IMG/VR virus record: IMGVR_UViG_2778261277_000016
Location: 1-25,499 of that record
From: a virus
Taxonomy: Duplodnaviria > Heunggongvirae > Uroviricota > Caudoviricetes
Length of the DNA: 25,499 nt
Direction: 5' to 3' (one strand)
Part shown: positions 1 to 25,499 of the stretch, one piece after another
How the letters are laid out: the number at the start of each line of letters is the position of its first letter
Position numbering within the stretch: position 1 is the first letter of the stretch
The notes under the pieces: generated by a model
What the model saw: only the letters and a program-made list of their open reading frames with translations
Told to the model about the DNA's origin: nothing
Databases searched by the model: none
Made by a program: the position numbers and the translations under genes

Positions 1-141
1 TTACTGCTTACACTGTAAGAACGCCGCAAACTCCGCTCCCCAGAAGCTCATCCGTATTTCACACAGCGAACCGTGCAACATCCAGATGATGAGGATTGCC
101 GTCACGCAGAACGTGATGGCCGTAAGCGATTTTTGCGACAT
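1..141 (-). CDS. Hok/Gef-family type I toxin (small membrane peptide), 46 aa; below the length cutoff of the ORF track
   Basis: My translation of the reverse strand: MSQKSLTAITFCVTAILIIWMLHGSLCEIRMSFWGAEFAAFLQCKQ. Hydrophobic N-terminal helix followed by SLCEIR and EFAAF, which match the Hok-family signature (SLCEIR...EVAAF) as I remember it. AAGGAG lies about 8 nt upstream of the ATG. Stop codon is at positions 1-3. Confidence 0.55.
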   Translation of the reverse strand: MSQKSLTAITFCVTAILIIWMLHGSLCEIRMSFWGAEFAAFLQCKQ

Positions 142-271
142 AGCACTTGCTCCTTTTCCGGAGAGGCGCTAACCTTTCACTTGTCAAGGTAATGCGGTTA
201 GGGCCTCGGTTAAACAGAGATGTTTTCCGGGGCCTTTCCACATCTGGCCTTCGGGTATTCCCTCCGACCAT
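59..271 (-). CDS. mok-like overlapping reading frame (translational coupling frame for the hok-like toxin)
   Basis: 70-aa ORF in another frame that starts about 130 nt upstream of the hok-like ATG and overlaps most of it. This is the mok/hok architecture; plasmid R1 Mok is also about 70 aa from memory. No convincing SD before this ATG, so the true start is uncertain. Confidence 0.25.
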   Translation of the reverse strand: MVGGNTRRPDVERPRKTSLFNRGPNRITLTSERLAPLRKRSKCYVAKIAYGHHVLRDGNPHHLDVARFAV

Positions 272-331
272 CAGCCGAAAGGCACCCGCGCGTAATCTAT
301 CGCTTTTTTGTTACTCCGGCAATTCTGCCTG

Positions 332-592
332 TTAATTCTGAGGTAAAGGCAAGCTCATCTGATTGTTTCCCCTGTGTGAAGCTGGCAGCTCATGCCACGG
401 GATACCTTCTGAAGAGTGGATGCCGGAGGCGTGTTTCGATGTGAATTTATGGAAAGCTTCCAGTGTTGAGAAGCATACGCCGCATTCCAGGTTGTTACAC
501 TGGTAATACTTTTGCCGCACGGTGTTTGAATCATTTTCCGGACGACTGGTGCGGATACGGGCAGATGCGCCACAAAGCGGACAACGGAACAT
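332..592 (-). CDS. ogr: Ogr/Delta-family zinc-finger late transcription activator
   Basis: N-terminus MFRCPLCGASARIRTSR...YYQCNNLECGVCF has the C-x2-C...C-x4-C pattern and matches P2 Ogr (MFHCPLC...RTSR...YHQCQNVNC) from memory. Position after gene D fits P2 synteny. Confidence 0.8.
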   Translation of the reverse strand: MFRCPLCGASARIRTSRPENDSNTVRQKYYQCNNLECGVCFSTLEAFHKFTSKHASGIHSSEGIPWHELPASHRGNNQMSLPLPQN

Positions 593-696
593 AGCGACCT
601 CCCTTAACGTAGTGCTGTCGCTAGTTTAGGCTGAACTTGCTCAGACTCCAACTGATAGTTCGTTTTGTTTACTGATGCCGTAGAAAGGTCTCTTAG

Positions 697-725
697 CAAG
701 AATAACCCCAGTTTAACACTGGGGT
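697..725 (-). terminator. Rho-independent terminator downstream of the cargo gene
   Basis: Perfect 8-bp inverted repeat ACCCCAGT(705-712)/ACTGGGGT(718-725) with a 5-nt loop, about 17 nt after the stop at 742; on the - strand it is followed by a T-rich run (TTATTCTTGC). Confidence 0.45.
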
Positions 726-741
726 TGCTTGCAACAGAGCG

Positions 742-1407
742 TCAATTTTTAAGAGCACTGATACAGAAAAATTGCATGACATTTTTCTTTATTGATTTAA
801 ATAAGCTAAACATTGTGACAGGTTCAAAGCTAGTTAACTCGATGAATTCCTCTCTCATTTGAGAAAGTAACAGCTGACGTACTGATTCAATTTCTGCTGT
901 TTGTTTTCTCAAATATCTTGAGAAAACAAGTAGTTCATCAGCTGTTTTGTTTTGGCCATTTATAAACGTAACAGGTTGCCCTGGCTTAGATATGAGAAAA
1001 AATTGGTTAATTTTATCAAGTAATGGTGGAATTATTTTTTTCCATTCAGCCCATTCTTTTTCACGATGAAACTCCAGACTGTGCTGACATGTTCTTAGTT
1101 GCTGTCTATCAATCGCCCAGACCTCACTCTCATCGAGGCAATCTTTCCATTTGCTAATTACATTAATGTCAAATTTTTTGTTCGGTAGATAATTATCTTT
1201 GGCGTGCGCTTCCAGTATAGAGGCAAGAGTACCTGTATATTGCATCAAATTGGTAGATGCTCGGTTTACTAGCTCTGATATTCGATCTAGTTGAGTTGTT
1301 CTAATCTCAAGTGCTTTCTTTTTACGTTCATTTCGTAAAGCAAAATATGCAGCAAGGCAGACTGCAGCAACTGTGGCTGCTGGTGCGATAAAAATTTGCA
1401 TATTCAT
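742..1407 (-). CDS. Hypothetical membrane-anchored protein (AT-rich cargo gene between D and ogr), about 221 aa
   Basis: Long ORF in a visibly AT-rich stretch flanked by GC-rich phage genes. N-terminal hydrophobic helix IFIAPAATVAAVCLAAYFAL followed by a basic patch RNERKKK. AAGGA lies 8 nt before the ATG at 1405-1407; the ORF could extend to 1431. No homolog recognised. Confidence 0.6.
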   Translation of the reverse strand: MNMQIFIAPAATVAAVCLAAYFALRNERKKKALEIRTTQLDRISELVNRASTNLMQYTGTLASILEAHAKDNYLPNKKFDINVISKWKDCLDESEVWAIDRQQLRTCQHSLEFHREKEWAEWKKIIPPLLDKINQFFLISKPGQPVTFINGQNKTADELLVFSRYLRKQTAEIESVRQLLLSQMREEFIELTSFEPVTMFSLFKSIKKNVMQFFCISALKN

Positions 1408-1601
1408 AACATGGATCCTTTGACATGGCATTTATGGGGGCTATTTCAGCAGTAATCATTTGTGTGTAAATTTGTTTGCTACAAATTAACATATTCTAAT
1501 GTAAGGCTCTTCTGATTTTGACACCGGGTAGGCTGTCAGATTGGTTATGATTCTTGCTGTAAGCGCGTTAGCAAATGTCAGGGCTAATGCATCTAAGTTG
1601 T

Positions 1602-2711
1602 TTACTCTGTTTCTGCTATCCATTCCGGGATTTTGGCTTCAAGCTCAAGCTGCGTGGTAAAGCCACTGTTATCAATGGTGTGCTCGGCTTTTGCAATAAT
1701 CCAGTCCTGATTATCAATTTCGCTTTTAAATCCTGTTACCGTGCCATGCATTTCGGGGTAGAGTTCTGCGCGTCCACGTGCCAGTGTGATGGAGAACGCT
1801 GCGGCTCCGCGTTGTAGCTGCTGCCACTTTGCCGCCGCTGCGCGTCTTGCTGCCTGCTCGTTCTGATAAGTCTTGCGTAACACAAACACATTGCCTTCTG
1901 CGCCTTCCATATAATCACCTTCACGGCTGCTGCTTTTCTCCTTTTTGGGTTTTGGCGGTTTGCGGCGTTTCACGCTGACTTTTTTCTTTTTCCCGTAATT
2001 AAGATCAAGCCAGTAAGCGCGTACCCCCGTATACGCTTCGCGGTCAGCAATGCGGAACTGATGGCGATCGCCACTGCTGCGCGTGATGGCGAACGAGGGC
2101 AACGGCTGGCCCTGTGCGTTCACGCCACCGCCTGGCATGATGAATAACAGATTACCGCTTTTTACCGTGGTGATTGCGCCCAGCATTTCCGCCATGCGCG
2201 TAAGGAAGGACATGTCGCTTTCTTCGGTCTGGTCGGCGTGGTCGATTTCGATATCCATCAGCATTTCGCTGATTTGTGGTTTCAGACCATACCGATGAGC
2301 GATGGCGGATACCACACGCTCGAGGGTCACATCATGCCAGGACACCTCACGTTTAACGTTAAATTCATCCCGAAAATCTGCGCTTCTGGCTGAAACAGTC
2401 AGCCTGTCCGGCGGTCCTTCGTGAGCGATTTCATCAACAATGTAAGTGCCTTTTTCTGTCAGCGGTTCTCCTTTCCAGCCAATGAGAACCGTCAGGCGCG
2501 CGCCCCGTGGCGGTAGCTGCAACTGACCATCCGCATCATCCAGCGTGATGGTGAGCTGGTCCGCCTCAAATCCCCGGTTGTCGGTCAGTGACAGGCTCAT
2601 CAGGCGCTCTGCCACGCCTGACAGCGTTTTACCCTCCGCAAGAATATCAAAATCCGGCATTTTCACGGGGTCTGTGCCCTGACTGAGCAATTGCATGGTG
2701 GTATCGGTCAT
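1602..2711 (-). CDS. D: Phage tail protein D (P2 gpD family, late control gene D)
   Basis: 369-aa product; size, position before ogr and overall sequence fit P2 gpD. Start chosen at MTDTT because AGGGAGGG precedes it; the ORF track extends to 2732. Confidence 0.8.
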   Translation of the reverse strand: MTDTTMQLLSQGTDPVKMPDFDILAEGKTLSGVAERLMSLSLTDNRGFEADQLTITLDDADGQLQLPPRGARLTVLIGWKGEPLTEKGTYIVDEIAHEGPPDRLTVSARSADFRDEFNVKREVSWHDVTLERVVSAIAHRYGLKPQISEMLMDIEIDHADQTEESDMSFLTRMAEMLGAITTVKSGNLLFIMPGGGVNAQGQPLPSFAITRSSGDRHQFRIADREAYTGVRAYWLDLNYGKKKKVSVKRRKPPKPKKEKSSSREGDYMEGAEGNVFVLRKTYQNEQAARRAAAAKWQQLQRGAAAFSITLARGRAELYPEMHGTVTGFKSEIDNQDWIIAKAEHTIDNSGFTTQLELEAKIPEWIAETE

Positions 2712-2764
2712 CTTTCCCTCCCTGTGCGCCATGGTCGCATGTGCGTGCGGAGGGGGTTACTGCT

Positions 2765-2792
2765 TTTTGTTGTCGCCGTGGTGGGAGAACGG
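2765..2792 (+). promoter_or_regulatory. Candidate late-promoter activator box TTTTGTTGT-N12-AGAACGG upstream of FI
   Basis: TTTTGTTGT cgccgtggtggg AGAACGG, centred about 89 bp before the FI ATG. A near-identical box lies upstream of P (21938-21965). Resembles, but is not identical to, the P2 Ogr site TGT-N12-ACA. Confidence 0.3.
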
Positions 2793-2867
2793 CGCAGGGG
2801 TGAGATTACGCGCGTGGTGGGTGATGATTGTTGCCGAATCATTTAACGGATACAAGGGGCTGAAGCT

Positions 2868-4052
2868 ATGAGTGAAACTCGTTTTCATGGTGCCCGTGTC
2901 ACGGAAAGTACCGACCTGGTAACAGCGATTAATGATGTTGATTCCAGCGTTATCGGTATCGTGGCAACGGCGGATGATGCGGACGCGAAGCTGTTCCCGC
3001 TGAACAAGCCCACACTGCTGACCCGCGTCAATGACGTGCTGGGAAAATGCGGAACAACGGGGACGCTTTATCGTGCGCTTAAGGCCATCGCAGACCAGGT
3101 GAGCACAAAGGTGATCGTCGTTCGCGTGGCTGAACACAAAGAAGAAGACGGAAAGACGCAGGATCAACTGGTTATCGGTGGTTCTGAGGATGACGGCAGC
3201 TATACGGGGATGTATGCGCTGCTTGTTGCAGAGCAGGATGAAAGCATCGGATACCGTCCGCGTATTCTGGCCGCGCCGGAGCTGGACACGGAGGCGGTAA
3301 CAAAATCCCTGTGCGTGATTGCGGGTAAACTGCGCGCGTTTGTGTATGCCACATGTCATGGTTGTAACACGATGGCTGAGGCGATTGCCTACCGCCAGAA
3401 ATTCAACGAACGTGAGGTGATGCTCTTATGGCCTGACTTCATCGCCTACAACCCGAAAAGTGGCAAAAACGAAACGTTCCCCGCGCCTGCCTATGCGTGC
3501 GGCCTTCGTGCGTACATTGACCATGAGCAGGGCTGGCACAAATCATTGTCCAACGTTCCGGTTAAAAATGTGCTGGGGATGTCGAGGCATGTGTTCTGGT
3601 CGTTGCAGGCCGAAGACAGCGATGCCAACAGCCTCAACAACAAAGAAATCACGACCATTATTCGTCGCAACGGGTTCCGCTTCTGGGGCAACCGCACACC
3701 GGAAACGAACGCCTACATCTTTGAGGTGTATACCCGAACCGCACAGGTGCTGGCTGATTCAATTGCGGAAGCGCAGTTTGAAACCATCGACAGTCCACTG
3801 ACGCCTGCGAACGTGAAGGATGTTATCAGTGCCATCAGGGCAAAACTGGATTCACTGGTTACTGCCGGGAAACTGATTGGCGCGGAGTGCTGGTATGACG
3901 TGGTGGATAACAGCACCACGGATTTACGTCAGGGGCGTGTGCGTATTCGCTACAAATATACGCCCGTTCCGCCACTGGAAGACATGGAGCTTTACCAGAC
4001 GTTTACTGATGAATTCTTTGGTCCCGCATTTGCGGTGCTGGGAGGTGCCTGA
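2868..4052 (+). CDS. FI: Tail sheath protein (P2 gpFI family)
   Basis: 394 aa, close to P2 FI size as I recall it; AAGGGG RBS; followed by the tube gene with a TGATG overlap. Confidence 0.9.
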   Translation: MSETRFHGARVTESTDLVTAINDVDSSVIGIVATADDADAKLFPLNKPTLLTRVNDVLGKCGTTGTLYRALKAIADQVSTKVIVVRVAEHKEEDGKTQDQLVIGGSEDDGSYTGMYALLVAEQDESIGYRPRILAAPELDTEAVTKSLCVIAGKLRAFVYATCHGCNTMAEAIAYRQKFNEREVMLLWPDFIAYNPKSGKNETFPAPAYACGLRAYIDHEQGWHKSLSNVPVKNVLGMSRHVFWSLQAEDSDANSLNNKEITTIIRRNGFRFWGNRTPETNAYIFEVYTRTAQVLADSIAEAQFETIDSPLTPANVKDVISAIRAKLDSLVTAGKLIGAECWYDVVDNSTTDLRQGRVRIRYKYTPVPPLEDMELYQTFTDEFFGPAFAVLGGA

Positions 4053-4564
4053 TGGCTGTACCAAAACATCTTCGCTTTTTTACGCTGTTTGTGGATGGTG
4101 AAAACGAAGTGGGTAAGGTGACGTCCGTCACTCTGCCTAAGCTGACGCGCAAAACCGACAGCTACCGGGGTGGTGGCATGATGGGTGCGGTAAGTATTGA
4201 TCTCGGTCTGGACGACTCCGCGCTTGATGCGAGCTTTGTCATGGGGGGCGCAGTTCGTGAGCTGTTCCTTAAGTATGGCGGCACGATTGACGGCACGCTG
4301 CTGCGTTTTGCGGGTGAATACTACACCGATGCAGAAAGCGACCTGTATGAAGTCGAAATGCGCGGACGTGTGACGGAAATTGATATGGGGGAAGCCAAAC
4401 AGGGCGAAGCCACATCACACACTTACGCCATTAAAAACACCTACTACAAGCTGAGTGTTAACGATCGCCCGTTGTGGGAGATTGACCTGCTGAACTTCAT
4501 CTACCGGAAGGACGGCAAGGACATTGTGCCTGACCGTATCCGTTCCGCGCTTGGGCTTGGCTGA
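4052..4564 (+). CDS. FII: Tail tube protein (P2 gpFII family)
   Basis: 170 aa; GGAGGTG RBS; canonical position between sheath and the E/E' chaperone. Confidence 0.9.
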   Translation: MAVPKHLRFFTLFVDGENEVGKVTSVTLPKLTRKTDSYRGGGMMGAVSIDLGLDDSALDASFVMGGAVRELFLKYGGTIDGTLLRFAGEYYTDAESDLYEVEMRGRVTEIDMGEAKQGEATSHTYAIKNTYYKLSVNDRPLWEIDLLNFIYRKDGKDIVPDRIRSALGLG

Positions 4565-4618
4565 TAAGTAATATGCAGGCGGCGCAGTGCGTCGCCTCTG
4601 ACTGAAAGGAGTTTCCTG

Positions 4619-4984
4619 ATGAAAGAGACGAAAAACATCGATACCGAAAACACGGTAGTTACTGACACTGTGAAAGAAACCAGTGAGCGTGGCGTAAAAC
4701 TTACCCAACCAATTGAGCGAGGTGGCGAAAAAATCACGTATGTGGAGATCACCGGGGCTATTGAGCAGGCTGGATCTCTGCGAGATTTGTCGCTGTCTGA
4801 TGTGCTGAATCTGAAAGCGGAATCCATGTTTACGCTGCTGTCACGCGTGACATCACCGCGACTGGATGAAGTGACGATCAAAAAAATGGCATCCCGTGAC
4901 TTTATTCAGTTATGTGTGGTTGCCGTAAATTTTTTGAGCGGTGCGGACTCTGGCGGGAAGAACGAACAGGCGACGGAAGCCTGA
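4619..4984 (+). CDS. E: Tail assembly chaperone E (frame-0 product)
   Basis: 121-aa ORF with AAGGAG RBS directly upstream of the tape-measure gene; contains the slippery heptamer near its 3' end. Confidence 0.8.
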   Translation: MKETKNIDTENTVVTDTVKETSERGVKLTQPIERGGEKITYVEITGAIEQAGSLRDLSLSDVLNLKAESMFTLLSRVTSPRLDEVTIKKMASRDFIQLCVVAVNFLSGADSGGKNEQATEA

Positions 4985-5148
4985 TCACGGTTGTGTGCTT
5001 TGAGCACATAGAAGACTTTGTGGCGGATATTGCCGCCATTTTTAACTGGTCGCCCGCCGAAATCTTCATGATGACGCCCGGCGAAGTGGTTAGCTGGCGT
5101 GAGCGGGCGGCACTTCGCAGCGGGAATGCAGACAATGAAGACTCTTGA
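4619..5148 (+). CDS. E+E' fusion chaperone made by programmed -1 frameshift
   Basis: The -1 frame ORF (4912-5148) continues from the slippery T-TTT-TTG at 4930-4936. Frame arithmetic checked: E codons start at 4931 and 4934, the E' frame reads from 4930. This is the conserved P2 E/E' (lambda G/GT-like) arrangement. Confidence 0.6.
4930..4936 (+). other. Slippery heptamer TTTTTTG for the -1 ribosomal frameshift
   Basis: AAATTTTTTGAG at the point where the E frame and the -1 E' frame overlap. Confidence 0.6.
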
Positions 5149-7942
5149 TATCCGGGTCGCTTTCAGCGCCGTTGACAGGCTGACCCGGCCTGCCGAAAAC
5201 GCCCGCCGCCTGATGGGGCAGTTTGGTGACTCCATCCAGCGAACGCAGGGGGCGATCAAAAATCTCGAGCGTCAGGCGCGATCATTTGAGCGCGCCCGTG
5301 ACGCTGTCAGTAAAGCGGATGCGGGCATCGTGAAAGCACGACGCCAGCTTAACGCCCTTAATCAGTTACAACGCACGGGTACAGTGCTCAGCGAAAAACA
5401 ACAAAAGCTGATGCAGCAGTTAAGCACCCGGCTTGAACGCCTGAATGAATCGCGCACACGGGAAATTCAGAAAATGCGGGAGCTTGGCGGAGAGCTGAAA
5501 CGCCACGGCATTTCCCTGACAGGCAGCGATAACACCATCCAGCAGGCCATCAGACGCACCGAACAGTACAACAACCAGCTTGAACGCGAACGGCAGGCGC
5601 TTGCGCGTGTAACACGGGCGCGTGAGCGGTATTCGCGCGCGCAGGAAACAGCGGGAAAACTGAAAACAGGTGGTGCGCTGGCAATTGGTGCGGCAGCGGC
5701 GGGCGGCTATGCTGCCGGGCGTTTTTTGCAGCCTGCGATCGGGTTCGGCAAAGAGATGTCCCGCGTTCAGGCACTGACGCGAATCGACCAGAACAGCCCG
5801 CAGTTTAAGGCGCTGCGTGAGCAGGCGTTAAAACTTGGCTCTGAAACGCAGTTCACCGCAGGCGATGCCGCCAGTGGACAGGCATTTCTTGCAATGGCTG
5901 GCTTTACACCACAGGCCATTCAGGCTGCGCTCCCTGGCGTACTGAGCATGGCAACGGCTGGCGGTATGGACCTCGGTGAGACGGCGGATATTGGCTCAAA
6001 TATTCTGACGCAGTTCGGTCTTTCTGCTGACCAGATGGACCGGGTCGGCGACACACTCACCGCAGCGTTTACCCGTACCAACACTGACCTTCGCGCACTG
6101 GGTGAAACCATGAAATATGCAGGTCCGGTGGCGGGTAAGCTGGGAATATCGCTGGAGCAGGCCGCAGCGATGGCGGGCGTGCTGGCGAATATGGGTATCA
6201 GGGGGAGTGATGCTGGTACGGCAATGCGTGCCAGCCTGGCTCGTCTGGCATCACCGCCAAAGGCGGCAGCAGAGGCGCTGAAAGAGCTTGGCGTGTCTGT
6301 CTCGGATGCCGGGGGCAAAATGCGCCCGATGGAGGATGTGCTGGCTGACCTTTATAAAGCTACCCGCAAATACGGGGAAGTTGACCGGGTATCGTTCTTT
6401 AAGGACATTGCCGGAGAAGAGGCTTTCACATCATTTATGGCCCTCGTTGATGCGGCAGGTGACGGCTCCTTACCCAAACTGAGAAAAGAACTTGAAGGCG
6501 CGCGCGGTGAGGCTGAACGCACGGCAAAGGTTATGGCCAACAACCTTGACGGCGATCTGAAATCACTCAGCAGTGCATGGGAAGGGTTGCGCATCCGCAT
6601 TGCAGATCTGATTGACGGTCCGCTGCGTTCTGTCACGCAGTGGCTCACGCGTGTGGTATCAAAGGTGACGGCGCTGGCGCAGGCCCATCCCGCACTGACG
6701 CGCCAGCTACTGATTGCAGGCGGTGCACTGCTGGCAATGACTGCAACGGTTGGCTCGTTGTCGCTGGCTATTGGTGTGCTTGCTGGCCCGCTGGCAAAAC
6801 TGCGTCTTGGTTTTTCCCTCCTGACCGGATCAATGAATGCTGTCAGGGTTCTGCCAGCACTATGGGGAATGGTGACGGGTTCCGTTTCTTTACTGGGAGG
6901 CGCTATCGGGGCGTTGTTCAGTCCGGTTGGTCTTATCGTGGCTGCGCTTGCCGGAGCTGCCGTTCTTATCTGGAAATACTGGGATCCCATCAGGGCATTT
7001 TTTGCCTGGGTGTTCAGCGGGATTATGGAAAGGCTGACCCCGTTGCGCGAAACCTTTGAACGGTTTGGTCCTGTTTTTGACGCAATCGGGAGTGGGATCA
7101 GCCAGGTGTTTAACTGGTTTAAATCGCTGCTGTCACCGATGGAGTCCAGCAAGGAAACTCTGGATAAATGTACCAGTGCTGGCGAGATATTCGGTAACGT
7201 TCTTGGCGGTGCGTTACAACTTGTTCTGACACCTGCAAAAATGTTGCTGGATACGCTGGCGTGGATACTTGAAAAGCTTGGTGTGCTTCCGGATGAAGCG
7301 GAAAGGGCGCGCAAGAAAATCGAAGACGCACAGCGTGCGGCCATTCTTCAGGACAAGGTTGCCTTGCTTCAGGGGGACCTGGCGAAAATCAATCCGCCGA
7401 AGCCTGTGGAAAATGGCAATGGCACCGGAGGTGATAACCCCAAAGACAATAAACCGCTCACAGACAGCAATACCGGTACGCTGCGCAGACTCAGCAAAAT
7501 TGCTGATAACACAGGTAAGCTGGTTGAGGAGACGAAAAAACGCATTGGCCCCGGCGATATTGTCTTTAAAAACCTGCCCCGAGCACTTGCTGTTCGTGGG
7601 GAGTGGCAGGAGCGGAAGATTGCGCAGGTCAGTAAGCCTGCCCCCGCAATTAATATCACACCCGTGGTCCCGGCTCCGCTGCCTCCGGCGCTGGTCCCTG
7701 TTGTTGCGGCCAGCTCCCGCCCGGTGGCGGAGGCTATACGATCTCCAGTGGCATCAGTTCCTGTAACTTCCCGTAACCGGGAGCCTGTTGCCTCCGGATT
7801 TGGTGGTGAAATTCATGTTCATCTGCATAACGTTGTTACGCAGAATCCCCGCGAACTGGCGAAACTGGTCGGTGAAATGGTCAGGGCAGAAATGGAACGG
7901 CGCGCCCGTGCCGGGCGTGGCAGTTTTTACGATAAAGATTGA
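5126..7942 (+). CDS. T: Tail tape measure protein (P2 gpT family)
   Basis: Very long ORF (about 940 aa) with an N-terminal coiled-coil-like region, central Gly/Ala-rich hydrophobic segments and a Pro/Val-rich C-terminus, directly after E/E'. Start is uncertain: GTG 5099, ATG 5126 or ATG 5135. Confidence 0.85.
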   Translation: MQTMKTLDIRVAFSAVDRLTRPAENARRLMGQFGDSIQRTQGAIKNLERQARSFERARDAVSKADAGIVKARRQLNALNQLQRTGTVLSEKQQKLMQQLSTRLERLNESRTREIQKMRELGGELKRHGISLTGSDNTIQQAIRRTEQYNNQLERERQALARVTRARERYSRAQETAGKLKTGGALAIGAAAAGGYAAGRFLQPAIGFGKEMSRVQALTRIDQNSPQFKALREQALKLGSETQFTAGDAASGQAFLAMAGFTPQAIQAALPGVLSMATAGGMDLGETADIGSNILTQFGLSADQMDRVGDTLTAAFTRTNTDLRALGETMKYAGPVAGKLGISLEQAAAMAGVLANMGIRGSDAGTAMRASLARLASPPKAAAEALKELGVSVSDAGGKMRPMEDVLADLYKATRKYGEVDRVSFFKDIAGEEAFTSFMALVDAAGDGSLPKLRKELEGARGEAERTAKVMANNLDGDLKSLSSAWEGLRIRIADLIDGPLRSVTQWLTRVVSKVTALAQAHPALTRQLLIAGGALLAMTATVGSLSLAIGVLAGPLAKLRLGFSLLTGSMNAVRVLPALWGMVTGSVSLLGGAIGALFSPVGLIVAALAGAAVLIWKYWDPIRAFFAWVFSGIMERLTPLRETFERFGPVFDAIGSGISQVFNWFKSLLSPMESSKETLDKCTSAGEIFGNVLGGALQLVLTPAKMLLDTLAWILEKLGVLPDEAERARKKIEDAQRAAILQDKVALLQGDLAKINPPKPVENGNGTGGDNPKDNKPLTDSNTGTLRRLSKIADNTGKLVEETKKRIGPGDIVFKNLPRALAVRGEWQERKIAQVSKPAPAINITPVVPAPLPPALVPVVAASSRPVAEAIRSPVASVPVTSRNREPVASGFGGEIHVHLHNVVTQNPRELAKLVGEMVRAEMERRARAGRGSFYDKD

Positions 7943-7948
7943 GGAGTC

Positions 7949-8443
7949 ATGGCCATGATGATGATCTACGGCATGTTTGTTTTTGAGCTGCGCACGCTGC
8001 CGCATCAGCAGTTACAGCAAAACAAAAGCTGGCGGCATGTGAAAAATGAACGCGTTAACCGTTCAGCAAGCTGGCAGTATATCGGTGCAGGTGATGATCG
8101 CATCGTTCTTTCTGGTGTGCTTTATCCTGAAATTACAGGTGGCGAAGTGTCGCTGTCGCTGCTGACCACGCAGGCGTATACAGGACGACCCTGGCCTTTG
8201 ATTGATGGTGTCGGGCAGATTTACGGCATGTATGTCCTGACCGGAACGAATACGACCCGCTCCGAGTTTGATCGCTACGGTAAGGCGAAAAAGATAGAAT
8301 TTTCACTGACTCTTGAACGCTGTGATGAGGATTTGCGGGAGCGCCTGCAATCCTCATCGTTCAGTGATATGCTGTCCGGCTTCAAAGATAAGGTCACATC
8401 ATCCCTTAACAGCGCGGCCAGCTCCGTTAACGGGCTGTTTTGA
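7949..8443 (+). CDS. U: Tail protein U (P2 gpU family)
   Basis: 164 aa; motifs such as MYVLTGTN...KIEFSLTLERCDE resemble P2 gpU from memory. True start may be the ATG at 7955, which has better spacing from the GAGGAG RBS. Confidence 0.85.
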   Translation: MAMMMIYGMFVFELRTLPHQQLQQNKSWRHVKNERVNRSASWQYIGAGDDRIVLSGVLYPEITGGEVSLSLLTTQAYTGRPWPLIDGVGQIYGMYVLTGTNTTRSEFDRYGKAKKIEFSLTLERCDEDLRERLQSSSFSDMLSGFKDKVTSSLNSAASSVNGLF

Positions 8444-8450
8444 TTAACGC

Positions 8451-8488
8451 AAAACCGCTAATGGTCAGATTAGCGGTTTTCATTTTCC
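8451..8488. terminator. Bidirectional hairpin terminator between U and the invertase fragment
   Basis: Perfect 12-bp inverted repeat AAAACCGCTAAT(8451-8462)/ATTAGCGGTTTT(8469-8480) with a 6-nt loop, followed by CATTTTCC on +. Sits between convergent genes. Confidence 0.5.
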
Positions 8489-8775
8489 TGAGTCTGCCTG
8501 GTTGTTTCTTCAGCCTGTATATCGCCTACAGGGTGATAACGATAAATCGTCGATATGCCGATGTCGTAAATGATCGCCAGTTGTTTCCTGTCATGACCGT
8601 TTTTAATCAGCCTCGCTATTTGTTCGTGTTGTTCTTTTGTCAACTTCGGGCGACGTCCGCCAATGCGTCCTTGTGCGCGTGCTGCTGCCAGCCCGGCCAG
8701 TGTACGCTCTACAATTAATTCATGTTCCATTTCGGCTAAAGCTCCCATGACGTGAAAAAAGAAACGCCCCATGGG
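8470..8775 (-). pseudogene. Truncated serine-invertase paralog (C-terminal half only)
   Basis: Translation PMGRFFFHVMGALAEMEHELIVERTLAGLAAARAQGRIGGRRPKLTKEQHEQIARLIKNGHDRKQLAIIYDIGISTIYRYHP matches the C-terminal half of the adjacent invertase with a handful of substitutions. DNA similarity stops near 8775; the catalytic N-terminus is absent and there is no convincing RBS. Confidence 0.6.
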
Positions 8776-8860
8776 TGTTGATTGATGCGCCGCGCGATAA
8801 ACGTACCTATTTCCGTGAGATAAATTACATCGCCGCGGCATTTCAATATCAGAAAAAGAA

Positions 8861-9433
8861 TTACAAATCAGCTTGAGTTTGAAGTTCCTCTACAGGGTGA
8901 TAACGATAAATCGTCGATATACCGATATCGTAAATAATTGCCAACTGTTTCCTGCTATAGCCATTTTTGATCAGCCTTGCTATTTGTTCATGTTGCTCTT
9001 TTGTCAGTTTCGGACGACGTCCACCAATACGCCCCTGTGCACGTGCTGCTTCAAGTCCGGCCAGTGTTCGTTCAACTATTAATTCACGCTCCATTTCCGC
9101 TAAAGCCCCCATGACGTGAAAAAAGAAACGTCCCATGGGTGTTGACGTATCAATGCTGTCTGTAAGACTACGGAAGTTAACCCCTTTTTCCCGCAGTTCC
9201 TCAATAAGAGTGATGAGGTGTTTCATGCTTCTGCCCAGCCTGTCCAGCTTCCAGACAACGAGCGTATCTCCTTCTGATAACGTTCTGAGCAGCTTTTTCA
9301 ATCCCGGTCGGGCTGACTTTGTTCCGCTGATTTTATCCTCAAAAATCAGTTCACATCCTGCGCAGTTCAGTGCGTTTCGTTGTAAATCTGTATTCTGGTC
9401 ATTTGTTGACACACGAATGTAGCCAATTTGCAT
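8861..9433 (-). CDS. Serine DNA invertase, Gin/Hin/Pin/Cin/Min family
   Basis: Starts MQIGYIRVSTNDQNTDLQRNAL, the canonical N-terminus of this family with the catalytic Ser in RVST. Also has TLVVWKLDRLGRS, SLTDSIDTS and a C-terminal HTH (GISTIYRYHP). AAAGAGGA RBS 8 nt before the ATG. The ORF track's upstream extension to 9628 is rejected. Confidence 0.9.
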   Translation of the reverse strand: MQIGYIRVSTNDQNTDLQRNALNCAGCELIFEDKISGTKSARPGLKKLLRTLSEGDTLVVWKLDRLGRSMKHLITLIEELREKGVNFRSLTDSIDTSTPMGRFFFHVMGALAEMERELIVERTLAGLEAARAQGRIGGRRPKLTKEQHEQIARLIKNGYSRKQLAIIYDIGISTIYRYHPVEELQTQADL

Positions 9434-9487
9434 GAAAAATATCCTCTTTGTTTTGTTAAAAATACATAGCTGGTATAGGTGGGAGTT

Positions 9488-9513
9488 AAGACGAAAACGT
9501 TGGTTTGGGGGAA
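9488..9513. repeat. Candidate 26-bp invertase crossover site (cassette 1)
   Basis: AAGACGAAAACG-TT-GGTTTGGGGGAA. Right half-site is identical in all five sites; overall shape resembles hixL TTCTTGAAAACC-AA-GGTTTTTGATAA from memory. Confidence 0.5.
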
Positions 9514-9936
9514 GGCTCAGCGCTGCCCGTTGGTGTGCCCGTTCCGTGGCCCTCAGCCACACCGCCAGCAGGGTGGCTGAAATGTAACGGCGCAGCATTT
9601 TCTTCTGAAATGTACCCCAATCTGGCAAAGGCTTATCCTACAAATAAATTACCGGATTTACGGGGTGAGTTTATTCGCGGCTGGGATGACGGGCGGGGAA
9701 TTGATTCAGGACGCACTCTACTTTCGTTACAGGGCGATATGTTTAAATCGCACAGTCATTACTTCCGTGAAATATGGGGTGCAAATGGACCAGATGGAAC
9801 TGGTGGACCGTACATTGTCGGGGCGGATACAAACGGTTCGAGAATAAATTTAGGCACTATAGAAACCAGTGCACCTGGTGGTTCAGAAACCCGTCCCCGT
9901 AACATTGCATTTAATTACATCGTAAGAGCGGCATAG
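9505..9936 (+). CDS. Silent tail-fibre C-terminal cassette 1 (tail-collar-like domain, HxH-containing); promoterless gene segment
   Basis: No ATG or RBS (the ORF track begins at TTG inside the crossover site). Conserved N-part GEGSALPVGVPVPWPSATPP.GWLKCNGAAFSSEMYP.LAKAYPTNKLPDLRGEFIRGWDDGRGID, variable middle, conserved end RPRNIAFNYIVRAA; the same ends occur in the expressed H gene. Confidence 0.75.
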   Translation: MGEGSALPVGVPVPWPSATPPAGWLKCNGAAFSSEMYPNLAKAYPTNKLPDLRGEFIRGWDDGRGIDSGRTLLSLQGDMFKSHSHYFREIWGANGPDGTGGPYIVGADTNGSRINLGTIETSAPGGSETRPRNIAFNYIVRAA

Positions 9937-9955
9937 AAACGTTGGTTTGGGGGAA
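9930..9955. repeat. Candidate crossover site (cassette 2)
   Basis: GGCATAGAAACG-TT-GGTTTGGGGGAA; the left half-site contains the stop codon of cassette 1. Confidence 0.5.
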
Positions 9956-10414
9956 GGCTCGGCGCTGCCCGTTGGTGTGCCTGTTCCGTGGCCCTCAGCC
10001 ACACCACCAACGGGCTGGCTGAAATGTAACGGTGCAGCATTTTCTTCTGAAATGTATCCCAAACTGGCAAAAGCTTACCCCACCAATAAATTACCGGATT
10101 TACGGGGTGAATTTATTCGTGGCTGGGATGATGGGCGGGGAATTGATAATAGACGCAACCTACTGTCTGCACAGTCTGACACTATTCAGAATATAGTTGG
10201 CACTTTTGGACGAACTCAGCTTTTTAAAGATGCTTTAAATTCAGGGCCATTTAGTCAAACTGACTCTATATTATCAGTAGGCTTGCAACCAACTGAGAAT
10301 ATTGAAGGATATGGCGCCTCTGTATGGACATTCGACGCCTCTCGCTCAGTTCGCACAGCATCTGAAACACGTCCTCGTAACATTGCGTTTAATTACATCG
10401 TAAGGGCGGCATAG
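9947..10414 (+). CDS. Silent tail-fibre C-terminal cassette 2 (no HxH, AT-rich variable core)
   Basis: Same conserved ends as cassette 1; variable core NRRNLLSAQSDTIQNIVGTF... is unrelated to cassettes 1 and 4; in a different reading frame from cassette 1. Confidence 0.75.
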   Translation: MGEGSALPVGVPVPWPSATPPTGWLKCNGAAFSSEMYPKLAKAYPTNKLPDLRGEFIRGWDDGRGIDNRRNLLSAQSDTIQNIVGTFGRTQLFKDALNSGPFSQTDSILSVGLQPTENIEGYGASVWTFDASRSVRTASETRPRNIAFNYIVRAA

Positions 10415-10433
10415 AAACGTTGGTTTGGGGGAA
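10408..10433. repeat. Candidate crossover site (cassette 3)
   Basis: GGCATAGAAACG-TT-GGTTTGGGGGAA, identical to the cassette 2 and 4 sites. Confidence 0.5.
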
Positions 10434-10886
10434 GGCTCTGCACTACCTGTTGGTGTGCCTGTTCCATGGCCGTCAGCCACACCGCCAACAGGGTGGCTGA
10501 AATGTAACGGTGCAGCATTTTCTTCTGAAATGTACCCCAATCTGGCAAAGGCTTACCCCACGAATAAATTACCGGATTTACGGGGCGAATTTATCCGTGG
10601 CTGGGATGACGGACGAGGTATTGATGCAGGACGAGAGATACTTTCATTTCAGGAAGGCACTATCGTCTCCGGTTTTGATGATAATGATACTGGGGATATC
10701 AGTTCACTTAGCTCAACACAATACGGATTTGGTGACACTCTAACCTCTAATCAATGGGGGGCCATAAATGGCAAAAAGTGGATATTTGATGCATCCAGTA
10801 AAGGTGCACAAAAATATGACTGGCGGGCTTATGTATCAGCTCGTCCGCGTAATATTGCATTTAATTACATCGTAAGAGCGGCATAG
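10425..10886 (+). CDS. Silent tail-fibre C-terminal cassette 3 (no HxH)
   Basis: Same conserved ends; unique variable core AGREILSFQEGTIVSGFDDNDTGD... Confidence 0.75.
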   Translation: MGEGSALPVGVPVPWPSATPPTGWLKCNGAAFSSEMYPNLAKAYPTNKLPDLRGEFIRGWDDGRGIDAGREILSFQEGTIVSGFDDNDTGDISSLSSTQYGFGDTLTSNQWGAINGKKWIFDASSKGAQKYDWRAYVSARPRNIAFNYIVRAA

Positions 10887-10905
10887 AAACGTTGGTTTGG
10901 GGGAA
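10880..10905. repeat. Candidate crossover site (cassette 4)
   Basis: GGCATAGAAACG-TT-GGTTTGGGGGAA. Confidence 0.5.
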
Positions 10906-11400
10906 GGCTCTGCACTACCCGTTGGTGTGCCTGTTCCGTGGCCCTCAGCCACACCGCCAACAGGGTGGCTGAAATGTAACGGCGCAGCATTTTCTTCTGA
11001 AATGTACCCCAAACTGGCAAAGGCTTACCCCACCAATAAATTACCGGATTTACGGGGTGAGTTTATTCGTGGCTGGGATGATGGGCGGGGAATTGATTCA
11101 GGGCGTTCCTTGCTTAATGCACAATCACATTCGGTTATAGATCATATTCATTATATGGAGTTATGGACTGGTGAAGGGCTTGCCGCAAACAACACCCGTG
11201 CAGGAACAAACCCTGGTATACTGGCTACATACGGTGATGGCGGGATTGTTAAAACAGATGAGTCAGGTGTAAAAGTTCCATCTTCACTACGTGCTATTGG
11301 CACTCGTGGTGTTTATAGATTAGGTGCCAACGGAGGGAATACAGGAACGGAAAACCGCCCCCGTAATATTGCGTTTAACTATATTGTAAGGGCTACTTAA
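10897..11400 (+). CDS. Silent tail-fibre C-terminal cassette 4 (HxH-containing), coupled to the downstream tail-fibre assembly gene
   Basis: Same conserved ends; variable core contains HIHYMELW; its stop overlaps the next gene's start as TAATG (11398-11402). Confidence 0.75.
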   Translation: MGEGSALPVGVPVPWPSATPPTGWLKCNGAAFSSEMYPKLAKAYPTNKLPDLRGEFIRGWDDGRGIDSGRSLLNAQSHSVIDHIHYMELWTGEGLAANNTRAGTNPGILATYGDGGIVKTDESGVKVPSSLRAIGTRGVYRLGANGGNTGTENRPRNIAFNYIVRAT

Positions 11401-12017
11401 TGAATAATGCTGCTGCAGTACTTGATCAGAATGGTATCGCTATAACTGCAGGCGATATTACCGTTTATAACTACGATGCTGAAAACCGTGAATATCTCTC
11501 TGCCACTGTTGAGTATCTCGCTTATGGTGTTGGAATTCCGGCTCACTCATGCATTGACGCGCCACCAGAAAAACGCCCCGGCTTCGCTGTCTGTCGTGAT
11601 ACCGACCAGAACATCTGGAAATATGTTCCAGACCACAGAGGCGAAACGGTTTACAGCACAGAGAATGGTAACGCTGTGCAAATCACACAACCGGGAGATT
11701 ACCCTCCTGATACGACGGTGAAACAGCCAGCTACTATCTATGATGTCTGGGATGGTGAGATTTGGGTGACAGATACGAGACGACAGCACGCAGCAGAACT
11801 GGAAGCTGCCGGAGCGCATCGTCAGCAACTTGAGGAACAGGCAATGGCATCTGTTGAGCTTATTAATCTCAAACTACGAGCCGGACGCCGATTGACGCCC
11901 CAGGAGACGGAAAAACTAAACGCCGTGCTTGATTTCATAGATACGCTTAATGCGACTGACATCAGCACTGCACCGGATATCAACTGGCCGGAAATGCCTC
12001 TGGCAGCAGCCAGTTGA
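11400..12017 (+). CDS. Tail fibre assembly protein (Tfa family; P2 gpG / Mu U analogue)
   Basis: 205 aa; translationally coupled to cassette 4 with an AAGGG RBS; family assignment is from memory of Tfa-like proteins (short conserved N-terminus, Asp/Pro-rich regions, coiled-coil segment) and from its position beside the fibre cassettes. Confidence 0.75.
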   Translation: MNNAAAVLDQNGIAITAGDITVYNYDAENREYLSATVEYLAYGVGIPAHSCIDAPPEKRPGFAVCRDTDQNIWKYVPDHRGETVYSTENGNAVQITQPGDYPPDTTVKQPATIYDVWDGEIWVTDTRRQHAAELEAAGAHRQQLEEQAMASVELINLKLRAGRRLTPQETEKLNAVLDFIDTLNATDISTAPDINWPEMPLAAAS

Positions 12018-12023
12018 GTATAA

Positions 12024-13541
12024 TTAAGCCGCCCTCACGATATAGTTAAATGCGATATTGCGGGGGCGAGTTTCACTACCACCAGTGTTACCAATACTCC
12101 CTCGTGAATGAAGTGTCGGTGATGGGATCAGACTCCCGCCTGTACTTGTGGCATCAAGTCCCCGTCCTTGTGTATATGTTTTTTTGAAAATTGTGGCCAA
12201 CTCCCATTCATCCTTTGTGTCATACCCATCGTTAGCTACAACAATATGGCGGTGTTTTTCCAGCATCCCAGTTTGAAAGCTTAATAAAGCACGTCCTGCA
12301 TCAATCCCTCGCCCGTCATCCCAGCCACGAATAAACTCGCCCCGTAAATCCGGTAATTTATTGGTGGGGTAAGCCTTTGCCAGTTTGGGGTACATTTCAG
12401 AAGAAAATGCTGCACCGTTACATTTCAGCCACCCTGTTGGCGGTGTGGCTGAGGGCCACGGAACAGGCACACCAACGGGTAGTGCAGAGCCTTCCCCCAA
12501 ACCAAGGTATGCGAGAAGACCAGCTACATCCTTTCCACTCAAATTGGTAAGCGTATTGTCCAGCGGTTGTTTACCTGCCAGCGCACTAAGCATTGTCGTG
12601 GCAAAGTTCGGATCATTCCCCAGTGCCGCAGCCAGTTCGTTCAGCGTGTTCAGTGCATCAGGTGACGAATCTACAAGTGCGGCAATCGCGGCCATAACGA
12701 AAGCCGTGCTTGCGATCTGGGTACTATTAGTCCCCTGTGGCGCTGTTGGTGTTGTTGGCATTCCGGTCAGTGCCGGGCTGTTTAATGGTGCTTTCTTGCT
12801 CGTTTCATCCATTACCGCCTTAACAGCTTTTGGTGTCGCTGCCAGCGTTTCAGACGTGCTGTTCGTGGCGCTACTGAGCTGAACAATCCCTTTTTGTGTT
12901 GTGGTGGCGTTCTGGGCGGTATATTTCCCGTCAGCCAGGTCATATGCAGCCTTAACTGCTTTCGGTGTTGCGGCCAGTGTTTCTGATTCACTGTTAATTG
13001 CACTGCTTAACTGAGTAAAACCTTTTGCGGTCAGCGAGGCGTCCGGGTGACGTCGTGACTGTTCGTGCTCTGAGATTTTATCATCCACATATTTGCGGGT
13101 TGCCAGAACCACCGACGGGTCGATTTTCAGCGTGATGGCTTCGGTATTCGTGACAACCAGAATCATGCGGATAGTCTGGGTGCGTCCACTGCCTTCCTGC
13201 AACTGCGGTTTGTACGTTTCCGGGCAGTTTGCCACCGCAATGAGTACACCTTCATCATCATAAAGACCAATCTCACGGATCCAGAATCCTCCCTCGTTTT
13301 CAGGGATGATTTGCTCCGCAATAATCTGGCTCTGATTGTTAGGGTCAACACTCAGAAGATTCAGCGGTGCAATGCGTTTCTGGTTAATCAGTTTTGTTTG
13401 TGCAGGGTCTGGTGTTGGTAACACACCATTTGCATCACCAACGGCCATTTGCGTCAGATTCAGCTTACTGCCGAGCATCGTCGCGTTAGCCAGTCGTGCT
13501 GCGCCCTGATTAGTCAGAATGGCGTAGTATTTCACTGTCAT
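12024..13541 (-). CDS. H: Tail fibre protein H, currently expressed variant (P2 gpH-like N-terminus fused to a tail-collar-type C-terminal cassette)
   Basis: N-terminal portion through EHEQSRRHPDASLTAKGFTQLSSA...ETLAATPKAVKA matches P2 gpH from memory. The C-terminal 155 aa begin ...LGLGEGSALPVGVPVPWPSATPPTGWLKCNG and end RPRNIAFNYIVRAA, the same frame as the silent cassettes on the opposite strand. Confidence 0.9.
   Translation of the reverse strand: MTVKYYAILTNQGAARLANATMLGSKLNLTQMAVGDANGVLPTPDPAQTKLINQKRIAPLNLLSVDPNNQSQIIAEQIIPENEGGFWIREIGLYDDEGVLIAVANCPETYKPQLQEGSGRTQTIRMILVVTNTEAITLKIDPSVVLATRKYVDDKISEHEQSRRHPDASLTAKGFTQLSSAINSESETLAATPKAVKAAYDLADGKYTAQNATTTQKGIVQLSSATNSTSETLAATPKAVKAVMDETSKKAPLNSPALTGMPTTPTAPQGTNSTQIASTAFVMAAIAALVDSSPDALNTLNELAAALGNDPNFATTMLSALAGKQPLDNTLTNLSGKDVAGLLAYLGLGEGSALPVGVPVPWPSATPPTGWLKCNGAAFSSEMYPKLAKAYPTNKLPDLRGEFIRGWDDGRGIDAGRALLSFQTGMLEKHRHIVVANDGYDTKDEWELATIFKKTYTQGRGLDATSTGGSLIPSPTLHSRGSIGNTGGSETRPRNIAFNYIVRAA
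12492..12517. repeat. Candidate crossover site inside H (constant/variable junction), inverted relative to the cassette sites
   Basis: + strand reads TTCCCCCAAACC-AA-GGTATGCGAGAA, i.e. on the - strand TTCTCGCATACC-TT-GGTTTGGGGGAA. Homology with the cassettes begins exactly at the TT core, inside the CTT codon of ...AYLGLGEGS. Confidence 0.55.
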
Positions 13542-14146
13542 GCGTTTACTCTCAGATTATCAATTAAATGAATGGCCGGGGCAGGGAAATAATCCCCTTC
13601 GACAATAATGGACTCCGGGGTGTAGGGATAAACCGTCAGGGCATCGCCGTGATAGCATCCCGTACCAACGAAAATCTTTCCGTTCACACTCAGGCTGATC
13701 GCCAGCCCCGTCAGATGGCGACTTACTGGTTTTGCATCCGCAATAAGGCGCTCAAGTTCCTGATACATTTCATCGGTGATGCCCTGATCAAGTACTCCGA
13801 CAACAATGCGAAATGTTCCTGGCTCCTCGTTGAGTTGCCACCACTCCTTTACTTCAATCAGGTAGCCGAGAGGCTCCACGGCTCTTCGCAGTGCGCTGAT
13901 GGTCCCTTTGTGTCGGTGTATCAGCCATGCATCACGAATTACCTGTCGCTTTGTCTCTTCCGGCCAGTTGCGATCCCAGCGGTCAACGGAAAACGCCCAG
14001 GCGAAATAAGGCAGCAGATGCACCGGGCAGGTGTCCGGCGACCACAGCGTGTTGAGGTCTACCGGGATGTCTGTAATGCGCGTTCCGACAGCTTCGGCAT
14101 AACGCATGAAATTGCTGGCTGATGGCGGTAACAGTGAATTACTCAT
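13538..14146 (-). CDS. I: Baseplate/tail protein I (P2 gpI family)
   Basis: Position between J and H; start set at MSNSLLPP (ATG 14144-14146), which overlaps the J stop; the ORF track extends to 14200. Confidence 0.8.
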   Translation of the reverse strand: MSNSLLPPSASNFMRYAEAVGTRITDIPVDLNTLWSPDTCPVHLLPYFAWAFSVDRWDRNWPEETKRQVIRDAWLIHRHKGTISALRRAVEPLGYLIEVKEWWQLNEEPGTFRIVVGVLDQGITDEMYQELERLIADAKPVSRHLTGLAISLSVNGKIFVGTGCYHGDALTVYPYTPESIIVEGDYFPAPAIHLIDNLRVNA

Positions 14147-15035
14147 TACGCCCACCTTCGCTGATGGTGAATGACTCACAGCGCGCCGCCTGTATGTCAC
14201 TGATGGCCATATTCTGTGTGGGTTCGATTATCTCCACGCGTTGCACGCCGTGTACATGAAGTGCGGCAGCAATGGCGGACAACGCCACGTCCTGACCGAT
14301 AAGCCCCTGTTCAGCCAGCCACTTCCTGAATGACGATTCCGCCGCGGCCAGAATAGGTTCGGATTCCGGACCGGGGTAAAAGTACAGTTTTGCATTCAGC
14401 CGCCATGTCACGATGCTGGCGCTCTGTACGGTCAGGCGGTCGGCCACCGGGCGGGTATCCTCTGCATTCAGAACGGCGCGAACGGTATTAAGCAACGCCT
14501 CCGTTGCTGTGCCGTCGCCCTCAGTGGACAGTATGGAAACCGTCACGTTGGCCGGAGACGGGCTGATGGCTCGCGCGTCGCGTACCAGACCGCTGGCGCT
14601 GCGTGCAAAATACTCGTATGCGCCTGACGGGCCAGCAACACTCAGACCGTCATACGCCCGTTGCGCCCGCAGTCTCAGCGAGGTGTCGCTTTCCATCACC
14701 GCGTCGGTGGTATCCGTTGCCGGAGTGATAACCAGGCGCTTTGTGTTCATATTACCCGCGAGGTTGTCCAGGTCTGTCCCGGCGCTGTGGCTTAACATGC
14801 AGGCGCGTGCACCCTCATTGACCCGCTGGCGTAACAGCATTTCACGAAACGCTGTTGTCTGGGCGATAACGTTCAGAGGTTCCGATTCCAGCTCCAGCGC
14901 AGCGGAGACGGCTTCACGCTGTTCGGCGGGATAAGCCGCAATCATCATGGCCTTTGTGTCAGCCAGAATTGCCTCAAAGTCAGGCTCCGCGATGATGGCG
15001 GGTTCCGGTAACTGGGAAAGGTCAACGGCGGGCAT
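14139..15035 (-). CDS. J: Baseplate assembly protein J (P2 gpJ family)
   Basis: 298 aa; canonical W-J-I-H order. Confidence 0.85.
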   Translation of the reverse strand: MPAVDLSQLPEPAIIAEPDFEAILADTKAMMIAAYPAEQREAVSAALELESEPLNVIAQTTAFREMLLRQRVNEGARACMLSHSAGTDLDNLAGNMNTKRLVITPATDTTDAVMESDTSLRLRAQRAYDGLSVAGPSGAYEYFARSASGLVRDARAISPSPANVTVSILSTEGDGTATEALLNTVRAVLNAEDTRPVADRLTVQSASIVTWRLNAKLYFYPGPESEPILAAAESSFRKWLAEQGLIGQDVALSAIAAALHVHGVQRVEIIEPTQNMAISDIQAARCESFTISEGGRNE

Positions 15036-15038
15036 GAT

Positions 15039-15389
15039 TTACTCCCTCAGCGTGATGGTTAATTCAACATTCTGCATGGTCTGCATGACAGTGCCCGACA
15101 GCGTCACCCCGGCGCGGCCTCCCGCTTTCCAGACAACATCGATGGCGTCCAGGGCAATGCGGGGTTCCCATCGTGTCAGCGCAATCACGGCAGCACTCAT
15201 GCATTGCAGACGCGTGGTGTTATTCATGGGTTCGTCAATCAAATCAGGCACAAGGCTGCCATATTCCCGTCGCATAACCCGGCTTGCCAGCGGGGTGGTC
15301 AGGATGTCCCTGACTGACTGTTTCAGGTGCTCCATATCGTTCAGGTTTCCCGTCCCGTCCGGGTTCATTCCTGTGTAGCGGGTTGTCAC
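15039..15389 (-). CDS. W: Baseplate wedge protein W (P2 gpW, T4 gp25-like)
   Basis: 116 aa; position and size fit. Confidence 0.85.
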   Translation of the reverse strand: MTTRYTGMNPDGTGNLNDMEHLKQSVRDILTTPLASRVMRREYGSLVPDLIDEPMNNTTRLQCMSAAVIALTRWEPRIALDAIDVVWKAGGRAGVTLSGTVMQTMQNVELTITLRE

Positions 15390-15967
15390 TGCGGGCCTCC
15401 TGTCGAATCGCTGCCACCTTTAACGCCACCGTGCTTATGCGTATGCACTGTGATGCCGTTTGAGGTGAAGTCGCCGCCGCTGTGCGTGATATTGCCGCTC
15501 ATCTTTCCCCCTTTTGTGACGTCAAGCGTCGCCGTTCTCAGAAGGTTTGTGCATTCCACGACAGGCGTGTCCAGTTTCACGCTGACGGATGCCTGTAAAG
15601 TGGCCGTTTTCATGCCGCTGGCGCTCAGTGCGCCTGCGTCCGCGTCGTAGCGGAACACCGCGCCGTCCGGCGCGCTGATCACGATTTCTTTCAGGCTTTT
15701 GCCGGGGGCCGGACTGGCATCACTCCACAGGCTGCCAATTATCATGGCGGTTTCCGGGTTGCCGCCAATGCAGGCAATTACCACCTGTTCGCCTGGTGAT
15801 GGCGGCAGCCACACATTGAAGGCTCCCGCGCGCGTGGTGTTCCAGCGCAGCCAGCCTGTTTCCAGTTCGCCGCTGCGAACGCGCACGCGCCAGGACTTCT
15901 CATCAACTTCAGAGATGATCCCGGTGCGGATGATATTGCTCAGCAGTCGCATGAGTTCTGCGCTCAC
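15386..15967 (-). CDS. V: Baseplate spike/assembly protein V (P2 gpV family)
   Basis: 193 aa with a Gly-rich C-terminus; ATGA-type overlaps with both neighbours. Confidence 0.85.
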   Translation of the reverse strand: MSAELMRLLSNIIRTGIISEVDEKSWRVRVRSGELETGWLRWNTTRAGAFNVWLPPSPGEQVVIACIGGNPETAMIIGSLWSDASPAPGKSLKEIVISAPDGAVFRYDADAGALSASGMKTATLQASVSVKLDTPVVECTNLLRTATLDVTKGGKMSGNITHSGGDFTSNGITVHTHKHGGVKGGSDSTGGPQ

Positions 15968-16608
15968 CGTACAGCCTCCGCAATCCGGCCCAGCACCGTG
16001 TTATAAATCAGGCGCTCATCTGCCTGGCTGATACCCAGCAGCTCACGTACCGGGTAATCGGTGAAAATGCCCGGCGCAACCTGATCGCGCTCACCGAACT
16101 GATGAACGCGGGCAATACGTGCGGCCACGCCGCTGTAACCCACCGTCACACCGGAAGCATCTGCACGGGCTTTCAGGTAGCGGGCGGTGCGCAGTTTTAC
16201 GAACATGGGGACGCGCTTTGTGCTGTCCTGGTTGATGCGCCGGGTGCGTATTTCCAGAAAACGGTCGATGTCATCCCGGTAAAACGTGCGGATATTGTTT
16301 TTATCCTCATCCCACCCGGTAATGGTTCGCCCGTATTTCCCCGTGTCGTGACGCCAGTTTTTCAGCGTGCGTGCTTCGTTATTCCAGATAAAGCGAATGC
16401 GTTCCTGTATCCGGGTTACGCGGCGTCTGCGTGGTGTCCACGCGGTCCCGTCCGGCGCTTTCTGTGACCGGATACGCGCCTGCTGGGCGCGGCGTAAATC
16501 CTGTGCCAGCTTTCTGGCGATGTTATTGATGGCCTGCTGATTCAGGCTGTCGCGGATGGCCTCAAAGGTTTCATCCACGCGGGTGAATGCCTTATCCATC
16601 GCTTTCAC
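15964..16608 (-). CDS. S: Tail completion / virion morphogenesis protein S (P2 gpS family)
   Basis: Position between R and V. The ORF is longer than P2 gpS as I remember it, so the start is uncertain. Confidence 0.7.
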   Translation of the reverse strand: MKAMDKAFTRVDETFEAIRDSLNQQAINNIARKLAQDLRRAQQARIRSQKAPDGTAWTPRRRRVTRIQERIRFIWNNEARTLKNWRHDTGKYGRTITGWDEDKNNIRTFYRDDIDRFLEIRTRRINQDSTKRVPMFVKLRTARYLKARADASGVTVGYSGVAARIARVHQFGERDQVAPGIFTDYPVRELLGISQADERLIYNTVLGRIAEAVR

Positions 16609-17059
16609 CCCACGTCACATCCTGGAATACATGCGACCAGTCGCCTTCGGAAGATGGCAGGCGGGGTTTTGGCTCCGGCAGGTGTTCTGCCTGCGGTGTG
16701 CCCTGACTGCTGCGCGTGATGCGAACGCGTTCCCGCAGGGGGAGCGTAAACAGGAGATCGGCGCTGTCATCGTCATTGATAACGGCGGAGAATTTGATGT
16801 CCTGATTACGCTCCGGATTGAGCAACAACTGTGGCTGATTTTCGGATAACCACGCCAGCAGCGGCAGCGTGAGGTCGTCCAGCTCCCCGGCGTAATCCAT
16901 GACAAACATCACCATCTGATAGAGGTAAACAAACGATGGGGTTTCTCCGGTCGTTTCAATGTTGCCGCTCTCCACGAAAATGGTGAATTTTTCCGGGTTG
17001 GCCTGACACCATCGGCATGAACGGGTCATGGCTTCACGCAGGGAATCAGTTTTCAGCAT
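16592..17059 (-). CDS. R: Tail completion protein R (P2 gpR family)
   Basis: 155 aa; N-terminus MLKTDSLREA resembles P2 gpR (MLKPDSLRRA) from memory. Confidence 0.75.
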   Translation of the reverse strand: MLKTDSLREAMTRSCRWCQANPEKFTIFVESGNIETTGETPSFVYLYQMVMFVMDYAGELDDLTLPLLAWLSENQPQLLLNPERNQDIKFSAVINDDDSADLLFTLPLRERVRITRSSQGTPQAEHLPEPKPRLPSSEGDWSHVFQDVTWGESDG

Positions 17060-17336
17060 GGTTGTTATCCTCGTTGTTCAGTCGTTGCAGCCTGCGCTGT
17101 TCCAGTAATTCAATGGCCCGTTTATCCGCGTTACAGGTTTCCAGTGCATCCAGAAGGCGGTCGCCCCATATACCGAGATTTCCCCATGTGGGAGTGTCAG
17201 GGAAGGGGGGAGGCGTTACCGGTATGGTCAGCGTCTGCGGTATAAGCCGGACTGACGGCGCTGGCCGTGGCGCGTTCTGCGTGCCTGCGCAGCCTGTCAG
17301 TAAAACGAGCGTCAGGCAAAGCGTGGGCGCATTCAT
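17046..17336 (-). CDS. Outer-membrane spanin lipoprotein (Rz1/LysC-like), overlapping the i-spanin gene
   Basis: Start chosen at MNAPTLCLTLVLLTGCAG: signal peptide with lipobox LTGC; Pro-rich mature part; begins inside the i-spanin gene in another frame and runs past its end. Confidence 0.55.
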   Translation of the reverse strand: MNAPTLCLTLVLLTGCAGTQNAPRPAPSVRLIPQTLTIPVTPPPFPDTPTWGNLGIWGDRLLDALETCNADKRAIELLEQRRLQRLNNEDNNHAEN

Positions 17337-17604
17337 CTTTTGCAATATCGTTGCGTAGCTGTTCACGTCTTACCTCTCCGTCCTGATTGCGTTGCTGATT
17401 TTCCACGCGGAGTTGCGCCAGCACCTGCTGCATATCCTGTACCCCGGCGCTGATGATATTCAGGGTGTCGGCGGTACTTTTCAGGGTGCTGGCCTGCGCT
17501 TCGTTTCTGGCGTTCTCCCGGCCCAGCGACCACGACAGACGCATGGATGTTCCCCATCCGGCAATCAGAAGGAAAGCGATGCCAAGCGTGGGCCAGAGCT
17601 TCAT
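17197..17604 (-). CDS. Inner-membrane spanin (Rz/LysB-like)
   Basis: Start at MKLWPTLGIAFLLIAGWG (N-terminal TM helix) followed by a charged, Gln-rich coiled-coil region; ATGA overlap with the endolysin stop. Confidence 0.6.
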   Translation of the reverse strand: MKLWPTLGIAFLLIAGWGTSMRLSWSLGRENARNEAQASTLKSTADTLNIISAGVQDMQQVLAQLRVENQQRNQDGEVRREQLRNDIAKDECAHALPDARFTDRLRRHAERATASAVSPAYTADADHTGNASPLP

Positions 17605-17993
17605 GCCGGATAGGCTCCGTGTGGTAACTGAAAATGCGGTCCGTCTTTCAGGGTCTTCCAGTCGCCGCCCCATTCCACCGGAATATTCAGTTCCCGGCTG
17701 GCCTGTCTGAATGCGGTTGCGATTTTTTCGTACAGCGGCCATTCCCATGACACCTGGCTGCCGATATAAGCCACAACATCCACGGCATGACCCGTAAGGT
17801 GGCGGCTGTTCATGGTCTGGCTCTTACCCGTGGCCACCAGTTGCTTCTGGCGGTAACGGCTGCGCAACCCTTCGGTGATACCAAAATCCACTTCCGAGAT
17901 TTCCAGTGCCCGCCGGGTCACTTTCACCAGATCAGGATTTACGCCCTGCAAATTATTTTCGCTCCGGCTGCTGAATTTAAATGTGTTGCTCAT
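17601..17993 (-). CDS. Endolysin, peptidase M15 (VanY/L-Ala-D-Glu endopeptidase-like) type
   Basis: 130 aa with SRHLTGHAVD (His...His/Asp zinc-site-like) in the lysis-gene position; not the lysozyme fold of P2 gpK as I remember it. Confidence 0.7.
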   Translation of the reverse strand: MSNTFKFSSRSENNLQGVNPDLVKVTRRALEISEVDFGITEGLRSRYRQKQLVATGKSQTMNSRHLTGHAVDVVAYIGSQVSWEWPLYEKIATAFRQASRELNIPVEWGGDWKTLKDGPHFQLPHGAYPA

Positions 17994-18313
17994 TCGTCCT
18001 TCTCCTTCACCCTGCGATTAAAGGCCGCAATAACCTTGTCGCGTGCTTTCTCTGCCCCCATAAAACCGATTGATGCGCCGATAAACGTCACAGCATCTTC
18101 AGGAAACCCGAAGAAGCGCAACGACCCGGCCACGGCCATGGCAAGAACGCCGCACGCCAGCGATCCCGTTACGGTCTGAACCAGTGTTCGTCCGTCATAA
18201 AGACTCATCAGCGCGGAAATGCTGACTGCCGCGCCTACTGCATACACCGTTGGCAGGTGGTCAAAGAGCCACGCAATAACCTGCTCTGTGATCCCTGTTT
18301 GAATGGTGCTCAC
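17990..18313 (-). CDS. Holin (P2 gpY position), GTG start
   Basis: GTG at 18311-18313 preceded by GGGGGGAG, directly after the X stop. Product about 107 aa with hydrophobic segments and a basic C-terminus (KARDKVIAAFNRRVKEKDE). The 180-aa ORF in the track is an in-frame extension across X. Confidence 0.6.
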   Translation of the reverse strand: MSTIQTGITEQVIAWLFDHLPTVYAVGAAVSISALMSLYDGRTLVQTVTGSLACGVLAMAVAGSLRFFGFPEDAVTFIGASIGFMGAEKARDKVIAAFNRRVKEKDE

Positions 18314-18315
18314 TG

Positions 18316-18516
18316 CTACTCCCCCCACAACTGAATCATTTCTCGTTTCTTCTTCTCCGGCTCCGGCATCTCCACGTCCTGCCCGGCGTCCAGAAATACC
18401 TGCTGACAGAGTCCGGGGTTGGCATCCAGCACCTTTTCGGTGACGCCCTGCGTCGTGCCGTAGTACCGGAAACAGAGCGAATCCACGGTGTCGCCTTCCA
18501 GTGCCTTCACTTTCAT
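18316..18516 (-). CDS. X: Tail protein X (P2 gpX family)
   Basis: 66 aa starting MKVKALEGDTVDSLCFRYYG; start overlaps the L stop as TGATG. Confidence 0.75.
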   Translation of the reverse strand: MKVKALEGDTVDSLCFRYYGTTQGVTEKVLDANPGLCQQVFLDAGQDVEMPEPEKKKREMIQLWGE

Positions 18517-19010
18517 CAGCACAACTCCGCAAAGATTCGCGGGCGGCACAGAATGTCAGAGATGGCCCAGCTCACATCACGCCACAAATCCGATGTCTGT
18601 ATATCCAGAGCGTCCGCCCGGCGGTCGCCCTTGTCCGTTGTGTCTGCATCACGATAACGCTCCAGAATCAGGGCGCGCGTGGCGGTATAAACAGCATTGC
18701 GCCAGTGCCAGAGATTGACGCTTTCTCCGTTAATTACGGGTGCCGGAACATCGGCCAGCGTCTGATGGCCAGCTGCCTGCTGTTCCTGCTGCCATGCTTC
18801 CAGCTCGCGGGTAACGTGTGCCACAGCCCCGGTGGCAGTATGCAGCAGGCGGGAGGTGGTCACGCGGCCCGGCAGTCGTACCGCCAGACGCAGCTCGCGC
18901 AGTACAATATCCGGCCAGAATGCACCCGCTGAAATGCGGGTATCGCCATCATCGGTATCGGTGATGTCGTCCTCTGCGGGTCTGGGTTCAGTTCTGGCAA
19001 CCATAGTCAT
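18516..19010 (-). CDS. L: Head completion protein L (P2 gpL family)
   Basis: Position after M; CAGGAG RBS 8 nt before the ATG at 19008-19010. The ORF track starts at a GTG 9 nt further upstream. Confidence 0.8.
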   Translation of the reverse strand: MTMVARTEPRPAEDDITDTDDGDTRISAGAFWPDIVLRELRLAVRLPGRVTTSRLLHTATGAVAHVTRELEAWQQEQQAAGHQTLADVPAPVINGESVNLWHWRNAVYTATRALILERYRDADTTDKGDRRADALDIQTSDLWRDVSWAISDILCRPRIFAELC

Positions 19011-19023
19011 GGGGTTCACTCCT

Positions 19024-19096
19024 GAAAAAAATCGGGCGGTGGGTGCGCGGTGTAAACGGTCACGGAGTCAAACCGGAACACCGCGCACGCCGCCCG
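19024..19096 (-). terminator. Rho-independent-like terminator or attenuator between M and L
   Basis: On the - strand: GC-rich imperfect stem (GGGCGGCGTGCGCGGTGT ... ACACCGCGCACCCACCGCCC) followed by ATTTTTTT, inside the M-L intergenic region. Confidence 0.4.
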
Positions 19097-19112
19097 CTGA
19101 CGGGGTCAGTCG

Positions 19113-19913
19113 TTAACCGCGCTTCGCCTTCTGCGTCGCGGTGGTTTTTCGTGTTGCAGGCTTCCGCGTTGTCTTTTTACTTTTGCTGCTTTCGTCCTGC
19201 GCCTGCTGTGCGCTGGCGTCTTCTGGTTCGGCTGCGGAATCGGCTTTTTTCAGGGCGCGGGAAAGGGTTGCAATCTCGCGTTTCACACCTGCGTTCGGGT
19301 TCAGGTGCATCGCTTCGCGCAGCAGCTTCAGTGATAAGGCCATGTTGTCTGCATCGGTCAGACCACGACGGGCAAAGGCGCACGCCTTGCATAATTTGGC
19401 GCGTACTTCGTCCGGCATGTCCTGGTCGGTGACAATCTTCCGGAGGGTGTCCAGTGGTTCGATAAAGGCGGACAAATCCGCGTCGGCATCCGCCCCGGCC
19501 TGCGTCAGTACCGGGTTGCAGATTTCTTCGGTCAGCACTGTGGCAGCAGTACGGCCAAAGTTATCCGGCATAATGAGGTTATGACGGACCACATACGCAC
19601 CAATACGCAACGCCAGCGGAAGATCGCCGCAGTCAATCGCCCACACCATCAGCGTGGCAATCACTTCATCCTGCTGCCCGCCGTCAGCCTCCAGCGTTCC
19701 CTCAATCCAGCCGGAAAAATCCGGCAACAACTCTTTTTTGATGGCGGCTTTCGCGCTTCTGGCCTGTACGCCCTTAAGCCGGGCCTGTGCCAGACGCAGA
19801 CGATACAGCACCTCTTCATGCGCGGTACGCGCGGCGTGGTCCACGCCTTCATTCGCCCGGCCTGCGCGCTGTGCCATCACGTTCTGCCAGTGTTGCTGTG
19901 CAGGAGTAATCAT
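19113..19913 (-). CDS. M: Terminase small/endonuclease subunit M (P2 gpM family)
   Basis: 266 aa with a basic Lys/Thr-rich C-terminus; position after N. Confidence 0.85.
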   Translation of the reverse strand: MITPAQQHWQNVMAQRAGRANEGVDHAARTAHEEVLYRLRLAQARLKGVQARSAKAAIKKELLPDFSGWIEGTLEADGGQQDEVIATLMVWAIDCGDLPLALRIGAYVVRHNLIMPDNFGRTAATVLTEEICNPVLTQAGADADADLSAFIEPLDTLRKIVTDQDMPDEVRAKLCKACAFARRGLTDADNMALSLKLLREAMHLNPNAGVKREIATLSRALKKADSAAEPEDASAQQAQDESSKSKKTTRKPATRKTTATQKAKRG

Positions 19914-19930
19914 TTTTTCTCTCCGTTACA

Positions 19931-19949
19931 GGCGGGCATGATGCCCGCC
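19931..19949 (-). other. Stem-loop in the N-M intergenic region
   Basis: Perfect palindrome GGCGGGCAT-g-ATGCCCGCC about 10 nt after the N stop; no U-tract. Confidence 0.3.
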
Positions 19950-19958
19950 GTGAGTTGA

Positions 19959-21011
19959 TTAGCTGTCGGCGAACTTCAGGCCAGTAACCATCGCGCACTT
20001 GCCATAGTCTTCAACGACATAAGCGTCATTGATGGACTGGTAGGTGGCGATGCGGTTGTATTCCGGCTCGTCTTTCATCAGGCGACGCATTGAACCTTTC
20101 TGCCAGTAAATCGACAGGTTGTTGAACGAGGTGATCAGCATCGCTGCATCCGGGAAGAACGGCGCAAGGAACACGCCCAGCCCGCCAATGGTGCGCGATG
20201 ACAGGATGAGCTGCCCGGCGAGTAATTCCGCATTGGGATTCTGGCCGCTGATGCTGTTCAGCACGGGCAGACGCAGCGAGTTAAACAGGTTGCGCCCCAT
20301 AATCACCACGAGGTCGTCAGCTTCCTTGTGCCATTCATCCAGCAGGGATGAACGCGCGTCCTGTACCAGTGCATCAGCGTTCGCATACTTACCCGCGTGC
20401 GCCACGGTGTTGTCCATGTTGCGGGAGGTCAGCGTCACGTCATTCATAACGCGTTCGCTGGCGTCGGTTCTGATGTGCTCCAGCCAGCCCACGTTAACGT
20501 CCTGAAGCAGCTTGTTGGTGCTGAAGTTGGACTCATCCGCGTGAGACGTGCCGTTGAAACCGATCATGATGCGGTCAAGCGCCACCTGTCGGGCAATCTG
20601 TGCGCTGATGCGGGACTGAAAATCAGGGTGTGCCGACCAGGCATCAAGCTGCGGATACGAAATAAACGTGTCGTAGTTCACCTGTTCGCACTGGTATTTG
20701 CGGTTTTTCAGATCAACCACGTTATTCGGGTTACGGCGTTTTGTGCCGTCATAACTGGTATTCGTGCGCGCAATCGGCCCGGTGGTATCCGGGAGGATTT
20801 TTTCGCCTTTCTGGTCGGTCACGCCGATCACGTTAATTCTTTTCGTAAATTCGGTACTTTCCTTTGAGGCGTTTTCAAAACGCTGCTGCACCGCGGGTTC
20901 CACGGTAAATCGCGATACCAGTGCAGATACCGGGATATTGTTAAGCGACGCCTGCTGCGCCATATAGCAACCCAGCTTGTTGCGGGTAATATCTGACATC
21001 ACCAGATTCAT
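19959..21011 (-). CDS. N: Major capsid protein N (P2 gpN family)
   Basis: 350 aa; motifs such as FTVEP, LDEWHKEADDLVVIMGR, FFPDAAMLITSFNNLSIYW and YVVEDYGKCAMV parallel P2 gpN from memory. Confidence 0.9.
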   Translation of the reverse strand: MNLVMSDITRNKLGCYMAQQASLNNIPVSALVSRFTVEPAVQQRFENASKESTEFTKRINVIGVTDQKGEKILPDTTGPIARTNTSYDGTKRRNPNNVVDLKNRKYQCEQVNYDTFISYPQLDAWSAHPDFQSRISAQIARQVALDRIMIGFNGTSHADESNFSTNKLLQDVNVGWLEHIRTDASERVMNDVTLTSRNMDNTVAHAGKYANADALVQDARSSLLDEWHKEADDLVVIMGRNLFNSLRLPVLNSISGQNPNAELLAGQLILSSRTIGGLGVFLAPFFPDAAMLITSFNNLSIYWQKGSMRRLMKDEPEYNRIATYQSINDAYVVEDYGKCAMVTGLKFADS

Positions 21012-21034
21012 AAAAAATTTGCTCCTTTGTCTTA

Positions 21035-21871
21035 TCAGAAGTCAGCCAACTGGTCGGAGGCTGCGCCCGTTGCGGGGAAGCGGTTCTGCGGATCGCCGTC
21101 CTGCGTGCGCAGTTTTTCCTTCAGTGCTGCCAGCTCTGTGGTCAGTGACGTGATTTTCTGGCGGTCCTGCTGATGGCGGGTTTCCAGCACATTAAAACGG
21201 TCGATAATGTCGGCCTGTGACGTTGCGACGCCTTCCACCGCTTCCTGAATACGGGAAAAACTGGCGTCATCCGCTTTGCGGCCACGGCCAATAATCCCCA
21301 TTACGCGGTTAAACCACTGGGTGCCTTCTTCCTGGCGTTGTTCTGCCATTTCGATGATTTCAGACTCGATGGCTTCGGAGATAAGCGGTGCTTCACCCTG
21401 GATACTGTTGAACGTCATCACCGCCTGACGCTGCTGTGCCGTGAATTTCAGGCGCTCAGTGCCCAGGCTTGCCGGGGTGTCGGTCATCGCCAGCCCGACC
21501 AGATAGGCGCGCCCGTTAACGGAGAACTGCGGGTGCAGTTCGATACTGGAATAGATTTTCTTGCCGTCAGCGACAAGCTGCTTCATGCGTTCGGTCGGTT
21601 CGATTTCTGCATACAGCGCAGTACGTCCGGCCAGCGGACCTTCCGTAATGTCTTCTGTACTCAGCGCGGTGACATCGCCCATTGCGGAAAATTCGCTTGA
21701 CGGGCATGGCGAGAGATAGTGCTCAACGTTCACGCGGGCAGCGTAAACATCCGGGTTGAAGTTCTCGGCGGCTTCACGCAGATGCACCGGACTGATTTCA
21801 CGGCCATCAACAGTTGATCCGGAGACAGCCACGCGAAACTTTTTGCGGGATGTCTTTTTTTCATTAGCCAT
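21035..21871 (-). CDS. O: Capsid scaffolding protein O (P2 gpO family)
   Basis: Start chosen at MANEKKTSRKKFRVAVSGSTVDGREI (GAGGGG RBS), which parallels the P2 gpO N-terminus; the ORF track extends 11 codons further upstream. Confidence 0.85.
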   Translation of the reverse strand: MANEKKTSRKKFRVAVSGSTVDGREISPVHLREAAENFNPDVYAARVNVEHYLSPCPSSEFSAMGDVTALSTEDITEGPLAGRTALYAEIEPTERMKQLVADGKKIYSSIELHPQFSVNGRAYLVGLAMTDTPASLGTERLKFTAQQRQAVMTFNSIQGEAPLISEAIESEIIEMAEQRQEEGTQWFNRVMGIIGRGRKADDASFSRIQEAVEGVATSQADIIDRFNVLETRHQQDRQKITSLTTELAALKEKLRTQDGDPQNRFPATGAASDQLADF

Positions 21872-21937
21872 AGTTTTTGCCCCTCTGACTGGTTCTTCAG
21901 TCATGATGGCAAAGCGTAACAGGCTGATACAAAGGGC

Positions 21938-21965
21938 TTTTGTTGTAAGAAAACGGCCAGAACAG
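21938..21965 (+). promoter_or_regulatory. Candidate late-promoter activator box TTTTGTTGT-N12-AGAACAG in the O/P divergent region
   Basis: TTTTGTTGT aagaaaacggcc AGAACAG, about 74 bp before the P ATG and 81 bp before the O ATG; same box as upstream of FI. Confidence 0.3.
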
Positions 21966-22025
21966 AGGGTTAAGGAGAACAGTTTCGCGCGCGGGTAATC
22001 TTCCTGTAATTACTCAGGGGGAGCA

Positions 22026-23777
22026 ATGATTCAGGACGCTTTTGTGCGCCAGCGTGCGCGGCAACTTTACTGGCAGGGTTATCCGCCCGCAGAAATATCA
22101 CGTCTGATGGGAATAAACCCGAACACGATTTATGCGTGGAAAAAACGTGACCAGTGGGATGAAACGCCACCCGTGCAGCGTGTCACGCAGTCCATCGATG
22201 CGCGCCTCATCCAGCTTACTGAAAAACAGAATAAAACAGGCGGTGACTTTAAGGAAATAGACCTGCTGACCCGGCAGCTTAAAAAGCTGCATGATGGCCA
22301 GCCGGATGTGATGGCCGCAGGAAAGAAAGGCCGGGCGAAAAAACTCAAAAATCATTTCACGCCGGAACAGATTGCCGCACTGCGGGAAAAAATCATCAGC
22401 AGGCTGGAGTGGCATCAGCGGGGCTGGTTTGACTCCCTGACCCTTTGCAGGGAAGCCGGGATACGTAACAGGATGATCCTGAAATCCCGACAGATTGGGG
22501 CGACCTGGTATTTTGCACAGGAAGCACTGCTGATGGCGCTGCGTGACGATGTGGCGCAACCTTACCAGCGTAACCAGATTTTTTTGTCTGCGTCGCGTCG
22601 TCAGGCGTTCCAGTTTAAAAGCATTATTCAGAAGGCCGCGGCTGAAGTTGATGTGGAGCTGAAAGGGGGCGATAAAATCATCCTCTCCAACGGCGCAGAG
22701 CTGCATTTTCTCGGCACTTCTGCTGCGTCGGCACAGTCCTATACGGGCAATTTTTATTTTGATGAATTTTTCTGGGTCAGTCGCTTTGCTGAACTGCGCA
22801 AGGTGGCTGGCGCTATGGCAACCCTCAGCGGACTGCGGCGCACCTACTTCTCCACGCCATCCACCGAAACGCACGAGGCATACGCCTACTGGAACGGCGA
22901 CCGCTGGAACGAGAAAAAGGCCTCGCATAAACGCCAGCGTTTTTCTGTGGACTGGAAAACGCTGCATAACGGGCTTATCTGCCCTGACCGGACGTGGCGG
23001 CAAATTGTCACGCTGGAAGATGTGGTTAATCACGGCTGGAAACACACCGATATCGACGAAATTCGTGATGAAAACACCGAAGACGAGTTCCTCAATCTCT
23101 ATATGTGTGAGTTTGTCCGCGAAGGGGAATCGGCATTTAACCTGAATATCCTGATTGGCTGCGGCGTTGACGGATACGACGACTGGAAAGACTGGAAACC
23201 TTTTGCTCCCCGCCCGATGGGGAATCGTCCGGTATGGATTGGGTATGACGCAAACGGCAGCAGTGGCAACGGCGACAGCGGCGCTGTGTCCGTGGTGGTT
23301 CCTCCGTTTGTTCCTGGTGGCCGTTTTCGAACGGTGGAGACGCGACGCGTTCAGGGGCTGGAGTTTGAAGAACAGGCCAGAGTCATTGAAGAGTTCACGT
23401 GTCGCTACAACGTGGAACACATCGGCATTGATGTGACGGGCGGGAACGGGGAGGCTGTTTATCAGATAGTGAAACGGTTTTTCCCTGCCGCTATTCCGTA
23501 CACCTTCACGCTGTCATCAAAACGGTCGCTGGTACTGAAAATGCTGCAAATAATGCGTGCCGGGCGGTGGGAATACGATCGCGCCGAACGCGAGCTGGTC
23601 GCGGCCTTTAACGCCGTGCGTAAGGTGAAAACACCGGGCGGCTTTATCACTTACGAAACGGACCGAGCGAGGGGGATCAGCCACGGCGACCTTGCGTGGG
23701 CAACCATGCTTGCTGTCATTAACGAACCGATTGGCGGCGAAGGAGAAAACGAGCGTTTCACGGTTATGGAGTTCTGA
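22026..23777 (+). CDS. P: Terminase large (ATPase) subunit P (P2 gpP family)
   Basis: 583 aa; GGGGGAG RBS; divergent from O and followed by the portal gene, as in P2. Confidence 0.9.
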   Translation: MIQDAFVRQRARQLYWQGYPPAEISRLMGINPNTIYAWKKRDQWDETPPVQRVTQSIDARLIQLTEKQNKTGGDFKEIDLLTRQLKKLHDGQPDVMAAGKKGRAKKLKNHFTPEQIAALREKIISRLEWHQRGWFDSLTLCREAGIRNRMILKSRQIGATWYFAQEALLMALRDDVAQPYQRNQIFLSASRRQAFQFKSIIQKAAAEVDVELKGGDKIILSNGAELHFLGTSAASAQSYTGNFYFDEFFWVSRFAELRKVAGAMATLSGLRRTYFSTPSTETHEAYAYWNGDRWNEKKASHKRQRFSVDWKTLHNGLICPDRTWRQIVTLEDVVNHGWKHTDIDEIRDENTEDEFLNLYMCEFVREGESAFNLNILIGCGVDGYDDWKDWKPFAPRPMGNRPVWIGYDANGSSGNGDSGAVSVVVPPFVPGGRFRTVETRRVQGLEFEEQARVIEEFTCRYNVEHIGIDVTGGNGEAVYQIVKRFFPAAIPYTFTLSSKRSLVLKMLQIMRAGRWEYDRAERELVAAFNAVRKVKTPGGFITYETDRARGISHGDLAWATMLAVINEPIGGEGENERFTVMEF

Positions 23778-24823
23778 TGAGCAGAAAAAATAAAAAAGTG
23801 CGCATGAGTTCACGCATTGATCTCGCTGATGCGCTCAGGAAAGAATCATCGCTCAGTGCATTCACATTTGATGGTCCTTATCGCCTGACCGGGCATGACC
23901 TGCTGGACAATATGTACTGTGCTGATAACGGGCGGTGGTATGAAACCCCGGTGGACTGGTACGGTCTGGCAAGAGCTGCCCGGCAAACGTCCTGGCATCA
24001 GTCTGCGCTTTACTTTAAGCGCAATGTATTGCTCGGTTGCTACATCCCGCACCCGCTGCTTTCCCGGCAGGATTTCTCGGCGCTGGCGCTGGACTGTTTT
24101 GTGTTCGGTAACGCATTCCTTGAGCTTCGAAGCAATATGCTCGGCGAACCGCTTAAATTACGGCACGCCCTGGCGAAATACATGCGACGCGGAAGCGATC
24201 TTGAATCATGGTGGTATGTGCAGGATGGCAAGGATGCGTTTCAGTTTCGCCCAGGCAAAGTGTGTCACCTGATGAATCCTGACATTAACCAGGAAATCTA
24301 CGGCATGCCGGAATATCTCGGCGCATTACTCTCGGCCAGCCTGTCTCATTCGGCGGACATGTTCAGAAAACTGTATTACGACAACGGATCCCACGCCGGG
24401 TGCATCATCTACATCGGTGCAGCGCAGGTAAACCGCGAAAGCATGGACTCCCTGAAAGAAACGCTACAGGGTGCGCGTGGTGGTGGTGCGTTTAAAAACG
24501 TGCTCATTCATGCGCCCAACGGGGGCAAAGAGGGGGTGCAAATTTTGCCGTTCCAGCAGATCACCGCAAAGGATGAGTTCATGAATGTTAAGGCGGCATC
24601 CCGTGATGATGTGCTGGCTGCGCACCGCGTTCCGCCGCAACTGATGGGGGCGATGCCGGGTGAAAAAAGTGCGTTTGGTGATGTGGAGAAGGCCGCGCGG
24701 GTTTACGCAATTAACGAGCTGATGCCCGTCATGGAGGCCATGAAGCACATCAATGACTGGCTTGGCGAAGAGGTGATCCGCTTTAACCCTTACGCACTGT
24801 TAGACATCCAGCCCACATCCTGA
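23777..24823 (+). CDS. Q: Portal protein Q (P2 gpQ family)
   Basis: 348 aa; start overlaps the P stop (TGATG); canonical cos-proximal position. Confidence 0.9.
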   Translation: MSRKNKKVRMSSRIDLADALRKESSLSAFTFDGPYRLTGHDLLDNMYCADNGRWYETPVDWYGLARAARQTSWHQSALYFKRNVLLGCYIPHPLLSRQDFSALALDCFVFGNAFLELRSNMLGEPLKLRHALAKYMRRGSDLESWWYVQDGKDAFQFRPGKVCHLMNPDINQEIYGMPEYLGALLSASLSHSADMFRKLYYDNGSHAGCIIYIGAAQVNRESMDSLKETLQGARGGGAFKNVLIHAPNGGKEGVQILPFQQITAKDEFMNVKAASRDDVLAAHRVPPQLMGAMPGEKSAFGDVEKAARVYAINELMPVMEAMKHINDWLGEEVIRFNPYALLDIQPTS

Positions 24824-24850
24824 CGCGCTTCGCTTGTCTGCTGCTTCGCC

Positions 24851-24873
24851 GGGGCATAAAAAATTTATGCCCC
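24851..24873 (+). other. Perfect hairpin just downstream of Q
   Basis: GGGGCATAAA-aaa-TTTATGCCCC (10-bp stem); no U-tract, so function as a terminator is uncertain. Confidence 0.35.
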
Positions 24874-25269
24874 GACTCTCCAGCTCCTGTATCAGTCAGA
24901 TAATTTCACGACGCCTTCCAGTTTATCGCCACCATCGACGGTCAGACTCTTACGCAATCCCACCGCGTTGACTGCATGTTCTCGCCGCCTCAGTGCGATT
25001 TTGACGGCCTTACCTTTCACCCCATCAAATCAGAATCCCTCACGTATTTTTCACGCTCAGCGTGAGAAATACGGCCATTCTGTCGTGTCGCTGCGACATC
25101 GTTAAGGGAACGCTATTTACCCCCTGAAACGCGGGCTGTTCCCCCGTCACCTGCGCGCAGAAAAAGCGCGTTTTTTTGTGCGCGCACGGATCCTTGACGG
25201 ATCCAGCCGCCATGCGGGCCGGAAGGGTAAAAAGTCGTTCAAAAAAATTGTGCAAATTTGTGCACTTTT

Positions 25270-25300
25270 GTGCAAACAAAAAGCGCCCCTGAGGCGCTTT
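25270..25300 (-). terminator. Rho-independent terminator for the - strand gene entering from the right edge
   Basis: Stem AAGCGCC(25281-25287)/GGCGCTT(25294-25300) with a 6-nt loop; on the - strand it is followed by TTTTTGTTTG. Confidence 0.5.
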
Positions 25301-25334
25301 AGTGTTTTATAGGTTGTGTATATTGGCTGGGTCC

Positions 25335-25499
25335 TTATCCTGCTGTGCTTTCAACTGATGAGGGGAACAAAATCTTTTCATCAAACCCTGCATTCATATC
25401 ATGGACAGCAACACACCAATCCATTGACGAACGATTATCAAGAGCCTCCATGATTTCATCCATGCGGCGTAGGTCATACAGGTAAATGTTTTTATCGCC
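25335..25499 (-). CDS. 3' end of an AT-rich gene of unknown function (5' end beyond the window)
   Basis: My translation of the - strand from the window edge: ...GDKNIYLYDLRRMDEIMEALDNRSSMDWCVAVHDMNAGFDEKILFPSSVESTAG, stop at 25335-25337, followed by the terminator above. Lies beyond cos, where P2 carries old/tin. Confidence 0.35.
   Translation of the reverse strand, partial: GDKNIYLYDLRRMDEIMEALDNRSSMDWCVAVHDMNAGFDEKILFPSSVESTAG

Follow-up and report, generated by a model that had tools for sequence, protein, structure and literature searches.

[quoted passage not shown]

The window analyzed here is the whole 25,499-nucleotide stretch of phage DNA whose first lines are given above, and its left edge carries a small toxin locus. 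From the edge inward, the minus strand holds a 46-codon open reading frame (ORF) for a Hok/Gef-family peptide, a leader with a putative promoter, and the gene ogr, and a predicted Sok-like antisense gene lies opposite the leader on the plus strand (Table 1). The ORF, whose translation is MSQKSLTAITFCVTAILIIWMLHGSLCEIRMSFWGAEFAAFLQCKQ, is already annotated in RefSeq as a 'Hok/Gef family protein' (WP_000078916.1). As a whole, the locus is a known, already-annotated kind of Hok/Sok-type toxin-antisense-RNA module, and its single unusual point is that the 46-amino-acid subfamily is apparently mok-independent.

Table 1. Features at the left edge of the window, ordered by end coordinate (SD, Shine-Dalgarno sequence)
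Feature	Coordinates	Strand	Description
hok CDS	1..141	-	ATG 141-139, TAA stop 3-1; 46-aa Hok/Gef-family membrane toxin
hok SD, GGAG	150..153	-	8 nt upstream of hok ATG; read from sequence
GCGCCUCUCC box	160..169	-	predicted hok anti-SD in closed mRNA
Sok-like promoter (putative)	147..175	+	-35 TTGCTC 147-152, 17-nt spacer, -10 TAACCT 170-175
GAGGC box	203..207	-	homologous to mok SD of R1, hokB, hokC; no start codon after it
Sok-like RNA gene (predicted)	~183..238	+	~56-58 nt; predicted ends
ucb-like box GGAAAGGCCCC	229..239	-	mRNA nt 49-59
Short upstream ORF	184..243	-	19 codons, MWKGPGKHLCLTEALTALP; ATG at mRNA nt 45; GAAGG SD-like motif
70-codon ORF	59..271	-	overlaps hok in another frame; judged fortuitous
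hok mRNA 5' end and tac (predicted)	273..287	-	+1 ~287; tac = GGGUGCCUUUCGGCU
hok promoter (putative)	294..322	-	-35 TTGCCG 322-317, 17-nt spacer, -10 TAGATT 299-294
ogr	332..592	-	late-gene activator zinc finger; Pfam Ogr_Delta 52.4 bits; RefSeq annotation

An earlier note on this DNA, made from the sequence alone, had read a Hok-signature peptide in the 46-codon ORF, and this reading proved to be real. The Pfam family PF01848 (HOK_GEF) matches the peptide at 29.9 bits against a gathering cutoff of 22 (E 4.1e-7), with residues 7-44 aligned to positions 5-42 of a profile 42 positions long, and PHROG 251 ('MokW-like host killing') matches at E 1e-22. The ORF is therefore far beyond a chance ORF, and the absence of any Hok-family match, which the note had named as an outcome that would speak against the locus, did not occur. 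The best NCBIfam match is to hokA, yet the peptide scores 34.0 bits with the HokA equivalog NF007290 against a cutoff of 89, and it likewise stays below the cutoff of the Hok-family model NF007279 (21.6 bits versus 73). By these scores the peptide is related to the NCBIfam Hok models and yet falls outside the characterized subfamilies. None of the PADLOC models matched it.

Identity to the known toxins is low, at 22-26% with K-12 HokB and HokC and ~30% with the Hok protein of plasmid R1, which has 52 residues rather than 46. Nevertheless, the L-C-E core and the E.A.F C-terminal tail are kept across this range of 22-30%. In the alignment with HokB, HokC, and R1 Hok, residues M1, L26, E28, E37, and A39 are invariant, C27 is common to HokC and R1 Hok, and there is a C-terminal Cys near the end of the peptide, as in HokB. 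The sequence also shows an N-terminal hydrophobic stretch, LTAITFCVTAILIIWML, and the motif is consistent with the 1264-peptide logo of a recent Hok survey (bioRxiv 10.1101/2025.08.07.668861). Values of dN/dS for hok range from 0.14 to 0.44 in comparisons with Salmonella, Klebsiella, and 933W copies, and from 0.13 to 0.44 against copies that carry no overlapping ORF, which indicates that Hok is under purifying selection. A scan of viral contigs yielded only copies with 100% identical Hok; this set is fit for the study of leader variation and biased for dN/dS.

Upstream of hok, the -35 box of the putative promoter lies 10 nt past the ogr stop codon, and the promoter geometry is kept in three unrelated contexts, 933W (TTGCCC-17-TAAATT), E. 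albertii (TTGAAA with TAGAAT), and Citrobacter. A simple sigma-70-like consensus scan of the region returned no promoter. Both the hok and the Sok boxes, which match 7-8 of the 12 consensus positions (8/12 for the hok promoter), were below its threshold, and the promoter assignments therefore rest on homology and conservation only. The predicted +1 lies 7 nt after the -10 box, at the position where a match to the Rfam model RF01794 begins. This match, obtained from the covariance scan that had been proposed for hok mRNA and Sok RNA, runs over 287..128 of the minus strand and covers all 157 model positions at E 4.3e-9; its score of 48.4 bits is below the gathering score of 59. Other members of the 46-amino-acid subfamily score similarly (36-52 bits), compared with 87-118 bits for canonical loci and 110-118 bits for the K-12 loci among them. 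On the K-12 chromosome, RF01794 matches in hok sense, over the stretch that begins at the 5' end of the mRNA and reaches the hok ATG, and the annotated sokC and sokB are on the opposite strand. The model named 'sok' therefore describes the hok leader, and the strand of such a match must not be taken as the antitoxin strand.

When aligned with hokB, hokC, and an R1-type locus, the window locus shows the same order of elements: tac, ucb, GAGGC, the complement of the Sok -10 box, hok SD, hok ORF, 3' hairpin, and fbi. The comparison with known hok loci thus recovered the toxin core, the cis elements, and a Sok-like gene, but not a mok start. The leader also contains the short upstream ORF listed in Table 1. 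Its ATG is present in E. coli, 933W, and E. albertii variants and absent in Salmonella, Klebsiella, and Citrobacter, and its length and frame vary among the variants from 10 to 78 codons.

The last elements of this order are found beyond the window. Prophage contigs are often trimmed at the hok stop codon, where 46 of 80 IMG/VR loci end, and this is why the window starts exactly there. As a consequence, the 3' untranslated region (UTR), with its protective hairpin, fbi box, and terminator, is absent from the window and was read from 100%-identical chromosomes. The fbi box, GGCACCC, is located ~60 nt past the window edge in these genomes and is identical in hokB. The span of 1-331 that the earlier note had assigned to the locus accordingly includes the putative promoter, the leader, the Sok-like gene, and the hok coding sequence, but misses the 3' UTR.

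Fold-back elements had been expected in the leader, and they were found with covariation in both of their predicted pairings. The 356-nt RNA from +1 to fbi has a minimum free energy (MFE) of -157.6 kcal/mol (z -6.7). In this fold the two ends are joined by a closing helix of 15 bp, and the hok SD is paired to CUCC of the anti-SD box. Pairing of tac with fbi is seen both in the MFE structure and in an RNAalifold consensus of 24 homologues, drawn from E. coli, 933W, E. albertii, Citrobacter, Klebsiella, and Salmonella tandem copies. The consensus recovers the closing helix with seven pairs, of which six do not vary and the other has a single G-U variant, and in an extension of this helix all four pairs carry two-sided compensatory change. 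Over the whole consensus fold, 97.8% of cells are paired versus 36-44% in controls with slid partners, and two-sided change affects 20 pairs versus 1-5 in the slid controls.

A different fold is predicted for nascent or 3'-truncated RNAs of 60, 150, and 320 nt. In these shorter RNAs, tac is paired with the ucb-like box, whose partner in the closed form is the GAGGCC box, and GAGGC is paired with GCGCCUC of the hok anti-SD, which takes the part of a dcb-like element. The hok SD is then largely unpaired, and a loop contains the sequence complementary to the Sok 5' tail. Across the 24 homologues, 94% of the cells in the tac/ucb helix are paired. Four of its pairs are compensatory, and three of these involve tac columns that covary with fbi as well. 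For the GAGGC/GCCUC helix the paired share is 96%, and a single compensatory change replaces GC by AU. Most compensatory changes separate only two clades, the E. coli type and the Salmonella type, and independent events may therefore be few. With that reservation, both predicted foldings are conserved and covary, and they match the logic of the R1 system (PMC9841398).

An antisense element next to the leader had also been anticipated, and a Sok-like hairpin is indeed encoded there. Its location differs from the one proposed, which was roughly positions 240-330 of the plus strand; that stretch holds the two boxes of the putative hok promoter and the 5' tac stem, and the Sok-like RNA is ~60-150 bases away from the predicted place. 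The putative promoter boxes align with TTGCGC-17-TATCCT as read in the R1-type locus and with the position of sokB and sokC transcription in K-12. The -10 box is invariant in 23 of the 24 homologues, and the one exception, a Salmonella copy, has TATCCT. The predicted RNA consists of an unstructured and variable 5' tail of 17 nt (183-199), a long hairpin (200-236), and a UUU tail, a shape that matches annotated SokB and SokC. Only the plus strand gives a stable hairpin, with an MFE of -24.1 kcal/mol (z -3.9) compared with -15.3 kcal/mol (z -1.9) for the opposite, hok-sense strand, and an invariant U.G pair of the hairpin would be a C.A mismatch on the hok strand. When SokB and SokC are included in the alignment, six pairs, some in the upper stem, show compensatory change. 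The 5' tail is highly variable and is not the same in the three tandem copies of Salmonella. We conclude from this homology that the element is a Sok-like antisense gene related to SokB and SokC, and its expression is predicted.

These features place the locus close to several studied systems. It resembles R1 hok/mok/sok (parB), for which the paradigm mechanism has been described (PMC9841398), in the order of its cis elements and in both foldings, tac-fbi when closed and tac-ucb when open. In both systems the antisense RNA is ~60 nt long, with a single-stranded 5' tail and a long hairpin that includes a U.G pair. The leader in the window is ~27 nt shorter, with the hok ATG at nt 147 rather than 174. 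Unlike R1, the window locus has no mok start after GAGGC and no conserved overlapping frame, its Sok -35 box overlaps the hok SD, and it is carried by a phage rather than a plasmid. With the K-12 loci hokB/mokB/sokB and hokC/mokC/sokC, the window locus shares the placement of the Sok 5' end, at 42-49 nt upstream of the hok ATG, and the shape of the hairpin.

Another relative is hokW-sokW of the Stx2 prophage Sp5/933W, a working toxin-antitoxin system in which loss of Sok at induction frees Hok and aids lysis (PMC8621323). The two loci are alike in being prophage-borne hok/sok loci, and phage annotations of the window gene borrow the hokW name through the PHROG 251 label. HokW, however, has 51 residues and begins MKQQKAM, and its mRNA begins GGGTGCTTGAGGCTATC, so that peptide and leader both differ from those in the window (PMC8621323). 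The possibility that the Stx-phage matches to the window locus are hokW itself was ruled out by the same description and by translation of the 933W locus. The true 933W homologue is a second 46-amino-acid hok beside lom, unannotated in AF125520, with 74% amino acid and 83% nucleotide identity.

The closest equivalents are carried by P2-like phages. Phages P88, 500465-2, 520873, Chuche, PhiR44_2, and Xuanwuvirus P884B11 have the locus at 94-98% nucleotide identity. In P88 this is gp52, and here as in the other five the gene is annotated as hok/gef family and occupies the same place, after ogr or tail gene D. A homologue at 83% identity is present in Stx phages. Window positions 1-700 are 100% identical to many E. 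coli chromosomes, and the 446-nt locus is found in 1549 of 5426 complete E. coli genomes (28.5%), at 2000 places and in up to seven per genome; every full-length E. coli match among the matches listed carries a Hok/Gef annotation. Protein searches extend the 46-amino-acid subfamily to Escherichia, Shigella, Salmonella, and Klebsiella, with a Citrobacter copy from a scan of genome contigs, and tandem arrays of the locus occur in Salmonella. The contig scan, in which an alignment served as the query, returned seven loci only, and three of these, in assemblies labeled Planococcaceae, Vagococcus, and Xanthomonas, probably come from contaminated assemblies. A literature search on hok in P2-like phages found nothing specific, and a survey has catalogued 32,532 hok loci, enriched in prophages, with Mok and Sok explicitly left unanalyzed (bioRxiv 10.1101/2025.08.07.668861).

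Within the prophage, ogr is the neighbor that marks the P2-like right end, and it lies directly upstream of hok in 71 of 80 IMG/VR loci. In strain 165 and in O55:H7 CB9615 the prophage sits between btuC and ihfA, and the corresponding K-12 site is empty and lacks the hok locus. Relative to this empty site, homology returns only at the ihfA terminator, ~260 bp past the hok stop. This terminator is the 25-bp att core AAAGAAAAAAGGCCGCAGAGCGGCC, which is repeated at both prophage ends, with the second copy located in O55:H7 CB9615. Comparison with an uninfected site, which had been suggested as a way to find att, therefore places hok 262 bp inside the core, within the prophage, with the integrase at the far end. 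P88 has a different att/int module, and its homology with the window locus stops just past the hok terminator. The window itself extends only to the portal gene, and for this reason a search of it for the K-12 sequence flanking the empty att site found nothing. The hok locus is phage cargo between ogr and the att site.

Another point of the earlier reading that found no support is the mok-like position assigned to the 70-codon frame. The ORF exists, and a canonical hok/mok/sok arrangement would make it a functional Mok whose translation opens the hok ribosome-binding site (RBS), with Sok acting on the mok start. In favor of this arrangement, the frame reads on past the hok SD without a stop in the window and in many E. 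coli variants, its 70 codons equal the length of R1 mok, and R1 mok must be translated as far as the hok SD (PMC9841398). The position of the frame is wrong, however. Its ATG, at mRNA nt 17, is inside the tac stem, lacks an SD, and is outside the Sok-complementary region, so that a Sok-like RNA covering mRNA nt ~50-105 would leave it uncovered. Furthermore, it precedes the hok ATG by 130 nt, whereas the controls hokB, hokC, and the R1-type plasmid all have a mok ATG at 57 or 58 nt upstream (-58 for mokB and -57 for mokC). In the alignment with these three loci, the window sequence lacks a start codon after the conserved GAGGC box, the point at which canonical mok begins. The 70-residue product was matched by no Pfam, NCBIfam, or PHROGs family and shows no resemblance to MokB.

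Leader variation points in the same direction. Among 46 distinct leaders with identical Hok, the ATG+16 frame has 6, 20, 24, 26, 28, 31, 37, 70, or 87 codons. In P88, which is 96% identical, a 1-nt indel and a TAA in the leader destroy the 70-codon frame, and stops or indels also cut it in 933W, in the Salmonella s1 copy, and in most Salmonella copies. An ORF initiated at ATG reaches the hok SD in 23 of 51 distinct leader variants, which might be counted in favor of a functional Mok, and an ATG, GTG, or TTG ORF of any kind does so in 31. The remaining 20 variants, including P88, the 933W copy, and five distinct Salmonella copies, have none, and Hok is still under purifying selection. GTG241, ATT193, and TTG187 were considered as in-frame mok starts; none is conserved, and an SD-like motif is found near GTG241 only. 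Judged by these comparisons, the 70-codon frame is probably accidental rather than a conserved mok, its openness in this lineage being due to chance or descent, and the canonical arrangement is unlikely. Two further readings are more doubtful still. The lack of a conserved mok might mean that the locus is a silent relic, a decaying or permanently repressed passenger that makes no toxin once mok coupling is lost. The weak promoter matches agree with this, as do the sub-threshold Rfam and NCBIfam scores, obtained with models built on characterized loci. Several K-12 chromosomal hok loci are also said to be inactivated; Pedersen and Gerdes reportedly found in 1999 that this applies to hokA, hokC, and hokE. 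Such decay is hard to reconcile with a dN/dS well under 1, which holds also against copies without an overlapping ORF, with two mutually exclusive foldings kept by compensatory changes, or with the conserved Sok hairpin and -10 box. The frequency of the locus in complete E. coli genomes, at up to seven copies, and the Salmonella arrays speak against it as well, and representative novel Hok homologues were toxic when tested in a 2026 survey (bioRxiv 10.1101/2025.08.07.668861), leaving the relic reading improbable. The earlier note had also left undecided whether the locus is host DNA or is carried by the prophage. Its place at the extreme window edge, outside ogr, the last recognizable phage gene, could have suggested host chromosomal DNA beyond the att site, but that alternative, to which we assign almost no weight, was already refuted by the empty K-12 btuC-ihfA site and by the att core duplicated at the integrase end, and the sequenced virion genomes of P88 and others include the locus. 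The prophage-carried alternative is the one that stands.

[quoted passage not shown] In the mechanism we propose, a weak constitutive promoter on the minus strand (322-294) would yield a hok mRNA of ~400 nt from position 287. In the full-length RNA, tac (GGGUGCC...) would pair with fbi (...GGCACCC, ~60 nt past the hok stop) to give a stable and silent form, with the ucb-like box pairing with GAGGC and the hok SD held by the CCUCUCC anti-SD. Slow 3' trimming to the covarying protective hairpin would remove fbi, whereupon tac could pair with the ucb-like box and GAGGC with the anti-SD, exposing the hok SD. The trimmed RNA would also display the complement of the Sok 5' tail in a loop. There it could be bound by a short, unstable antisense RNA of ~57 nt made from the plus strand (~183-238), leading to cleavage of the duplex or to re-closure. 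Thus, the toxin would not be produced as long as the phage DNA remains in the cell and is transcribed. If Sok synthesis stops, the 46-amino-acid Hok would be made and would presumably insert into the inner membrane.

More tentatively, and at somewhat less than even odds, the 46-amino-acid subfamily, which occurs in the P2-like and Stx prophages of Escherichia, Salmonella, Klebsiella, and Citrobacter, might be a naturally mok-independent variant of hok/sok that works as an RNA-only switch. GAGGC, the mok SD of R1, would then have lost its start codon and would act solely as an element of the RNA switch, sequestered by ucb when the RNA is closed and paired with the hok anti-SD when it is open. 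Refolding itself could expose the hok RBS and allow translation without mok, and Sok might both block refolding and recruit RNase III. The fast-evolving Sok tail and its target might insulate co-resident or tandem copies from cross-talk.

Several roles can be envisaged for the module. Prophage addiction or stabilization would be our first preference. Help with the timing of lysis at induction, as in hokW-sokW of Sp5 (PMC8621323), would be the second. Defense by abortive infection might be considered third. Pecota and Wood are said to have reported in 1996 that R1 hok/sok excludes T4.

The gene itself adds little to what is known, given that it has the NCBI name Hok/Gef, a PHROGs family, and a survey describing thousands of prophage-borne hok genes. 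A more practical lesson concerns the callers of prophage boundaries. When these cut at gene ends they strip the 3' fold-back element, as in the 46 of 80 IMG/VR contigs that end at the hok stop, which leaves any analysis of these contigs at the RNA level incomplete. For the biology of these systems, the main point is that the mok frame is unconserved although the whole RNA switch is conserved, in a family whose mok was left unanalyzed by the survey (bioRxiv 10.1101/2025.08.07.668861). If confirmed experimentally, this would mean that translational coupling to mok is not universal in hok/sok regulation.

The leader of the hok toxin gene carries a short upstream ORF whose start codon lies at nucleotide 45 of the mRNA, preceded by GAAGG. 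The E. coli, 933W and E. albertii variants have this ORF, and the Salmonella, Klebsiella and Citrobacter copies lack it. Its length ranges from 10 to 78 codons among variants, and a 1-nt insertion in the leader joins it to the frame that overlaps hok. Matches to the Rfam family RF01794 (loci L091, L092 and L093; window positions 128-287) lie on the strand opposite the annotated sokB and sokC genes. Despite its name, 'sok antitoxin', this family models the hok-sense leader, from the 5' end of the mRNA to the hok ATG.

Some relatives carry more than one hok locus. In Salmonella P2-like prophages, gpD and ogr are followed by three hok/sok units arranged head-to-tail with a period of 498 nt, and arrays of two units occur elsewhere. 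Every unit has its own tac and fbi pairing boxes and its own terminator, and the 5' tail of Sok differs from unit to unit. Hok 'islets' are already on record (bioRxiv 10.1101/2025.08.07.668861). In 933W and other Stx phages, a second hok gene encoding 46 amino acids adjoins lom. It is separate from the characterised hokW and carries no annotation in the original 933W record (AF125520).

Three assemblies, filed under the names Planococcaceae bacterium UBA3378, Vagococcus sp. WN89Y and Xanthomonas pisi DSM 18956, contain near-identical copies of the E. coli phage hok locus (72-98% amino acid identity; loci L004, L005 and L008), and the contigs concerned are probably enterobacterial contamination. 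The hok stop codon is the exact contig end in 46 of the 80 IMG/VR contigs with this gene, as it is at position 1 of the window. Trimming of prophage boundaries at gene ends removes approximately 260 bp of genuine phage DNA, in which the hok 3' UTR and the att site lie.

A 229-aa ORF separates ogr from the baseplate hub gene D. It lies within a low-GC island (32-39% GC, versus 51-57% in the flanks), and its product has a hydrophobic N-terminus. We call it an orphan moron because it has no match in Pfam, NCBIfam, PHROGs or PADLOC, and its cargo site is common to hok. In strain 165, this ORF is split by an IS3 element. Separately, in the intact copy of this prophage in O55:H7 CB9615, genes for ParM and a plasmid partitioning/stability protein adjoin the replication endonuclease gene in the early region, which is unusual for an integrated P2-like phage.

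Locations of features in the window and in related loci
Feature	Location	Strand
Short upstream ORF	window 184-243	-
229-aa ORF	window 742-1431	-
Second serine invertase copy, truncated	window 8470-8841	-
Serine invertase	window 8861-9628	-
Four tandem ORFs, 143-167 aa	window 9505-11400	+
Tail-fibre assembly gene	window 11400-12017	+
Tail-fibre gene	window 12024-13541	-
Second hok, 46 aa	933W (L003) 1500-1640; record ~45660-45800	-
Tandem hok/sok units	L097 and L098, 1358-2711	
Tandem hok/sok units	L099 and L100, 2354-3201	
ParM and partitioning/stability genes	O55:H7 CB9615 prophage (L102) 14701-15976, beyond the window	

Window positions 8470-13541 look like a multi-cassette tail-fibre switch. 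Each of the four tandem ORFs begins with a phage tail Collar domain, and the tail-fibre gene faces the cluster formed by the invertase, its truncated second copy, these ORFs and the assembly gene. By analogy, this layout resembles host-range inversion of the Cin/Gin/Min type, with several alternative C-termini.

Follow-up and report, generated by a model that had tools for sequence, protein, structure and literature searches.

A low-GC gene between tail gene D and ogr

Positions 697-1601 of the window, that is, of the whole 25,499-nucleotide stretch of DNA analysed here, hold a single-gene moron in a P2-like (Peduoviridae, Xuanwuvirus-like) E. coli prophage. The cargo gene lies between the tail gene D, which in relatives bears the annotation "late control D family protein", and the late-gene activator gene ogr, which is annotated in all sampled relatives (Table 1). 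Counted from its first ATG, the open reading frame comprises 229 codons; the likely start is a later ATG, which is preceded at a distance of 8 nt by the ribosome-binding site AAGGA and yields a protein of 221 amino acids beginning with MNMQIF. The RefSeq annotation of identical DNA uses this same start, and the upstream ATG is out of frame in a Kluyvera relative, which supports the shorter reading. GC content is 0.359 in the gene and 0.532 in the whole window, while GC3 amounts to 0.28 as compared with 0.58 in D. The region between D and the start codon (1408-1601) has a GC content of about 0.38. On the other side, 16 nt past the stop codon, sequence prediction places an intrinsic-terminator-like hairpin, AACCCCAGT-GTTAA-ACTGGGGTT followed by ATTCTTGC, with a 9-bp stem containing five G-C pairs, a 5-nt loop and a T-rich tail. 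An Rfam scan of the whole window returned no RNA family.

A consensus sigma-70 scan of the 194 minus-strand nucleotides between D and the start codon returned no promoter, and reading by eye gave one weak candidate, TTTACA and TGAAAT separated by 16 nt. No terminator-like site was found in the scan between D and the cargo gene. As the terminator of the P2 F operon lies after ogr, transcription from the late tail operon probably reaches the gene as well. An earlier note on this DNA had described, between D and ogr, a gene of about 221 codons with strikingly lower GC, its own ribosome-binding site, an AT-rich upstream region and its own terminator hairpin; this description holds throughout, the hairpin as a sequence prediction. 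Its further claim of an independent transcription unit agrees with the predicted terminator, but the only promoter candidate is the weak one read by eye, and with probable transcription from the tail operon the gene would not be a purely independent unit.

Table 1. Positions of the features discussed in the text (window coordinates)
Feature	Position	Strand	Remarks
Hok/Gef-type toxin ORF	1-141	-	46 aa; directly downstream of ogr
ogr	332-592	-	PF04606 Ogr_Delta, E 5e-14; downstream anchor of the slot
Left arm	593-667	-	Common to occupied slots whatever the cargo; putative ogr promoter and ogr ribosome-binding site
Terminator-like hairpin	726-704	-	Sequence prediction
Cargo open reading frame	742-1431	-	Counted from first ATG
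Cargo coding sequence	742-1407	-	Likely start ATG 1407-1405
Ribosome-binding site	1420-1416	-	AAGGA
Cassette 5' region	1408-1549	-	About 77% identical to Kluyvera cassettes in unrelated elements
Weak candidate promoter	1470-1465 and 1448-1443	-	Read by eye
Right arm	1550-1601	-	Just past D stop codon; common to slots with other cargo; begins CAACTTAGA
Tail gene D	1602-2732	-	PF05954 Phage_GPD, E 1.2e-16; upstream anchor of the slot
Invertible tail-fibre region	8470-13541		Multi-cassette
Serine recombinase (invertase), two copies	8470-9628	-	Full-length ORF within 8861-9628; truncated 123-aa C-terminal copy 8470-8841
Alternative tail-fibre C-terminal cassettes	9505-9936, 9947-10414, 10425-10886, 10897-11400	+	
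Tail-fibre assembly gene	11400-12017	+	
Tail-fibre gene H	12024-13541	-	

The D-ogr junction is a hypervariable cargo slot

In the P2 annotation, D and ogr are 81 nt apart, with the ogr promoter between them and the terminator for ogr and the late F operon after ogr, in agreement with the gene order that the earlier note had given for P2. The empty junction is shorter in the E. coli lineage of the window, measuring 40-42 nt in the ST131, JJ1887 and PD23 prophages. We compared a 201-nt probe across the empty D-ogr site with 5426 complete E. coli genomes, of which 1202 matched. The junction was uninterrupted in 720 of these 1202; the remaining genomes match the probe only in part, so that up to about 40% may carry something between D and ogr. 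With D followed directly by ogr both in P2 and in 720 E. coli genomes, the gene is indeed an insert of foreign composition, as the note had proposed.

The cargo gene itself was detected in 58 E. coli genomes, always on the chromosome and at full length in 54, and is present in EPEC E2348/69 and O55:H7 CB9615. All 54 copies that cover at least 80% of a wider probe have D and ogr as flanks. A few copies are truncated, split, interrupted or frameshifted, including that of the deposited phage 520873. The same gene in all related phages, which the note had named as speaking against its reading, is not what we observed: the gene occurs in a minority only, and its absence from most related prophages means that it is dispensable.

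Related prophages differ strongly in what they carry at this position. Among ten other prophages, taken from one list of matches, three have empty slots, one prophage is disrupted by an insertion sequence, and six each hold a different gene. These six encode a 201-aa protein found in eight genomes, a 500-aa PIN_4 protein (E 4.5e-8), a 527-aa GmrSD_N protein (E 2e-13; locus L023) and, in the opposite orientation, a 340-aa protein that matches HEPN weakly and two proteins of 487 and 384 aa with no domain match. GC content was about 0.38 in both alternative cargo genes measured, those for the 201-aa and PIN proteins. PADLOC matched no complete system in the alternative cargo, most of which it did not recognise. 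Overall, the sampled prophages show seven unrelated occupants as well as empty sites, and the D-ogr junction is a hypervariable cargo slot with high turnover of unrelated genes.

This distribution bears on the idea that the gene is a lytic-cycle accessory, co-transcribed with the tail operon late in infection and acting, for instance, in lysis timing or in membrane protection of the lysing cell, with no benefit to the lysogen intended. Such a role is highly improbable. It would fit the position of the gene, on the same strand as D, directly downstream of it and with no terminator-like site between, and also the P2 F-operon transcript, which runs past D to the terminator after ogr. However, a gene that most related prophages lack is dispensable, some copies are interrupted or frameshifted (that of the deposited phage 520873 among them), and the family extends to plasmids, ICEs and chromosomal islands, all of which have no lytic cycle.

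Shared arms point to the ogr promoter

Occupied slots have about 50 nt upstream of the ogr ribosome-binding site in common and, in part, the first 60 nt or so past the D stop codon. Both arms recur in the slots at L012, L014, L023, L024, L025 and L028, which hold unrelated cargo on either strand. The left arm carries a putative ogr promoter, TTGGAG and TAAACT (TAGAAT in relatives) with a spacing of 17 nt. The element CAACTTAGA, present in both arms, corresponds to the ogr -10 region, judging from comparison with the annotated P2 promoter.

Alignments define how far each arm reaches. On the left side, homology to L012 and L014 extends to 665-667, and that to the empty site L013 only to 617. On the right side, other prophages remain homologous only as far as 1585-1592, while homology to the Kluyvera cassette begins only at 1549 or 1504. 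Alignment of the 75 nt past the D stop codon to the GmrSD slot at L023 scores 47, compared with a mean of 13 after shuffling, and L014 and L024 give weaker matches. The arm alignments reach significance. From its sequence, the slot thus looks like a duplicated ogr promoter with cargo between the copies: the cargo sits at the putative ogr promoter, which appears to be regenerated on the ogr side. The shared arms could enable related prophages to swap cargo by homologous recombination. We also considered whether the left arm is a relic duplication of the D 3' end and rejected this, the similarity not being significant (p about 0.1-0.2). Inverted repeats flanking the cargo gave a signal only at L023 and L012, where it was weak, and are absent from the window.

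A predicted membrane-anchored protein of an unannotated family

The cargo protein contains one hydrophobic segment, residues 5-24, with a mean Kyte-Doolittle value of 2.1. Its N-terminal flank, MNMQ, is uncharged, while the segment is followed directly by RNERKKK, and the 16 residues past the helix comprise six K/R and two D/E. By the positive-inside rule, these flanks predict an anchored N terminus outside, a C terminus inside and a bulk that is cytoplasmic; the product is therefore predicted to be a single-pass inner-membrane protein of N-out/C-in topology. An AlphaFold2 model computed from a 26-sequence alignment (mean pLDDT 79.8, pTM 0.67) is all-helical, with a long helix spanning residues 3-71 that includes the membrane segment and packs with shorter helices as a four-helix bundle. 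It ends in a C-terminal helix (199-219), which is amphipathic, the hydrophobic moment peaking at residues 197-216. As modelled, the four-helix bundle is a generic fold and carries no functional information.

Searches of Pfam, NCBIfam, PHROG and PADLOC with the cargo protein and 17 family members gave only noise. The best PADLOC-DB v2.0.0 match had an E value of 0.023 (REase_II, 33 residues), with nothing consistent across the 17 members, and in PHROG, superinfection-exclusion families included, none of the 17 had a match below E 0.02. A profile search of PDB sequences found only weak coiled-coil/apolipoprotein-like matches (E at least 0.035), and Foldseek comparison with PDB and BFVD yielded no structural match at E<0.001. 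The protein contains no catalytic motif or recognisable effector domain, and no virulence or metabolic domain. A text search of a collection of papers by RefSeq protein accession and two presumed locus tags found no mention of it. Together, these results agree with what the earlier note had read from the sequence, one N-terminal transmembrane helix, a basic juxtamembrane patch and a cytoplasmic domain with no recognised motif, and no housekeeping or structural phage protein emerged as a homologue from the profile- and structure-based searches.

HMMER, run exhaustively against 1.84 billion cluster representatives, identified 24 relatives, most of 199-235 aa, and family members align end to end at identities down to about 20-30%. 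H114 and W122 are invariant across the family alignment, and conservation extends to P9, T12 and A20 in the transmembrane helix and to a juxtamembrane motif, LRNExxKK. The helix also presents an Ala-rich small-xxx-small face; an Ala-rich face combined with a conserved sequence suggests that the helix makes specific contacts with other helices and is not just a passive anchor. The named hosts are enterobacteria throughout, with the exception of two plasmid matches in Erwinia and Winslowiella, and only five plasmids in PLSDB carry a relative.

Low GC, the missing family annotation and the few truncated or split copies might be taken to indicate AT-rich filler DNA in which the ORF is decaying or has no meaning. 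This explanation has a negligible probability and is effectively refuted by the 24 cluster representatives of matching length, the confident AlphaFold model, the 54 full-length copies among 58 in E. coli and a dN/dS of 0.24-0.33, as calculated from the window gene, an 86% identical E. coli allele and a 73% identical Kluyvera homologue. By its substitution pattern, the 221-aa ORF is a real gene under purifying selection.

Relatives travel alone among mobile elements

The 73% identical Kluyvera homologue occurs in two settings. One is a lambdoid prophage, where it lies between replication genes and RusA/Q, and the other is an integrase island, where its neighbours are an RT-like gene, a TIR protein and a helicase of 1207 aa. 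The two elements have 966 bp in common at 99.4% identity, made up of the gene with 119 nt before it and 181 nt after it, and their flanks are unrelated. The window is 77% identical to these Kluyvera cassettes over the gene and about 100-145 nt upstream, and the cassette 5' region contains, besides the ribosome-binding site, a conserved block, GAATATGTTAATTTGT.

Distant relatives were found in equally diverse surroundings: adjoining Rep3 plasmid replication genes; in a cysH-adjacent island beside CBASS (SMODS and S_4TM) and a STAND ATPase; together with a KAP NTPase in an integrase island adjacent to ssrA; next to HipA in an ICE; in a conjugation cluster between TraC and TraU; in a Citrobacter prophage; and on Klebsiella plasmids within a cluster of KAP NTPase, TIR, CBASS, RES and NACHT genes. 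An AAA_15/21 ATPase lies near one relative. The cargo gene thus travels alone, as a cassette of about 1 kb, among P2-like and lambdoid prophages, plasmids, ICEs and integrase islands.

Two kinds of association were considered and rejected. A conserved partner gene was dismissed, the downstream neighbours in three loci being mutually unrelated. A functional link to CBASS was set aside as unproven: between the two CBASS-adjoining settings, the family gene is 67% identical at the amino acid level and the SMODS-S_4TM pair about 90%, the two aligning as separate blocks, and the P2-like copy occurs without CBASS. This unequal divergence indicates that the family gene and CBASS are neighbours and not one inherited unit.

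In the Kluyvera lambdoid prophage (L002, L003, L005; 6077-7652), the gene immediately upstream of the family gene encodes a protein of 408 aa that contains a colicin pore-forming domain. Between the two lies a divergent gene for a 100-aa protein with a signal-peptide-like N terminus, and this cargo pair is unusual in a prophage. A role in colicin immunity, as the neighbour might imply, was rejected, since the other copies examined have no colicin gene.

Other features of the prophage

A Hok/Gef-type toxin ORF follows directly on the downstream side of ogr, where the prophage ends next to ihfA or serS. Every intact prophage sampled from the lineage carries it, whatever the D-ogr cargo, and an Rfam gathering scan of the window found no Sok-like RNA. 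In many genomes of the lineage (L012-L015, L023, L024, L028), RefSeq shortens D to a "VgrG/Pvc8 family" protein of 262-266 aa accompanied by a small pseudogene, or marks it as frameshifted, as in ECA64; the D ORF of the window is intact and has 376 codons from its first ATG.

The window also contains a multi-cassette invertible tail-fibre region. The tail-fibre gene H has a segment, GEGSALPVGVPVPWPSATPPTGWLKCNGAAF, in common with four C-terminal cassettes on the plus strand and, in its present arrangement, no assembly gene downstream on its own strand. A serine recombinase (invertase) occurs twice, and its full-length and truncated copies are nearly identical over their common part. The order of tail-fibre elements differs from that in the otherwise 98% identical ECA64 prophage, which indicates that the segment has been shuffled. 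In the ECA64 prophage, the gpA-gpQ hotspot (L030 330-2818, immediately past window position 25499) is occupied by ParM-like and partition genes, a protein of the XF1762 family and two hypotheticals, with no recognised defence system.

Genomic company and possible function

The genomic company of the family suggests a role in excluding other phages. Pointing in this direction are the neighbouring CBASS genes (SMODS and S_4TM) in two separate settings, the RT and TIR genes, and the KAP NTPase, RES, NACHT and STAND genes, while relatives that adjoin plasmid rep genes or sit inside a conjugation cluster count against a defence reading. Phage protection is the commonest explanation of dispensable mobile cargo that is often found among immune genes, and in P4 hotspots, six out of eight randomly chosen unknown cargo loci protected against phages (PMC13586616).

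We tentatively favour, at a little less than an even chance, the reading that this mobile moron gene benefits the lysogen by blocking other phages, with abortive infection as the preferred mode. The preference for abortive infection, held with modest confidence, derives from the protein being almost all cytoplasmic and from relatives that stand beside abortive-type systems. On this reading, the cargo protein would block other phages to the benefit of the lysogen as follows: the cytoplasmic bundle would sense a phage product, upon which the conserved transmembrane helix and the amphipathic helix would self-associate, compromise the inner membrane and stop the infection. Expression in the lysogen would likely be driven by the gene's own weak promoter, with read-through from the late F (tail) operon also likely in lytic growth.

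The same membrane anchor could instead serve superinfection exclusion, in which a constitutive membrane protein of the lysogen blocks phage DNA entry without killing the cell. Here, the transmembrane helix would bind a host inner-membrane component or the ejection machinery of the incoming phage and thereby halt genome translocation. An exclusion membrane protein encoded by a phage moron and working without a partner gene is the general pattern of P22 SieA, T4 Imm and HK97 gp15. The cargo protein resembles it in being prophage-borne and single-pass, in working without a partner gene, in being encoded by a moron located where the tail operon ends, and in having a transmembrane helix that is conserved (P9, T12, A20) and not merely hydrophobic. 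We nevertheless regard exclusion as unlikely: only about four residues would lie outside by the positive-inside rule, which is unusual for proteins acting on incoming tails, no PHROG superinfection-exclusion family was matched, and the family is also found in chromosomal defence islands beside abortive-infection-type systems.

A somewhat better, though still rather poor, chance is given to cargo that is not anti-phage at all and provides membrane-stress tolerance, plasmid or conjugation exclusion or interference, anti-defence or another lysogenic-conversion trait. Relatives that adjoin Rep3 genes, sit between TraC and TraU or stand beside HipA in an ICE are consistent with this, as is the fact that the family matches no defence model. 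Published machine-learning screens, moreover, rate only 15-32% of the unknown P2 proteins as defensive (PMC13586616), a low share that likewise argues for a role outside defence. Three observations oppose it, namely, the recurrence of the family, across independent elements, next to CBASS, TIR, KAP-NTPase and STAND genes, the nuclease-domain proteins typical of defence that the D-ogr slot also holds, and the lack of any virulence or metabolic domain.

Returning to protection against phages, we consider a broader proposal plausible, if short of even probability: that the family is a new one of single-gene, membrane-anchored anti-phage proteins, acting by abortive infection or exclusion, in enterobacterial mobile elements and defence islands, and that D-ogr is a further P2-like hotspot, located on a duplicated ogr promoter and filled mostly with single-gene systems outside the defence databases. 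Few sources of new bacterial immune systems have been as rich as prophage cargo slots, and if phage resistance holds true, the D-ogr junction would be an unexploited additional cargo hotspot of P2-like phages. As the family is tiny, solitary and devoid of a recognisable effector domain, a phage-resistance phenotype would imply a minimal, easily dissected membrane mechanism; a gene with no phenotype would be one more orphan moron. Overall, the locus is a true moron in a genuine, little-described slot and encodes an unannotated membrane-protein family with circumstantial defence links, an outcome that will not surprise the specialist.

Comparison with known systems

Defence hotspots of P2-like phages have been located between gpA and gpQ (old/tin) and at Z/fun (Rousset 2022, PMC9122126; Vassallo 2022, PMC9519451), and a 2026 NAR survey (PMC13586616) adds int-att, int-primase and tail-gene loci. 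D-ogr is not among the P2 defence hotspots named in these three papers, and neither the slot nor the cargo protein family appears in the defence catalogues and hotspot papers compared. On the circular phage map, D-ogr-att-int-C is the interval from the last tail gene to the repressor, and the D-ogr slot may fall inside the "tail protein - CI" hotspot of iLund4u; the portion of the preprint text considered here gives no finer hotspot position and no description of this membrane-protein family.

Among membrane proteins, four-helix bundles are known from 4HB_MCP-type sensors, that is, chemoreceptors and histidine kinases such as NarX/NarQ and Tar; the cargo protein has neither their family profile nor a periplasmic site between two transmembrane helices. 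Like P22 SieA, T4 Imm and HK97 gp15, it is a small inner-membrane moron protein without a partner gene. Unlike these, it shows no PHROG homology, its bulk is predicted to be cytoplasmic, and its family is not restricted to phages.

As to the slot, the D-ogr junction differs from P2 old, tin and Z/fun in its location at the putative ogr promoter, and its cargo protein does not resemble Old, Tin, Fun or any PADLOC model in sequence or fold. As with P2 old, tin, Z/fun and the gpA-gpQ cargo, however, a dispensable gene of foreign composition is placed between conserved P2-type core genes, and the slot resembles the gpA-gpQ and Z/fun hotspots in its high turnover and in cargo that is common to other mobile elements.

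Follow-up and report, generated by a model that had tools for sequence, protein, structure and literature searches.

The flipped FI–U tail block of a P88-like prophage is shared across a Peduoviridae clade and adjoins a predicted bidirectional late promoter

Introduction

The F operon of phage P2 (FI FII E E′ T U D) is transcribed from the promoter PF, with D as its last gene, overlapping U. In the P2 record, FI-FII-E-T-U-D-ogr all run in the same direction as H and G. This canonical order, with D directly 3′ of U and FI-U-D oriented with H and G, is that of Peduovirus, Felsduovirus, and Citexvirus and is found in P2, Fels-2, and phiCTX. The divergent P and O operons of P2 follow a different design, in which two late units share one dyad-symmetric activator site, placed centrally between them at about 55 nt from each start. 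The PP/PO pair has been mapped experimentally; in the P2 record, pP and pO have one annotated activator site, halfway between their start sites. The TGT-N12-ACA consensus has been described, as has a shared PP′/PO′ site in phage Smp131 (PMC3931495).

Reorientable segments such as Mu G, P1 C, and p15B Min, served by invertases of the Gin/Cin/Hin/Pin type, are defined by inverted recombination sites at both ends and by the occurrence of both orientations among isolates. Two phages of established function, both of the genus Xuanwuvirus (Peduoviridae), also bear on the present locus. Escherichia phage P88 can be induced with mitomycin, forms plaques, and is known from electron micrographs (PMC5285337), while Citrobacter phage PhiSM (Shae_phiSM) is released spontaneously, forms plaques, and lysogenises K-12 (PMC6456863).

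We analyzed a 25,499-nt stretch of a Caudoviricetes record (IMG/VR IMGVR_UViG_2778261277_000016, positions 1 to 25,499), hereafter the window, in which the FI–U block departs from the P2 order. The original prediction offered three explanations: an invertase-mediated or illegitimate inversion that may have left the prophage defective, a lineage-specific arrangement, or a mis-assembly. Only the lineage-specific arrangement survived comparison. We consider it very probable that the block is a fixed, inherited flip of a large Peduoviridae clade, with a single old origin and a dyad shared by D and FI. In the literature on P88, Xuanwuvirus, and Peduoviridae, we found no explicit account of the inversion or of a D promoter.

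Gene order of the window

P2 proteins searched by tblastn matched the window for Q, P, O, N, M, L, X, R, S, V, W, J, I, H, FI, FII, E, T, U, D, and ogr at 26–72% identity; G and the lysis genes Y, K, lysA, and lysB drew no reported match. PHROGs and Pfam assignments agreed with these identities. The genes from ogr to U are as follows.

332–592, minus strand: ogr homologue (late-gene activator); Pfam Ogr_Delta, E = 5e-14; tblastn match with P2 Ogr at 592–434 (minus), 42% identity
1602–2711, minus strand: D, tail/baseplate hub; PHROG 52, Pfam Phage_GPD, 49% identity to P2 D; tblastn match 2657–1605 (minus)
2868–4052, plus strand: FI, tail sheath; PHROG 23, Pfam sheath domains, 45% identity to P2 FI; tblastn match 2886–4019 (plus)
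4052–4564, plus strand: FII, tail tube; PHROG 55, 42% identity to P2 FII; tblastn match 4052–4558 (plus)
4619–5148, plus strand: E (4619–4984) with the E′ −1 frameshift extension to 5148; PHROG 103; tblastn match to P2 E at 4685–4939 (plus)
5099–7942, plus strand: T, tape measure protein; PHROG 28, P88 annotation; tblastn match to P2 T at 5144–7303 (plus)
7949–8443, plus strand: U, tail protein and last gene of the flipped block; Pfam Phage_P2_GpU, E = 1.5e-38, 46% identity to P2 U; tblastn match 7955–8335 (plus)

Thus FI-FII-E/E′-T-U (2868–8443) occupies the plus strand, as do P and Q, while D, ogr, and H through O lie on the minus strand, confirming by tblastn, PHROGs, Pfam, and the P2 record the strand opposition that had been read from the DNA alone. 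The same seven genes, the E −1 frameshift site, and an Ogr homologue are present as in P2, whereas D is detached from U, diverges from FI, and is preceded by a ribosome-binding site and a −10-like hexamer of its own.

The most likely start of D, judged from the upstream Shine-Dalgarno sequence AGGGAGGG and in agreement with the P88 annotation, is ATG 2711, although a longer open reading frame would begin at 2732. With the start at 2711, the divergent D–FI spacer spans 2712–2867 and has the predicted length of 156 bp. T probably starts at ATG 5135, by homology to P88. None of the genes in the block is truncated; all are full length, the slippery site TTTTTTG (4932–4938) is intact, and P88 is annotated with the same two E/E′ frames. 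In the ogr product, four cysteines make up a zinc finger (C4-X2-C7 ... C32-X4-C37). Homologues of the P2 head, tail, and baseplate genes, with no reported match for the lysis genes or G, together with an Ogr/Delta zinc-finger activator and TGT-N12-ACA-type boxes (5/6 core positions), place the window in Peduoviridae.

Functional relatives and distribution

P88 and PhiSM match the window at 96–97% nucleotide identity over 75–83% of its length. They have the same gene order and strands as the window across D, FI–U, the invertase, and H–O, and both junctions are identical. Functional phages in exactly this orientation were what the original prediction had named as evidence against a defect or an artefact. 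The window differs from P88 and PhiSM in an extra C-terminal invertase fragment, a four-cassette invertible fibre region, and different cargo between D and ogr (742–1431); the cargo frame had no match in Pfam, PHROGs, PADLOC, or NCBIfam. Against at least seven Xuanwuvirus genomes, 75–83% of the 25-kb window is collinear at 96–97% identity, and in comparisons with over 10 phage genomes, each sequenced independently, both junctions fall inside single collinear alignments (94–97% identity). The ICTV genus criterion is about 70% across the genome. Judged by this high identity, measured over a window that covers the late region only, the DNA is a Xuanwuvirus (P88-like) P2-family prophage.

The same order recurs in Novemvirus, Reginaelenavirus, and Reipivirus, also of Peduoviridae. 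A genome scan covering many Enterobacterales found it at 59 of 80 prophage loci with a D homologue, where D is 61–98% identical to that of the window; the other 21 loci, with D at 47–53% identity, are canonical. The flipped order therefore extends to relatives whose D is only 61% identical, most of which lack a nearby invertase. Of 5426 complete E. coli genomes, 1109 carry the D–FI junction, while the hypothetical flipped-back junction occurs in 0 of 1416.

The D–FI spacer

The original prediction held that the late promoter box had travelled with FI and left D without an obvious late promoter. Alignment of diverged D–FI spacers instead yielded a dyad motif whose position lies between the two genes, in the window with AGA in the right half.

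2767–2790, no strand: Ogr-type activator dyad TTGTTGT-N12-AGAAC (core TGT-N12-AGA); motif search and spacer alignment
2731–2736, minus strand: predicted −10 hexamer of the D late promoter, GACCAT on the D strand, 44–49 nt from the dyad centre
2823–2828, plus strand: predicted −10 hexamer of the FI late promoter, GATGAT, 44–49 nt from the dyad centre
21940–21963, no strand: comparator dyad, the second exact TTGTTGT-N12-AGAAC, in the divergent O–P spacer; motif search

The dyad is centred at 2779.5; the ATG of D lies 68.5 nt away and that of FI 88.5 nt. The exact motif, with 12 specified bases, occurs twice in the window, in the D–FI and O–P spacers only, against none expected by chance. A strict TGT-N12-ACA search of the window returned no site in any late spacer, D–FI included, the window dyad agreeing with that core at 5/6 positions (AGA rather than ACA). 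Among 56 distinct related spacers, a perfect TGT-N12-ACA is present in 30, compared with 3% of shuffles, and the position is conserved (median 82.5 nt to the FI ATG and 70.5 nt to the D ATG). On the FI side the geometry is the same as in P2, with the dyad about 82–88 nt from the FI ATG and the −10 element about 44–50 nt from the dyad centre.

The comparison of −10 elements separates the two clades. A NANNNT hexamer 44–49 nt from the centre on the FI side is found in 33/35 representative spacers of the inverted clade and in 13/16 canonical relatives. On the D side, 30/35 inverted-clade representatives have one, versus 2 of the 16 canonical spacers on their non-FI side. The D–FI spacer thus has one mid-spacer dyad with equidistant −10-like elements on both strands, as at PP/PO, with about 55 nt to each predicted start; the PP/PO pair is mapped, whereas the D–FI promoters are predicted by comparing sequences. 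The window's own O–P spacer carries the same exact motif, with −10-like hexamers 44–50 nt from the centre (TAATCT towards P, CATCAT towards O).

Together, these features make a second bidirectional Ogr-dependent late promoter, like P2 PP/PO, the most likely function of the D–FI spacer. Ogr would bind the 2767–2790 dyad, and transcription would start near 2835 (plus) and 2724 (minus). The old F operon would then be split into two divergent late transcription units, one running from FI to U and ending at a hairpin (8451–8480), the other led by D, on whose strand ogr lies farther downstream. Both would be driven from the one dyad, about 55 nt upstream of each predicted start, and each would use its own −10 hexamer, a layout that would reproduce the P2 design for the divergent P and O operons. 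The concern over a missing D promoter is answered by this comparative evidence.

The arrangement could instead be typical of the lineage with D driven by some other promoter, constitutive or early, or by a mechanism unrelated to Ogr. Agreement with the −10 consensus is weak (GACCAT 3/6 positions, GATGAT 4/6), the predicted D leader is very short at about 13 nt, and a sigma-70 promoter scan of the spacer gave nothing convincing. We regard a separate D promoter as unlikely, as the D-side hexamer sits at the exact mirror offset of the FI hexamer in the diverged spacers and is rare in the canonical ones, the spacing between the dyad and the D ATG is tightly conserved, and D, a virion component, is needed late along with FI to U. 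A pV-like box was also sought in the gap upstream of R (17060–17196) and among the motif matches with up to two mismatches; none was convincing. With no such box upstream of the baseplate genes, the late-promoter map of the lineage is incomplete.

Origin of the flipped order

In neighbour-joining trees of D and of FI, rooted on phiCTX and built without bootstrap from loci chosen for similarity to the window D, the 64 inverted taxa are monophyletic in both. With polarity taken from one distant outgroup plus P2 and Fels-2, the canonical order appears ancestral, and the flipped order would have arisen from it once, long ago.

A route without any inversion in place would be module replacement, in which an FI–U cassette from another P2-like lineage recombined in the opposite orientation. 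Phage genomes are mosaic, and the neighbouring fibre/invertase region is clearly recombinant: a partial invertase gene stands beside a complete one, and H shares 72% identity with its P2 counterpart as against about 45% elsewhere. Yet the D and FI trees recover the same monophyletic group, and divergence from P2 by tblastn is alike inside the block (32–46% identity) and outside it (D, 49%), FI itself standing at 45%; both observations fit co-inheritance. The spacing from dyad to FI is, moreover, identical in the inverted and canonical clades. We regard replacement as quite improbable.

We lean towards a single ancient inversion that split the F operon and was tolerated, as we propose, because the Ogr-binding site is dyad-symmetric. 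After such a flip, the pF box would adjoin D, which would then need just a −10 hexamer at the mirror position. The result would be a second PP/PO-like promoter marking a large, as yet undescribed sub-lineage, comprising Xuanwuvirus, Novemvirus, Reginaelenavirus, Reipivirus, and many prophages.

The U junction and the invertase region

At its far end the block meets an invertase locus.

8451–8480, no strand: hairpin terminator between convergent U and the invertase fragment; terminator scan; RNA fold −15.7 kcal/mol, z = −3.2
8470–8841, minus strand: invertase C-terminal fragment; PHROG 125; 83% identical to residues 94–193 of the full copy
8861–9451, minus strand: full Hin/Gin/Cin-type invertase; PHROG 125

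The hairpin has a 12-bp stem and lies just past the end of U (8443), in line with the predicted convergence of U on a terminator beside the invertase fragment. With an A-run before it and a T-run after it, the hairpin could terminate transcription in both directions. Immediately beyond, 8861–12519 is a true invertible fibre system of the Mu G/P1 C/p15B Min kind, with one invertase, five crossover sites, and four alternative fibre tips; the crossover sites are confined to 9486–12519.

The closeness of the U junction to a Hin/Gin-type invertase and to part of another is what would favour a recent inversion, invertase-mediated or illegitimate, within this prophage, possibly making it defective. 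We searched for the crossover core, the 30-nt consensus, and inverted repeats at the junctions. The best consensus scores, 16/30 and 14/30, were at the level of the background, whose mean maximum was 15/30, so no invertase crossover site was detected at either junction, and no inverted repeat links the two, the longest exact match being 8 nt; the earlier failure to see crossover-like repeats there holds computationally. Unlike the Mu, P1, and p15B segments, the FI–U block lacks recombination sites at its ends, and its opposite orientation was never found (1109 E. coli genomes with the observed junction, none of 1416 with the flipped one). A recent or ongoing invertase-mediated flip is excluded because the junctions have no crossover sites, the opposite orientation is absent, and the order is kept in diverged relatives, including those with no invertase nearby. 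The identical order in the functional phages P88 and PhiSM and the undamaged block genes, with their E/E′ slippery site, likewise speak against it, leaving a recent inversion scarcely credible. The invertase genes (8470–9451) border the second junction and do not account for how the block is oriented.

Mis-assembly at either junction or at both, for which the departure from P2 order is the sole argument, has a negligible probability, since 1109 complete E. coli genomes have the same D–FI junction and collinear alignments to more than 10 phage genomes span the junctions.

Implications

The departure from the textbook order of P2 should not be taken for a defect, a mis-assembly, or an active inversion, and our result is mainly a correction: the arrangement is ordinary biology, already known from sequenced phages. 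The flipped layout is standard in several related genera and in an E. coli prophage type so common that about one-fifth of complete genomes contain it. A modest by-product is the testable prediction that D may be transcribed from a second bidirectional Ogr-dependent promoter. Block orientation, as a clean single-origin character, could aid Peduoviridae taxonomy and prophage annotation.

Two further candidates for carriers of the flip were set aside. Fels-2, suspected on the grounds that an invertase adjoins FI, has the canonical order. For the Xenorhabdus tailocin xnp1, the published account has a variable tail-fibre region flanked by the genes for the sheath and the main tail fibre, an arrangement that suggests the canonical order; the flipped Xenorhabdus loci therefore seem to be other prophages.

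Orientation of the tail genes

The gene layout was assembled from an ORF map of the window, scans with PHROGs and Pfam, and tblastn with every P2 late protein as query.

Features of the window
332-592, minus strand, ogr
742-1431, minus strand, low-GC ORF
1602-2711, minus strand, D
2731-2736, minus strand, D-side -10-like hexamer GACCAT
2823-2828, plus strand, FI-side -10-like hexamer GATGAT
2868-4052, plus strand, FI
4052-4564, plus strand, FII
4619-5148, plus strand, E and E'
ending at 7942, plus strand, T
7949-8443, plus strand, U
8451-8480, both strands, hairpin after U
8470-8841, minus strand, invertase fragment
8861-9451, minus strand, full invertase
9492-12017, plus strand, fibre-tip cassettes, four alternatives
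12024-21904, minus strand, H through O
22026-24823, plus strand, P and Q

In the P2 reference record, FI-FII-E-T-U-D-ogr lies on the same strand as V-W-J-I-H-G; the proposed flip of the FI-to-U block is therefore real, with only those five genes reversed. The original prediction also held for the 156-bp spacer between D and FI, for the hairpin 3' of U and for the absence of repeats at the junctions.

Using megablast against phage genomes, we recovered 13 records covering at least 80% of positions 1400-9000 at 94-97% identity, several with both junctions inside one aligned piece. The whole window was collinear with the same phages over 75-83% at 96-97% identity, and they belong to the ICTV genus Xuanwuvirus. 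As in the window, the annotated records of P88 and Shae_phiSM have U-T-E-FII-FI on the strand opposite to that of the fibre genes and D, with an invertase adjoining U. In the record of Citrobacter phage Shae_phiSM (OR565851.1, 2294-4745), GenBank product names are displaced by one gene, so that 'ogr' stands on the D homologue and 'late control gene D protein' on FI, the sheath gene.

Mis-assembly had been offered as one explanation, but the D|FI junction (2200-3400) occurs at a coverage of at least 80% in 1109 of 5426 complete E. coli genomes, which excludes an artefact. A defective prophage had also been suggested; however, this orientation is shared by functional phages, the very finding named beforehand as refuting that reading. 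P88 is mitomycin C-inducible, forms plaques and has been viewed in the electron microscope (PMC5285337), and PhiSM, which is released spontaneously, likewise forms plaques and lysogenizes E. coli K-12 (PMC6456863). The remaining suggestion, a lineage-specific arrangement, holds: the window belongs to a known genus and shows the gene order normal for it.

We also considered the block as a site-specific invertible segment. A synthetic flipped-back junction, with the D 5' end fused to the U 3' end, was found in none of the 1416 E. coli genomes bearing these genes, and the block is therefore not actively switching. The adjoining invertase has five clear crossover sites, all inside 9486-12519, and no similar sequence was present at the two block junctions. 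Lacking both junction crossover sites and a second orientation, this candidate was rejected.

A probable single ancestral inversion

With the junction as query, sensitive blastn found the D and FI 5' ends joined divergently in phages at just 66-72% identity, and the full inverted arrangement is present in the records of Novemvirus phiT5282H, Reginaelenavirus 3LV2017 and Reipivirus ST16-OXA48phi5.4. Scanning a D alignment against one genome per bacterial species yielded 80 loci, whose orientation was classified by tblastn. The 59 inverted loci encode D proteins 61-98% identical to window D and 44-52% to P2 D, while those of the 21 canonical loci are 47-53% identical to window D and up to 79% to P2 D. 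Hosts of inverted loci include Salmonella, Klebsiella, Enterobacter, Serratia, Pantoea, Erwinia, Pectobacterium, Yersinia, Xenorhabdus, Photorhabdus, Providencia and Morganella.

Neighbour-joining trees were built for D, which lies outside the block, and for FI, which lies within it. With Pseudomonas phage phiCTX as the root, the 64 inverted taxa were monophyletic both times. As P2, Fels-2 and phiCTX retain the canonical order, one inversion in the ancestor of the inverted clade is the simplest history. Less probably, an already reversed module was imported from elsewhere at the clade base. Identity to P2 by tblastn is alike inside and outside the block, which argues against a recent module swap.

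Nothing in the present sequence betrays the mechanism of the flip. An inversion could plausibly have been tolerated owing to the dyad symmetry of the activator site, which already serves both directions at PP/PO; breakpoints just past the pF box and at the U/D boundary would set a working activator site by D. This account is speculation.

A predicted bidirectional promoter between D and FI

The D|FI spacer carries TTTTTGTTGT at its centre, invariant in an alignment spanning four genera. The full motif, TTGTTGT-N12-AGAAC (2767-2790), has one other exact occurrence in the 25.5 kb, in the divergent O|P spacer (21940-21963), with 0 expected by chance. P2 has four known Ogr-dependent promoters, and the family consensus is TGT-N12-ACA (PMC3931495); judged by sequence, the window motif is a P2-family late-promoter element. 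Among 56 distinct inverted-clade spacers, 30 contain a perfect TGT-N12-ACA (versus 3% of shuffles) and 52 match at least 5 of 6 core positions. The dyad centre lies a median of 82.5 nt from the FI ATG, in agreement with the 80 to 86 nt of canonical relatives and P2, and 70.5 nt from the D ATG. The window's Ogr homologue is intact, with four cysteines.

We then anchored 35 inverted-clade representatives (<85% mutual identity) on the dyad centre and sought a -10-like hexamer, NANNNT, 44-49 nt away. It was present on the FI strand in 33/35 and on the D strand in 30/35, compared with 13/16 on the FI strand and 2/16 on the opposite strand in the canonical clade. In the window, GATGAT predicts a start site near 2835 and GACCAT one near 2724, both at ~55 nt from the centre of the dyad. 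In the P2 record, a single activator site (3057-3087) sits midway between start sites 3016 and 3127; the predicted D|FI geometry is that of P2 PP/PO, and the O|P spacer of the window is arranged likewise. This geometry of dyad and hexamers makes a second bidirectional Ogr-dependent late promoter the best-supported reading of D|FI. The concern that the promoter box had travelled with FI, leaving D without one, would be answered by the shared dyad and conserved D-strand hexamer. FI to U would then form one transcription unit terminating at the hairpin, and D would be the first gene of another unit on the other strand, with ogr farther downstream.

Elsewhere, R, S and V abut or overlap one another (15386-17196), and no Ogr-type box was found upstream of the baseplate genes in this interval. 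The P2 pV promoter may have no counterpart in the window, in which case the O operon may extend through to the fibre genes.

In the searchable literature we found neither the rearrangement nor a D promoter explicitly described; the inverted arrangement is plainly visible across many annotated reference genomes and is an already known, ordinary finding. The predicted bidirectional D|FI promoter is a modestly new, testable by-product.

Additional features

A multi-cassette fibre switch with four alternative tips occupies 9486-12519. CCTTCCCCCAAACCAACGTTT occurs four times on the minus strand (9486, 9928, 10406 and 10878), with a plus-strand partner within H at 12490, and each precedes an arm of ~210-230 bp (91-96% identical). 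In complexity the switch exceeds the two-state Mu G and P1 C segments; it is similar to p15B Min or a shufflon. Beside it, tandem invertase genes (8470-9451) comprise a C-terminal fragment and a complete Hin/Gin-type copy. The fragment is P88-like in DNA, and its protein is 83% identical to residues 94-193 of the full copy; the pair looks like a recombination scar from the swapping in of a different invertase and fibre-cassette module.

E contains a conserved slippery sequence, TTTTTTG (4932-4938), for a P2-type -1 frameshift, and the E' extension is open to 5148. The 229-aa ORF between D and ogr (~39% GC, ~55% around it) had no match in Pfam, PHROGs, PADLOC or NCBIfam and is probably an accessory gene; the stretch holding it varies among Xuanwuvirus genomes. 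Lastly, a 226-kb Firmicute-labelled contig ('Vagococcus sp. WN89Y', NZ_JBQPOM010000071.1) contains a prophage with D, FI and ogr at 97-99% identity to those of this E. coli-type prophage, most likely reflecting contamination or a mislabelled assembly.

Follow-up and report, generated by a model that had tools for sequence, protein, structure and literature searches.

A tail-fibre gene that stands next to a DNA invertase gene and a row of promoterless tip copies raises the question of whether these copies are static duplicates or alternative fibre ends that are exchanged by inversion. The window, i.e., the whole 25,499-nt viral stretch analysed (IMGVR_UViG_2778261277_000016), is 100% identical over 13.5 kb to the E. 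coli contig GCA_002225765.1. The analysis indicated that the locus is very probably a multiple DNA-inversion switch of Min type that acts on the tail-fibre tip, in a P2-family (Peduoviridae) prophage of E. coli. The P2-like membership is shown by structural and regulatory genes, with P2-type Pfam matches to Phage_cap_P2, GPO, terminase, portal, sheath, tube FII, GpU, Tail_P2_I and GPD, and an Ogr-like zinc-finger ORF matching a transcription-regulator PHROG, while L, X, R, S, V, W and J are present in identical loci of the same prophage. The FI-U block is inverted here relative to the P2 map.

Organization of the Tail-Fibre Locus

The locus contains a Gin-like serine invertase gene (− strand), four promoterless tip cassettes (+ strand), one tfa gene and the fibre gene H (− strand), the parts outside the invertase region being as follows:

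8451–8480, no strand: hairpin resembling a bidirectional intrinsic terminator, between gpU and the invertase fragment, 12-bp stem AAAACCGCTAAT/ATTAGCGGTTTT followed by a T-run
9502–9936, +: tip cassette 1 (cas1), silent in this isomer, Collar domain (E=4e-15)
9944–10414, +: tip cassette 2 (cas2), silent, Collar domain
10422–10886, +: tip cassette 3 (cas3), silent, Collar domain
10894–11400, +: tip cassette 4 (cas4), silent, Collar domain, stop overlapping the tfa start
11400–12017, +: tfa, single tail-fibre assembly (chaperone) gene, Caudo_TAP (E=9e-26) and phrog_105 (E=5.5e-83)
12024–12503, −: tip 5, fused to H in this isomer (the expressed tip), 3′ part of the 505-aa H ORF
12506–13541, −: constant N-terminal part of H, residues 1–346, Phage_tail_fib (E=2e-62) and Phage_fiber_2 repeats

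A 5′ block of 209–229 nt is common to the four + cassettes (here counted as 9505–9936, 9947–10414, 10425–10886 and 10897–11400) and the 3′ end of H (12024–12503, −), the cassette blocks being 91–96% identical to that of H and arranged as inverted repeats to it, and a 3′ block of ~52 nt is also common to the cassettes and the H 3′ end. The variable cores of the tips comprise 62–86 codons and are mutually unrelated, and therefore not duplicates. These sizes agree with the sharing of about 200 bp and 45 bp and the cores of 60–90 codons anticipated in the original prediction, which had placed the system at 8470–13541. All the described elements were found in that span, but 8470–8841 holds just the 3′ fragment of a second invertase, without the catalytic domain. 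As a separate observation, the tfa gene at 11400–12017 lies within the invertible DNA, a point that had been absent from the prediction. No promoter for tfa was visible in the sequence inspected, and the terminator-like hairpin at 8451–8480 speaks against transcription continuing into the array from the FI-U operon.

Crossover Sites and Predicted Inversion Products

The 16-mer TTGGTTTGGGGGAAGG occurs exactly five times, on the + strand at 9500, 9942, 10420 and 10892 and on the − strand at 12490–12505, against 0.17 occurrences in shuffled sequence. It marks five pix/gix-like crossover sites of 26 bp:

9488–9513, +: site 1, invertase-side boundary, AAGACGAAAACG-TT-GGTTTGGGGGAA
9930–9955, +: site 2, overlapping the cas1 stop codon, GGCATAGAAACG-TT-GGTTTGGGGGAA
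10408–10433, +: site 3, 26-bp site with 16-mer match
10880–10905, +: site 4, 26-bp site with 16-mer match
12492–12517, −: site in H, TTCTCGCATACC-TT-GGTTTGGGGGAA, core in codon 346

Thus the cassette sites read AAGACGAAAACG/GGCATAGAAACG-TT-GGTTTGGGGGAA and the H site TTCTCGCATACC-TT-GGTTTGGGGGAA; read from tail to head, all five have a TT core and an identical right half, GGTTTGGGGGAA, and the left half of the H site, TTCTCGCATACC, is similar to GGTTTGGGGGAA in reverse complement. The orientation proposed earlier, with the H site inverted relative to the four cassette sites, was recovered. A 26-bp site was likewise found in each element, but it lies at the edge of the H-only part, at the beginning of the ~220-nt shared block, and not, as had been proposed, at the constant/variable junction. 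Imperfect palindromes of 26 bp, each with two 12-bp half-sites and a core dinucleotide identical among partners (which allows religation after strand rotation), arranged as inverted sites, place these elements with the sites of Gin, Hin, Cin, Pin and Min. The Mu gix site, taken from the Mu genome, is TTATCCAAAACC-TC-GGTTTACAGGAA, and Goldberg et al. (PMC4272514) list inverted repeats of e14 and EPEC-Mu, AAACCTTGGTTTGGGAGAA, that agree with the present right half at 11 of 12 positions and likewise have TT as their core.

Exchange at the H core (codon 346) preserves the reading frame (...YLG/LGEGSALP...). In the proposed mechanism, the adjacent 190-aa Gin-like invertase would recombine any two oppositely oriented sites among the five, and each inversion that uses the H site would join the 346-codon constant part, in frame, to another tip. 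Of the five DNA ends that start at a site, four have the common collar block of ~67 codons at their opening, and such an end may be called a head. The movable units would then be cas1, cas2 and cas3, each simple with one head and one tail, and a fourth, composite unit with a head at both ends, in which cas4 and then tfa face the oppositely oriented tip 5. Successive inversions would permute and flip these four units to give 48 isomers and five alternative tips; the counting rule for this layout is n! × (n + 1) × 2, by which six sites give 240.

The Invertase and Its Probable Enhancer

Three features were annotated in the invertase region:

8470–8781, −: 3′ fragment of a second (resident) invertase, non-functional, covering Resolvase profile positions 104–144 only, plus HTH_7
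8861–9433, −: complete Gin/Pin/Min-type serine DNA invertase, 190 aa, Resolvase (E=1.6e-51) plus HTH_7
9299–9433, −: putative sis-like Fis-dependent recombinational enhancer, codons 1–45 of the invertase gene

The complete Gin/Hin-family invertase that had been expected beside the array is therefore present, carrying both Resolvase and HTH_7 domains. It aligns end to end with Mu Gin (PDB 3UJ3/4M6F) at 75% identity (E=1e-90), has Ser9 within the motif RVSTNDQ and is 93% identical to the counterpart on a P1-like phage-plasmid; the protein collection searched contained no exact match to its 190-aa sequence. With ~190 aa, an N-terminal catalytic domain and a C-terminal HTH, it belongs to the small serine recombinases. 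The neighbouring fragment is 84% identical to 8872–9145, and positions 7901–8782 of the window align collinearly with the E2348/69 prophage (97.5% identity).

The enhancer of gin and hin is located in the 5′ part of the gene. Among the amino acids shared with Mu gin, identical codons are used at 25 of 36 positions in codons 1–45 versus 33 of 94 elsewhere (Fisher p=7e-4), and a G-N13-C 15-mer centred at nt 78 is common to the two genes. A Fis-dependent recombinational enhancer within these first 45 codons is therefore probable, and it presumably operates in the switch.

The adjacent gene presumably encodes the acting enzyme, as its motifs are intact and isomers that diverged recently have this gene too, with an invertase marker 100% identical among them. 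It is unlikely that the switching, though real, depends on a different Gin-family invertase that the host supplies in trans (e.g., e14 Pin or that of another prophage), with the adjacent gene, which has a recombination scar on its 3′ side, being inactive or redundant. Gin, Cin, Pin and Hin do cross-complement, the head block can be found in 1400 of 5426 complete E. coli genomes, frequently at multiple positions in one genome, and a second-invertase fragment adjoins the gene. However, the adjacent gene is full length, with every motif retained and 75% identity to Gin; shuffling is also seen in a sister lineage whose invertase is a 199-aa hybrid and in loci with the 190-aa type, and almost all arrays in viral contigs have retained a single adjacent invertase.

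Natural Isomers and Exchange Mapping

The H protein and all four predicted H::cassette fusions were found as exact full-length E. coli proteins (4, 11, 5, 3 and 3 contigs, respectively), as the original prediction of in-frame fusion would require. H(1–347)::cas1 is a protein of 490 aa (11 contigs), H::cas2 of 502 aa (5 contigs), H::cas3 of 500 aa (WP_097294312.1, 3 contigs) and H::cas4 of 514 aa (WP_096246428.1, 3 contigs), and the five H isoforms in the databases share an identical N-terminus of 347 residues. Hence, a constant 5′ part is fused alternately and in frame to several 3′ parts, as in Min-type systems.

A total of 15 loci of the same prophage were fetched, with markers 99–100% identical, and 14 of them, from assemblies other than that of the window, are complete five-tip loci. 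These exhibit 12 distinct arrangements, in which the constant part of H is 100% identical throughout and tip 5 appears as a silent cassette in other isomers. The left flank of site 1 is joined elsewhere to cas2, cas3, cas4 or tip 5, and the H tail to cas1, cas3 or cas4, with the junction to cas2 observed at the protein level. All 12 arrangements fall within the 48 that are reachable by inversion between oppositely oriented sites, at 0–5 inversions from the window state, so the earlier suggestion that successive inversions reshuffle the cassette order is borne out under the opposite-orientation rule. More than two sites, one invertase and overlapping invertible segments are thus found together, as in Min-type systems, the changed isomers being 1–5 successive inversions away. 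Three sister assemblies with contigs of 229,792 bp and flanks without mismatches (GCA_050597105, GCA_050597555 and GCA_050597615) hold three different arrangements, and four further loci (L008, L011, L013 and L016) have no flank mismatches to the window, yet differ in order. Across isomers, tfa, cas4 and tip 5 flip jointly as one unit. Of the 48 isomers, 24 have tfa in antisense orientation to H. A single Tfa would presumably serve all five tips, and not every isomer need give infectious virions.

Approximately 60 junctions were mapped. In all of them, each 230-nt head keeps its own variable core (0–1 mismatch) and the stretch that swaps is the 40 nt preceding the site core, which bounds the exchange between −1 and +19, +28 or +91 of the TT core, depending on the tip pair; exchange elsewhere in the shared block was found at 0 of the ~60. 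Because the exchange always lies within ~20–90 bp of the site core, the recombination is site-specific and not RecA-dependent. Homologous recombination by RecA between the 220-bp repeats, in place of the invertase, is accordingly a very improbable source of the rearrangements: at 91–96% identity the repeats are long enough for occasional homologous inversion, but random crossovers in a 220-bp block with 17–32 differences would often part the early SNPs from the core, and no mosaic heads were seen among the ~60 junctions, where all exchanges fell within the bounds given above. Inversion therefore occurs in nature, with exchange at the site core.

Most of the isomer loci come from short-read assemblies, and the sequence formed by cassette tail, site and head start is near-identical for up to ~90 nt, so that apparent isomers might be assembly artefacts of the repeats. 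Cas4 and tip 5 share an exact run of 91 nt and the cassette tails are near-identical; the internal order could therefore, in principle, be mis-assembled in mixed populations. However, the H::cas1, H::cas2 and H::cas3 junctions share just 19–28 nt with the alternatives, and this holds for cas1–3 at junctions with the unique H tail or the unique invertase flank. Many independent assemblies agree, and the homologous E2348/69 locus was confirmed by PCR, which leaves very little room for an artefact. A different four-tip locus, in E. coli 8178, displayed no variation across three complete assemblies.

The view that the cassettes are static duplicates, decayed fibre-tip copies that no longer recombine, is scarcely tenable: the single arrangement in the window and an origin of four tandem, directly oriented cassettes by duplication would suit it, but every site and reading frame is intact, and the view is refuted at the lineage level by the four exact fusion proteins and by the 12 arrangements of the same prophage, some with identical flanks. 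The evidence across assemblies of the same prophage thus supports an inversion system that is real and active in nature, at the level of the lineage.

Comparison with Known Inversion Systems

The Mu G/Gin, P1 C/Cin and e14 P/Pin segments share with this locus the enzyme family (75% identity to Gin), 26-bp sites with a 2-bp core, a constant fibre part with invertible tips and, probably, an enhancer located within the invertase gene. They differ in having only two sites and two states, with a tfa for each tip (U and U′ in Mu), whereas five sites, 48 states and a single tfa are found here. The comparison with Min of p15B made in the original prediction was apt, as the invertase-and-cassette module recurs, at 85–89% identity, on P1-like IncY plasmids and Punavirus phage-plasmids. 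Like this locus, Min/p15B and the P1-like arrays combine one Gin-family invertase with many sites, a constant fibre 5′ part and many 3′ tips. The p15B array has 240 isomers, equal to the six-site value of the counting rule. The locus here belongs to a chromosomal P2-family prophage and has a P2 H-type shaft of 346 residues, in contrast to the P1 S-type fibre of ~950 aa on the P1-like plasmids. Arrays on viral contigs and P1-like plasmids contain 2–8 tips.

The R64 shufflon (Rci/pilV) likewise combines one constant portion of a gene with several C-terminal segments that can invert and that successive inversions permute. It uses the tyrosine recombinase Rci and different sites, and its target is a pilus adhesin. 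The locus here is not a shufflon of R64 type, as its enzyme is a serine recombinase and its target a phage fibre gene; the name would therefore apply by analogy only, the resemblance being functional.

The closing remark of the original prediction, that this architecture was not known from a P2-like phage, did not hold, since a homologous multi-inversion locus was demonstrated experimentally in 2014 (PMC4272514). In the P2-like prophage of EPEC E2348/69, four coexisting variants were detected by PCR and sequencing (Goldberg et al. 2014, PMC4272514), and the reported inversion coordinates, 1891695–1893703 and 1892127–1893703, correspond to the sites mapped here. The two loci are 93.5% identical in nucleotide sequence over their shared parts, with the same TTGGTTTGGGGGAAGG site, the same H/tfa/invertase/gpU context and the same composite unit of two facing tips with tfa between them. 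The E2348/69 locus has three sites, four isomers and three tips, in contrast to five sites, 48 isomers and five tips here, and carries one 199-aa invertase without an invertase fragment. The present switch is, thus, a larger member of an already known kind.

For Enterobacter phage FRphi, a study (Nat Microbiol 2026, PMC13418256) describes a gin-adjacent tail-fibre shufflon with three tips, whose isoforms were quantified by long reads in prophage and virions and whose locked variants differ in infectivity. Its Methods include a gin-deleted strain sequenced beside the wild type, and the repressor genes were identified by homology to lambda cI and cII (PMC13418256). FRphi resembles the present system in its gin-adjacent locus and alternative C-terminal fibre isoforms, and differs in having three tips.

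Receptor-Binding Tips and Probable Biological Meaning

Tip 5 is homologous to the T4 gp37 tip (PDB 2XGF, E=1.7e-17) and to gp12, and the tips in general match the receptor-binding tips of T4 gp37 (2XGF) and gp12. Each tip is built of a conserved collar, made of the N-terminal ~67 residues and a C-terminal strand RPRNIAFNYIVRAA, with a variable receptor-binding insert of 62–86 residues lying between the two collar parts. The different tips probably bind different receptors. A population of lysogens would therefore give virions of differing receptor specificity, which may serve as bet-hedging on host range.

Organization of the invertible region

The switch interval is located within the tail module of a P2-family (Peduoviridae) prophage of Escherichia coli, between gpU and gpI. 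Genes were assigned from Pfam and PHROG matches together with the gene tables of identical loci, as listed below.

Features of the window
332-592, - strand: Ogr-like regulator (Pfam/PHROG)
1602-2732, - strand: gpD (Pfam/PHROG)
2868-7942, + strand: sheath FI, tube FII and tape measure (Pfam/PHROG)
7949-8443, + strand: gpU (Pfam/PHROG)
8451-8480: terminator-like hairpin between gpU and the invertase fragment; perfect 12-bp stem flanked by an A-run and a T-run
8470-8781, - strand: invertase 3' fragment (Resolvase profile positions 104-144 and HTH only)
8861-9433, - strand: complete invertase, 190 aa (Resolvase and HTH_7)
9505-9936, 9947-10414, 10425-10886 and 10897-11400, + strand: four promoterless cassettes, cas1 to cas4
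11400-12017, + strand: tail-fibre assembly gene tfa; its ATG overlaps the cas4 stop
12024-13541, - strand: fibre gene H, 505 aa; convergent with tfa, 6 bases beyond it
13538-14200, - strand: gpI (Pfam/PHROG)
Beyond gpI, - strand: baseplate J, W and V, then S and R (Pfam/PHROG, identical loci)
Further along: capsid N, scaffold O, terminase P and portal Q

The FI-FII-E-T-U operon (2868-8443, + strand) converges with the V-W-J-I-H operon (12024-17059, - strand), with the invertible region in between, and the hairpin at 8451-8480 looks like a bidirectional terminator insulating the switch from the tail operon. gpD and ogr occupy the strand opposite to the FI-U block, so this block runs the other way round than in the P2 map, a layout also found in the P2-like prophage of EPEC E2348/69. 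Searches of Pfam, PHROGs and PADLOC gave no match for a 229-aa ORF between gpD and ogr (742-1431, - strand), which has a hydrophobic N-terminal segment and is possibly a cargo or moron gene.

Shared blocks, variable cores and crossover sites

A 5' block of 209-229 nt (91-96% identical) and a 3' block of about 52 nt are common to the four cassettes and the last 480 nt of H; they enclose variable cores of 62-86 codons that do not align with one another, as the original prediction had described. The 16-mer TTGGTTTGGGGGAAGG occurs five times in the window against an expectation of 0.17, four copies being on the + strand and one on the - strand, so that the H site is indeed inverted relative to the four cassette sites. 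The 26-bp sites read GGCATAGAAACG-TT-GGTTTGGGGGAA in cassettes 2-4, AAGACGAAAACG-TT-GGTTTGGGGGAA in cassette 1, beside the invertase, and TTCTCGCATACC-TT-GGTTTGGGGGAA in H. They had been placed exactly at the constant/variable junction; this holds for the junction between the H-only sequence and the shared block, but not for the border between the shared block and the core. The gix site read from the Mu genome, TTATCCAAAACC-TC-GGTTTACAGGAA, resembles the window sites, although these are closer to the repeats AAACCTTGGTTTGGGAGAA of e14 and EPEC-Mu listed by Goldberg et al. (PMC4272514).

The tips match the T4 gp37 tip (PDB 2XGF, E = 1.7e-17), a 'short tail fiber' (9CUY) and T4 gp12, with alignments that take in the collar at the N-terminus as well as the NIAFNYIVR strand at the C-terminus. 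Together, the conserved 5' and 3' blocks thus make up one collar domain into which the variable core is inserted. The 3' block also provides the left half-site of the next site, with the stop TAG lying inside GGCATAGAAACG, and likely the ribosome-binding site of tfa. About 31 tip-core families were found in the sample, with the C-terminus RPRNIAFNYIVRAA common to them.

Natural isomers of one prophage

Fusions were built from H residues 1-347 and each cassette, with exchange at the core dinucleotide, and looked up by exact sequence. All four (H::cas1 to H::cas4) exist as full-length annotated E. coli proteins, from 11, 5, 3 and 3 contigs, respectively, and the window form of H is likewise an exact E. 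coli protein from four contigs. The core TT falls in H codon 346, so exchange keeps the frame; together with these exact database proteins, this confirms that the H N-terminus can be joined in frame to any cassette.

The DNA encoding the H isoforms was fetched, giving 15 loci of one prophage with markers 99-100% identical, including one (GCA_002225765.1) identical to the window across 13,518 nt. Fourteen of the 15 are complete five-tip loci, and 12 distinct arrangements were observed. All 12 follow one rule: the constant part of H, zero or more simple cassettes (cas1 to cas3) co-oriented with H, the composite unit (cas4, tfa and the convergent tip5, the tip now fused to H in the window) either way round, the remaining cassettes reversed, and then the invertase. 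A breadth-first search allowing only inversions between oppositely oriented sites reached exactly 48 arrangements, which include all 12 observed, at 0-5 inversions from the window state; the expected reshuffling of cassette order by successive inversions is thus seen in nature. Three sister assemblies, each with a 229,792-bp contig, have flanks with 0 mismatches (7,036 nt and about 3,430 nt) and carry three different arrangements, and four further loci have flanks identical to the window and a different arrangement. The switch is real and active in nature, and the original interpretation is correct.

In GCA_021417545.1 (locus 8656-9189), the same prophage with an identical H has only four tips, one of which is a 177-aa cassette missing from the window, indicating that even close relatives gain and lose cassettes. 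No variation was found among three complete assemblies of E. coli 8178, which share one arrangement. Their locus differs from that of the window: it lies next to yehR, has four tips, a 190-aa invertase and a 317-aa fibre gene, and looks like part of a truncated prophage.

Position of the exchange point

Homologous recombination between the shared blocks was weighed against site-specific inversion. The five heads (the site-proximal shared blocks of about 220 nt) differ pairwise at 17-32 positions within 230 nt, the first difference lying +19 (cas1 or cas2 versus the others), +28 (cas3) or +91 (cas4 versus tip5) from the core TT. At every junction of every locus, each head remains attached to the variable core it belongs to (0-1 mismatch), whereas the 40 nt preceding the core TT are swapped, so all exchanges fall within 20-90 nt spanning the 26-bp site. 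Crossovers elsewhere in the 220-nt shared block were not seen at any junction of the fetched loci. This pattern is the signature of an invertase and not of RecA. Assembly chimeras are implausible for the H::cas1, H::cas2 and H::cas3 junctions, since the longest exact runs between heads are only 26-91 nt.

The invertase and its surroundings

The prediction of a complete Gin/Hin-family invertase adjoining the array also held: the 190-aa protein has Resolvase and HTH_7 domains and 75% identity to Mu Gin across structures 3UJ3 and 4M6F (E = 1e-90), and its nucleophile serine is present in RVSTNDQ. Counting only shared amino acids, codon identity with Mu gin is 25/36 in codons 1-45 versus 33/94 later (Fisher p = 7e-4), which would fit a putative DNA element embedded in the 5' part of the gene. 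It is in this part of gin and hin that their Fis-dependent enhancers are situated, and a scan with the Fis-site consensus found a single 15-mer common to the window invertase gene and gin.

The 8470-8860 stretch contains an invertase 3' fragment beside gpU, followed by the complete invertase; on sequence grounds, it is a recombination scar. Positions 7901-8782 are collinear with E2348/69 at 97.5%, and the complete invertase gene with its 80-nt downstream flank is collinear with P1-like plasmids (about 88%). Three loci of a sister lineage (L003-L005) have one hybrid 199-aa invertase and lack the fragment. A dyad, TGTTTTGTTAAAAATACA (TGT-N12-ACA), lies at 9449-9466 between the invertase start and site 1, the expected place of an invertase promoter/operator. 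As a P2 late promoter reading into the array, this motif is uninformative, with four matches in the window where chance predicts six, and no match at the positions where late promoters are expected.

Relation to known switches

DNA inversion of this kind is textbook biology (Gin, Cin, Pin and Min), and the window switch, with its five tips and 48 isomers, belongs to the known Gin/Min-type multiple-inversion tail-fibre family. The best complete-genome match was the EPEC E2348/69 P2-like prophage, with 93.5% identity over 66% of the query and three copies of the window's site sequence, for which Goldberg et al. (2014) described 'three homologous inverted repeats' and four coexisting variants with three alternative C-termini, confirmed by PCR (PMC4272514). 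The sites mapped here at 1891695, 1892134 and 1893696 coincide with their supplementary inversion coordinates, 1891695-1893703 and 1892127-1893703 (PMC4272514). A 2026 report on Enterobacter phage FRphi describes a gin-adjacent, three-isoform tail-fibre 'shufflon' with long reads and locked variants, the test host being infected by one isoform only (PMC13418256), and DNA invertases beside swapped fibre and tfa genes have been noted at the P2-like hotspot encoding Z/fun. The remark that no such architecture had been described in a P2-like phage therefore does not stand, and no new principle is involved here, a multi-inversion version having been shown in a P2-like E. coli prophage as early as 2014. 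E2348/69 is a three-tip homologue, whereas the window holds five tips and 48 isomers; no published description of a five-tip P2-family array was found in the open-access literature searched.

Distribution and array size

An exact-site scan of IMG/VR, with heads counted by tblastn, gave 116 loci with 1-8 tips, including nine loci with five tips, five with six, two with seven and two with eight. Where the contig reaches far enough, multi-tip arrays have one invertase each; they have a single tfa (two in one array), situated, where seen, inside a tip-tfa-convergent tip unit. Of 5426 complete E. coli genomes, 1400 contain the head block, which is found in chromosomes and plasmids alike. The invertase-and-cassette module recurs at 85-89% identity in P1-like IncY plasmids and Punavirus phage-plasmids, and in one Klebsiella pneumoniae plasmid a 949-aa S-type fibre is followed by eight tips.

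The seven- or eight-tip arrays are L121, L080, L124 and L076 from IMG/VR and L136 from the K. pneumoniae IncY plasmid NZ_LR890206.1; none of them shows more than one invertase or more than one tfa within the sequenced stretch, and no tfa was seen within the L124 contig. An array with n simple cassettes would allow n! x (n+1) x 2 isomers, which comes to 48 for five sites, 240 for six and 10,080 for eight tips; 240 is also the figure for Min of p15B.

One tfa gene for five tips

There is a single tfa for an array of five tips; it lies inside the composite unit and flips with it. In half of the 48 isomers, the window included, tfa is therefore antisense to the H operon, and in the other 24 it is co-oriented. 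There is no room upstream of tfa for an intergenic promoter, and no promoter was found, the upstream sequence lacking a sigma-70-like site. Read-through from the convergent FI-FII-E-T-U operon is unlikely because of the terminator-like hairpin and this missing sigma-70-like site.

The tip-core families show no tie to the tfa-adjacent position, and the N-terminal domain of Tfa has been described as the fibre-binding part (PMC9608196), which together make plausible a candidate generalist Tfa acting on the shared collar. Tfa had no significant sequence match in the PDB. Alternatives to a generalist Tfa are isomers in which fibre assembly is OFF, or tips that are independent of Tfa. We consider it improbable that the array goes beyond a five-way selector, either with half of its isomers OFF for fibre assembly or with a collar-recognising generalist Tfa expressed from an undescribed orientation-independent internal promoter.

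If fibre-assembly OFF isomers were true, they would form a second, hidden layer of phase variation; if the generalist reading were true, one Tfa would recognise every tip of an array, even where there are eight. Either outcome would alter current views on how specific Tfa is, and how it is expressed, where fibre loci are invertible, and one tfa for many tips is a concrete, testable question on chaperone specificity and expression.

Implications

The prophage offers a well-documented natural case, in which 12 of 48 isomers are readable straight from public assemblies. It shows that a routine genome assembly fixes an invertible locus of this type in an arbitrary state, and that different proteins annotated as 'phage tail protein' may be isoforms encoded by a single gene. 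The family is both large and modular, with 2-8 tips per array and a head block common to P2-like prophages and P1-like plasmids, which bears on host-range prediction and on the engineering of phages and tailocins with switchable receptor-binding domains.

Follow-up and report, generated by a model that had tools for sequence, protein, structure and literature searches.

The truncated invertase-like reading frame that adjoins the intact invertase gene of this prophage is very probably an insertion scar: a Mu-like phage would have entered the invertase gene of a resident P2-like prophage, and a later deletion would have left a graft of its DNA in place, together with a stub of the interrupted gene that is most likely a pseudogene. 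The identities of all the segments and the positions of both boundaries of the foreign DNA are observed directly. Both boundaries are precise to the base, one being the terminus of a transposable phage within the recipient's invertase gene and the other, on the opposite side, a tail-fibre crossover site. That the fragment might be a recombination scar from module exchange at this locus was one of the readings offered in the initial annotation, and it is this reading that the analysis supports. The window, by which we mean the whole stretch of DNA analysed, 25,499 nucleotides in length, represents a P2-like prophage of the P88 / Xuanwuvirus type; its features are collected in Table 1.

Table 1. 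Positions and basis of assignment of features in the window
Feature	Position	Strand	Basis or remark
gpD	1602-2732	-	Left side of window
Sheath, tube and tape measure genes	2868-7942	+	Left side of window
gpU-like tail gene, resident P2-like (P88-like) prophage	7949-8443	+	Pfam Phage_P2_GpU, E = 1.5e-38; marks native invertase position
Hairpin between convergent gpU and resident invertase	8451-8480	.	Terminator scan, 12-pair stem; identical in intact P88-like prophages
Chimeric ORF	8470-8841	-	Mu-end-derived codons in-frame with invertase remnant; 123 aa
Resident invertase 3' remnant	8470-8782	-	Codons 97-199 and stop; helix E, linker, HTH_7; intact gene is 7027-7626 of the E. coli 300709 locus (L005)
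Right end (attR-type terminus) of Mu-like (BcepMu/phiE255-type) transposable phage	8783-8860	.	100% identity to complete prophage boundaries
Intact invertase (190 aa, Gin-type serine recombinase), Mu-like phage origin	8861-9433	-	Complete Resolvase and HTH_7; M-17 match
Cassette array with assembly gene	9498-12017	+	95-99.6% to M-17 Mu-like prophage, other cassette order
Four Mu-derived tail-fibre C-terminal cassettes	9505-9936, 9947-10414, 10425-10886, 10897-11400	+	Pfam Collar
Tail-fibre assembly gene, Mu-derived	11400-12017	+	Pfam Caudo_TAP
Fifth Mu-derived cassette, now fused to resident gene H	12024-12508	-	10842-12508 is 99.6% to M-17
Constant N-terminal part of tail-fibre gene H, resident P2-like prophage	12509-13541	-	Pfam Phage_tail_fib, Phage_fiber_2
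Tail-fibre gene H, then baseplate, head and terminase genes	H 12024-13541	H -	Right side of window

Two observations concern the prophage as a whole. Since the FI-U tail genes converge on H, unlike those of P2, an inversion of this operon was suspected; it was rejected on finding that all P88-like prophages are so arranged. Separately, the segment 624-1591, between the ogr-side genes and gpD, is missing from the otherwise collinear prophage of strain VTB97432v. It contains an ORF (742-1431, minus strand, 229 aa) that has no Pfam match and may be a cargo or hotspot gene.

The fragment and the resident invertase gene

The 123-aa ORF lies on the minus strand at 8470-8841 and begins 19 nt past the stop codon of the invertase (8861-8863), in the same orientation. 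Local alignment of the two genes yields a single ungapped block of 256 nt, 8526-8781 against 8890-9145, with 35 mismatches (86.3% identity), and the BLAST E value of 2e-84 for the pair shows that the similarity is not due to chance. The initial annotation had counted five mismatches in 54 nt by eye and proposed a full nucleotide alignment as a check; the longer comparison is in agreement with that count and establishes the similarity as real. At the protein level, residues 21-105 of the ORF differ from residues 97-181 of the intact invertase at 4 of the 85 positions, two of the differences separating the DNA-binding regions of stub and active invertase. The similarity comes to a sharp end at 8781/8782, and the first 20 or so codons of the ORF have no match in the intact gene.

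Pfam comparison defines what has been kept. Of the Resolvase profile, only positions 104-144, the last 41, corresponding to helix E, are matched, whereas HTH_7 at the C-terminus is complete (E = 7.7e-13, profile positions 1-43 of 45). Both Pfam and the alignment indicate that the catalytic resolvase domain, with its nucleophilic serine near residue 10, is absent, residues 1-96 of the resident protein being missing; lacking this domain, the fragment cannot be an invertase. The ORF layout, the alignment and the domain content thus uphold the original description of a C-terminal-only copy of the invertase beside the full gene.

The origin of the fragment is revealed by comparison with other prophages. 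Immediately after gpU, P88-like prophages have one invertase gene. The segment 8444-8782 is 99.4% identical (2 differences in 339 nt) to the genes for intact 199-aa invertases in about 100 complete E. coli genomes, which have this gene at the same position, beside gpU and with the same hairpin. In the P88-like locus of E. coli 300709 (L005), the segment corresponds to 7001-7339, and the order of gpU, hairpin and invertase is identical. The remnant therefore has the attributes of the resident invertase: it is convergent with and directly downstream of gpU, it shares the hairpin and it is near-identical in sequence. One of the two differences from strain 300709, at 8623, is synonymous; the other, at 8723, replaces a conserved arginine of helix E, in the motif EMERELIV, by histidine. 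Native P88-like sequence is continuous up to 8782 and diverges from 8783 onwards into TGATGCGCCGCGCG. The hairpin, which is probably a two-way terminator, is the sole terminator-like element downstream of the incoming invertase.

These comparisons lead us to regard the fragment as the 3' remnant (residues 97-199) of the resident gene, recently broken, and not as a diverged paralog. The proposal that it is an old or horizontally acquired paralog consequently fails, since at 99.4% identity to intact P88-like invertases it is the native gene. The initial annotation had also named, as an outcome that would count against its reading, the presence in related prophages of an intact second gene from which the fragment had simply decayed. 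This was borne out in part: related prophages have one intact gene, at the position of the fragment, which makes the fragment a product of disruption.

The Mu-like terminus and the extent of the foreign DNA

From 8783 onwards, the sequence reads TGATGCGCCGCGCGATAAACGTACC. It starts 5'-TGATGCGCCGCGCGATAAAC and contains two GATAAA(C/T) motifs, at 8796 and 8819. The chimeric ORF takes its ATG (8841) and roughly its first 20 codons from this segment, so that the '22 unrelated codons' of the initial annotation are indeed without a match in the full gene, but they are not random filler, being part of the right end of a Mu-like phage. The assignment follows from the occurrence of the same sequence elsewhere. 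Sites that match the stretch 8783-8866 at 100% identity occur in ten complete E. coli genomes, each beside a recombinase gene, and the host genes adjoining these sites vary: otsA, wzz(fepE), ygjJ, an Ail/Lom gene, a 4Fe-4S protein gene and IS4321. The base at which the flanks diverge is identical from genome to genome. The prophages of strains M-17 and JNEC-KY180, which truncate otsA and wzz(fepE), respectively, each have the 8783-8860 sequence as their outer boundary.

The M-17 prophage splits otsA and is flanked on both sides by a TCCAGC target duplication. Both of its ends begin with TGAT, and each has two (C/G)GATAAA(C/T) motifs about 22 nt apart, the left end showing the same TGAT...GAGATAAAT motifs as the right. 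The element is 38.3 kb in size and encodes a DDE transposase, an ExeA-type (MuB-like) ATPase, Gam, Mor and gp16, a DUF935 portal, the Mu F and G morphogenesis proteins, P2-like tail and baseplate genes and a multi-cassette tail fibre, with the invertase as its last gene. From its gene content and ends, we assign it to the Mu-like transposable prophages of BcepMu/phiE255 type. The 8783-8860 sequence thus bounds complete transposase-encoding prophages at many unrelated sites and has, in M-17, a terminal 5'-TG, motifs common to both ends and a short target duplication. We conclude that it represents a transposable-phage right end, at which binding of the transposase is predicted.

The copy in the window is a one-ended relic. 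No left-end-like sequence was found within the window at up to 8 mismatches in 40 nt, and there is neither a partner left end nor a target duplication at this insertion, both of which would have been lost in the deletion that we propose below. A search of the phage collection found no Mu-like phage with this invertase, returning only P1-like and P88-like relatives and one ST131 record; in this prophage record, which is mis-delimited, the match is a Mu-like right end beside aroA. Searched by itself, the 37-nt right end has no exact match in species-representative genomes. A preprint on E. coli ST131 applies the name phiE255-like to such prophages and describes their co-residence with P88-like prophages, the two having homologous tail fibres and invertases and a shared repeat (bioRxiv 10.1101/2022.05.07.487787).

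The intact invertase is also of Mu-like origin. Both of its domains are complete (Resolvase, E = 1.7e-51; HTH_7, E = 1.3e-13), and it is accompanied by inverted crossover sites flanking the cassettes, as befits the Gin/Hin family of invertases. Its protein length and position equal those of the recombinase annotated at the right end of the M-17 prophage. Moreover, 8783-9520 differs from that prophage by 1 mismatch in 738 nt (99.9%), from which it follows that the intact gene belongs to the Mu-like phage. The polarity suggested by the initial annotation is accordingly reversed, the intact neighbour being the horizontally acquired copy. Its contention that this is no recent duplication holds, the two copies stemming from different lineages.

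The crossover site GAAACGTTGGTTTGGGGGAA precedes each plus-strand cassette, at 9498, 9940, 10418 and 10890. These four sites share one orientation (9498-10905), and a fifth, TTCCCCCAAACC-AA-GGTATGCGAGAA (12492-12517), is inverted. The inverted site lies inside gene H and marks the right-hand limit of Mu-like DNA: identity to M-17 ends at 12508, no more than 3 nt from the central AA of the site. BLAST comparison with the P88-like 300709 and Mu-like M-17 references divides the window into a P88-like block at 1455-8782 (95.8%), a Mu-like block at 8783-12508 (95-99.6%, with the cassettes in another order) and a second P88-like block at 12564-16061 (97% to the strain 300709 prophage). Neither reference matches 12509-12563, a short interval of gene H lying directly upstream of the crossover site. 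This interval is 96.7% identical to a 'prophage tail fiber N-terminal domain' gene of a different E. coli genome, so that a third lineage contributes to the mosaic. The graft therefore amounts to about 3.7 kb and comprises the right end, the invertase, five cassettes and the assembly gene.

The order of the cassettes differs from that in both M-17 and JNEC-KY180, as expected of a multi-site inversion system. In the current isomer, gene H (12024-13541, minus strand) is fused to the cassette at 12024-12508. The sole tail-fibre assembly gene opposes and converges on H and is not co-transcribed with the expressed fibre.

Proposed history and alternative readings

We infer that the foreign DNA was inserted by transposition because a transposon terminus sits at a non-homologous point inside an ORF; with the left end and target duplication lost, this step is read from one end only. 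The starting point would be a resident P2-like (P88-like) prophage with one 199-aa invertase gene beside gpU. A Mu-like phage would have integrated after codon 96 of this gene with its right end facing gpU, thereby joining the resident 3' part (8470-8782) to the Mu right end (8783-8860) and the Mu invertase (8861-9433). A crossover site of the Mu-like tail fibre and the site in the resident gene H would then have formed direct repeats, and recombination between them would have deleted about 35 kb, taking out the body and left end of the Mu-like phage together with the resident cassettes and the 5' half of the resident invertase gene. This would leave a hybrid site, Mu-like towards the cassette and resident towards H, as is seen. 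The reciprocal junction predicted by this scheme consists of the left end, ...CATTTATCTCATGTCTGATCA, a 5-6-bp duplicate of (G)TTGAT and then GTGTCAATGCTGTCCG. Presumably, the incoming invertase now drives cassette switching on the P2-like tail-fibre gene.

The deletion could have been the work of the invertase acting at its sites or of homologous (RecA) recombination in a conserved stretch of about 220 nt alongside. Gin/Hin-type invertases have a strong bias against deletion between direct repeats. Since inversions after the event would bring the H junction back to the crossover site in any case, the mechanism of deletion, itself an inferred step, is not readable from the sequence, and the mosaic at 12509-12563 likewise leaves it undecided between the invertase and RecA. 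No intermediate was found in which a complete Mu-like prophage still interrupts the invertase gene.

The junction is rare. The tandem invertase arrangement occurs in none of 5,426 complete E. coli genomes, the junction 24-mer GGGTGTTGATTGATGCGCCGCGCG has no matches in species-representative genomes or JGI metagenomes, and an exact look-up of the 123-aa ORF returned nothing. A homology search with this ORF, by contrast, identified a 131-aa 'partial' version (P0001) on one draft contig, annotated by NCBI as 'helix-turn-helix domain-containing protein, partial'. The contig (L007), from the draft E. coli genome GCA_054376345.1, is 3,183 nt long, is 100% identical to 5684-8866 of the window and contains the junction. 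This short-read contig stops 84 nt into Mu-like sequence, as a repeat from the Mu right end would give, which suggests that this sequence is present in the strain a second time, perhaps as part of an intact Mu-like prophage.

A sister prophage is present in the complete E. coli genome VTB97432v. It is 99.4% identical to 12292-24798 of the window, continuously across the H junction. Its single invertase gene follows the P88 type up to 8526, and from 8557 on all 35 diagnostic positions show the Mu type. A hybrid invertase of this type occurs in 1 of the 5,426 complete E. coli genomes. Judged by its sequence, it is the product expected of recombination in the 31-nt identical stretch shared by stub and intact gene (8526-8556 / 8890-8920); such an event would remove the Mu end and the stub, erasing the scar while keeping the same graft. 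The left arm of the VTB97432v prophage is only 95.8% identical to the window, and exchange with another P88-like phage is therefore an equally good route to the hybrid.

Of the alternatives, the one that survives best, though we consider it improbable, accepts the insertion and questions the fate of the stub. Here, the stub would be translated, either from an internal ATG or by coupling to the stop codon that ends the invertase gene 19 nt upstream, and the resulting helix-E and HTH protein, catalytically dead, would damp or bias inversion by binding the crossover sites or by pairing with the invertase. The frame is open for 123 codons with all of helix E and HTH_7 kept and a DNA-binding region that differs from that of the active invertase at two positions only. 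The terminator scan found no terminator between the invertase stop codon and the stub, which is thus probably co-transcribed. There is also a precedent in the isolated DNA-binding peptide of Hin, a synthetic 52-residue peptide studied by Bruist et al. in 1987, which reportedly binds hix sites and inhibits Hin. Against this, neither the ATG at 8841 nor the internal ATG at 8772 is preceded by a Shine-Dalgarno sequence, unlike the invertase, which has AGAGGA. The translation signals and the conservation across lineages to be expected of a regulator are both lacking, the junction being present in one other assembly, a draft, and in no complete E. coli genome, and the stub having been lost in the VTB97432v prophage. 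Moreover, one of the two substitutions relative to the gene of strain 300709 turns the conserved Arg of EMERELIV into His, and the open frame is explicable by chance, since the Mu end happens to add only an in-frame ATG and some 20 sense codons. From the absence of signals, the lack of conservation and the loss in the sister lineage, we are confident in regarding the stub as a pseudogene.

It is highly unlikely that the arrangement is an assembly artefact in which a P88-like prophage has been joined to a separate Mu-like prophage through their common invertase and tail-fibre repeats. The two phage types do share repeats and co-occur in E. coli (bioRxiv 10.1101/2022.05.07.487787), and the draft contig from GCA_054376345.1 ends within Mu-like sequence as if this were repeated in the genome. 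Misassemblies, nevertheless, fall inside repeats, whereas the 8782/8783 join is made without homology between the partners; the same join is found in this independently assembled contig, and the right-hand join is common to a complete genome. The occurrence of a non-homologous join in two assemblies makes misassembly unlikely.

We give equally little credence to acquisition of the module without insertion of a whole prophage, whether as a two-ended mini-element or by double crossover with homologous sequences of a co-resident Mu-like prophage. Homology for a double crossover is available in identical runs of 31 nt and 23 nt in the 3' regions of the invertases and in the cassette heads, and the structure in VTB97432v could have arisen in this way, but such exchange could not have set a Mu terminus into the invertase ORF at a point without homology. 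A two-ended mini-Mu is rejected by the absence of a left end anywhere in the window. Finally, local tandem duplication of the 3' half of the invertase gene followed by divergence or gene conversion, as the head-to-tail arrangement of two copies 86% identical might suggest, can be dismissed, because divergence cannot yield copies near-identical to different lineages (99.4% P88-like and 99.9% Mu-like) and a transposable-phage terminus occupies the 78 nt that separate them.

Recurrence, significance and relation to known systems

Insertion by a Mu-like phage, as we propose it for the window, has a possible parallel in P1-like phage-plasmids. Downstream of their invertase gene, homology to the Mu-like phage starts exactly at the terminal TG and extends at 75-87% over the end and the adjacent invertase region, and this Mu end abuts the remnant of another invertase gene on the opposite strand. 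In the E. coli plasmid p1_000837 (NZ_CP032875.1, L010 4966-5090), the remnant consists of the first 13 codons with their own ribosome-binding site; junctions of this type are present in at least 18 PLSDB plasmids. In the Punavirus vB_EcoM-673R5 (ON470615.2, L001 3761-4100), the remnant is a decayed invertase sequence of about 240 nt with stop codons. The presence of a Mu end beside invertase remnants in these elements suggests that the route recurs. We put the chances at roughly even that invertase and cassette modules are recurrently moved to unrelated backbones, P2-like here and P1-like in the plasmids, when a Mu-like phage transposes into another phage's invertase gene, or next to it, and recombination at crossover sites ensues. 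If so, the window would represent a rare and recent intermediate that keeps both the donor's terminus and the recipient's broken gene.

Invertase genes of the P88 type are broken in other ways as well. A P88-like prophage of E. coli GCA_037047765.1 (JBAICO010000001.1, L009 2024-5384; protein P0013) has its invertase split in two, with the N-terminal Resolvase half (3063-3500) overlapping the tail-fibre gene H and the C-terminal HTH half (5001-5384) still beside gpU and fused to a cassette head in antisense. This looks like the result of an inversion between a tail-fibre crossover site and a quasi-site in the invertase ORF (AEME|RELIV), which would lock the system. On a 444-kb E. coli contig, the N-terminus of a Caudo_TAP assembly protein is fused to a P88-type invertase from ...RTLAGLAAARA on (protein P0028), an indication that rearrangements sparing the 3' end of the P88-type invertase recur.

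It is long established that Mu, P1, P2-like phages, e14 and p15B share homologous tail-fibre and invertase modules that can replace one another; the movement of these modules between such phages is usually ascribed to unspecified recombination. The components of the present case, an insertion scar, a pseudogene remnant and phage mosaicism, are all of known kinds. Our literature search found no description of this junction or transfer route, and a route in which both boundaries are preserved seems to be undescribed in the literature searched. It offers a concrete and testable path for the exchange of host-range modules between unrelated phages, with the sister genome as an example in which the scar is erased, and it would make the present cassette-switching system of this prophage a foreign one. 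For annotation, the 123-aa 'HTH protein' is better recorded as a pseudogene remnant joined to a Mu-like end than as a second regulator. The stub is in itself an ordinary object, a pseudogene, yet it provides an unusually clear record of the movement of a host-range module.

Among characterised systems, the closest to the incoming module are Gin with the G segment of Mu, Cin with the C segment of P1, Pin of e14 and Min of p15B. Their invertases have the same Resolvase and HTH_7 architecture as that encoded at 8861-9433, which likewise lies beside tail-fibre cassettes bounded by 26-bp hix/gix-like sites (TTCCCCCAAACC-AA-...). The multiple-inversion system of p15B resembles the array in the window in having several sites; the order of the cassettes in the module found here varies among genomes. 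The window departs from all four in that its module resides on a P2-like backbone yet retains the terminus of the donor transposable phage, and in the presence of a fragment without a catalytic domain. The likeness to E. coli prophages of the BcepMu/phiE255 type (Bcepmuvirus) is closer still, 8783-12508 being 95-100% identical to their right end, invertase and cassettes, with the same terminal TG and repeated motifs. Only about 3.7 of some 38 kb are present here, however, with neither transposase nor left end, and the remnant is immobile.

The stub finds counterparts of two kinds. The pinH gene of E. coli K-12 is an invertase pseudogene and, like the stub, a truncated and probably non-functional piece of an invertase in prophage DNA; in the window, by contrast, the cause of the truncation is readable to the base as a Mu-like terminus, and the incoming element supplies a working replacement. 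The DNA-binding domain peptide of Hin has its equivalent in the HTH of the stub, which also retains helix E and which, if made, could bind the same sites; that peptide, however, is a laboratory construct and not a natural regulator, whereas expression of the stub is hypothetical.

Follow-up and report, generated by a model that had tools for sequence, protein, structure and literature searches.

Din-family crossover sites of a Min-type multiple inversion system in a P2-like prophage with a Mu-like right end

In the window analysed here (the whole stretch of DNA, 25,499 nucleotides in length), the start of a DNA invertase gene is separated from the first of a row of tail-fibre cassettes by a short interval, 9434-9513, that contains a 26-bp site. 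The question raised by this locus is whether the site is one of a set of working crossover sites and, if it is, what fixes its distance from the invertase gene and whether its occupancy governs invertase expression. A preliminary description of the same DNA had proposed five crossover sites, with the first of them overlapping the promoter of the invertase.

The surroundings of the switch form a P2-type tail and head module (sheath, tube, tape measure, gpU, gpI, gpJ, terminase and portal). Flanking inverted repeats were sought around the sheath-to-gpU block, 2868-8443, as a possible invertible unit, and none were found. The genes of the switch are as follows:

8861..9433, minus strand: DNA invertase gene, 190 aa (Pfam Resolvase 1.7e-51, HTH_7 1.3e-13)
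9502-9936, plus strand: silent tail-fibre C-terminal cassette c1
9944-10414, plus strand: silent tail-fibre C-terminal cassette c2
10422-10886, plus strand: silent tail-fibre C-terminal cassette c3
10894-11400, plus strand: silent tail-fibre C-terminal cassette c4
11400-12017, plus strand: tail-fibre assembly gene, present singly (Pfam Caudo_TAP 8.7e-26)
12024..13541, minus strand: expressed tail-fibre gene H, 505 aa (Pfam Phage_tail_fib, Phage_fiber_2 and Collar), made up of a constant part, 13541..12504, and cassette c5, 12503..12024

The invertase belongs to the serine recombinases, has its catalytic Ser10 in the motif YIRVSTNDQ and an HTH at its C-terminus, and is 74% identical to P1 Cin and 72% identical to Mu Gin. 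Cassettes c1-c4 are promoterless ORFs built on a common plan: each begins with the inner half of a crossover site, continues through a conserved stretch of ~220 nt into a Phage Tail Collar domain, which is found in c5 as well, and ends in RPRNIAFNYIVRA. The ATG of the assembly gene overlaps the stop codon of cassette 4.

Exact copies of GGTTTGGGGGAA occur five times, on the plus strand at 9502, 9944, 10422 and 10894 and on the minus strand at 12503..12492, where chance would provide ~0.003 matches to an exact 12-mer in 2 x 25.5 kb. Each copy is the invariant part of a 26-mer that is completed by a core dinucleotide TT, identical in all five sites, and by a variable outer half:

9488-9513, plus strand: crossover site 1, fixed and invertase-proximal, AAGACGAAAACG TT GGTTTGGGGGAA (outer half 9488-9499, core TT 9500-9501, inner half 9502-9513)
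9930-9955, plus strand: crossover site 2, GGCATAGAAACG TT GGTTTGGGGGAA, with the TAG stop of cassette 1 in its outer half
10408-10433, plus strand: crossover site 3, the same 26-mer as site 2, with the stop of cassette 2 in its outer half
10880-10905, plus strand: crossover site 4, the same 26-mer as site 2, with the stop of cassette 3 in its outer half
12517..12492, minus strand: H site, inside tail-fibre gene H, TTCTCGCATACC TT GGTTTGGGGGAA

The H site, which codes for LLAYLGLGE, is the only one in inverted orientation (four sites on the plus strand, one on the minus strand). Read on the other strand, site 1 is TTCCCCCAAACC AA CGTTTTCGTCTT, sites 2-4 are TTCCCCCAAACC AA CGTTTCTATGCC and the H site is TTCCCCCAAACC AA GGTATGCGAGAA. 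The anatomy given in the preliminary description is borne out on each of these points: the five sites share one half-site and a TT/AA core; cassettes 2-4 have an identical left half that includes the stop of the previous cassette, the TAG within GGCATAGAAACG coinciding with the ORF ends at 9936, 10414 and 10886; and the left halves of cassette 1 and H, AAGACGAAAACG and TTCTCGCATACC, diverge from it. The distance of 54 bp between site 1 and the invertase ATG was also correctly stated, 9434-9487 being exactly 54 nt and the ATG lying at 9433.

The invariant GGTTTGGGGGAA, which lies within the conserved 5′ parts of the cassettes, constitutes the first 12 nt of repeats of 209-229 nt that are 91-96% identical, and the crossover sites sit exactly at the outer edge of these repeats. 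The outer halves have different owners, namely the invertase flank at site 1, the H gene at the H site and the 3′ end of the preceding cassette at sites 2-4. Comparison across loci shows that a cassette gains a different left half when it is shuffled, and that the outer half of site 1 stays constant beside the invertase while the cassette behind it varies. The earlier proposal that different left halves would give each cassette its own inversion frequency is mis-framed, because it is to the upstream neighbour, and not to the cassette, that a left half stays attached.

Sites of this kind have been defined in the Min system of p15B, where mix sites read TTCCCCCAAACC AA CGTTTTAGTCTT, TTCCCCTAAACC AA CGTTTTTATGCC and TTCCCCCAAACC AA GGTAATCAAGAA (PMC3241671 Table 3), and the Din-family (dix) consensus is TTC---AAAC- -A -GTTT---GAA (PMC3241671). 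In a comparison with the published site sequences, site 1 has 1 mismatch to p15B mixM..L', sites 2-4 have 2 mismatches to mixMr''N' and the H site has 3 mismatches to mixQ''R'. The inner halves (TTCCCCCAAACC) and AA cores of all five sites fit the Din consensus. The outer half of the H site fits it at all but one position, making this site the best dyad among the five, and the outer halves of sites 1-4 keep GTTT and lose GAA, as do those of the published mix sites. The sites of the window are Din-family crossover sites in a Min-type multiple inversion system.

The resemblance to Min extends to the layout of the locus. In both systems more than two 26-bp sites give overlapping invertible segments, and alternative tail-fibre 3′ cassettes are joined to one constant 5′ part. 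Both have one fixed site beside the invertase, with an outer half ending in ...GTCTT, internal sites whose outer half, ...TATGCC, holds the stop of the preceding cassette, and one near-dyad site in the constant gene. Min of p15B (E. coli 15T-) has six sites and is carried by a P1-related plasmid, whereas the window has five and belongs to a chromosomal prophage, with a Mu-like right end in a P2-like prophage. A Min-type site with the same 54-nt spacer also occurs in a P1-like phage, whose invertase is 97% identical over 109 aa.

Other systems share particular traits with the window. As with Mu gin, the invertase gene occupies the right end of a transposable phage and is transcribed away from the DNA that inverts; exactly 54 nt lie between the proximal site and the start codon (gixR-gin in Mu), and sequence homologous to the enhancer is found in the 5′ coding region. 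Mu, however, has two sites with a GA core and two good halves, whereas the five sites of the window have TT/AA as their core and outer halves that are degenerate. Mu also has an assembly gene for each variable part, where the window has a single one for five cassettes. With P1 Cin the window shares the placement of crossover sites at the outer ends of long inverted repeats. In prophage Phi2 of E. coli EC958, GAGAGATAAACG TT GGTTTGGGGGAA lies in a 227-bp imperfect inverted repeat, and PacBio reads show the segment both ways round (Forde et al. 2014, PMC4134206). The inner half-site GGTTTGGGGGAA and the TT core are those of the window, but Phi2 has a single 2-kb segment with two sites and other outer halves. 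The exact Phi2 site, at 54-nt spacing, is found again beside an 84%-identical invertase in a further locus (L006). This site anatomy is already known from p15B Min and from Gin, Hin and Cin; the window is a further example and brings no new principle.

Evidence on whether the sites are used comes from related genomes. One set of five cassettes, with the assembly gene and the invertase, is shared at 99.5-100% identity by the window and the loci of E. coli JNEC-KY180 (L001) and E. coli M-17 (L090), and each of the three has its own order and orientation of the cassettes:

window: inv, c1 c2 c3 c4 tfa c5', H
L001: inv, c4 tfa c5', c2', c1', c3', H'
L090, from the invertase: inv, c5, tfa', c4', c2', c3', c1', H'

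The L001 order can be reached from that of the window with two inversions. In nine of ten cassette instances, the 200 nt that follow the site match the cognate cassette of the window with 0-1 mismatch, against 7-23 for the others, and in the same nine the half-site across the core has a new partner. As the 5′ region stays with its cassette and the outer half changes, exchange is confined to the 24 bp AAACG-TT-GGTTTGGGGGAA-GGCTC. The exception is c1 in L090, which has a mosaic 5′ region, pointing to homologous exchange or gene conversion as an additional process.

That mosaic, together with the length and high identity of the repeats, is what might speak for RecA-dependent homologous recombination within the ~220-nt 5′ regions of the cassettes, instead of exchange at the 26-mers, as the source of the rearrangements. 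We regard this as extremely improbable. The nine cassette instances retain every diagnostic SNP of the 200-nt region while the partner at the core changes, and every junction lies within the 24-bp interval, on the outermost margin of the homology. Moreover, an intact Gin/Cin-like invertase and a predicted enhancer are present, the sites almost match the mix sites defined by experiment, and in the many genomes examined no deletion has collapsed the four sites in direct repeat or the repeats that go with them.

Exchange at the core is also reflected in the proteins that it would produce. The constant part of H, 13541..12504, was joined in silico to each cassette at the core, giving fusions that are in frame in all five cases and that all occur as exact proteins in E. 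coli assemblies:

H-c1 fusion: exact protein in 11 E. coli contigs
H-c2 fusion: exact protein in 5 E. coli contigs
H-c3 fusion: exact protein in 3 E. coli contigs
H-c4 fusion: exact protein in 3 E. coli contigs
H-c5 fusion (the window's own gene): exact protein in 4 E. coli contigs

Ten further loci with an identical invertase have 2-6 sites each; their internal sites are found in either orientation and both end sites have never moved. In many draft assemblies the contig ends within the site, 64-90 nt upstream of a homologous invertase gene. Switching within a strain was not seen, three isolates of E. coli 8178 (L084-L086) having identical arrangements. The isomers, with junctions in 24 bp, and the five exact fusions indicate inversion at the site core, and genome comparison leads us to conclude that all five sites are used in nature. 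The reading of the 26-mers as crossover sites with the anatomy of Gin, Hin, Cin and Min, two half-sites around a 2-bp core, is supported by these natural isomers and exact fusion proteins.

The switch has a composite origin. Two features mark the junction downstream of the invertase gene:

8783..8860, minus strand: last 78 nt of the right end of a Mu-like transposable prophage, terminating in ...CGTTTATCGCGCGGCGCATCA at 8783
8470..8782, minus strand: 3′ remnant (~residues 96-199) of a second invertase gene, P2-like and resident, which the Mu-like end has cut

The ...CGTTTATCGCGCGGCGCATCA end at 8783 aligns with the right end of Mu. In 15 Mu-type E. coli loci, homology to the window stops at 8781-8783; from 9518 down to 8783, identity to the window is 97.96% in one of them (L084) and 99.9-100% in the remaining 14. 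The assembly collection has this exact invertase in 1817 indexed blocks; in those loci that were read, a Mu-type module (GPD, V, W, J, I and a short H') ends with it, and the adjoining host gene, often truncated, differs from locus to locus. Across the junction, 8000-8782 is 98-99% identical to P2-like loci (L002 and L088), and the remnant at 8470-8782 is 92% identical over 112 aa to the recombinase of L002. The 92-aa ORF at 8440-8718 on the plus strand overlaps this opposite-strand remnant; it matched no Pfam or NCBIfam family, had no similarity to gpD, and is probably not a gene. The stop of homology at 8783 and the truncated invertase beyond it indicate that a Mu-like right end was inserted into the resident invertase gene. 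By this comparison, the invertase, site 1 and the cassettes all belong to a Mu-like right-end module, and the H crossover site is at the same time the other junction with P2-like DNA.

A locus assembled in this way could be a frozen fossil, in which a Mu-like invertase and its cassettes face a P2-like H whose half-site, TTCTCGCATACC and not TTGTCAAAAACC, is no longer recombined. The chimeric structure itself, with its right end inside a truncated resident gene, and an outer half at the H site that differs from the one usually met by this invertase are compatible with such a state. Yet none of the other four sites is as good a dyad as the H site, the invertase has an intact ORF that matches copies from actively permuted loci at 100% identity, and P2-like H fused to each of the Mu-lineage cassettes c1-c5 is found among the exact proteins of E. 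coli genomes. A fossil is very unlikely on this evidence, as the five exact fusions indicate that the hybrid switch still inverts and that inversions continued after the chimera had formed.

The position of site 1 can be considered in the light of its relatives. Among 60 homologous loci, the outer end of the proximal site lies 45, 53-55, 63-66 or 73-76 nt from codon 1. When the loci are reduced to 26 dissimilar spacer families, the values are 45, 53-55, 64-65 and 74-76 nt, with a period of 10.3-10.5 bp (Rayleigh R = 0.92, p ~2e-10, for classes that are not fully independent phylogenetically). The 54-nt class is modal and includes the window, Mu gixR-gin, the e14-pin type and the P1-like phage with a Min-type site. 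Steps of ~10.4 bp suggest helical phasing of the site with the enhancer. Short loops between a site and an enhancer depend on phase and need HU. The core of site 1 in the window is ~96 bp from the first predicted Fis core; the hin enhancer is ~100 bp from hix (PMC3798978). The 54-nt distance is best explained by helical phasing of site 1 with the predicted enhancer inside the invertase gene.

This enhancer is predicted by homology. In the P1 record the cin enhancer is annotated at +19..+90 of cin, and homologous sequence lies at the same position in the window:

9344..9415, minus strand: predicted recombinational (Fis) enhancer in the invertase coding region, +19..+90 from the ATG
9398-9412, minus strand: candidate Fis core GTGTCAACAAATGAC
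9349-9363, minus strand: candidate Fis core GCGCAGGATGTGAAC

When the window is aligned with P1, Mu and a P1-like phage, no base of TCAACAAATGA or GCAGGATGTGA varies, and 9344-9415 is conserved at synonymous positions as well; part of this conservation may reflect protein-coding constraint on the catalytic motif. The switch of the window would, by this homology, be Fis-dependent.

A second constraint on the same interval could be the promoter of the invertase gene, for which the spacer offers the following elements:

9434..9487, minus strand: 54-nt spacer, AACTCCCACCTATACCAGCTATGTATTTTTAACAAAACAAAGAGGATATTTTTC
9442-9448, minus strand: Shine-Dalgarno sequence AAGAGGA (-15..-9)
9459-9464, minus strand: candidate -10 element TATTTT, from a weight matrix
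9484-9489, minus strand: candidate -35 element TTAACT (-56..-51), from a weight matrix, its last 2 nt in site 1

A sigma-70 consensus scan of 8700-13700 gave no minus-strand promoter upstream of the invertase. A terminator scan of the same interval gave none on the minus strand between H and the invertase, which leaves room for read-through, so that the invertase may be transcribed from the fibre operon. The weight matrix pairs TTAACT with TGTATT (17-nt spacer, no A at -11) or with TATTTT (19-nt spacer), and its top score is matched by 7.5% of random windows. As -10 candidates, TATACC and TGTATT were rejected, for want of a last-position T or a second-position A. Among the three spacer variants of the lineage, ACCTATACCA, ATGTATTTTT and AAACAAAGAGG are invariant and the -35 region varies.

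Related spacers of 53-55 nt have a clearer arrangement. An extended -10 element, TGnCAnnnT, is present in 16 of 23 distinct spacers, at -35/-34 from the start codon, and in these (Mu gin, where it reads TGGCATGAT, and the e14-pin type included) a -35 element spaced by 17 nt starts on the last base of the site; 14 of the 16 hexamers are ATGnnn, for example ATGACC. A sigma-54 reading of TGGCAT-N5-nnGC in related loci would place the start within the Shine-Dalgarno sequence and is probably to be discarded, the same bases fitting an extended -10 (TGnCAnnnT, A2 and T6 invariant) with ATGACC 17 nt upstream. The window's own lineage is without the TGnCAnnnT promoter. In the 64-76-nt classes the promoter keeps the same position and lies 10-20 bp away from the site, from which it follows that overlap is no conserved requirement. 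For the 54-nt class it is fair to speak of a -35 element at the site edge.

The preliminary description had placed site 1 where the -35 region of the invertase would fall. For the window this is partly sustained: the best candidate, TTAACT, does overlap the site, by 2 bp, although its score is weak and no consensus promoter is found. Autoregulation of hin through hixL has been reported. A literature search of limited reach found no paper documenting Gin or Hin autoregulation, and no statement to that effect in papers citing the older Hin/P1 literature. The appeal to Cin as a precedent does not hold, as P1 cin is transcribed towards cixL, has its stop inside cixL, and has its predicted promoters ~600 bp from it.

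Site 1 might nevertheless have been placed mainly by its overlap with the -35 element, so that its occupancy would autoregulate the invertase and its divergent outer half would tune the repression. The hin precedent, the -35 elements on the last base of the site in related spacers and the 2-bp overlap of TTAACT all favour this idea, and repression of the promoter by invertase bound to site 1 is sterically plausible. It is opposed by the promoter features that the window's lineage does not share, by the 64-76-nt lineages, which conserve helical phase and not overlap, by the arrangement of P1 cin and by the lack of a documenting paper in the search; furthermore, site 1 has no Din outer GAA, and its occupancy may be weak. 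Such placement is a possibility to which we give somewhat less than even weight. As judged from the spacer comparison, both the position of the promoter and autoregulation are plausible in the window, and the case is weaker here than in Gin-like lineages. A more tentative proposal, which we hold to be rather doubtful, treats the proximal site, the invertase promoter and the intragenic enhancer as one co-evolving unit. Helical register (45/54/65/75 nt) would force the -35 element to the site edge in the 54-nt class, occupancy would set the level of invertase and the rate of switching, and the window, with its degenerate outer half and non-canonical promoter, would be a tuned low-expression variant.

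The preferred explanation remains a Min/Gin-type multiple DNA-inversion switch of which 9434-9513 forms the fixed end, next to the invertase. Dimers of the invertase would bind the 26-bp sites, each made up of the good inner half TTCCCCCAAACC, the asymmetric core AA/TT and an outer half that is degenerate to a varying degree. Together with the Fis-bound enhancer (~9344-9415) in its own 5′ coding region, the invertase would carry out strand exchange, at the 2-bp core, between oppositely oriented sites, four facing one way and the H site the other. Any of the five C-terminal cassettes could in this manner be fused in frame to the constant part of H, and successive inversions would flip the internal sites and permute the cassettes, leaving site 1 and the H site as the two immobile ends. 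A weak invertase promoter and its ribosome-binding site would have to fit into 54 nt, so that the -35 element would abut site 1 or overlap it by at most 2 bp. Taken as a whole, with its Min/Gin-type switch, its helical phasing and its promoter squeezed into 54 nt, this explanation is highly probable.

Two aspects go a modest step beyond the textbook picture, namely the comparative evidence that the distance between site and invertase changes by steps of one helical turn, and a Mu-like module that has come to act on a P2-like fibre gene and still works. For the phage, the locus would let one prophage display five receptor-binding tips on its tail fibre. This is relevant to the prediction of host range and to the interpretation of assemblies, since draft genomes break at exactly these sites.

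The working invertase, site 1 and every cassette of the window lie in a Mu-like module grafted into P2-like DNA. At one boundary, the right end of a Mu-like transposable phage stops at 8783 with the terminal sequence ...GCGCGGCGCATCA and interrupts a second, resident invertase gene of P2-like type; the other boundary is the H crossover site (12492-12517). The features at and beyond the 8783 boundary are as follows:

8470-8860, Mu-like right end together with the remnant of the resident invertase gene
8470-8782, minus strand, 3′ remnant of the P2-like resident invertase gene, the sole part left
2868-8443, plus strand, genes for sheath, tube, tape measure and gpU, convergent with the H-I-J-W-V group
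1602-2732, minus strand, gpD gene

The gene order of P2 differs from this arrangement of positions 1602-8443, which is shared by two P2-like relatives, L002 and L088 (E. coli S1-CHI-01-A). Inverted repeats flanking the sheath-to-gpU block (2868-8443) were looked for and none were found. L088 also carries c1 twice in opposite orientations (2726-2926 and 5012-5212), and in its annotation H appears as a fragmented gene.

Within the module, a single tail-fibre assembly gene is common to the five cassettes. It is translationally coupled to c4 and, in the present orientation with c5 fused to H, lies antisense to the transcript of the fibre gene. The c4-tfa-c5′ unit (10894-12503), with c5 in reverse orientation, is kept in all related loci. 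The invertase of the window recurs unchanged in ten loci (L092-L101), where the arrays it serves have 2 to 6 sites, cassettes that come from a larger pool (142-196 aa) and outer half-sites whose stop codon is TAG or TGA (GGCATAGAAACG, CGCATGAAAACG, AGCATGAAAACG, CGTATGAAAACG). Site-specific exchange is apparently not the only process acting on the cassettes. The conserved 5′ region of the H′-fused c1 of E. coli M-17 (L090, 1651-1850) is mosaic, with 11 mismatches to c1 versus 4-5 to c4 and c5, a pattern that points to gene conversion between copies of the 220-nt repeat.

Many draft-genome contigs terminate 64-90 nt before the first base of the invertase gene, within or at the crossover site (L010, L013, L014, L016, L025, L027, L032, L041, L042, L049, L055, L059, L066, L071, L075 and L083), probably because short-read assembly breaks at mixed orientations or repeated sequence. 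In L011 and L012 (Escherichia/Shigella), a run of ∼17 C, ∼40-60 nt ahead of the invertase gene, occupies the expected position of the site.

Most non-Min lineages, including Mu (L003, 3539-3592), L007-L009, L015-L030 and others, conserve an extended -10 motif (TGGCATGAT, TGGCATCAT, TGGCACACT or similar) at -35 from the invertase start codon, and in these lineages the crossover site and a -35-like ATGACC or ATGCAC share one base, the last of the former and the first of the latter. Among the invertase upstream regions compared, this extended -10 motif is absent from the lineage of the window.

The spacing between the proximal crossover site and the first invertase codon is quantised. Across the regions upstream of the invertase homologues L005-L083, those of L003 and L004, and the window (9434-9487), it takes values of 45, 53-55, 63-66 and 73-76 nt, with a period of ∼10.4 bp (R = 0.92, 26 spacer families). 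This periodicity suggests that the crossover site is held in helical phase with the predicted enhancer inside the invertase gene.

Follow-up and report, generated by a model that had tools for sequence, protein, structure and literature searches.

The question raised by this locus is what the four promoterless reading frames next to a tail-fibre gene represent, and whether the tips that they encode fall into two structural classes, as the original prediction held on the basis of a His-x-His (HxH) motif and of base composition. The window, i.e. the whole stretch of DNA that was analysed, comprises 25,499 nucleotides of a Caudoviricetes virus (IMG/VR record IMGVR_UViG_2778261277_000016). The region very probably stores the alternative 3' ends for a multiple-inversion switch of a P2-related prophage, with tips that consist of a collar and an insert and that show three motif classes. 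It belongs to a known kind of locus; its type of switch, collar domain and HxH site are established, and current understanding is unchanged by it.

Layout of the locus and the inversion switch

Four silent cassettes (c1 to c4) occupy positions 9505-11400 as spare 3' ends, and a fifth tip (cE) is expressed as the distal part of the fibre protein. The features are as follows, with classes A to C referring to the motifs of the variable core:

8470-8841, minus strand: second copy of the invertase gene, truncated, C-terminal part only (Pfam: partial Resolvase and HTH_7)
8861-9433, minus strand: serine DNA invertase of the Gin/Cin/Pin/Min (Din) family, 190 aa, starting MQIGYIRVST (Pfam Resolvase 1.7e-51, HTH_7 1.3e-13)
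9488-9513, minus strand: crossover site of cassette 1, TTCCCCCAAACC-AA-CGTTTTCGTCTT
9505-9936, plus strand: silent cassette c1, 143 aa, collar scaffold with a 62-aa core; class A, HSH at 9751-9759
9930-9955, minus strand: crossover site of cassette 2, TTCCCCCAAACC-AA-CGTTTCTATGCC
9947-10414, plus strand: silent cassette c2, 155 aa; class B core without His, 'DTIQNIVG ... FDASRSVRTASET'
10408-10433, minus strand: crossover site of cassette 3, 26 bp
10425-10886, plus strand: silent cassette c3, 153 aa; class C core without His, 'QEGTIVSGFDDNDTGDISS ... YVSA', and no Glu before RPRN
10880-10905, minus strand: crossover site of cassette 4, 26 bp
10897-11400, plus strand: silent cassette c4, 167 aa; class A core, HIH at 11143-11151
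11400-12017, plus strand: tail-fibre assembly chaperone, 205 aa (Pfam Caudo_TAP PF02413 8.7e-26; phrog_105 5.5e-83)
12024-12500, minus strand: expressed tip cE, residues 348-505 of the 505-aa fibre; class A core, HRH at 12246-12254
12492-12517, plus strand: crossover site of the expressed gene, TTCCCCCAAACC-AA-GGTATGCGAGAA, inverted relative to the other four
12501-13541, minus strand: constant part of the tail-fibre gene, P2 gpH-like, residues 1-347 (Pfam Phage_tail_fib PF12571 1.8e-62, Phage_fiber_2 5.2e-41)

The switch is surrounded by P2-type tail genes, including sheath- and tube-sized open reading frames, baseplate genes and an open reading frame of 947 aa whose position is that of the tape-measure gene in the related E2348/69 locus. 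The start of the chaperone gene overlaps the stop of c4 (TAATG). As the locus is now arranged, the chaperone and fibre genes converge, which is a point against the best explanation. A scan of positions 8400-13700 for promoters and terminators gave no excess over shuffled sequence and has no bearing on the expression of the cassettes or the chaperone.

The invertase, composed of a Resolvase domain and a C-terminal HTH_7 domain, matches residues 1-185 of two DNA-invertase chains of 193 residues, 4M6F (E=4.5e-91) and 3UJ3 (E=2.2e-90), both of them Gin of phage Mu; the truncated copy forms a direct repeat (D2) with 84% identity to positions 8872-9145. The five crossover sites are 26-bp imperfect dyads of the form TTCCCCCAAACC-AA-N12, four of them in inverted orientation to the fifth, and resemble the consensus sequences of hix, gix and cix. 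The 16-bp core of the site is present in five copies in the window, with 0.03 expected by chance.

Evidence for the switching itself comes from Escherichia coli JNEC-KY180, in which the identical five cassettes are found in the order expected after exactly two inversions, with c3 fused to the fibre gene. Compared with the window, the flanks are exchanged exactly at the central AA of the sites; the right half of the cassette-1 site, together with its flank, is joined to c4, and the fibre-side half-site GGTTTTTGACAA differs from hixL by one base. As judged by this genome comparison, switching takes place by inversion at these sites. A P1-like plasmid carries at least 14 cassettes of the same type with all three classes mixed. 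In the proposed mechanism, the Gin-like serine invertase would recombine the site of the expressed gene with any of the four inverted sites at the cassette starts, whereby the chosen promoterless cassette would be fused in frame to the constant 347-residue shaft and replace the expressed tip.

The constant scaffold

The first 67 residues are common to all five tips apart from two variable positions (A/T at 22 and N/K at 39), and the last 13 residues, RPRNIAFNYIVRA, are invariant, which agrees well with the claim that the first ~65 and last ~13 residues do not vary. Between the N-terminal parts of the tips, 5-19 of 201 nucleotides differ, yet only 0-2 amino acids do, and this disparity points to purifying selection on the protein. 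A profile search for a tail-collar domain found the Phage Tail Collar domain (Pfam PF07484) in all five tips at 53-56 bits, with a cut-off of 24, and all five fall in one PHROG family, phrog_523.

The conserved N- and C-terminal segments align separately to the tip of T4 gp37 (2XGF) and to 1OCY, and the sequence that separates them is variable or does not align. The collar of gp37, D10, is made up of residues 811-881 and 1010-1026, and the receptor-binding needle D11 (residues 882-1009) is inserted in D10 (PMC6957217). By these alignments, the scaffold is the collar domain of T4 gp37 and gp12 in two segments, one N-terminal and one C-terminal. The core, 62-86 residues long across the five tips, would be the inserted part and, by analogy, the part that binds the receptor. 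The predicted fixed scaffold with a swappable central insert is therefore borne out, as the collar segments align to 2XGF around the variable core.

The HxH motif

HxH had been predicted for cassettes 1 and 4 and the expressed tip and for neither c2 nor c3, which proved exact: the motif occupies tip residues 83-85 in c1 (HSH), c4 (HIH) and cE (HRH), while c2 and c3 have zero histidines and are thus not members of the HxH metal-site group of phage fibres and spikes, to which gp37, gp12, the R-pyocin fibre and P2 gpV belong. When the five cores were shuffled 200,000 times, HxH occurred in at least three cores 32 times and at one shared position not once. In 47 aligned class A tips, H83 and H85 never vary, although the remainder of the core does. 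The motif starts at core position 16 in all 93 distinct class A cores and likewise in 31 of 31 tips from an independent search that used the scaffold only.

The HRH of cE aligns with an HSH of gp37 ('KAHSHS') at positions 99-101 of the 2XGF chain, which are the first residues of the D11 insert. The register is equal in the two proteins, following 'SGRxxLS' and lying 16-18 residues past the 'GID/KP' point of the collar. On grounds of position and alignment, the HxH of c1, c4 and cE is a real structural marker, positionally homologous to a site shown to bind metal. The HxH-iron sites of gp37 are critical for folding (PMC6957217), and the metal geometry is octahedral with six histidines (PMC6116203). 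In the solved relatives, HxH forms a buried metal site on the trimer axis without receptor contact (PMC6116203, PMC6957217), so its presence or absence alone does not predict a receptor class, a link that had been raised as a possibility. HxH is best read as an assembly feature and not as a receptor marker.

Core families and motif classes

Neither BLASTP nor profile comparison found similarity between any two of the five cores. The comparison of c2 with c3 by hhalign (E=0.71 and 0.22) marks them as unrelated, and the best profile scores between cores, which are non-significant, lie among the HxH cores (E about 0.05), which form three separate sequence families. When whole cores were clustered by single linkage, all of them merged, owing to nine residues that they have in common at the core start ('xGRxLLSxQ'); the clustering was redone without these.

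Each of the HxH-free cassettes belongs to a family with its own motifs. The c2 family is characterised by 'DAIxNIxG...FDAS...ETRPRN' and includes the short tail fibre of phage phiTE, of which residues 228-291 are matched by the class B core profile alone (E=2.6e-11). Core positions 18-26 of the c3 family invariably read 'DDNDTGDIS', and near this place other families of class C show 'DYxGxD'; class C is heterogeneous, with many unrelated families. A search of the PDB with the c3 core profile gave marginal matches to repeat proteins (curlin, toxin A, E=0.017), which were treated as chance. The return junction into the collar also separates the two cassettes: a Glu before RPRN is present in all 61 tips of classes A and B compared with 1 of 27 class C tips (p=2e-21), c2 sharing it with the HxH tips and c3 being without it. 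The three motif classes make up about one third each of 94 representative tips, and the class motifs are conserved across genera; the collar-type relatives include tips from Pectobacterium, Xenorhabdus, Photorhabdus and Pantoea. By their motifs, the tips are of at least three types, and the HxH-free tips are not one class.

It is conceivable, if unlikely, that all five inserts have the same small trimeric β-structure and have merely diverged in sequence, with a hydrophobic or polar plug in place of HxH in some lineages. This would account for the common scaffold, the similar insert lengths, the shared PHROG family and the fact that the best, albeit non-significant, profile scores are found among the HxH cores. 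It accords poorly, however, with the lack of profile similarity between the classes, with class-specific motifs that are conserved at different positions, and with the deviating return junction of c3. The c2 insert is furthermore predicted to contain four β-strands and the c4 insert none, a difference which may reflect alignment depth only.

These predictions come from AlphaFold2 monomer models. For c4 (47-sequence alignment) the mean pLDDT is 45, with the insert at about 30 and devoid of secondary structure, while for c2 (67 sequences) it is 56.6, with insert residues 80-135 at 67-79. Part of the N-terminal segment reaches 58-82 in c4 (residues 11-50) and 58-75 in c2 (residues 21-50), and neither yields a usable global model. 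As predictions, both are too poor for a comparison of folds, which is expected for intertwined trimers. A Foldseek search of the PDB with the c2 model, a weak query, returned 2XGF only (E=4e-4, TM 0.24), the rest being noise. The PDB entry for phiTE was considered as a structure for class B and rejected, since only residues 3-92 of the fibre are modelled (PMC11972413), which leaves class B without a solved insert. As the monomer models give no insert structure, the three classes are motif classes and not demonstrated folds.

Base composition and the origin of the cassettes

The division into two structural classes, HxH and HxH-free, with the latter pair acquired separately, as judged from its AT-richness, and probably directed at another class of receptor, is improbable. 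The HxH split is real and positionally exact, and c2 and c3 do have the two lowest core GC values (0.423 and 0.426, with 0.468 for c1, 0.453 for c4 and 0.455 for cE). However, the cores described as visibly more AT-rich do not differ significantly from the others when pooled (42.5% versus 45.8% GC, Fisher p=0.29), and at third codon positions the gap is absent (29.5% versus 30.2%, p=0.91), so that the small gap reflects amino-acid composition and not silent sites. Across 88 distinct tips of other species, those with and without HxH do not differ in how far GC falls between scaffold and core (p=0.21; GC3 p=0.34). What holds generally is that all five cores are AT-richer than the scaffold (44.5% versus 53.7% GC, p=2e-5). 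AT-richness does not separate the classes and therefore carries no information on separate origins; horizontal exchange of cassettes is real, but it is true of all of them.

The occurrence of 'FDAS' near the C-terminal side of both c2 and c3 might have been taken to unite the pair, but the c3 family does not conserve this motif, its distant members reading 'WIGSPANSQ', and 'FDAS' was rejected as a link. Two classes are also hard to reconcile with mutually unrelated c2 and c3 cores, whose class motifs differ, with a Glu junction common to c2 and the HxH tips, with three HxH cores from as many families, and with an HxH site that is buried in the solved homologues.

That c2 and c3 are decaying, non-functional remnants which have lost the metal site, as their lack of HxH and their silence in the window might suggest, is extremely improbable given that both reading frames are intact, that their families are each 97-99% identical in clusters of hundreds of E. 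coli protein sequences and have relatives in other genera with conserved class motifs, and that c3 is the cassette fused to the fibre gene in JNEC-KY180.

Proposed tip architecture

In the preferred reading, a store of alternative 3' ends with three motif classes, each cassette would encode an entire distal module like that of T4 gp37. Its collar would be formed by an invariant N-terminal segment of about 70-80 residues and an invariant C-terminal segment of about 13-17, from which a variable insert of about 45-70 residues would project, presumably to bind the receptor. The inserts would differ in their beginnings and ends. In class A (c1, c4, cE), the insert would start with HxH in a fixed register and, by homology to gp37, three chains would place six histidines round one buried Fe(II) or Zn on the trimer axis. 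In class B (c2), 'DAIxNIxG' would stand at the start of the insert and 'FDAS..V.TA.ET' on the return, and class C (c3) would have 'QxGT' and hydrophobic residues, with no Glu at the return junction.

A more speculative idea, to which we give little credence, is that the cassettes offer a choice of chemically different trimer staples at one point above the collar: six histidines with Fe or Zn in class A, a metal-free polar or hydrophobic plug ('DAIxNIxG') in class B, and in the c3 family an acidic, EF-hand-like loop, the invariant 'DDNDTGDIS', that could bind Ca2+ or Mg2+. If this were true, a change of tip, for instance when iron is limiting in the gut, would alter not only the receptor but also the dependence of fibre assembly on metal.

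Fibre switches with several cassettes determine the host range that temperate phages, phage-plasmids and tailocins have in Enterobacteria. In the case of engineering, the swappable unit is the whole gp37-type collar with its insert, of which there are at least three motif classes, and the grammar for fibre chimeras is to cut at the crossover site or at the borders between collar and insert.

Comparison with known systems

The tip of T4 gp37 (2XGF) resembles the tips described here in its two-segment collar with an inserted receptor-binding part and in the register of its first HxH (PMC6957217). The C-terminal 'NIAFNYIVR' is common to both, the gp37 tip subdomain starts with a sequence that c4 and c1 resemble ('HSHYIEAWNGTG'), and 'DHIHYMELWTGEG' of c4 resembles 'EHSHYIEAWNGTG' of gp37. 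By contrast, the gp37 insert has 128 residues and seven HxH-iron sites, whereas the inserts here have about 45-70 residues and one HxH or none. The fibre shaft is P2 gpH-like, unlike that of gp37, the chaperone belongs to the lambda gpK/Tfa family where T4 has gp38 and gp57A, and the gp37 gene is not switched by inversion.

In the receptor-binding domain of T4 gp12 (1OCY, 1PDI, 5IV5), both collar segments align with the tips, including 'ETRPxNI..NYI', though with much weaker similarity (E 1e-5 to 0.05) than for gp37. Its HxH metal site, occupied by zinc in the crystal structure (PMC6116203), is set deeper within a larger knitted head, and gp12 has no cassettes. The short tail fibre of the Pectobacterium phage phiTE (sequence in PDB 9CUY/9MJN) matches c2 over the whole tip (E=7e-25) and shares 'GDAIRNITG' and 'FDASR.VP.AAEN' motifs and the absence of HxH with the c2 family, but it belongs to a flagellotropic lytic myophage, has 554 residues and does not undergo inversion.

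The switch itself finds its counterparts in the Din family (Gin and the G segment of Mu, Cin and the C segment of P1, Pin of e14 and Min of p15B), which likewise combine a serine invertase and 26-bp sites having a central AA with alternative fibre 3' ends and a chaperone gene inside the invertible DNA (PMC6906374, PMC9881135). In Mu and P1 the choice is between two alternatives that have a chaperone each, as opposed to five collar-type tips and one shared chaperone gene here. The Min system of p15B is similar in having more than two sites, compared with five sites and five tips at this locus; the sequences compared were those of P1-like plasmids with cassettes of this type. In tailocins (carotovoricin Er, xenorhabdicin and that of Pantoea), extra 3' fragments of the fibre gene are likewise swapped with the C-terminal part of the main fibre by inversion, which changes the killing spectrum (PMC13195805; bioRxiv 10.1101/2025.04.19.648921). 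Tailocins are headless particles encoded at a fixed chromosomal locus, whereas in the window P2-type tail genes lie around the switch.

Organization of the switch module

The tail genes of the window are P2-related, and the switch module is bounded by a tail-protein gene (ending at 8443) on one side and by baseplate genes on the other. Its features are:

8470-8841, minus strand: truncated invertase copy
8861-9433, minus strand: intact serine invertase, 190 residues
9505-9936, plus strand: ORF of silent 3' cassette c1, the first of four head-to-tail ORFs
9947-10414, plus strand: ORF of c2
10425-10886, plus strand: ORF of c3
10897-11400, plus strand: ORF of c4
11400-12017, plus strand: tail-fibre assembly chaperone gene, its start overlapping the c4 stop
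12024-13541, minus strand: convergent P2 gpH-like fibre gene, 505 residues
12024-12500, minus strand: expressed tip cE, a fifth copy of the cassette module that makes up the C-terminal 158 residues of the fibre

The cassette starts and the expressed tip form long inverted repeats (209-229 nt, 91-96% complementary). The truncated invertase copy directly follows a terminator-like hairpin at 8451-8480 and retains just the HTH and the C-terminal portion of the catalytic domain. It shares 84% identity with positions 8872-9145 in the intact gene and looks like a scar left when a previous module was replaced. The only chaperone gene present is translationally coupled to c4 via TAATG. It currently converges with the expressed fibre gene, as in E2348/69, and any inversion at the expressed site would put it downstream of the fibre gene and co-directional with it.

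Activity and mobility of the switch

Residues 1-185 of the invertase align to the DNA-invertase chains 4M6F and 3UJ3 of phage Mu Gin (E=4.5e-91). There are five 26-bp crossover sites of the form TTCCCCCAAACC-AA-N12, in keeping with the Din-family consensus; on one strand, four sit where the cassettes start, and the fifth, on the opposite strand, falls within the fibre gene and spans the codons for Y-L-G-L-G-E.

The invertase, chaperone and five cassettes of 8861-13541 recur in E. coli JNEC-KY180 (NZ_AP045177.1, 3579-7710), where the cores, i.e. the variable parts between the conserved N- and C-terminal scaffold segments, are 100% identical for c1, c2, c4 and cE and 98.6% identical for c3. The order there is invertase, c4 and chaperone, then cE, c2 and c1, then c3 joined to another fibre shaft. 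Exactly two site-specific inversions separate this order from that of the window, of which the first would flip c3-c4-chaperone-cE and the second c1-c2-cE-c4/chaperone, and the half-site flanks are swapped precisely at the central AA. Therefore, the switch has been active. The fusion of c3 to a fibre shaft shows that this tip, which lacks the His-x-His (HxH) motif, serves as an expressed tip. As the JNEC-KY180 module adjoins a truncated wzz(fepE) and is fused to a fibre whose N-terminal part differs (MANLPETPQWESGIYQ...), the whole switch module has moved between different prophages.

A fixed scaffold with an exchangeable insert

The first 67 residues of the five tips align without gaps and are invariant but for two positions, and the 13 residues RPRNIAFNYIVRA are invariant in all five; between the conserved segments lie cores of 62-86 residues which can barely be aligned. 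Between tips, the 201 nucleotides of the N-terminal parts carry 5-19 differences while the encoded residues carry only 0-2, which implies that the protein is under constraint. In the tail-collar HMM search all five tips matched the Phage Tail Collar domain, and the best sequence matches among solved structures were the T4 gp37 tip (2XGF, E ~1e-17 to 1e-20), the phiTE short tail fibre (9CUY) and T4 gp12. Each conserved segment, N-terminal and C-terminal, aligns to gp37, whose collar (D10, residues 811-881 and 1010-1026) carries the receptor-binding needle (D11, 882-1009) as an insertion (PMC6957217). This bears out the fixed scaffold with a swappable central insert of the original prediction.

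The split between HxH and HxH-free tips also stands. The motif occupies tip residues 83-85 of c1 (HSH), c4 (HIH) and cE (HRH), while histidine is absent from c2 and c3; in 200,000 composition-preserving shuffles HxH arose in at least three cores 32 times and never at a shared position. The HRH of cE aligns to the HSH at the start of gp37 D11, and both motifs share one register relative to the preceding 'SGRxxLS'. HxH forms an octahedral site in gp37, the R-pyocin fibre and the P2 spike: six histidines from three chains bind a buried iron, replaced by zinc in gp12, and the site is suggested to help the trimer fold and come into register (PMC6116203, PMC6957217). The HxH sites of the window would likewise bind metal. 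In addition, 'DHIHYMELWTGEG' of c4 and 'SHSHYFREIWGANG' of c1 are similar to 'EHSHYIEAWNGTG' of gp37, the stretch that precedes the receptor-contacting tip (PMC6957217).

Three motif classes of cores

The proposal that the tips fall into two structural classes was not supported. BLASTP of the five window cores against one another, without the first nine core residues common to all, matched no pair, and each core clustered as its own family. Profile-profile comparison of these cores was non-significant, with the best values for c1-cE (E=0.053) and c1-c4 (E=0.056); for c2-c3, E was 0.71, or 0.22 with independent alignments. Three motif classes recurred across a survey of 104 tips from 81 loci in a species-representative genome collection plus 353 database proteins, and an unbiased search with the scaffold alone, in which 1.84 billion representatives yielded 11,497 clusters at E<=1e-3.

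Motif classes of the tip cores (class; N-side; return junction; window tips)
A; HxH from core position 16 (93/93 and 31/31); Glu two residues before RPRN; c1, c4, cE
B; 'DAI[RQ]NIxG'; 'FDAS..V.TA.E[TN]'; c2
C; 'Qx[AG][TS]' and hydrophobic residues; no Glu; c3

The junction Glu was present in 61/61 class A and B tips vs 1/27 class C tips (p=2e-21). The best 150 representatives included 94 complete tips, 31 of class A, 30 of class B and 33 others. The class B core profile alone found phiTE residues 228-291 (E=2.6e-11), and a search with the c3 core profile gave no solved relative. The c2 junction is closer to those of HxH tips than to that of c3. Since c2 and c3 have separate motifs and junctions, HxH-free tips are not one class. 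Class C is a residual, heterogeneous group, and A, B and C are best read as classes of sequence motif. The 'FDAS' of c3 was rejected as a link to c2 because it is not conserved within the c3 family.

The stretch 'DDNDTGDIS' at c3 core positions 18-26 (~10677-10703) is invariant in 20/20 distinct c3-family cores and fits positions 1-9 of the EF-hand loop pattern, without the Glu at position 12; shuffled cores gave ~2.5 such matches per 243. In other class C families, 'DYxGxD' occupies roughly this position. The acidic stretch may be a cation site where class A has HxH.

Among monomer AlphaFold2 models, that of c4 had a mean pLDDT of 45 with the insert unstructured. In the c2 model (mean 56.6), the insert was predicted as four beta strands at pLDDT 67-79; Foldseek of this model returned 2XGF as the sole match (TM 0.24). 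The tips presumably form trimers, and their receptor specificity and chaperone use are likewise presumed.

Base composition and origin of the cassettes

AT-richness does not mark out c2 and c3: pooled core GC was 42.5% in c2 and c3 vs 45.8% in c1, c4 and cE (Fisher p=0.29), and 29.5% vs 30.2% at third positions (p=0.91). It is the cores as a whole that are clearly AT-richer (44.5% GC in all five vs 53.7% in the scaffold, p=2e-5). Across 88 distinct tips from other species, GC dropped by 6-9 points from scaffold to core in every class, with no difference in this drop between HxH and HxH-free tips.

Nor does anything set c2 and c3 apart as horizontally acquired, as had been suggested; all cassettes are mobile, and each has E. 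coli counterparts at 97-99% protein identity. The P1-like 97-kb phage-plasmid pMTY9975_untypable1 (NZ_CP135665.1, cassettes at 5593-13259) contains at least 14 collar-type tips built on this scaffold, 6 of class A, 6 of class B and 2 of class C, including close copies of the cE, c4 and c2 cores. Its cassettes, which greatly outnumber the five of the window, are partly duplicated and lie in two orientations around a single chaperone gene. A c4-like core (~72% identical to c4; ~66% across the whole aligned tip) occurs on a different collar N-terminal part with a 9-residue insertion ('GAPAIGVPFFWPSAAMPDTVIDSWS...FLKFNGAKF') in database proteins P0261-P0268. Thus, an insert can be swapped without its N-terminal collar segment. 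Two further database proteins are hybrids: in P0014 a cE-like core runs straight into a second 'LGLGEGSALP...' tip, and in P0064 a class B start ('DAIQNIVGSFGRTQLF...') is followed by an HxH-type core ('EDHAHGLPSKS...'). Their sequences suggest occasional illegitimate cassette joins.

Comparison with known systems

Describing collar inserts by a three-way motif grammar is useful but incremental, and no such description was found in the literature searched. The collar domain and the HxH site are already established, as are fibre-gene inversion switches: Mu G, P1 C, e14 P, p15B Min and those of tailocins (PMC6906374, PMC9881135, PMC13195805, bioRxiv 10.1101/2025.04.19.648921). With p15B Min, as described in the literature, the locus shares the use of more than two crossover sites. 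The locus is a well-preserved, five-tip example of these established switches.

Follow-up and report, generated by a model that had tools for sequence, protein, structure and literature searches.

Invertible tail-fiber modules are a classic device by which phages hedge their bets on host range, and they are now being copied for engineered phages and tailocins. In the textbook cases of Mu and P1, each tip has a chaperone gene of its own. Here we consider a module in which the sole tail-fiber assembly gene, tfa, lies on the opposite strand from H, the fiber gene to which the currently expressed tip belongs. The module is carried by a stretch of 25,499 nucleotides of E. coli prophage DNA (IMG/VR record IMGVR_UViG_2778261277_000016), the whole of which we refer to as the window. 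How is the expressed tip to be served by a chaperone whose gene is antisense to H? The orientation of tfa, as we describe, is the expected state of a known type of inversion system and not an anomaly. As to the source of the chaperone, the reading that we favor is that the window is an ordinary, functional isomer of this system, that Tfa is a generic chaperone still needed when its gene is antisense, and that it is then produced from transcription that does not belong to the H operon. We give this reading about an even chance of being right. The features on which the analysis is built are collected in Table 1.

Table 1. Features of the invertible fiber module and its left flank, in window coordinates
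Feature	Positions	Strand	Basis or remark
Tail gene U	7949-8443	+	
Predicted bidirectional hairpin terminator between U and the invertase side	8451-8480	.	12-bp stem; A-run and T-run flanks
Truncated invertase, 3' remnant of the resident P88-lineage invertase	8470-8841	-	Pfam: only the C-terminal end of Resolvase, plus HTH_7
Gin/Din-family serine DNA invertase (190 aa)	8861-9433	-	Pfam Resolvase (E 1.7e-51) and HTH_7 (E 1.3e-13)
Crossover site 1, fixed boundary adjoining the invertase	9488-9513	+	AAACG-TT-GGTTTGGGGGAA, aligned with the other four sites
Silent cassette 1 (tip143, Collar domain)	9505-9936	+	Expressed tip in related loci L002, L007, L008
Crossover site 2	~9930-9955	+	Alignment of the five sites
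Silent cassette 2 (tip155)	9947-10414	+	Expressed tip in L009, L011
Crossover site 3	~10408-10433	+	Alignment of the five sites
Silent cassette 3 (tip153)	10425-10886	+	Expressed tip in L003, L010
Crossover site 4	~10880-10905	+	Alignment of the five sites
Silent cassette 4 (tip167)	10897-11400	+	Pfam Collar (E 4.7e-15); stop overlaps the tfa start
tfa, sole tail-fiber assembly gene of the module (205 aa)	11400-12017	+	Pfam Caudo_TAP
tip158, variable tip of H expressed in the present isomer	12024-12500	-	Pfam Collar within H
Crossover site in H, constant/variable junction	~12492-12517	-	TTCCCCCAAACC-AA-GGTATGCGAGAA
H constant part, P2-type tail-fiber gene	12518-13541	-	Pfam Phage_tail_fib (E 1.8e-62) and Phage_fiber_2

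The host element is, by its gene order, a P88-like (Xuanwuvirus) E. coli prophage of the P2 family. The order D (minus strand), FI-FII-E-T-U (plus), invertase (minus), invertible DNA, and H-I-J-W-V... (minus) matches that of P88 and of the prophage of E2348/69, which belongs to the same genus and is 93.5% identical to the window over the shared parts. Since the same order is normal in P88-like phages, we discarded the idea that the FI-U block had been turned around in an aberrant, invertase-mediated event. The invertase itself would, from its sequence, be assigned to the Din family, close to Gin: it has a Resolvase catalytic domain followed by a C-terminal HTH, its residues 1-185 match the Gin structures 4m6f and 3uj3 (E 4.5e-91), and its putative sites, which have a 2-bp core, are inverted. 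It is 100% identical to the invertase of a module in a Mu-tail-like prophage (L002). Next to it, positions 8444-8782 match the 3' end of the invertase in P88-like prophages (L001, L016, and L017) at 98.8% identity, and positions 8782-8860 are 100% identical to the DNA beside the invertase of a Mu-tail-like prophage (L004).

Inverted repeats of 209-229 nt (91-96% complementary) link H with each of the four plus-strand cassettes, and the crossover-type sequence TTGGTTTGGGGGAAGG is common to all five copies of the repeat. The five copies of the site read ...AAAC(G/C)-TT-GGTTTGGGGGAA, and the copy in H, which lies at the H end of every one of the inverted repeats, faces the opposite way from the four in the cassettes; the extent of 26 bp that we assign to the sites is taken purely from analogy with gix, hix, and cix. 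The module consists, then, of a Gin-like invertase, five crossover sites, five tips with a Collar domain, and one tfa. The tip presently joined to H, tip158, matches the collar domain of T4 gp37 (2xgf, E 1.2e-17). All five tips are in frame with H, and an in-frame, full-length fiber fusion is obtained in 48 of the 48 reachable isomers.

The preliminary description of this DNA had tfa converging on the stop codon of H across a 6-bp gap, and the coordinates bear this out: tfa extends from an ATG at 11400 to a TGA at 12015-12017, H (12024-13541, minus strand) stops at 12024-12026, and the six bases at 12018-12023 separate the two. At its other end, tfa is co-oriented with and abuts the silent tip167, whose TAA stop codon (11398-11400) shares the sequence TAATG with the tfa start in a 1-nt overlap. 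Hairpin prediction finds no terminator-like structure between the H stop codon and tfa, so H transcripts should run antisense across the gene, as had been proposed. The crossover-site coordinates likewise place tfa within all four possible inversions. Because it lies between the site in H and every cassette site, any first inversion puts it in the orientation of H, again as originally claimed. What must be amended is the view that the antisense orientation is a property of the captured configuration: tfa is indeed antisense here, but this is inherent to a widespread inversion module with a single tfa. The one tfa is located in the central segment, so that exactly half of the isomers (24 of 48 by enumeration) have it antisense to H, as do all of those in which tip158 is expressed. 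Among 21 related loci, it is antisense in 11 and sense in 10, and each type of peripheral tip is found expressed in loci of both kinds.

Inversion is active in the prophage lineage of the window, as judged by comparison across assemblies and not within one culture of the source strain. In one assembly (L010) both fixed arms are 100% identical to those of the window (4853 and 4106 nt) and the invertible part has been rearranged, giving an isomer that is two inversions away from that of the window. Two sister isolates (L023 and L024) also have different isomers, and four variants of the three-repeat shufflon of E2348/69 were found by PCR to coexist (Goldberg et al. 2014, PMC4272514). The inversion sizes of that shufflon (~1.8 and 2.2 kb; PMC4272514) fit locus L001. 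The orientation of tfa is not addressed in that study (PMC4272514); in the E2348/69 reference assembly, as in the window, a single tfa is antisense to H and tip158 is convergent upon it. The E2348/69 locus differs from the window in having three sites and four variants, and in that the tip coupled to tfa is tip152 rather than tip167.

The module is a Min-type, shufflon-like system of multiple inversion, in that it has more than two sites and joins alternative 3' ends to one constant 5' part. The Min system of plasmid p15B (Sandmeier, Iida, and Arber 1992, J Bacteriol 174:3936) reportedly has a Din-family invertase with more than two crossover sites and one constant 5' fiber part fused to alternative 3' tips, its six sites reportedly giving rise to 240 isomers. 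The window differs from it in having five sites and 48 isomers and in having a backbone of the P2 family (P88-like) rather than of P1. The Min system has relatives on P1-like IncY phage-plasmids. A P1-like plasmid (L028) has, like the window, one tfa together with several Collar cassettes, and one of its tips converges on tfa. The G segment of Mu, the C segment of P1, and the segments of P88 and pro483 also have a Gin-type invertase, exchange the 3' end of a fiber gene, and contain tfa within the invertible DNA, but they have two tips, each with its own co-oriented tfa, so that the expressed tip always has a tfa downstream. In the window, unlike Mu and P1, a single tfa stands for all five tips, lying antisense in half of the states, and a segment of the Mu G or P1 C type with one tfa per tip is therefore rejected. 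Stf of HK97 terminates in the same Collar tip (...GEGSALPVGVPVPW...RPRNIAFNYIVRAV) and is overlapped by a tfa, but the Stf-Tfa pairs of HK97 and lambdoid phages are fixed and non-invertible, with one tip and a tfa that is always co-transcribed. Arrays in Xenorhabdus tailocins and prophages (L030) resemble the window in offering many alternative tip cassettes, among them some with Collar tips and Tfas of the Caudo_TAP_N type, but they have a tfa in every cassette, a redundancy that the E. coli module has lost. Nor is the module an ON/OFF switch by promoter inversion of the hin or fimS type, since inversion swaps the 3' ends of coding sequences, every isomer encodes a full-length fiber, and tip158 is under purifying selection (see below).

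How widespread is this arrangement? More than 1000 E. coli genomes match the arms of the window at 98-99% identity, and a 5.2-kb query from the fiber region (window positions 8400-13600) finds matches in 3618 of 5426 complete E. coli genomes, with a median of 2 matching places per matching genome and a maximum of 24. A protein identical to Tfa is found in 1041 blocks of a public assembly collection. Every related invertible module examined has a single tfa, whether in P88-like, Mu-tail-like, or P1-like elements (in the P1-like plasmids the module DNA is 86-90% identical), and the stop/start overlap between the tfa-proximal tip and tfa is a linkage conserved across all modules. A tip converges on tfa across a 6-bp gap in 22 of the 22 invertible loci with a readable junction, among them P88-like and two Mu-tail-like backbones; the P1-like plasmid L028 has the same single-tfa layout with a gap that is 5 bp by its annotation. 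We are dealing, in short, with a very common E. coli module in which as many as six tips share one chaperone gene and half of the states leave that gene antisense.

Except in L028, where it is peripheral, tip158 is convergent on tfa across the 6-bp gap in every invertible locus that carries it. Being always convergent in this module, it can be expressed only when tfa is antisense. It is nevertheless under strong purifying selection: its variable part exhibits 15-16 synonymous as against 2-3 nonsynonymous differences (pS 0.31-0.33, pN 0.012-0.018, pN/pS 0.04-0.06), and it is intact in 14 of the 14 loci of its class examined. Purifying selection means that tip158 is used; it says nothing about the presence of Tfa during that use.

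What, then, does Tfa recognize? The protein matches Caudo_TAP (PF02413, E 8.7e-26) over residues 80-200, Caudo_TAP_N is on record for a protein identical to it, and it is 60% identical to the Tfa of HK97. A sequence search of the PDB with Tfa and a search of Rfam gave no match, and a scan of genome contigs for relatives of Tfa confirmed none. Its N-terminal domain is conserved in the window, E2348/69, phage 503046, and HK97, whose Collar tips carry unrelated variable inserts, and the N-terminal domain of the P88 Tfas is unrelated to it. Work on the Tfa of Mu identified the N-terminal domain as the fiber-binding domain (as summarized in PMC9608196). The pattern of conservation suggests that this domain recognizes a scaffold common to all tips. 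Overlapping, co-oriented tfa genes are found beside Collar tips in HK97 and in prophages L019 and L029 (all non-invertible) as well as in the Xenorhabdus array, and it is from such gene linkage in other phages that we infer the dependence of the tips on Tfa. As far as can be judged from sequence, Tfa is probably a generic chaperone that acts on the Collar scaffold conserved among all the tips.

On the reading that we favor, the Gin-family invertase would recombine the crossover site in H with the inverted sites at the 5' ends of the promoterless Collar cassettes, so that the constant part of H acquires one of the five tips, with the lone tfa held in the central segment between tip167 and tip158. 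Tfa would still be needed in the antisense isomers and would be made from transcription outside the H operon, a likely candidate source being a weak promoter of the module itself, located either in the cassettes or at the boundary on the invertase side. Translation would proceed from tfa's own Shine-Dalgarno sequence. Indeed, a Shine-Dalgarno-like AAGGG is present at 11388-11392, 7 nt before the ATG, and tfa may possibly be translated independently of cassette 4. The translational coupling of tfa to this cassette that had been proposed holds in that the two overlap, but it is only formal here: the cassette is silent, and its frame, which begins 8 codons before the shared GEGSALP motif, is without an ATG or a ribosome-binding site.

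A promoter of tfa's own was among the possibilities first raised, and it survives by elimination but receives no positive support from the sequence. A scan for the σ70 consensus found nothing near tfa, and a scan of the plus strand from 9.4 to 11.4 kb with a heuristic σ70 weight matrix gave best matches at background level. With a score of 8.6, the match CTGGCA-17-TAAATT ranks near the 90th percentile of the best match per 500 nt; it sits in conserved coding sequence and is missing from the L015 module. An extended -10 sequence, TGGTATACT at 11214, is the only such plus-strand match in the window, and it lies inside the variable insert specific to tip167, absent from other tfa-coupled tips. 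There is no Ogr-type geometry either. The PF and PP promoters of the phage both contain TTTTGTTGT-N12-AGAAC and have their -10 element 52 nt downstream of the TGT. Intergenic DNA has a single perfect TGT-N12-ACA dyad, at 9449-9466, which was considered as an Ogr-type late promoter upstream of the cassettes and rejected, as it has TGGTTT where PF and PP have the -10 element. The cassette ends read TATATT in tfa-proximal tips as against TACATC in peripheral tips, but this codon choice tracks the ancestry of the repeat unit, and a transcript begun there would lack the Shine-Dalgarno sequence, so it too was rejected as a promoter. A plus-strand tfa transcript would, moreover, collide with late transcription of the H operon because no terminator separates them.

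It is possible, if somewhat doubtful, that the module has an undescribed supply of Tfa that does not depend on orientation. In one form, a promoter at the invertase-side boundary or in the conserved 5' part of every cassette would fire against the late H-operon transcript; in the other, a late burst of invertase would scramble sister copies of the genome, about half of which would supply Tfa in trans. Either form, if true, would explain how, across four unrelated phage backbones, one chaperone gene can serve tips of either orientation.

Might tip158, and perhaps every tip that is not coupled to tfa, instead fold and trimerize without Tfa, such that tfa serves tip167 alone and its orientation is irrelevant here? 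Only tip167 overlaps tfa, by a linkage that all modules conserve; the Collar domain also occurs in proteins unlinked to a Caudo_TAP gene, for example T4 gp12, which requires gp57A rather than a Tfa; our scans found no tfa promoter; and purifying selection on tip158 is compatible with the idea. Still, that the current tip needs no chaperone, an option put forward at the outset, strikes us as rather unlikely. A non-invertible lambdoid prophage (L019) has a tip158-type tip (72% identical in the variable part) that precedes an overlapping, co-oriented tfa. Also, the same tip types are coupled, convergent, or peripheral in different modules (tip157 is tfa-coupled in L020 and L021, convergent in L015, and peripheral in L005 and L006), and thus position does not track a tip-specific property. 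The conservation of the Tfa N-terminal domain across partners with unrelated inserts, and the retention of a tfa by every Xenorhabdus Collar cassette, likewise count against a tip158 that is independent of Tfa.

Tfa could in principle be supplied in trans, by homologues in co-resident prophages or by sister genome copies that had flipped during lytic replication. The abundance of fiber-region matches in E. coli genomes and the reported interchangeability of Tfas from different phages (lambda Tfa for T4 gp38) are in line with the first source. As to the second, the invertase is co-oriented with the fiber gene in every related locus, and hairpin prediction found no terminator between the H operon and the invertase downstream, so that late read-through could raise inversion rates. 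We nonetheless judge supply in trans to be improbable, in that the late genes of other prophages are silent unless co-induced and inversion in Mu and P1 is slow relative to one lytic cycle.

We attach only a slight probability to the proposal that the tfa-antisense isomers represent a phase-variable off state, in which H::tip158 fibers misfold for want of Tfa and the particles are fiber-defective. Such a state would fit the antisense position of tfa, the absence of a predicted terminator between H and tfa and of a recognizable tfa promoter, and the usual linkage of Collar tips to a co-oriented tfa. But tip158, although expressible only in antisense isomers, is intact in all the loci examined, with a low pN/pS at a pS of ~0.3, and four phage backbones, as well as phage 503046 with its two-tip module, retain the convergent arrangement of tip and tfa. 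Half of the isomers being dead would also be a heavy cost for a device that diversifies host range. Finally, although the tail operon FI-FII-E-T-U (2868-8443) and tfa are both on the plus strand and P88-like phages share this convergent layout of the F and H operons, read-through from this operon into tfa is hardly credible and was rejected, given the strong bidirectional hairpin after U (folding energy -15.6 kcal/mol, z -2.9 versus shuffles), the intervening DNA (~1 kb of invertase sequence in antisense and 1.9 kb occupied by silent cassettes), and the presence of the same module in backbones of the Mu-tail-like and P1-like kinds, which have no tail operon converging on it.

Whether the chaperone is generic, as in the reading that we favor, dispensable, or separately expressed bears on the portability of tip cassettes, and the same answer would show whether a single Tfa suffices for swaps of Collar-type tips in engineered fibers. 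We note, in addition, that the sequences TGGTATAGG / TGAGATAAT, considered as a candidate σ70 promoter for tfa, are present in the spacer between the invertase and its site, where they could equally well be a promoter for the invertase on the opposite strand.

The preliminary description drew attention to the tail-fibre assembly gene, tfa, as lying antisense to the expressed fibre gene, H, and its account of the geometry held up: the start codon of tfa overlaps the stop codon of the silent cassette tip167 (TAATG), tfa converges on the H stop codon across a gap of 6 bp, and it lies within every one of the four possible first inversions. No terminator-like hairpin was predicted between the H stop codon and tfa, in agreement with the proposal that H transcription runs antisense into tfa. 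The proposed translational coupling of tfa to tip167 stands as an overlap but not as a working arrangement in the present state; it is only formal while tip167 is silent, because the silent cassette has neither a start codon nor a ribosome-binding site. The tfa gene has a Shine–Dalgarno-like sequence of its own (AAGGG, 7 nt upstream of the ATG).

Features of the inversion module and of the surrounding prophage genes
Feature	Position	Strand	Remark
D	1602-2732	-	
FI, sheath	2868-4052	+	
FII (tube), E	between FI and T	+	
T, tape measure	5099-7942	+	
U	7949-8443	+	
Strong bidirectional hairpin	8451-8480		12-bp stem between A-run and T-run; between convergent U and invertase remnant
Truncated invertase	8470-8841	-	
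Complete Gin-like invertase	8861-9433	-	
tip143	9505-9936	+	promoterless Collar-domain cassette
tip155	9947-10414	+	promoterless Collar-domain cassette
tip153	10425-10886	+	promoterless Collar-domain cassette
tip167	10897-11400	+	promoterless Collar-domain cassette
tfa	11400-12017	+	
H, tail-fibre gene	12024-13541	-	
I	13538-14200	-	
Head, lysis, baseplate genes		-	run down to I and H

The inverted repeats between H and each cassette are 209-229 nt long and 91-96% complementary, and a Din-type crossover sequence, AAAC(G/C)-TT-GGTTTGGGGGAA, is present in all five repeats. Enumeration of every state that inversions between sites of opposite orientation can produce gave 48 isomers, with an in-frame fibre in 48 of 48 and with tfa antisense to H in 24 and sense in 24. 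Expression of tip158, the tip now fused to H, always left tfa antisense, expression of tip167 always placed it sense, and the three peripheral tips (those neither coupled to nor convergent on tfa) showed a 6:6 split. Among 21 related invertible loci whose state could be read (the window included; the states of L016 and L018 were read separately from their own locus records), 11 were antisense and 10 sense, every peripheral tip type was found expressed in both tfa states, and the window's exact state, with tip158 fused to the fibre gene and tfa directly convergent, recurred in a Mu-tail-like prophage (L004). The sole tip always cotranscribed with tfa, tip167, was expressed in none of the 21, against an expectation of about 1 in 8 in a five-tip module (P about 0.06, not significant). 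One locus, L010, whose fixed arms are 100% identical to those of the window (4853 and 4106 nt) and whose cassette order is different, is two inversions away from the window state, and two sister isolates (L023 and L024) carry different isomers. By sequencing and PCR, Goldberg et al. (PMC4272514) found four coexisting variants of a three-repeat shufflon in the P2-like prophage of E2348/69, and the inversions of about 1.8 and 2.2 kb in their study agree with L001, the homologue of the window region at 93.5% identity. These comparisons show that inversion is active. The arrangement belongs to a module and is no local accident of the window, and we conclude that the antisense position of tfa is not anomalous but one of the states to be expected.

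The locus belongs to an already known kind of Din-family multiple-inversion system, because it agrees with p15B Min and the E2348/69 shufflon in the features tested, lacks what defines the Mu G and P1 C segments (a tfa of its own for each tip), and is not a promoter-inversion on/off switch. In every locus compared the invertase is co-oriented with and downstream of the fibre gene; terminator prediction from the fibre gene to the invertase (8861-13541, - strand) gave none, and late transcription of the H operon could extend into the invertase gene.

Relatives of tip158 and of Tfa bear on whether this tip needs the chaperone. The N-terminal part of tip158 is similar to the T4 gp37 collar domain (2xgf, E 1.2e-17), a protein that depends on chaperones. 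The N-terminal domain of Tfa is conserved across this Tfa family despite unrelated variable inserts in the partner tips; P88, which has tips of a type other than Collar, has Tfas in which this domain is unrelated. In Mu Tfa this is the fibre-binding domain (summarised in PMC9608196). Tip types are not bound to one position: tip157 is coupled to tfa in L020 and L021, convergent in predicted phage 503046 and peripheral in L005 and L006, and in a P1-like plasmid tip158 is peripheral and a different tip converges on tfa. These findings, together with the linkage of such tips to tfa in other phages described below, suggest one generic chaperone for the Collar scaffold common to all tips. A generic chaperone would account for the sufficiency of one gene, yet the orientation of tfa becomes a real problem. 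A large Xenorhabdus array (L030, 1-12462) has tip cassettes of several fold types with an adjacent tfa for each, whereas the E. coli module has one tfa in all. Of the five tips (9505-11400 and 12024-12500), three have an HxH motif where the variable insert starts (HSHY in tip143, HIHY in tip167, HRH in tip158); it is absent from tip155 and tip153. These motifs recall the HxH motifs that bind metal in the fibre tips of T4.

For the source of Tfa in antisense isomers we rank, with modest confidence, a weak promoter internal to the module first, supply in trans second and independence of Tfa third. Consensus and weight-matrix scans of the + strand for a tfa promoter gave background-level matches only, and an Rfam search gave no family match. 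A perfect TGT-N12-ACA dyad lies at 9449-9466, within the 71 bp that separate the start of the invertase from the first crossover site; we rejected it as a late promoter on the ground that its geometry differs from that of the late promoters of this phage. The region may act as promoter/operator of the invertase or as a promoter directed outward; the dyad adjoins an TGGTATAGG element kept in diverged modules, and a comparable position in the 503046 module is occupied by TGAGATAAT. The proposal that the current tip needs no chaperone is disfavoured on indirect grounds: in a non-invertible lambdoid prophage (L019) Stf has a tip158-type tip at its end, and the next gene is a tfa that overlaps it in the same orientation. 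HK97 Stf, a Yersinia prophage and every Collar cassette of the Xenorhabdus array show this kind of tip, linked to tfa in the same way. Nor is the antisense arrangement probably a fibre-defective off state, since a tip that never gave a working fibre would not be so preserved. Although tip158 can be expressed only in the antisense state, all 14 loci of its class carry it intact, and its variable part differs between window-type and E2348/69-type alleles by 15-16 synonymous and 2-3 nonsynonymous changes (pS 0.31-0.33, pN 0.012-0.018, ratio 0.04-0.06, with nonsynonymous sites about 3.3 times as numerous as synonymous sites), a purifying pattern; further intact homologues are more divergent (67-87% identity). 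The hairpin, likely a bidirectional terminator of both the F and H operons, should stop read-through from the convergent F operon, a source that is also inapplicable to other backbones. A literature search of limited reach found no account of how a single gene for the chaperone can serve tips lying in either orientation.

The single-tfa layout, in which one tip has a stop codon that overlaps the start of tfa and another tip converges on the gene, is recurrent. In all 22 invertible loci with a readable junction, from P88-like prophages and from Mu-tail-like prophages of two kinds, the tip-tfa gap was 6 bp; the layout is found again in a P1-like IncY phage-plasmid, for which the annotation gives a gap of 5 bp. 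A public assembly collection lists the identical Tfa of 205 aa in 1041 blocks. The simplest module, in predicted phage 503046, comprises two tips, one tfa and an invertase. The window's copy was imported: across 8444-8782 the invertase remnant matches the 3' end of the invertase of the resident P88 lineage at 98.8% identity, whereas the next 79 nt (8782-8860) and the complete invertase share 100% identity with a Mu-tail-like prophage. The tandem 3' invertase fragment (8444-8860) marks the import junction of the whole inversion module. In a P88-like prophage of E. coli 23CRST024 (L018, 2394-3448) tfa, antisense to H, and its coupled tip are annotated as frameshifted pseudogenes. A Mu-like prophage (L025, 4160-6598) has the fibre gene, tip158, a convergent tfa and one more tip with no invertase called before flhA, and may be a module frozen in the antisense state. 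In the P1-like phage vB_EcoM-673R5 (L012, 5000-8700) several cassettes and the invertase of a related module are split into short frames, either by decay or by sequencing errors.

Gene content and domain matches identify a P2-family prophage, both arms of which match more than 1000 complete E. coli genomes at 98-99% identity. The FI-FII-E-T-U genes lie on the strand opposite to D and the H operon, which sets D apart from U (1602-8443); D and FI are divergent with only 135 bp between them, the normal order in P88 and E2348/69. We rejected an inversion of the FI-U block relative to P2, as the same order is normal for P88-like phages (genus Xuanwuvirus), being found in P88 itself and in the E2348/69 prophage. 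Finally, a shared TTTTGTTGT-N12-AGAAC lies upstream of FI (2764-2790) and of the terminase gene P (21938-21963), and 52 nt beyond the TGT each region has a -10-like hexamer; the two regions, with their imperfect TGT-N12-ACA dyad, are probably Ogr-type late promoters of the phage.
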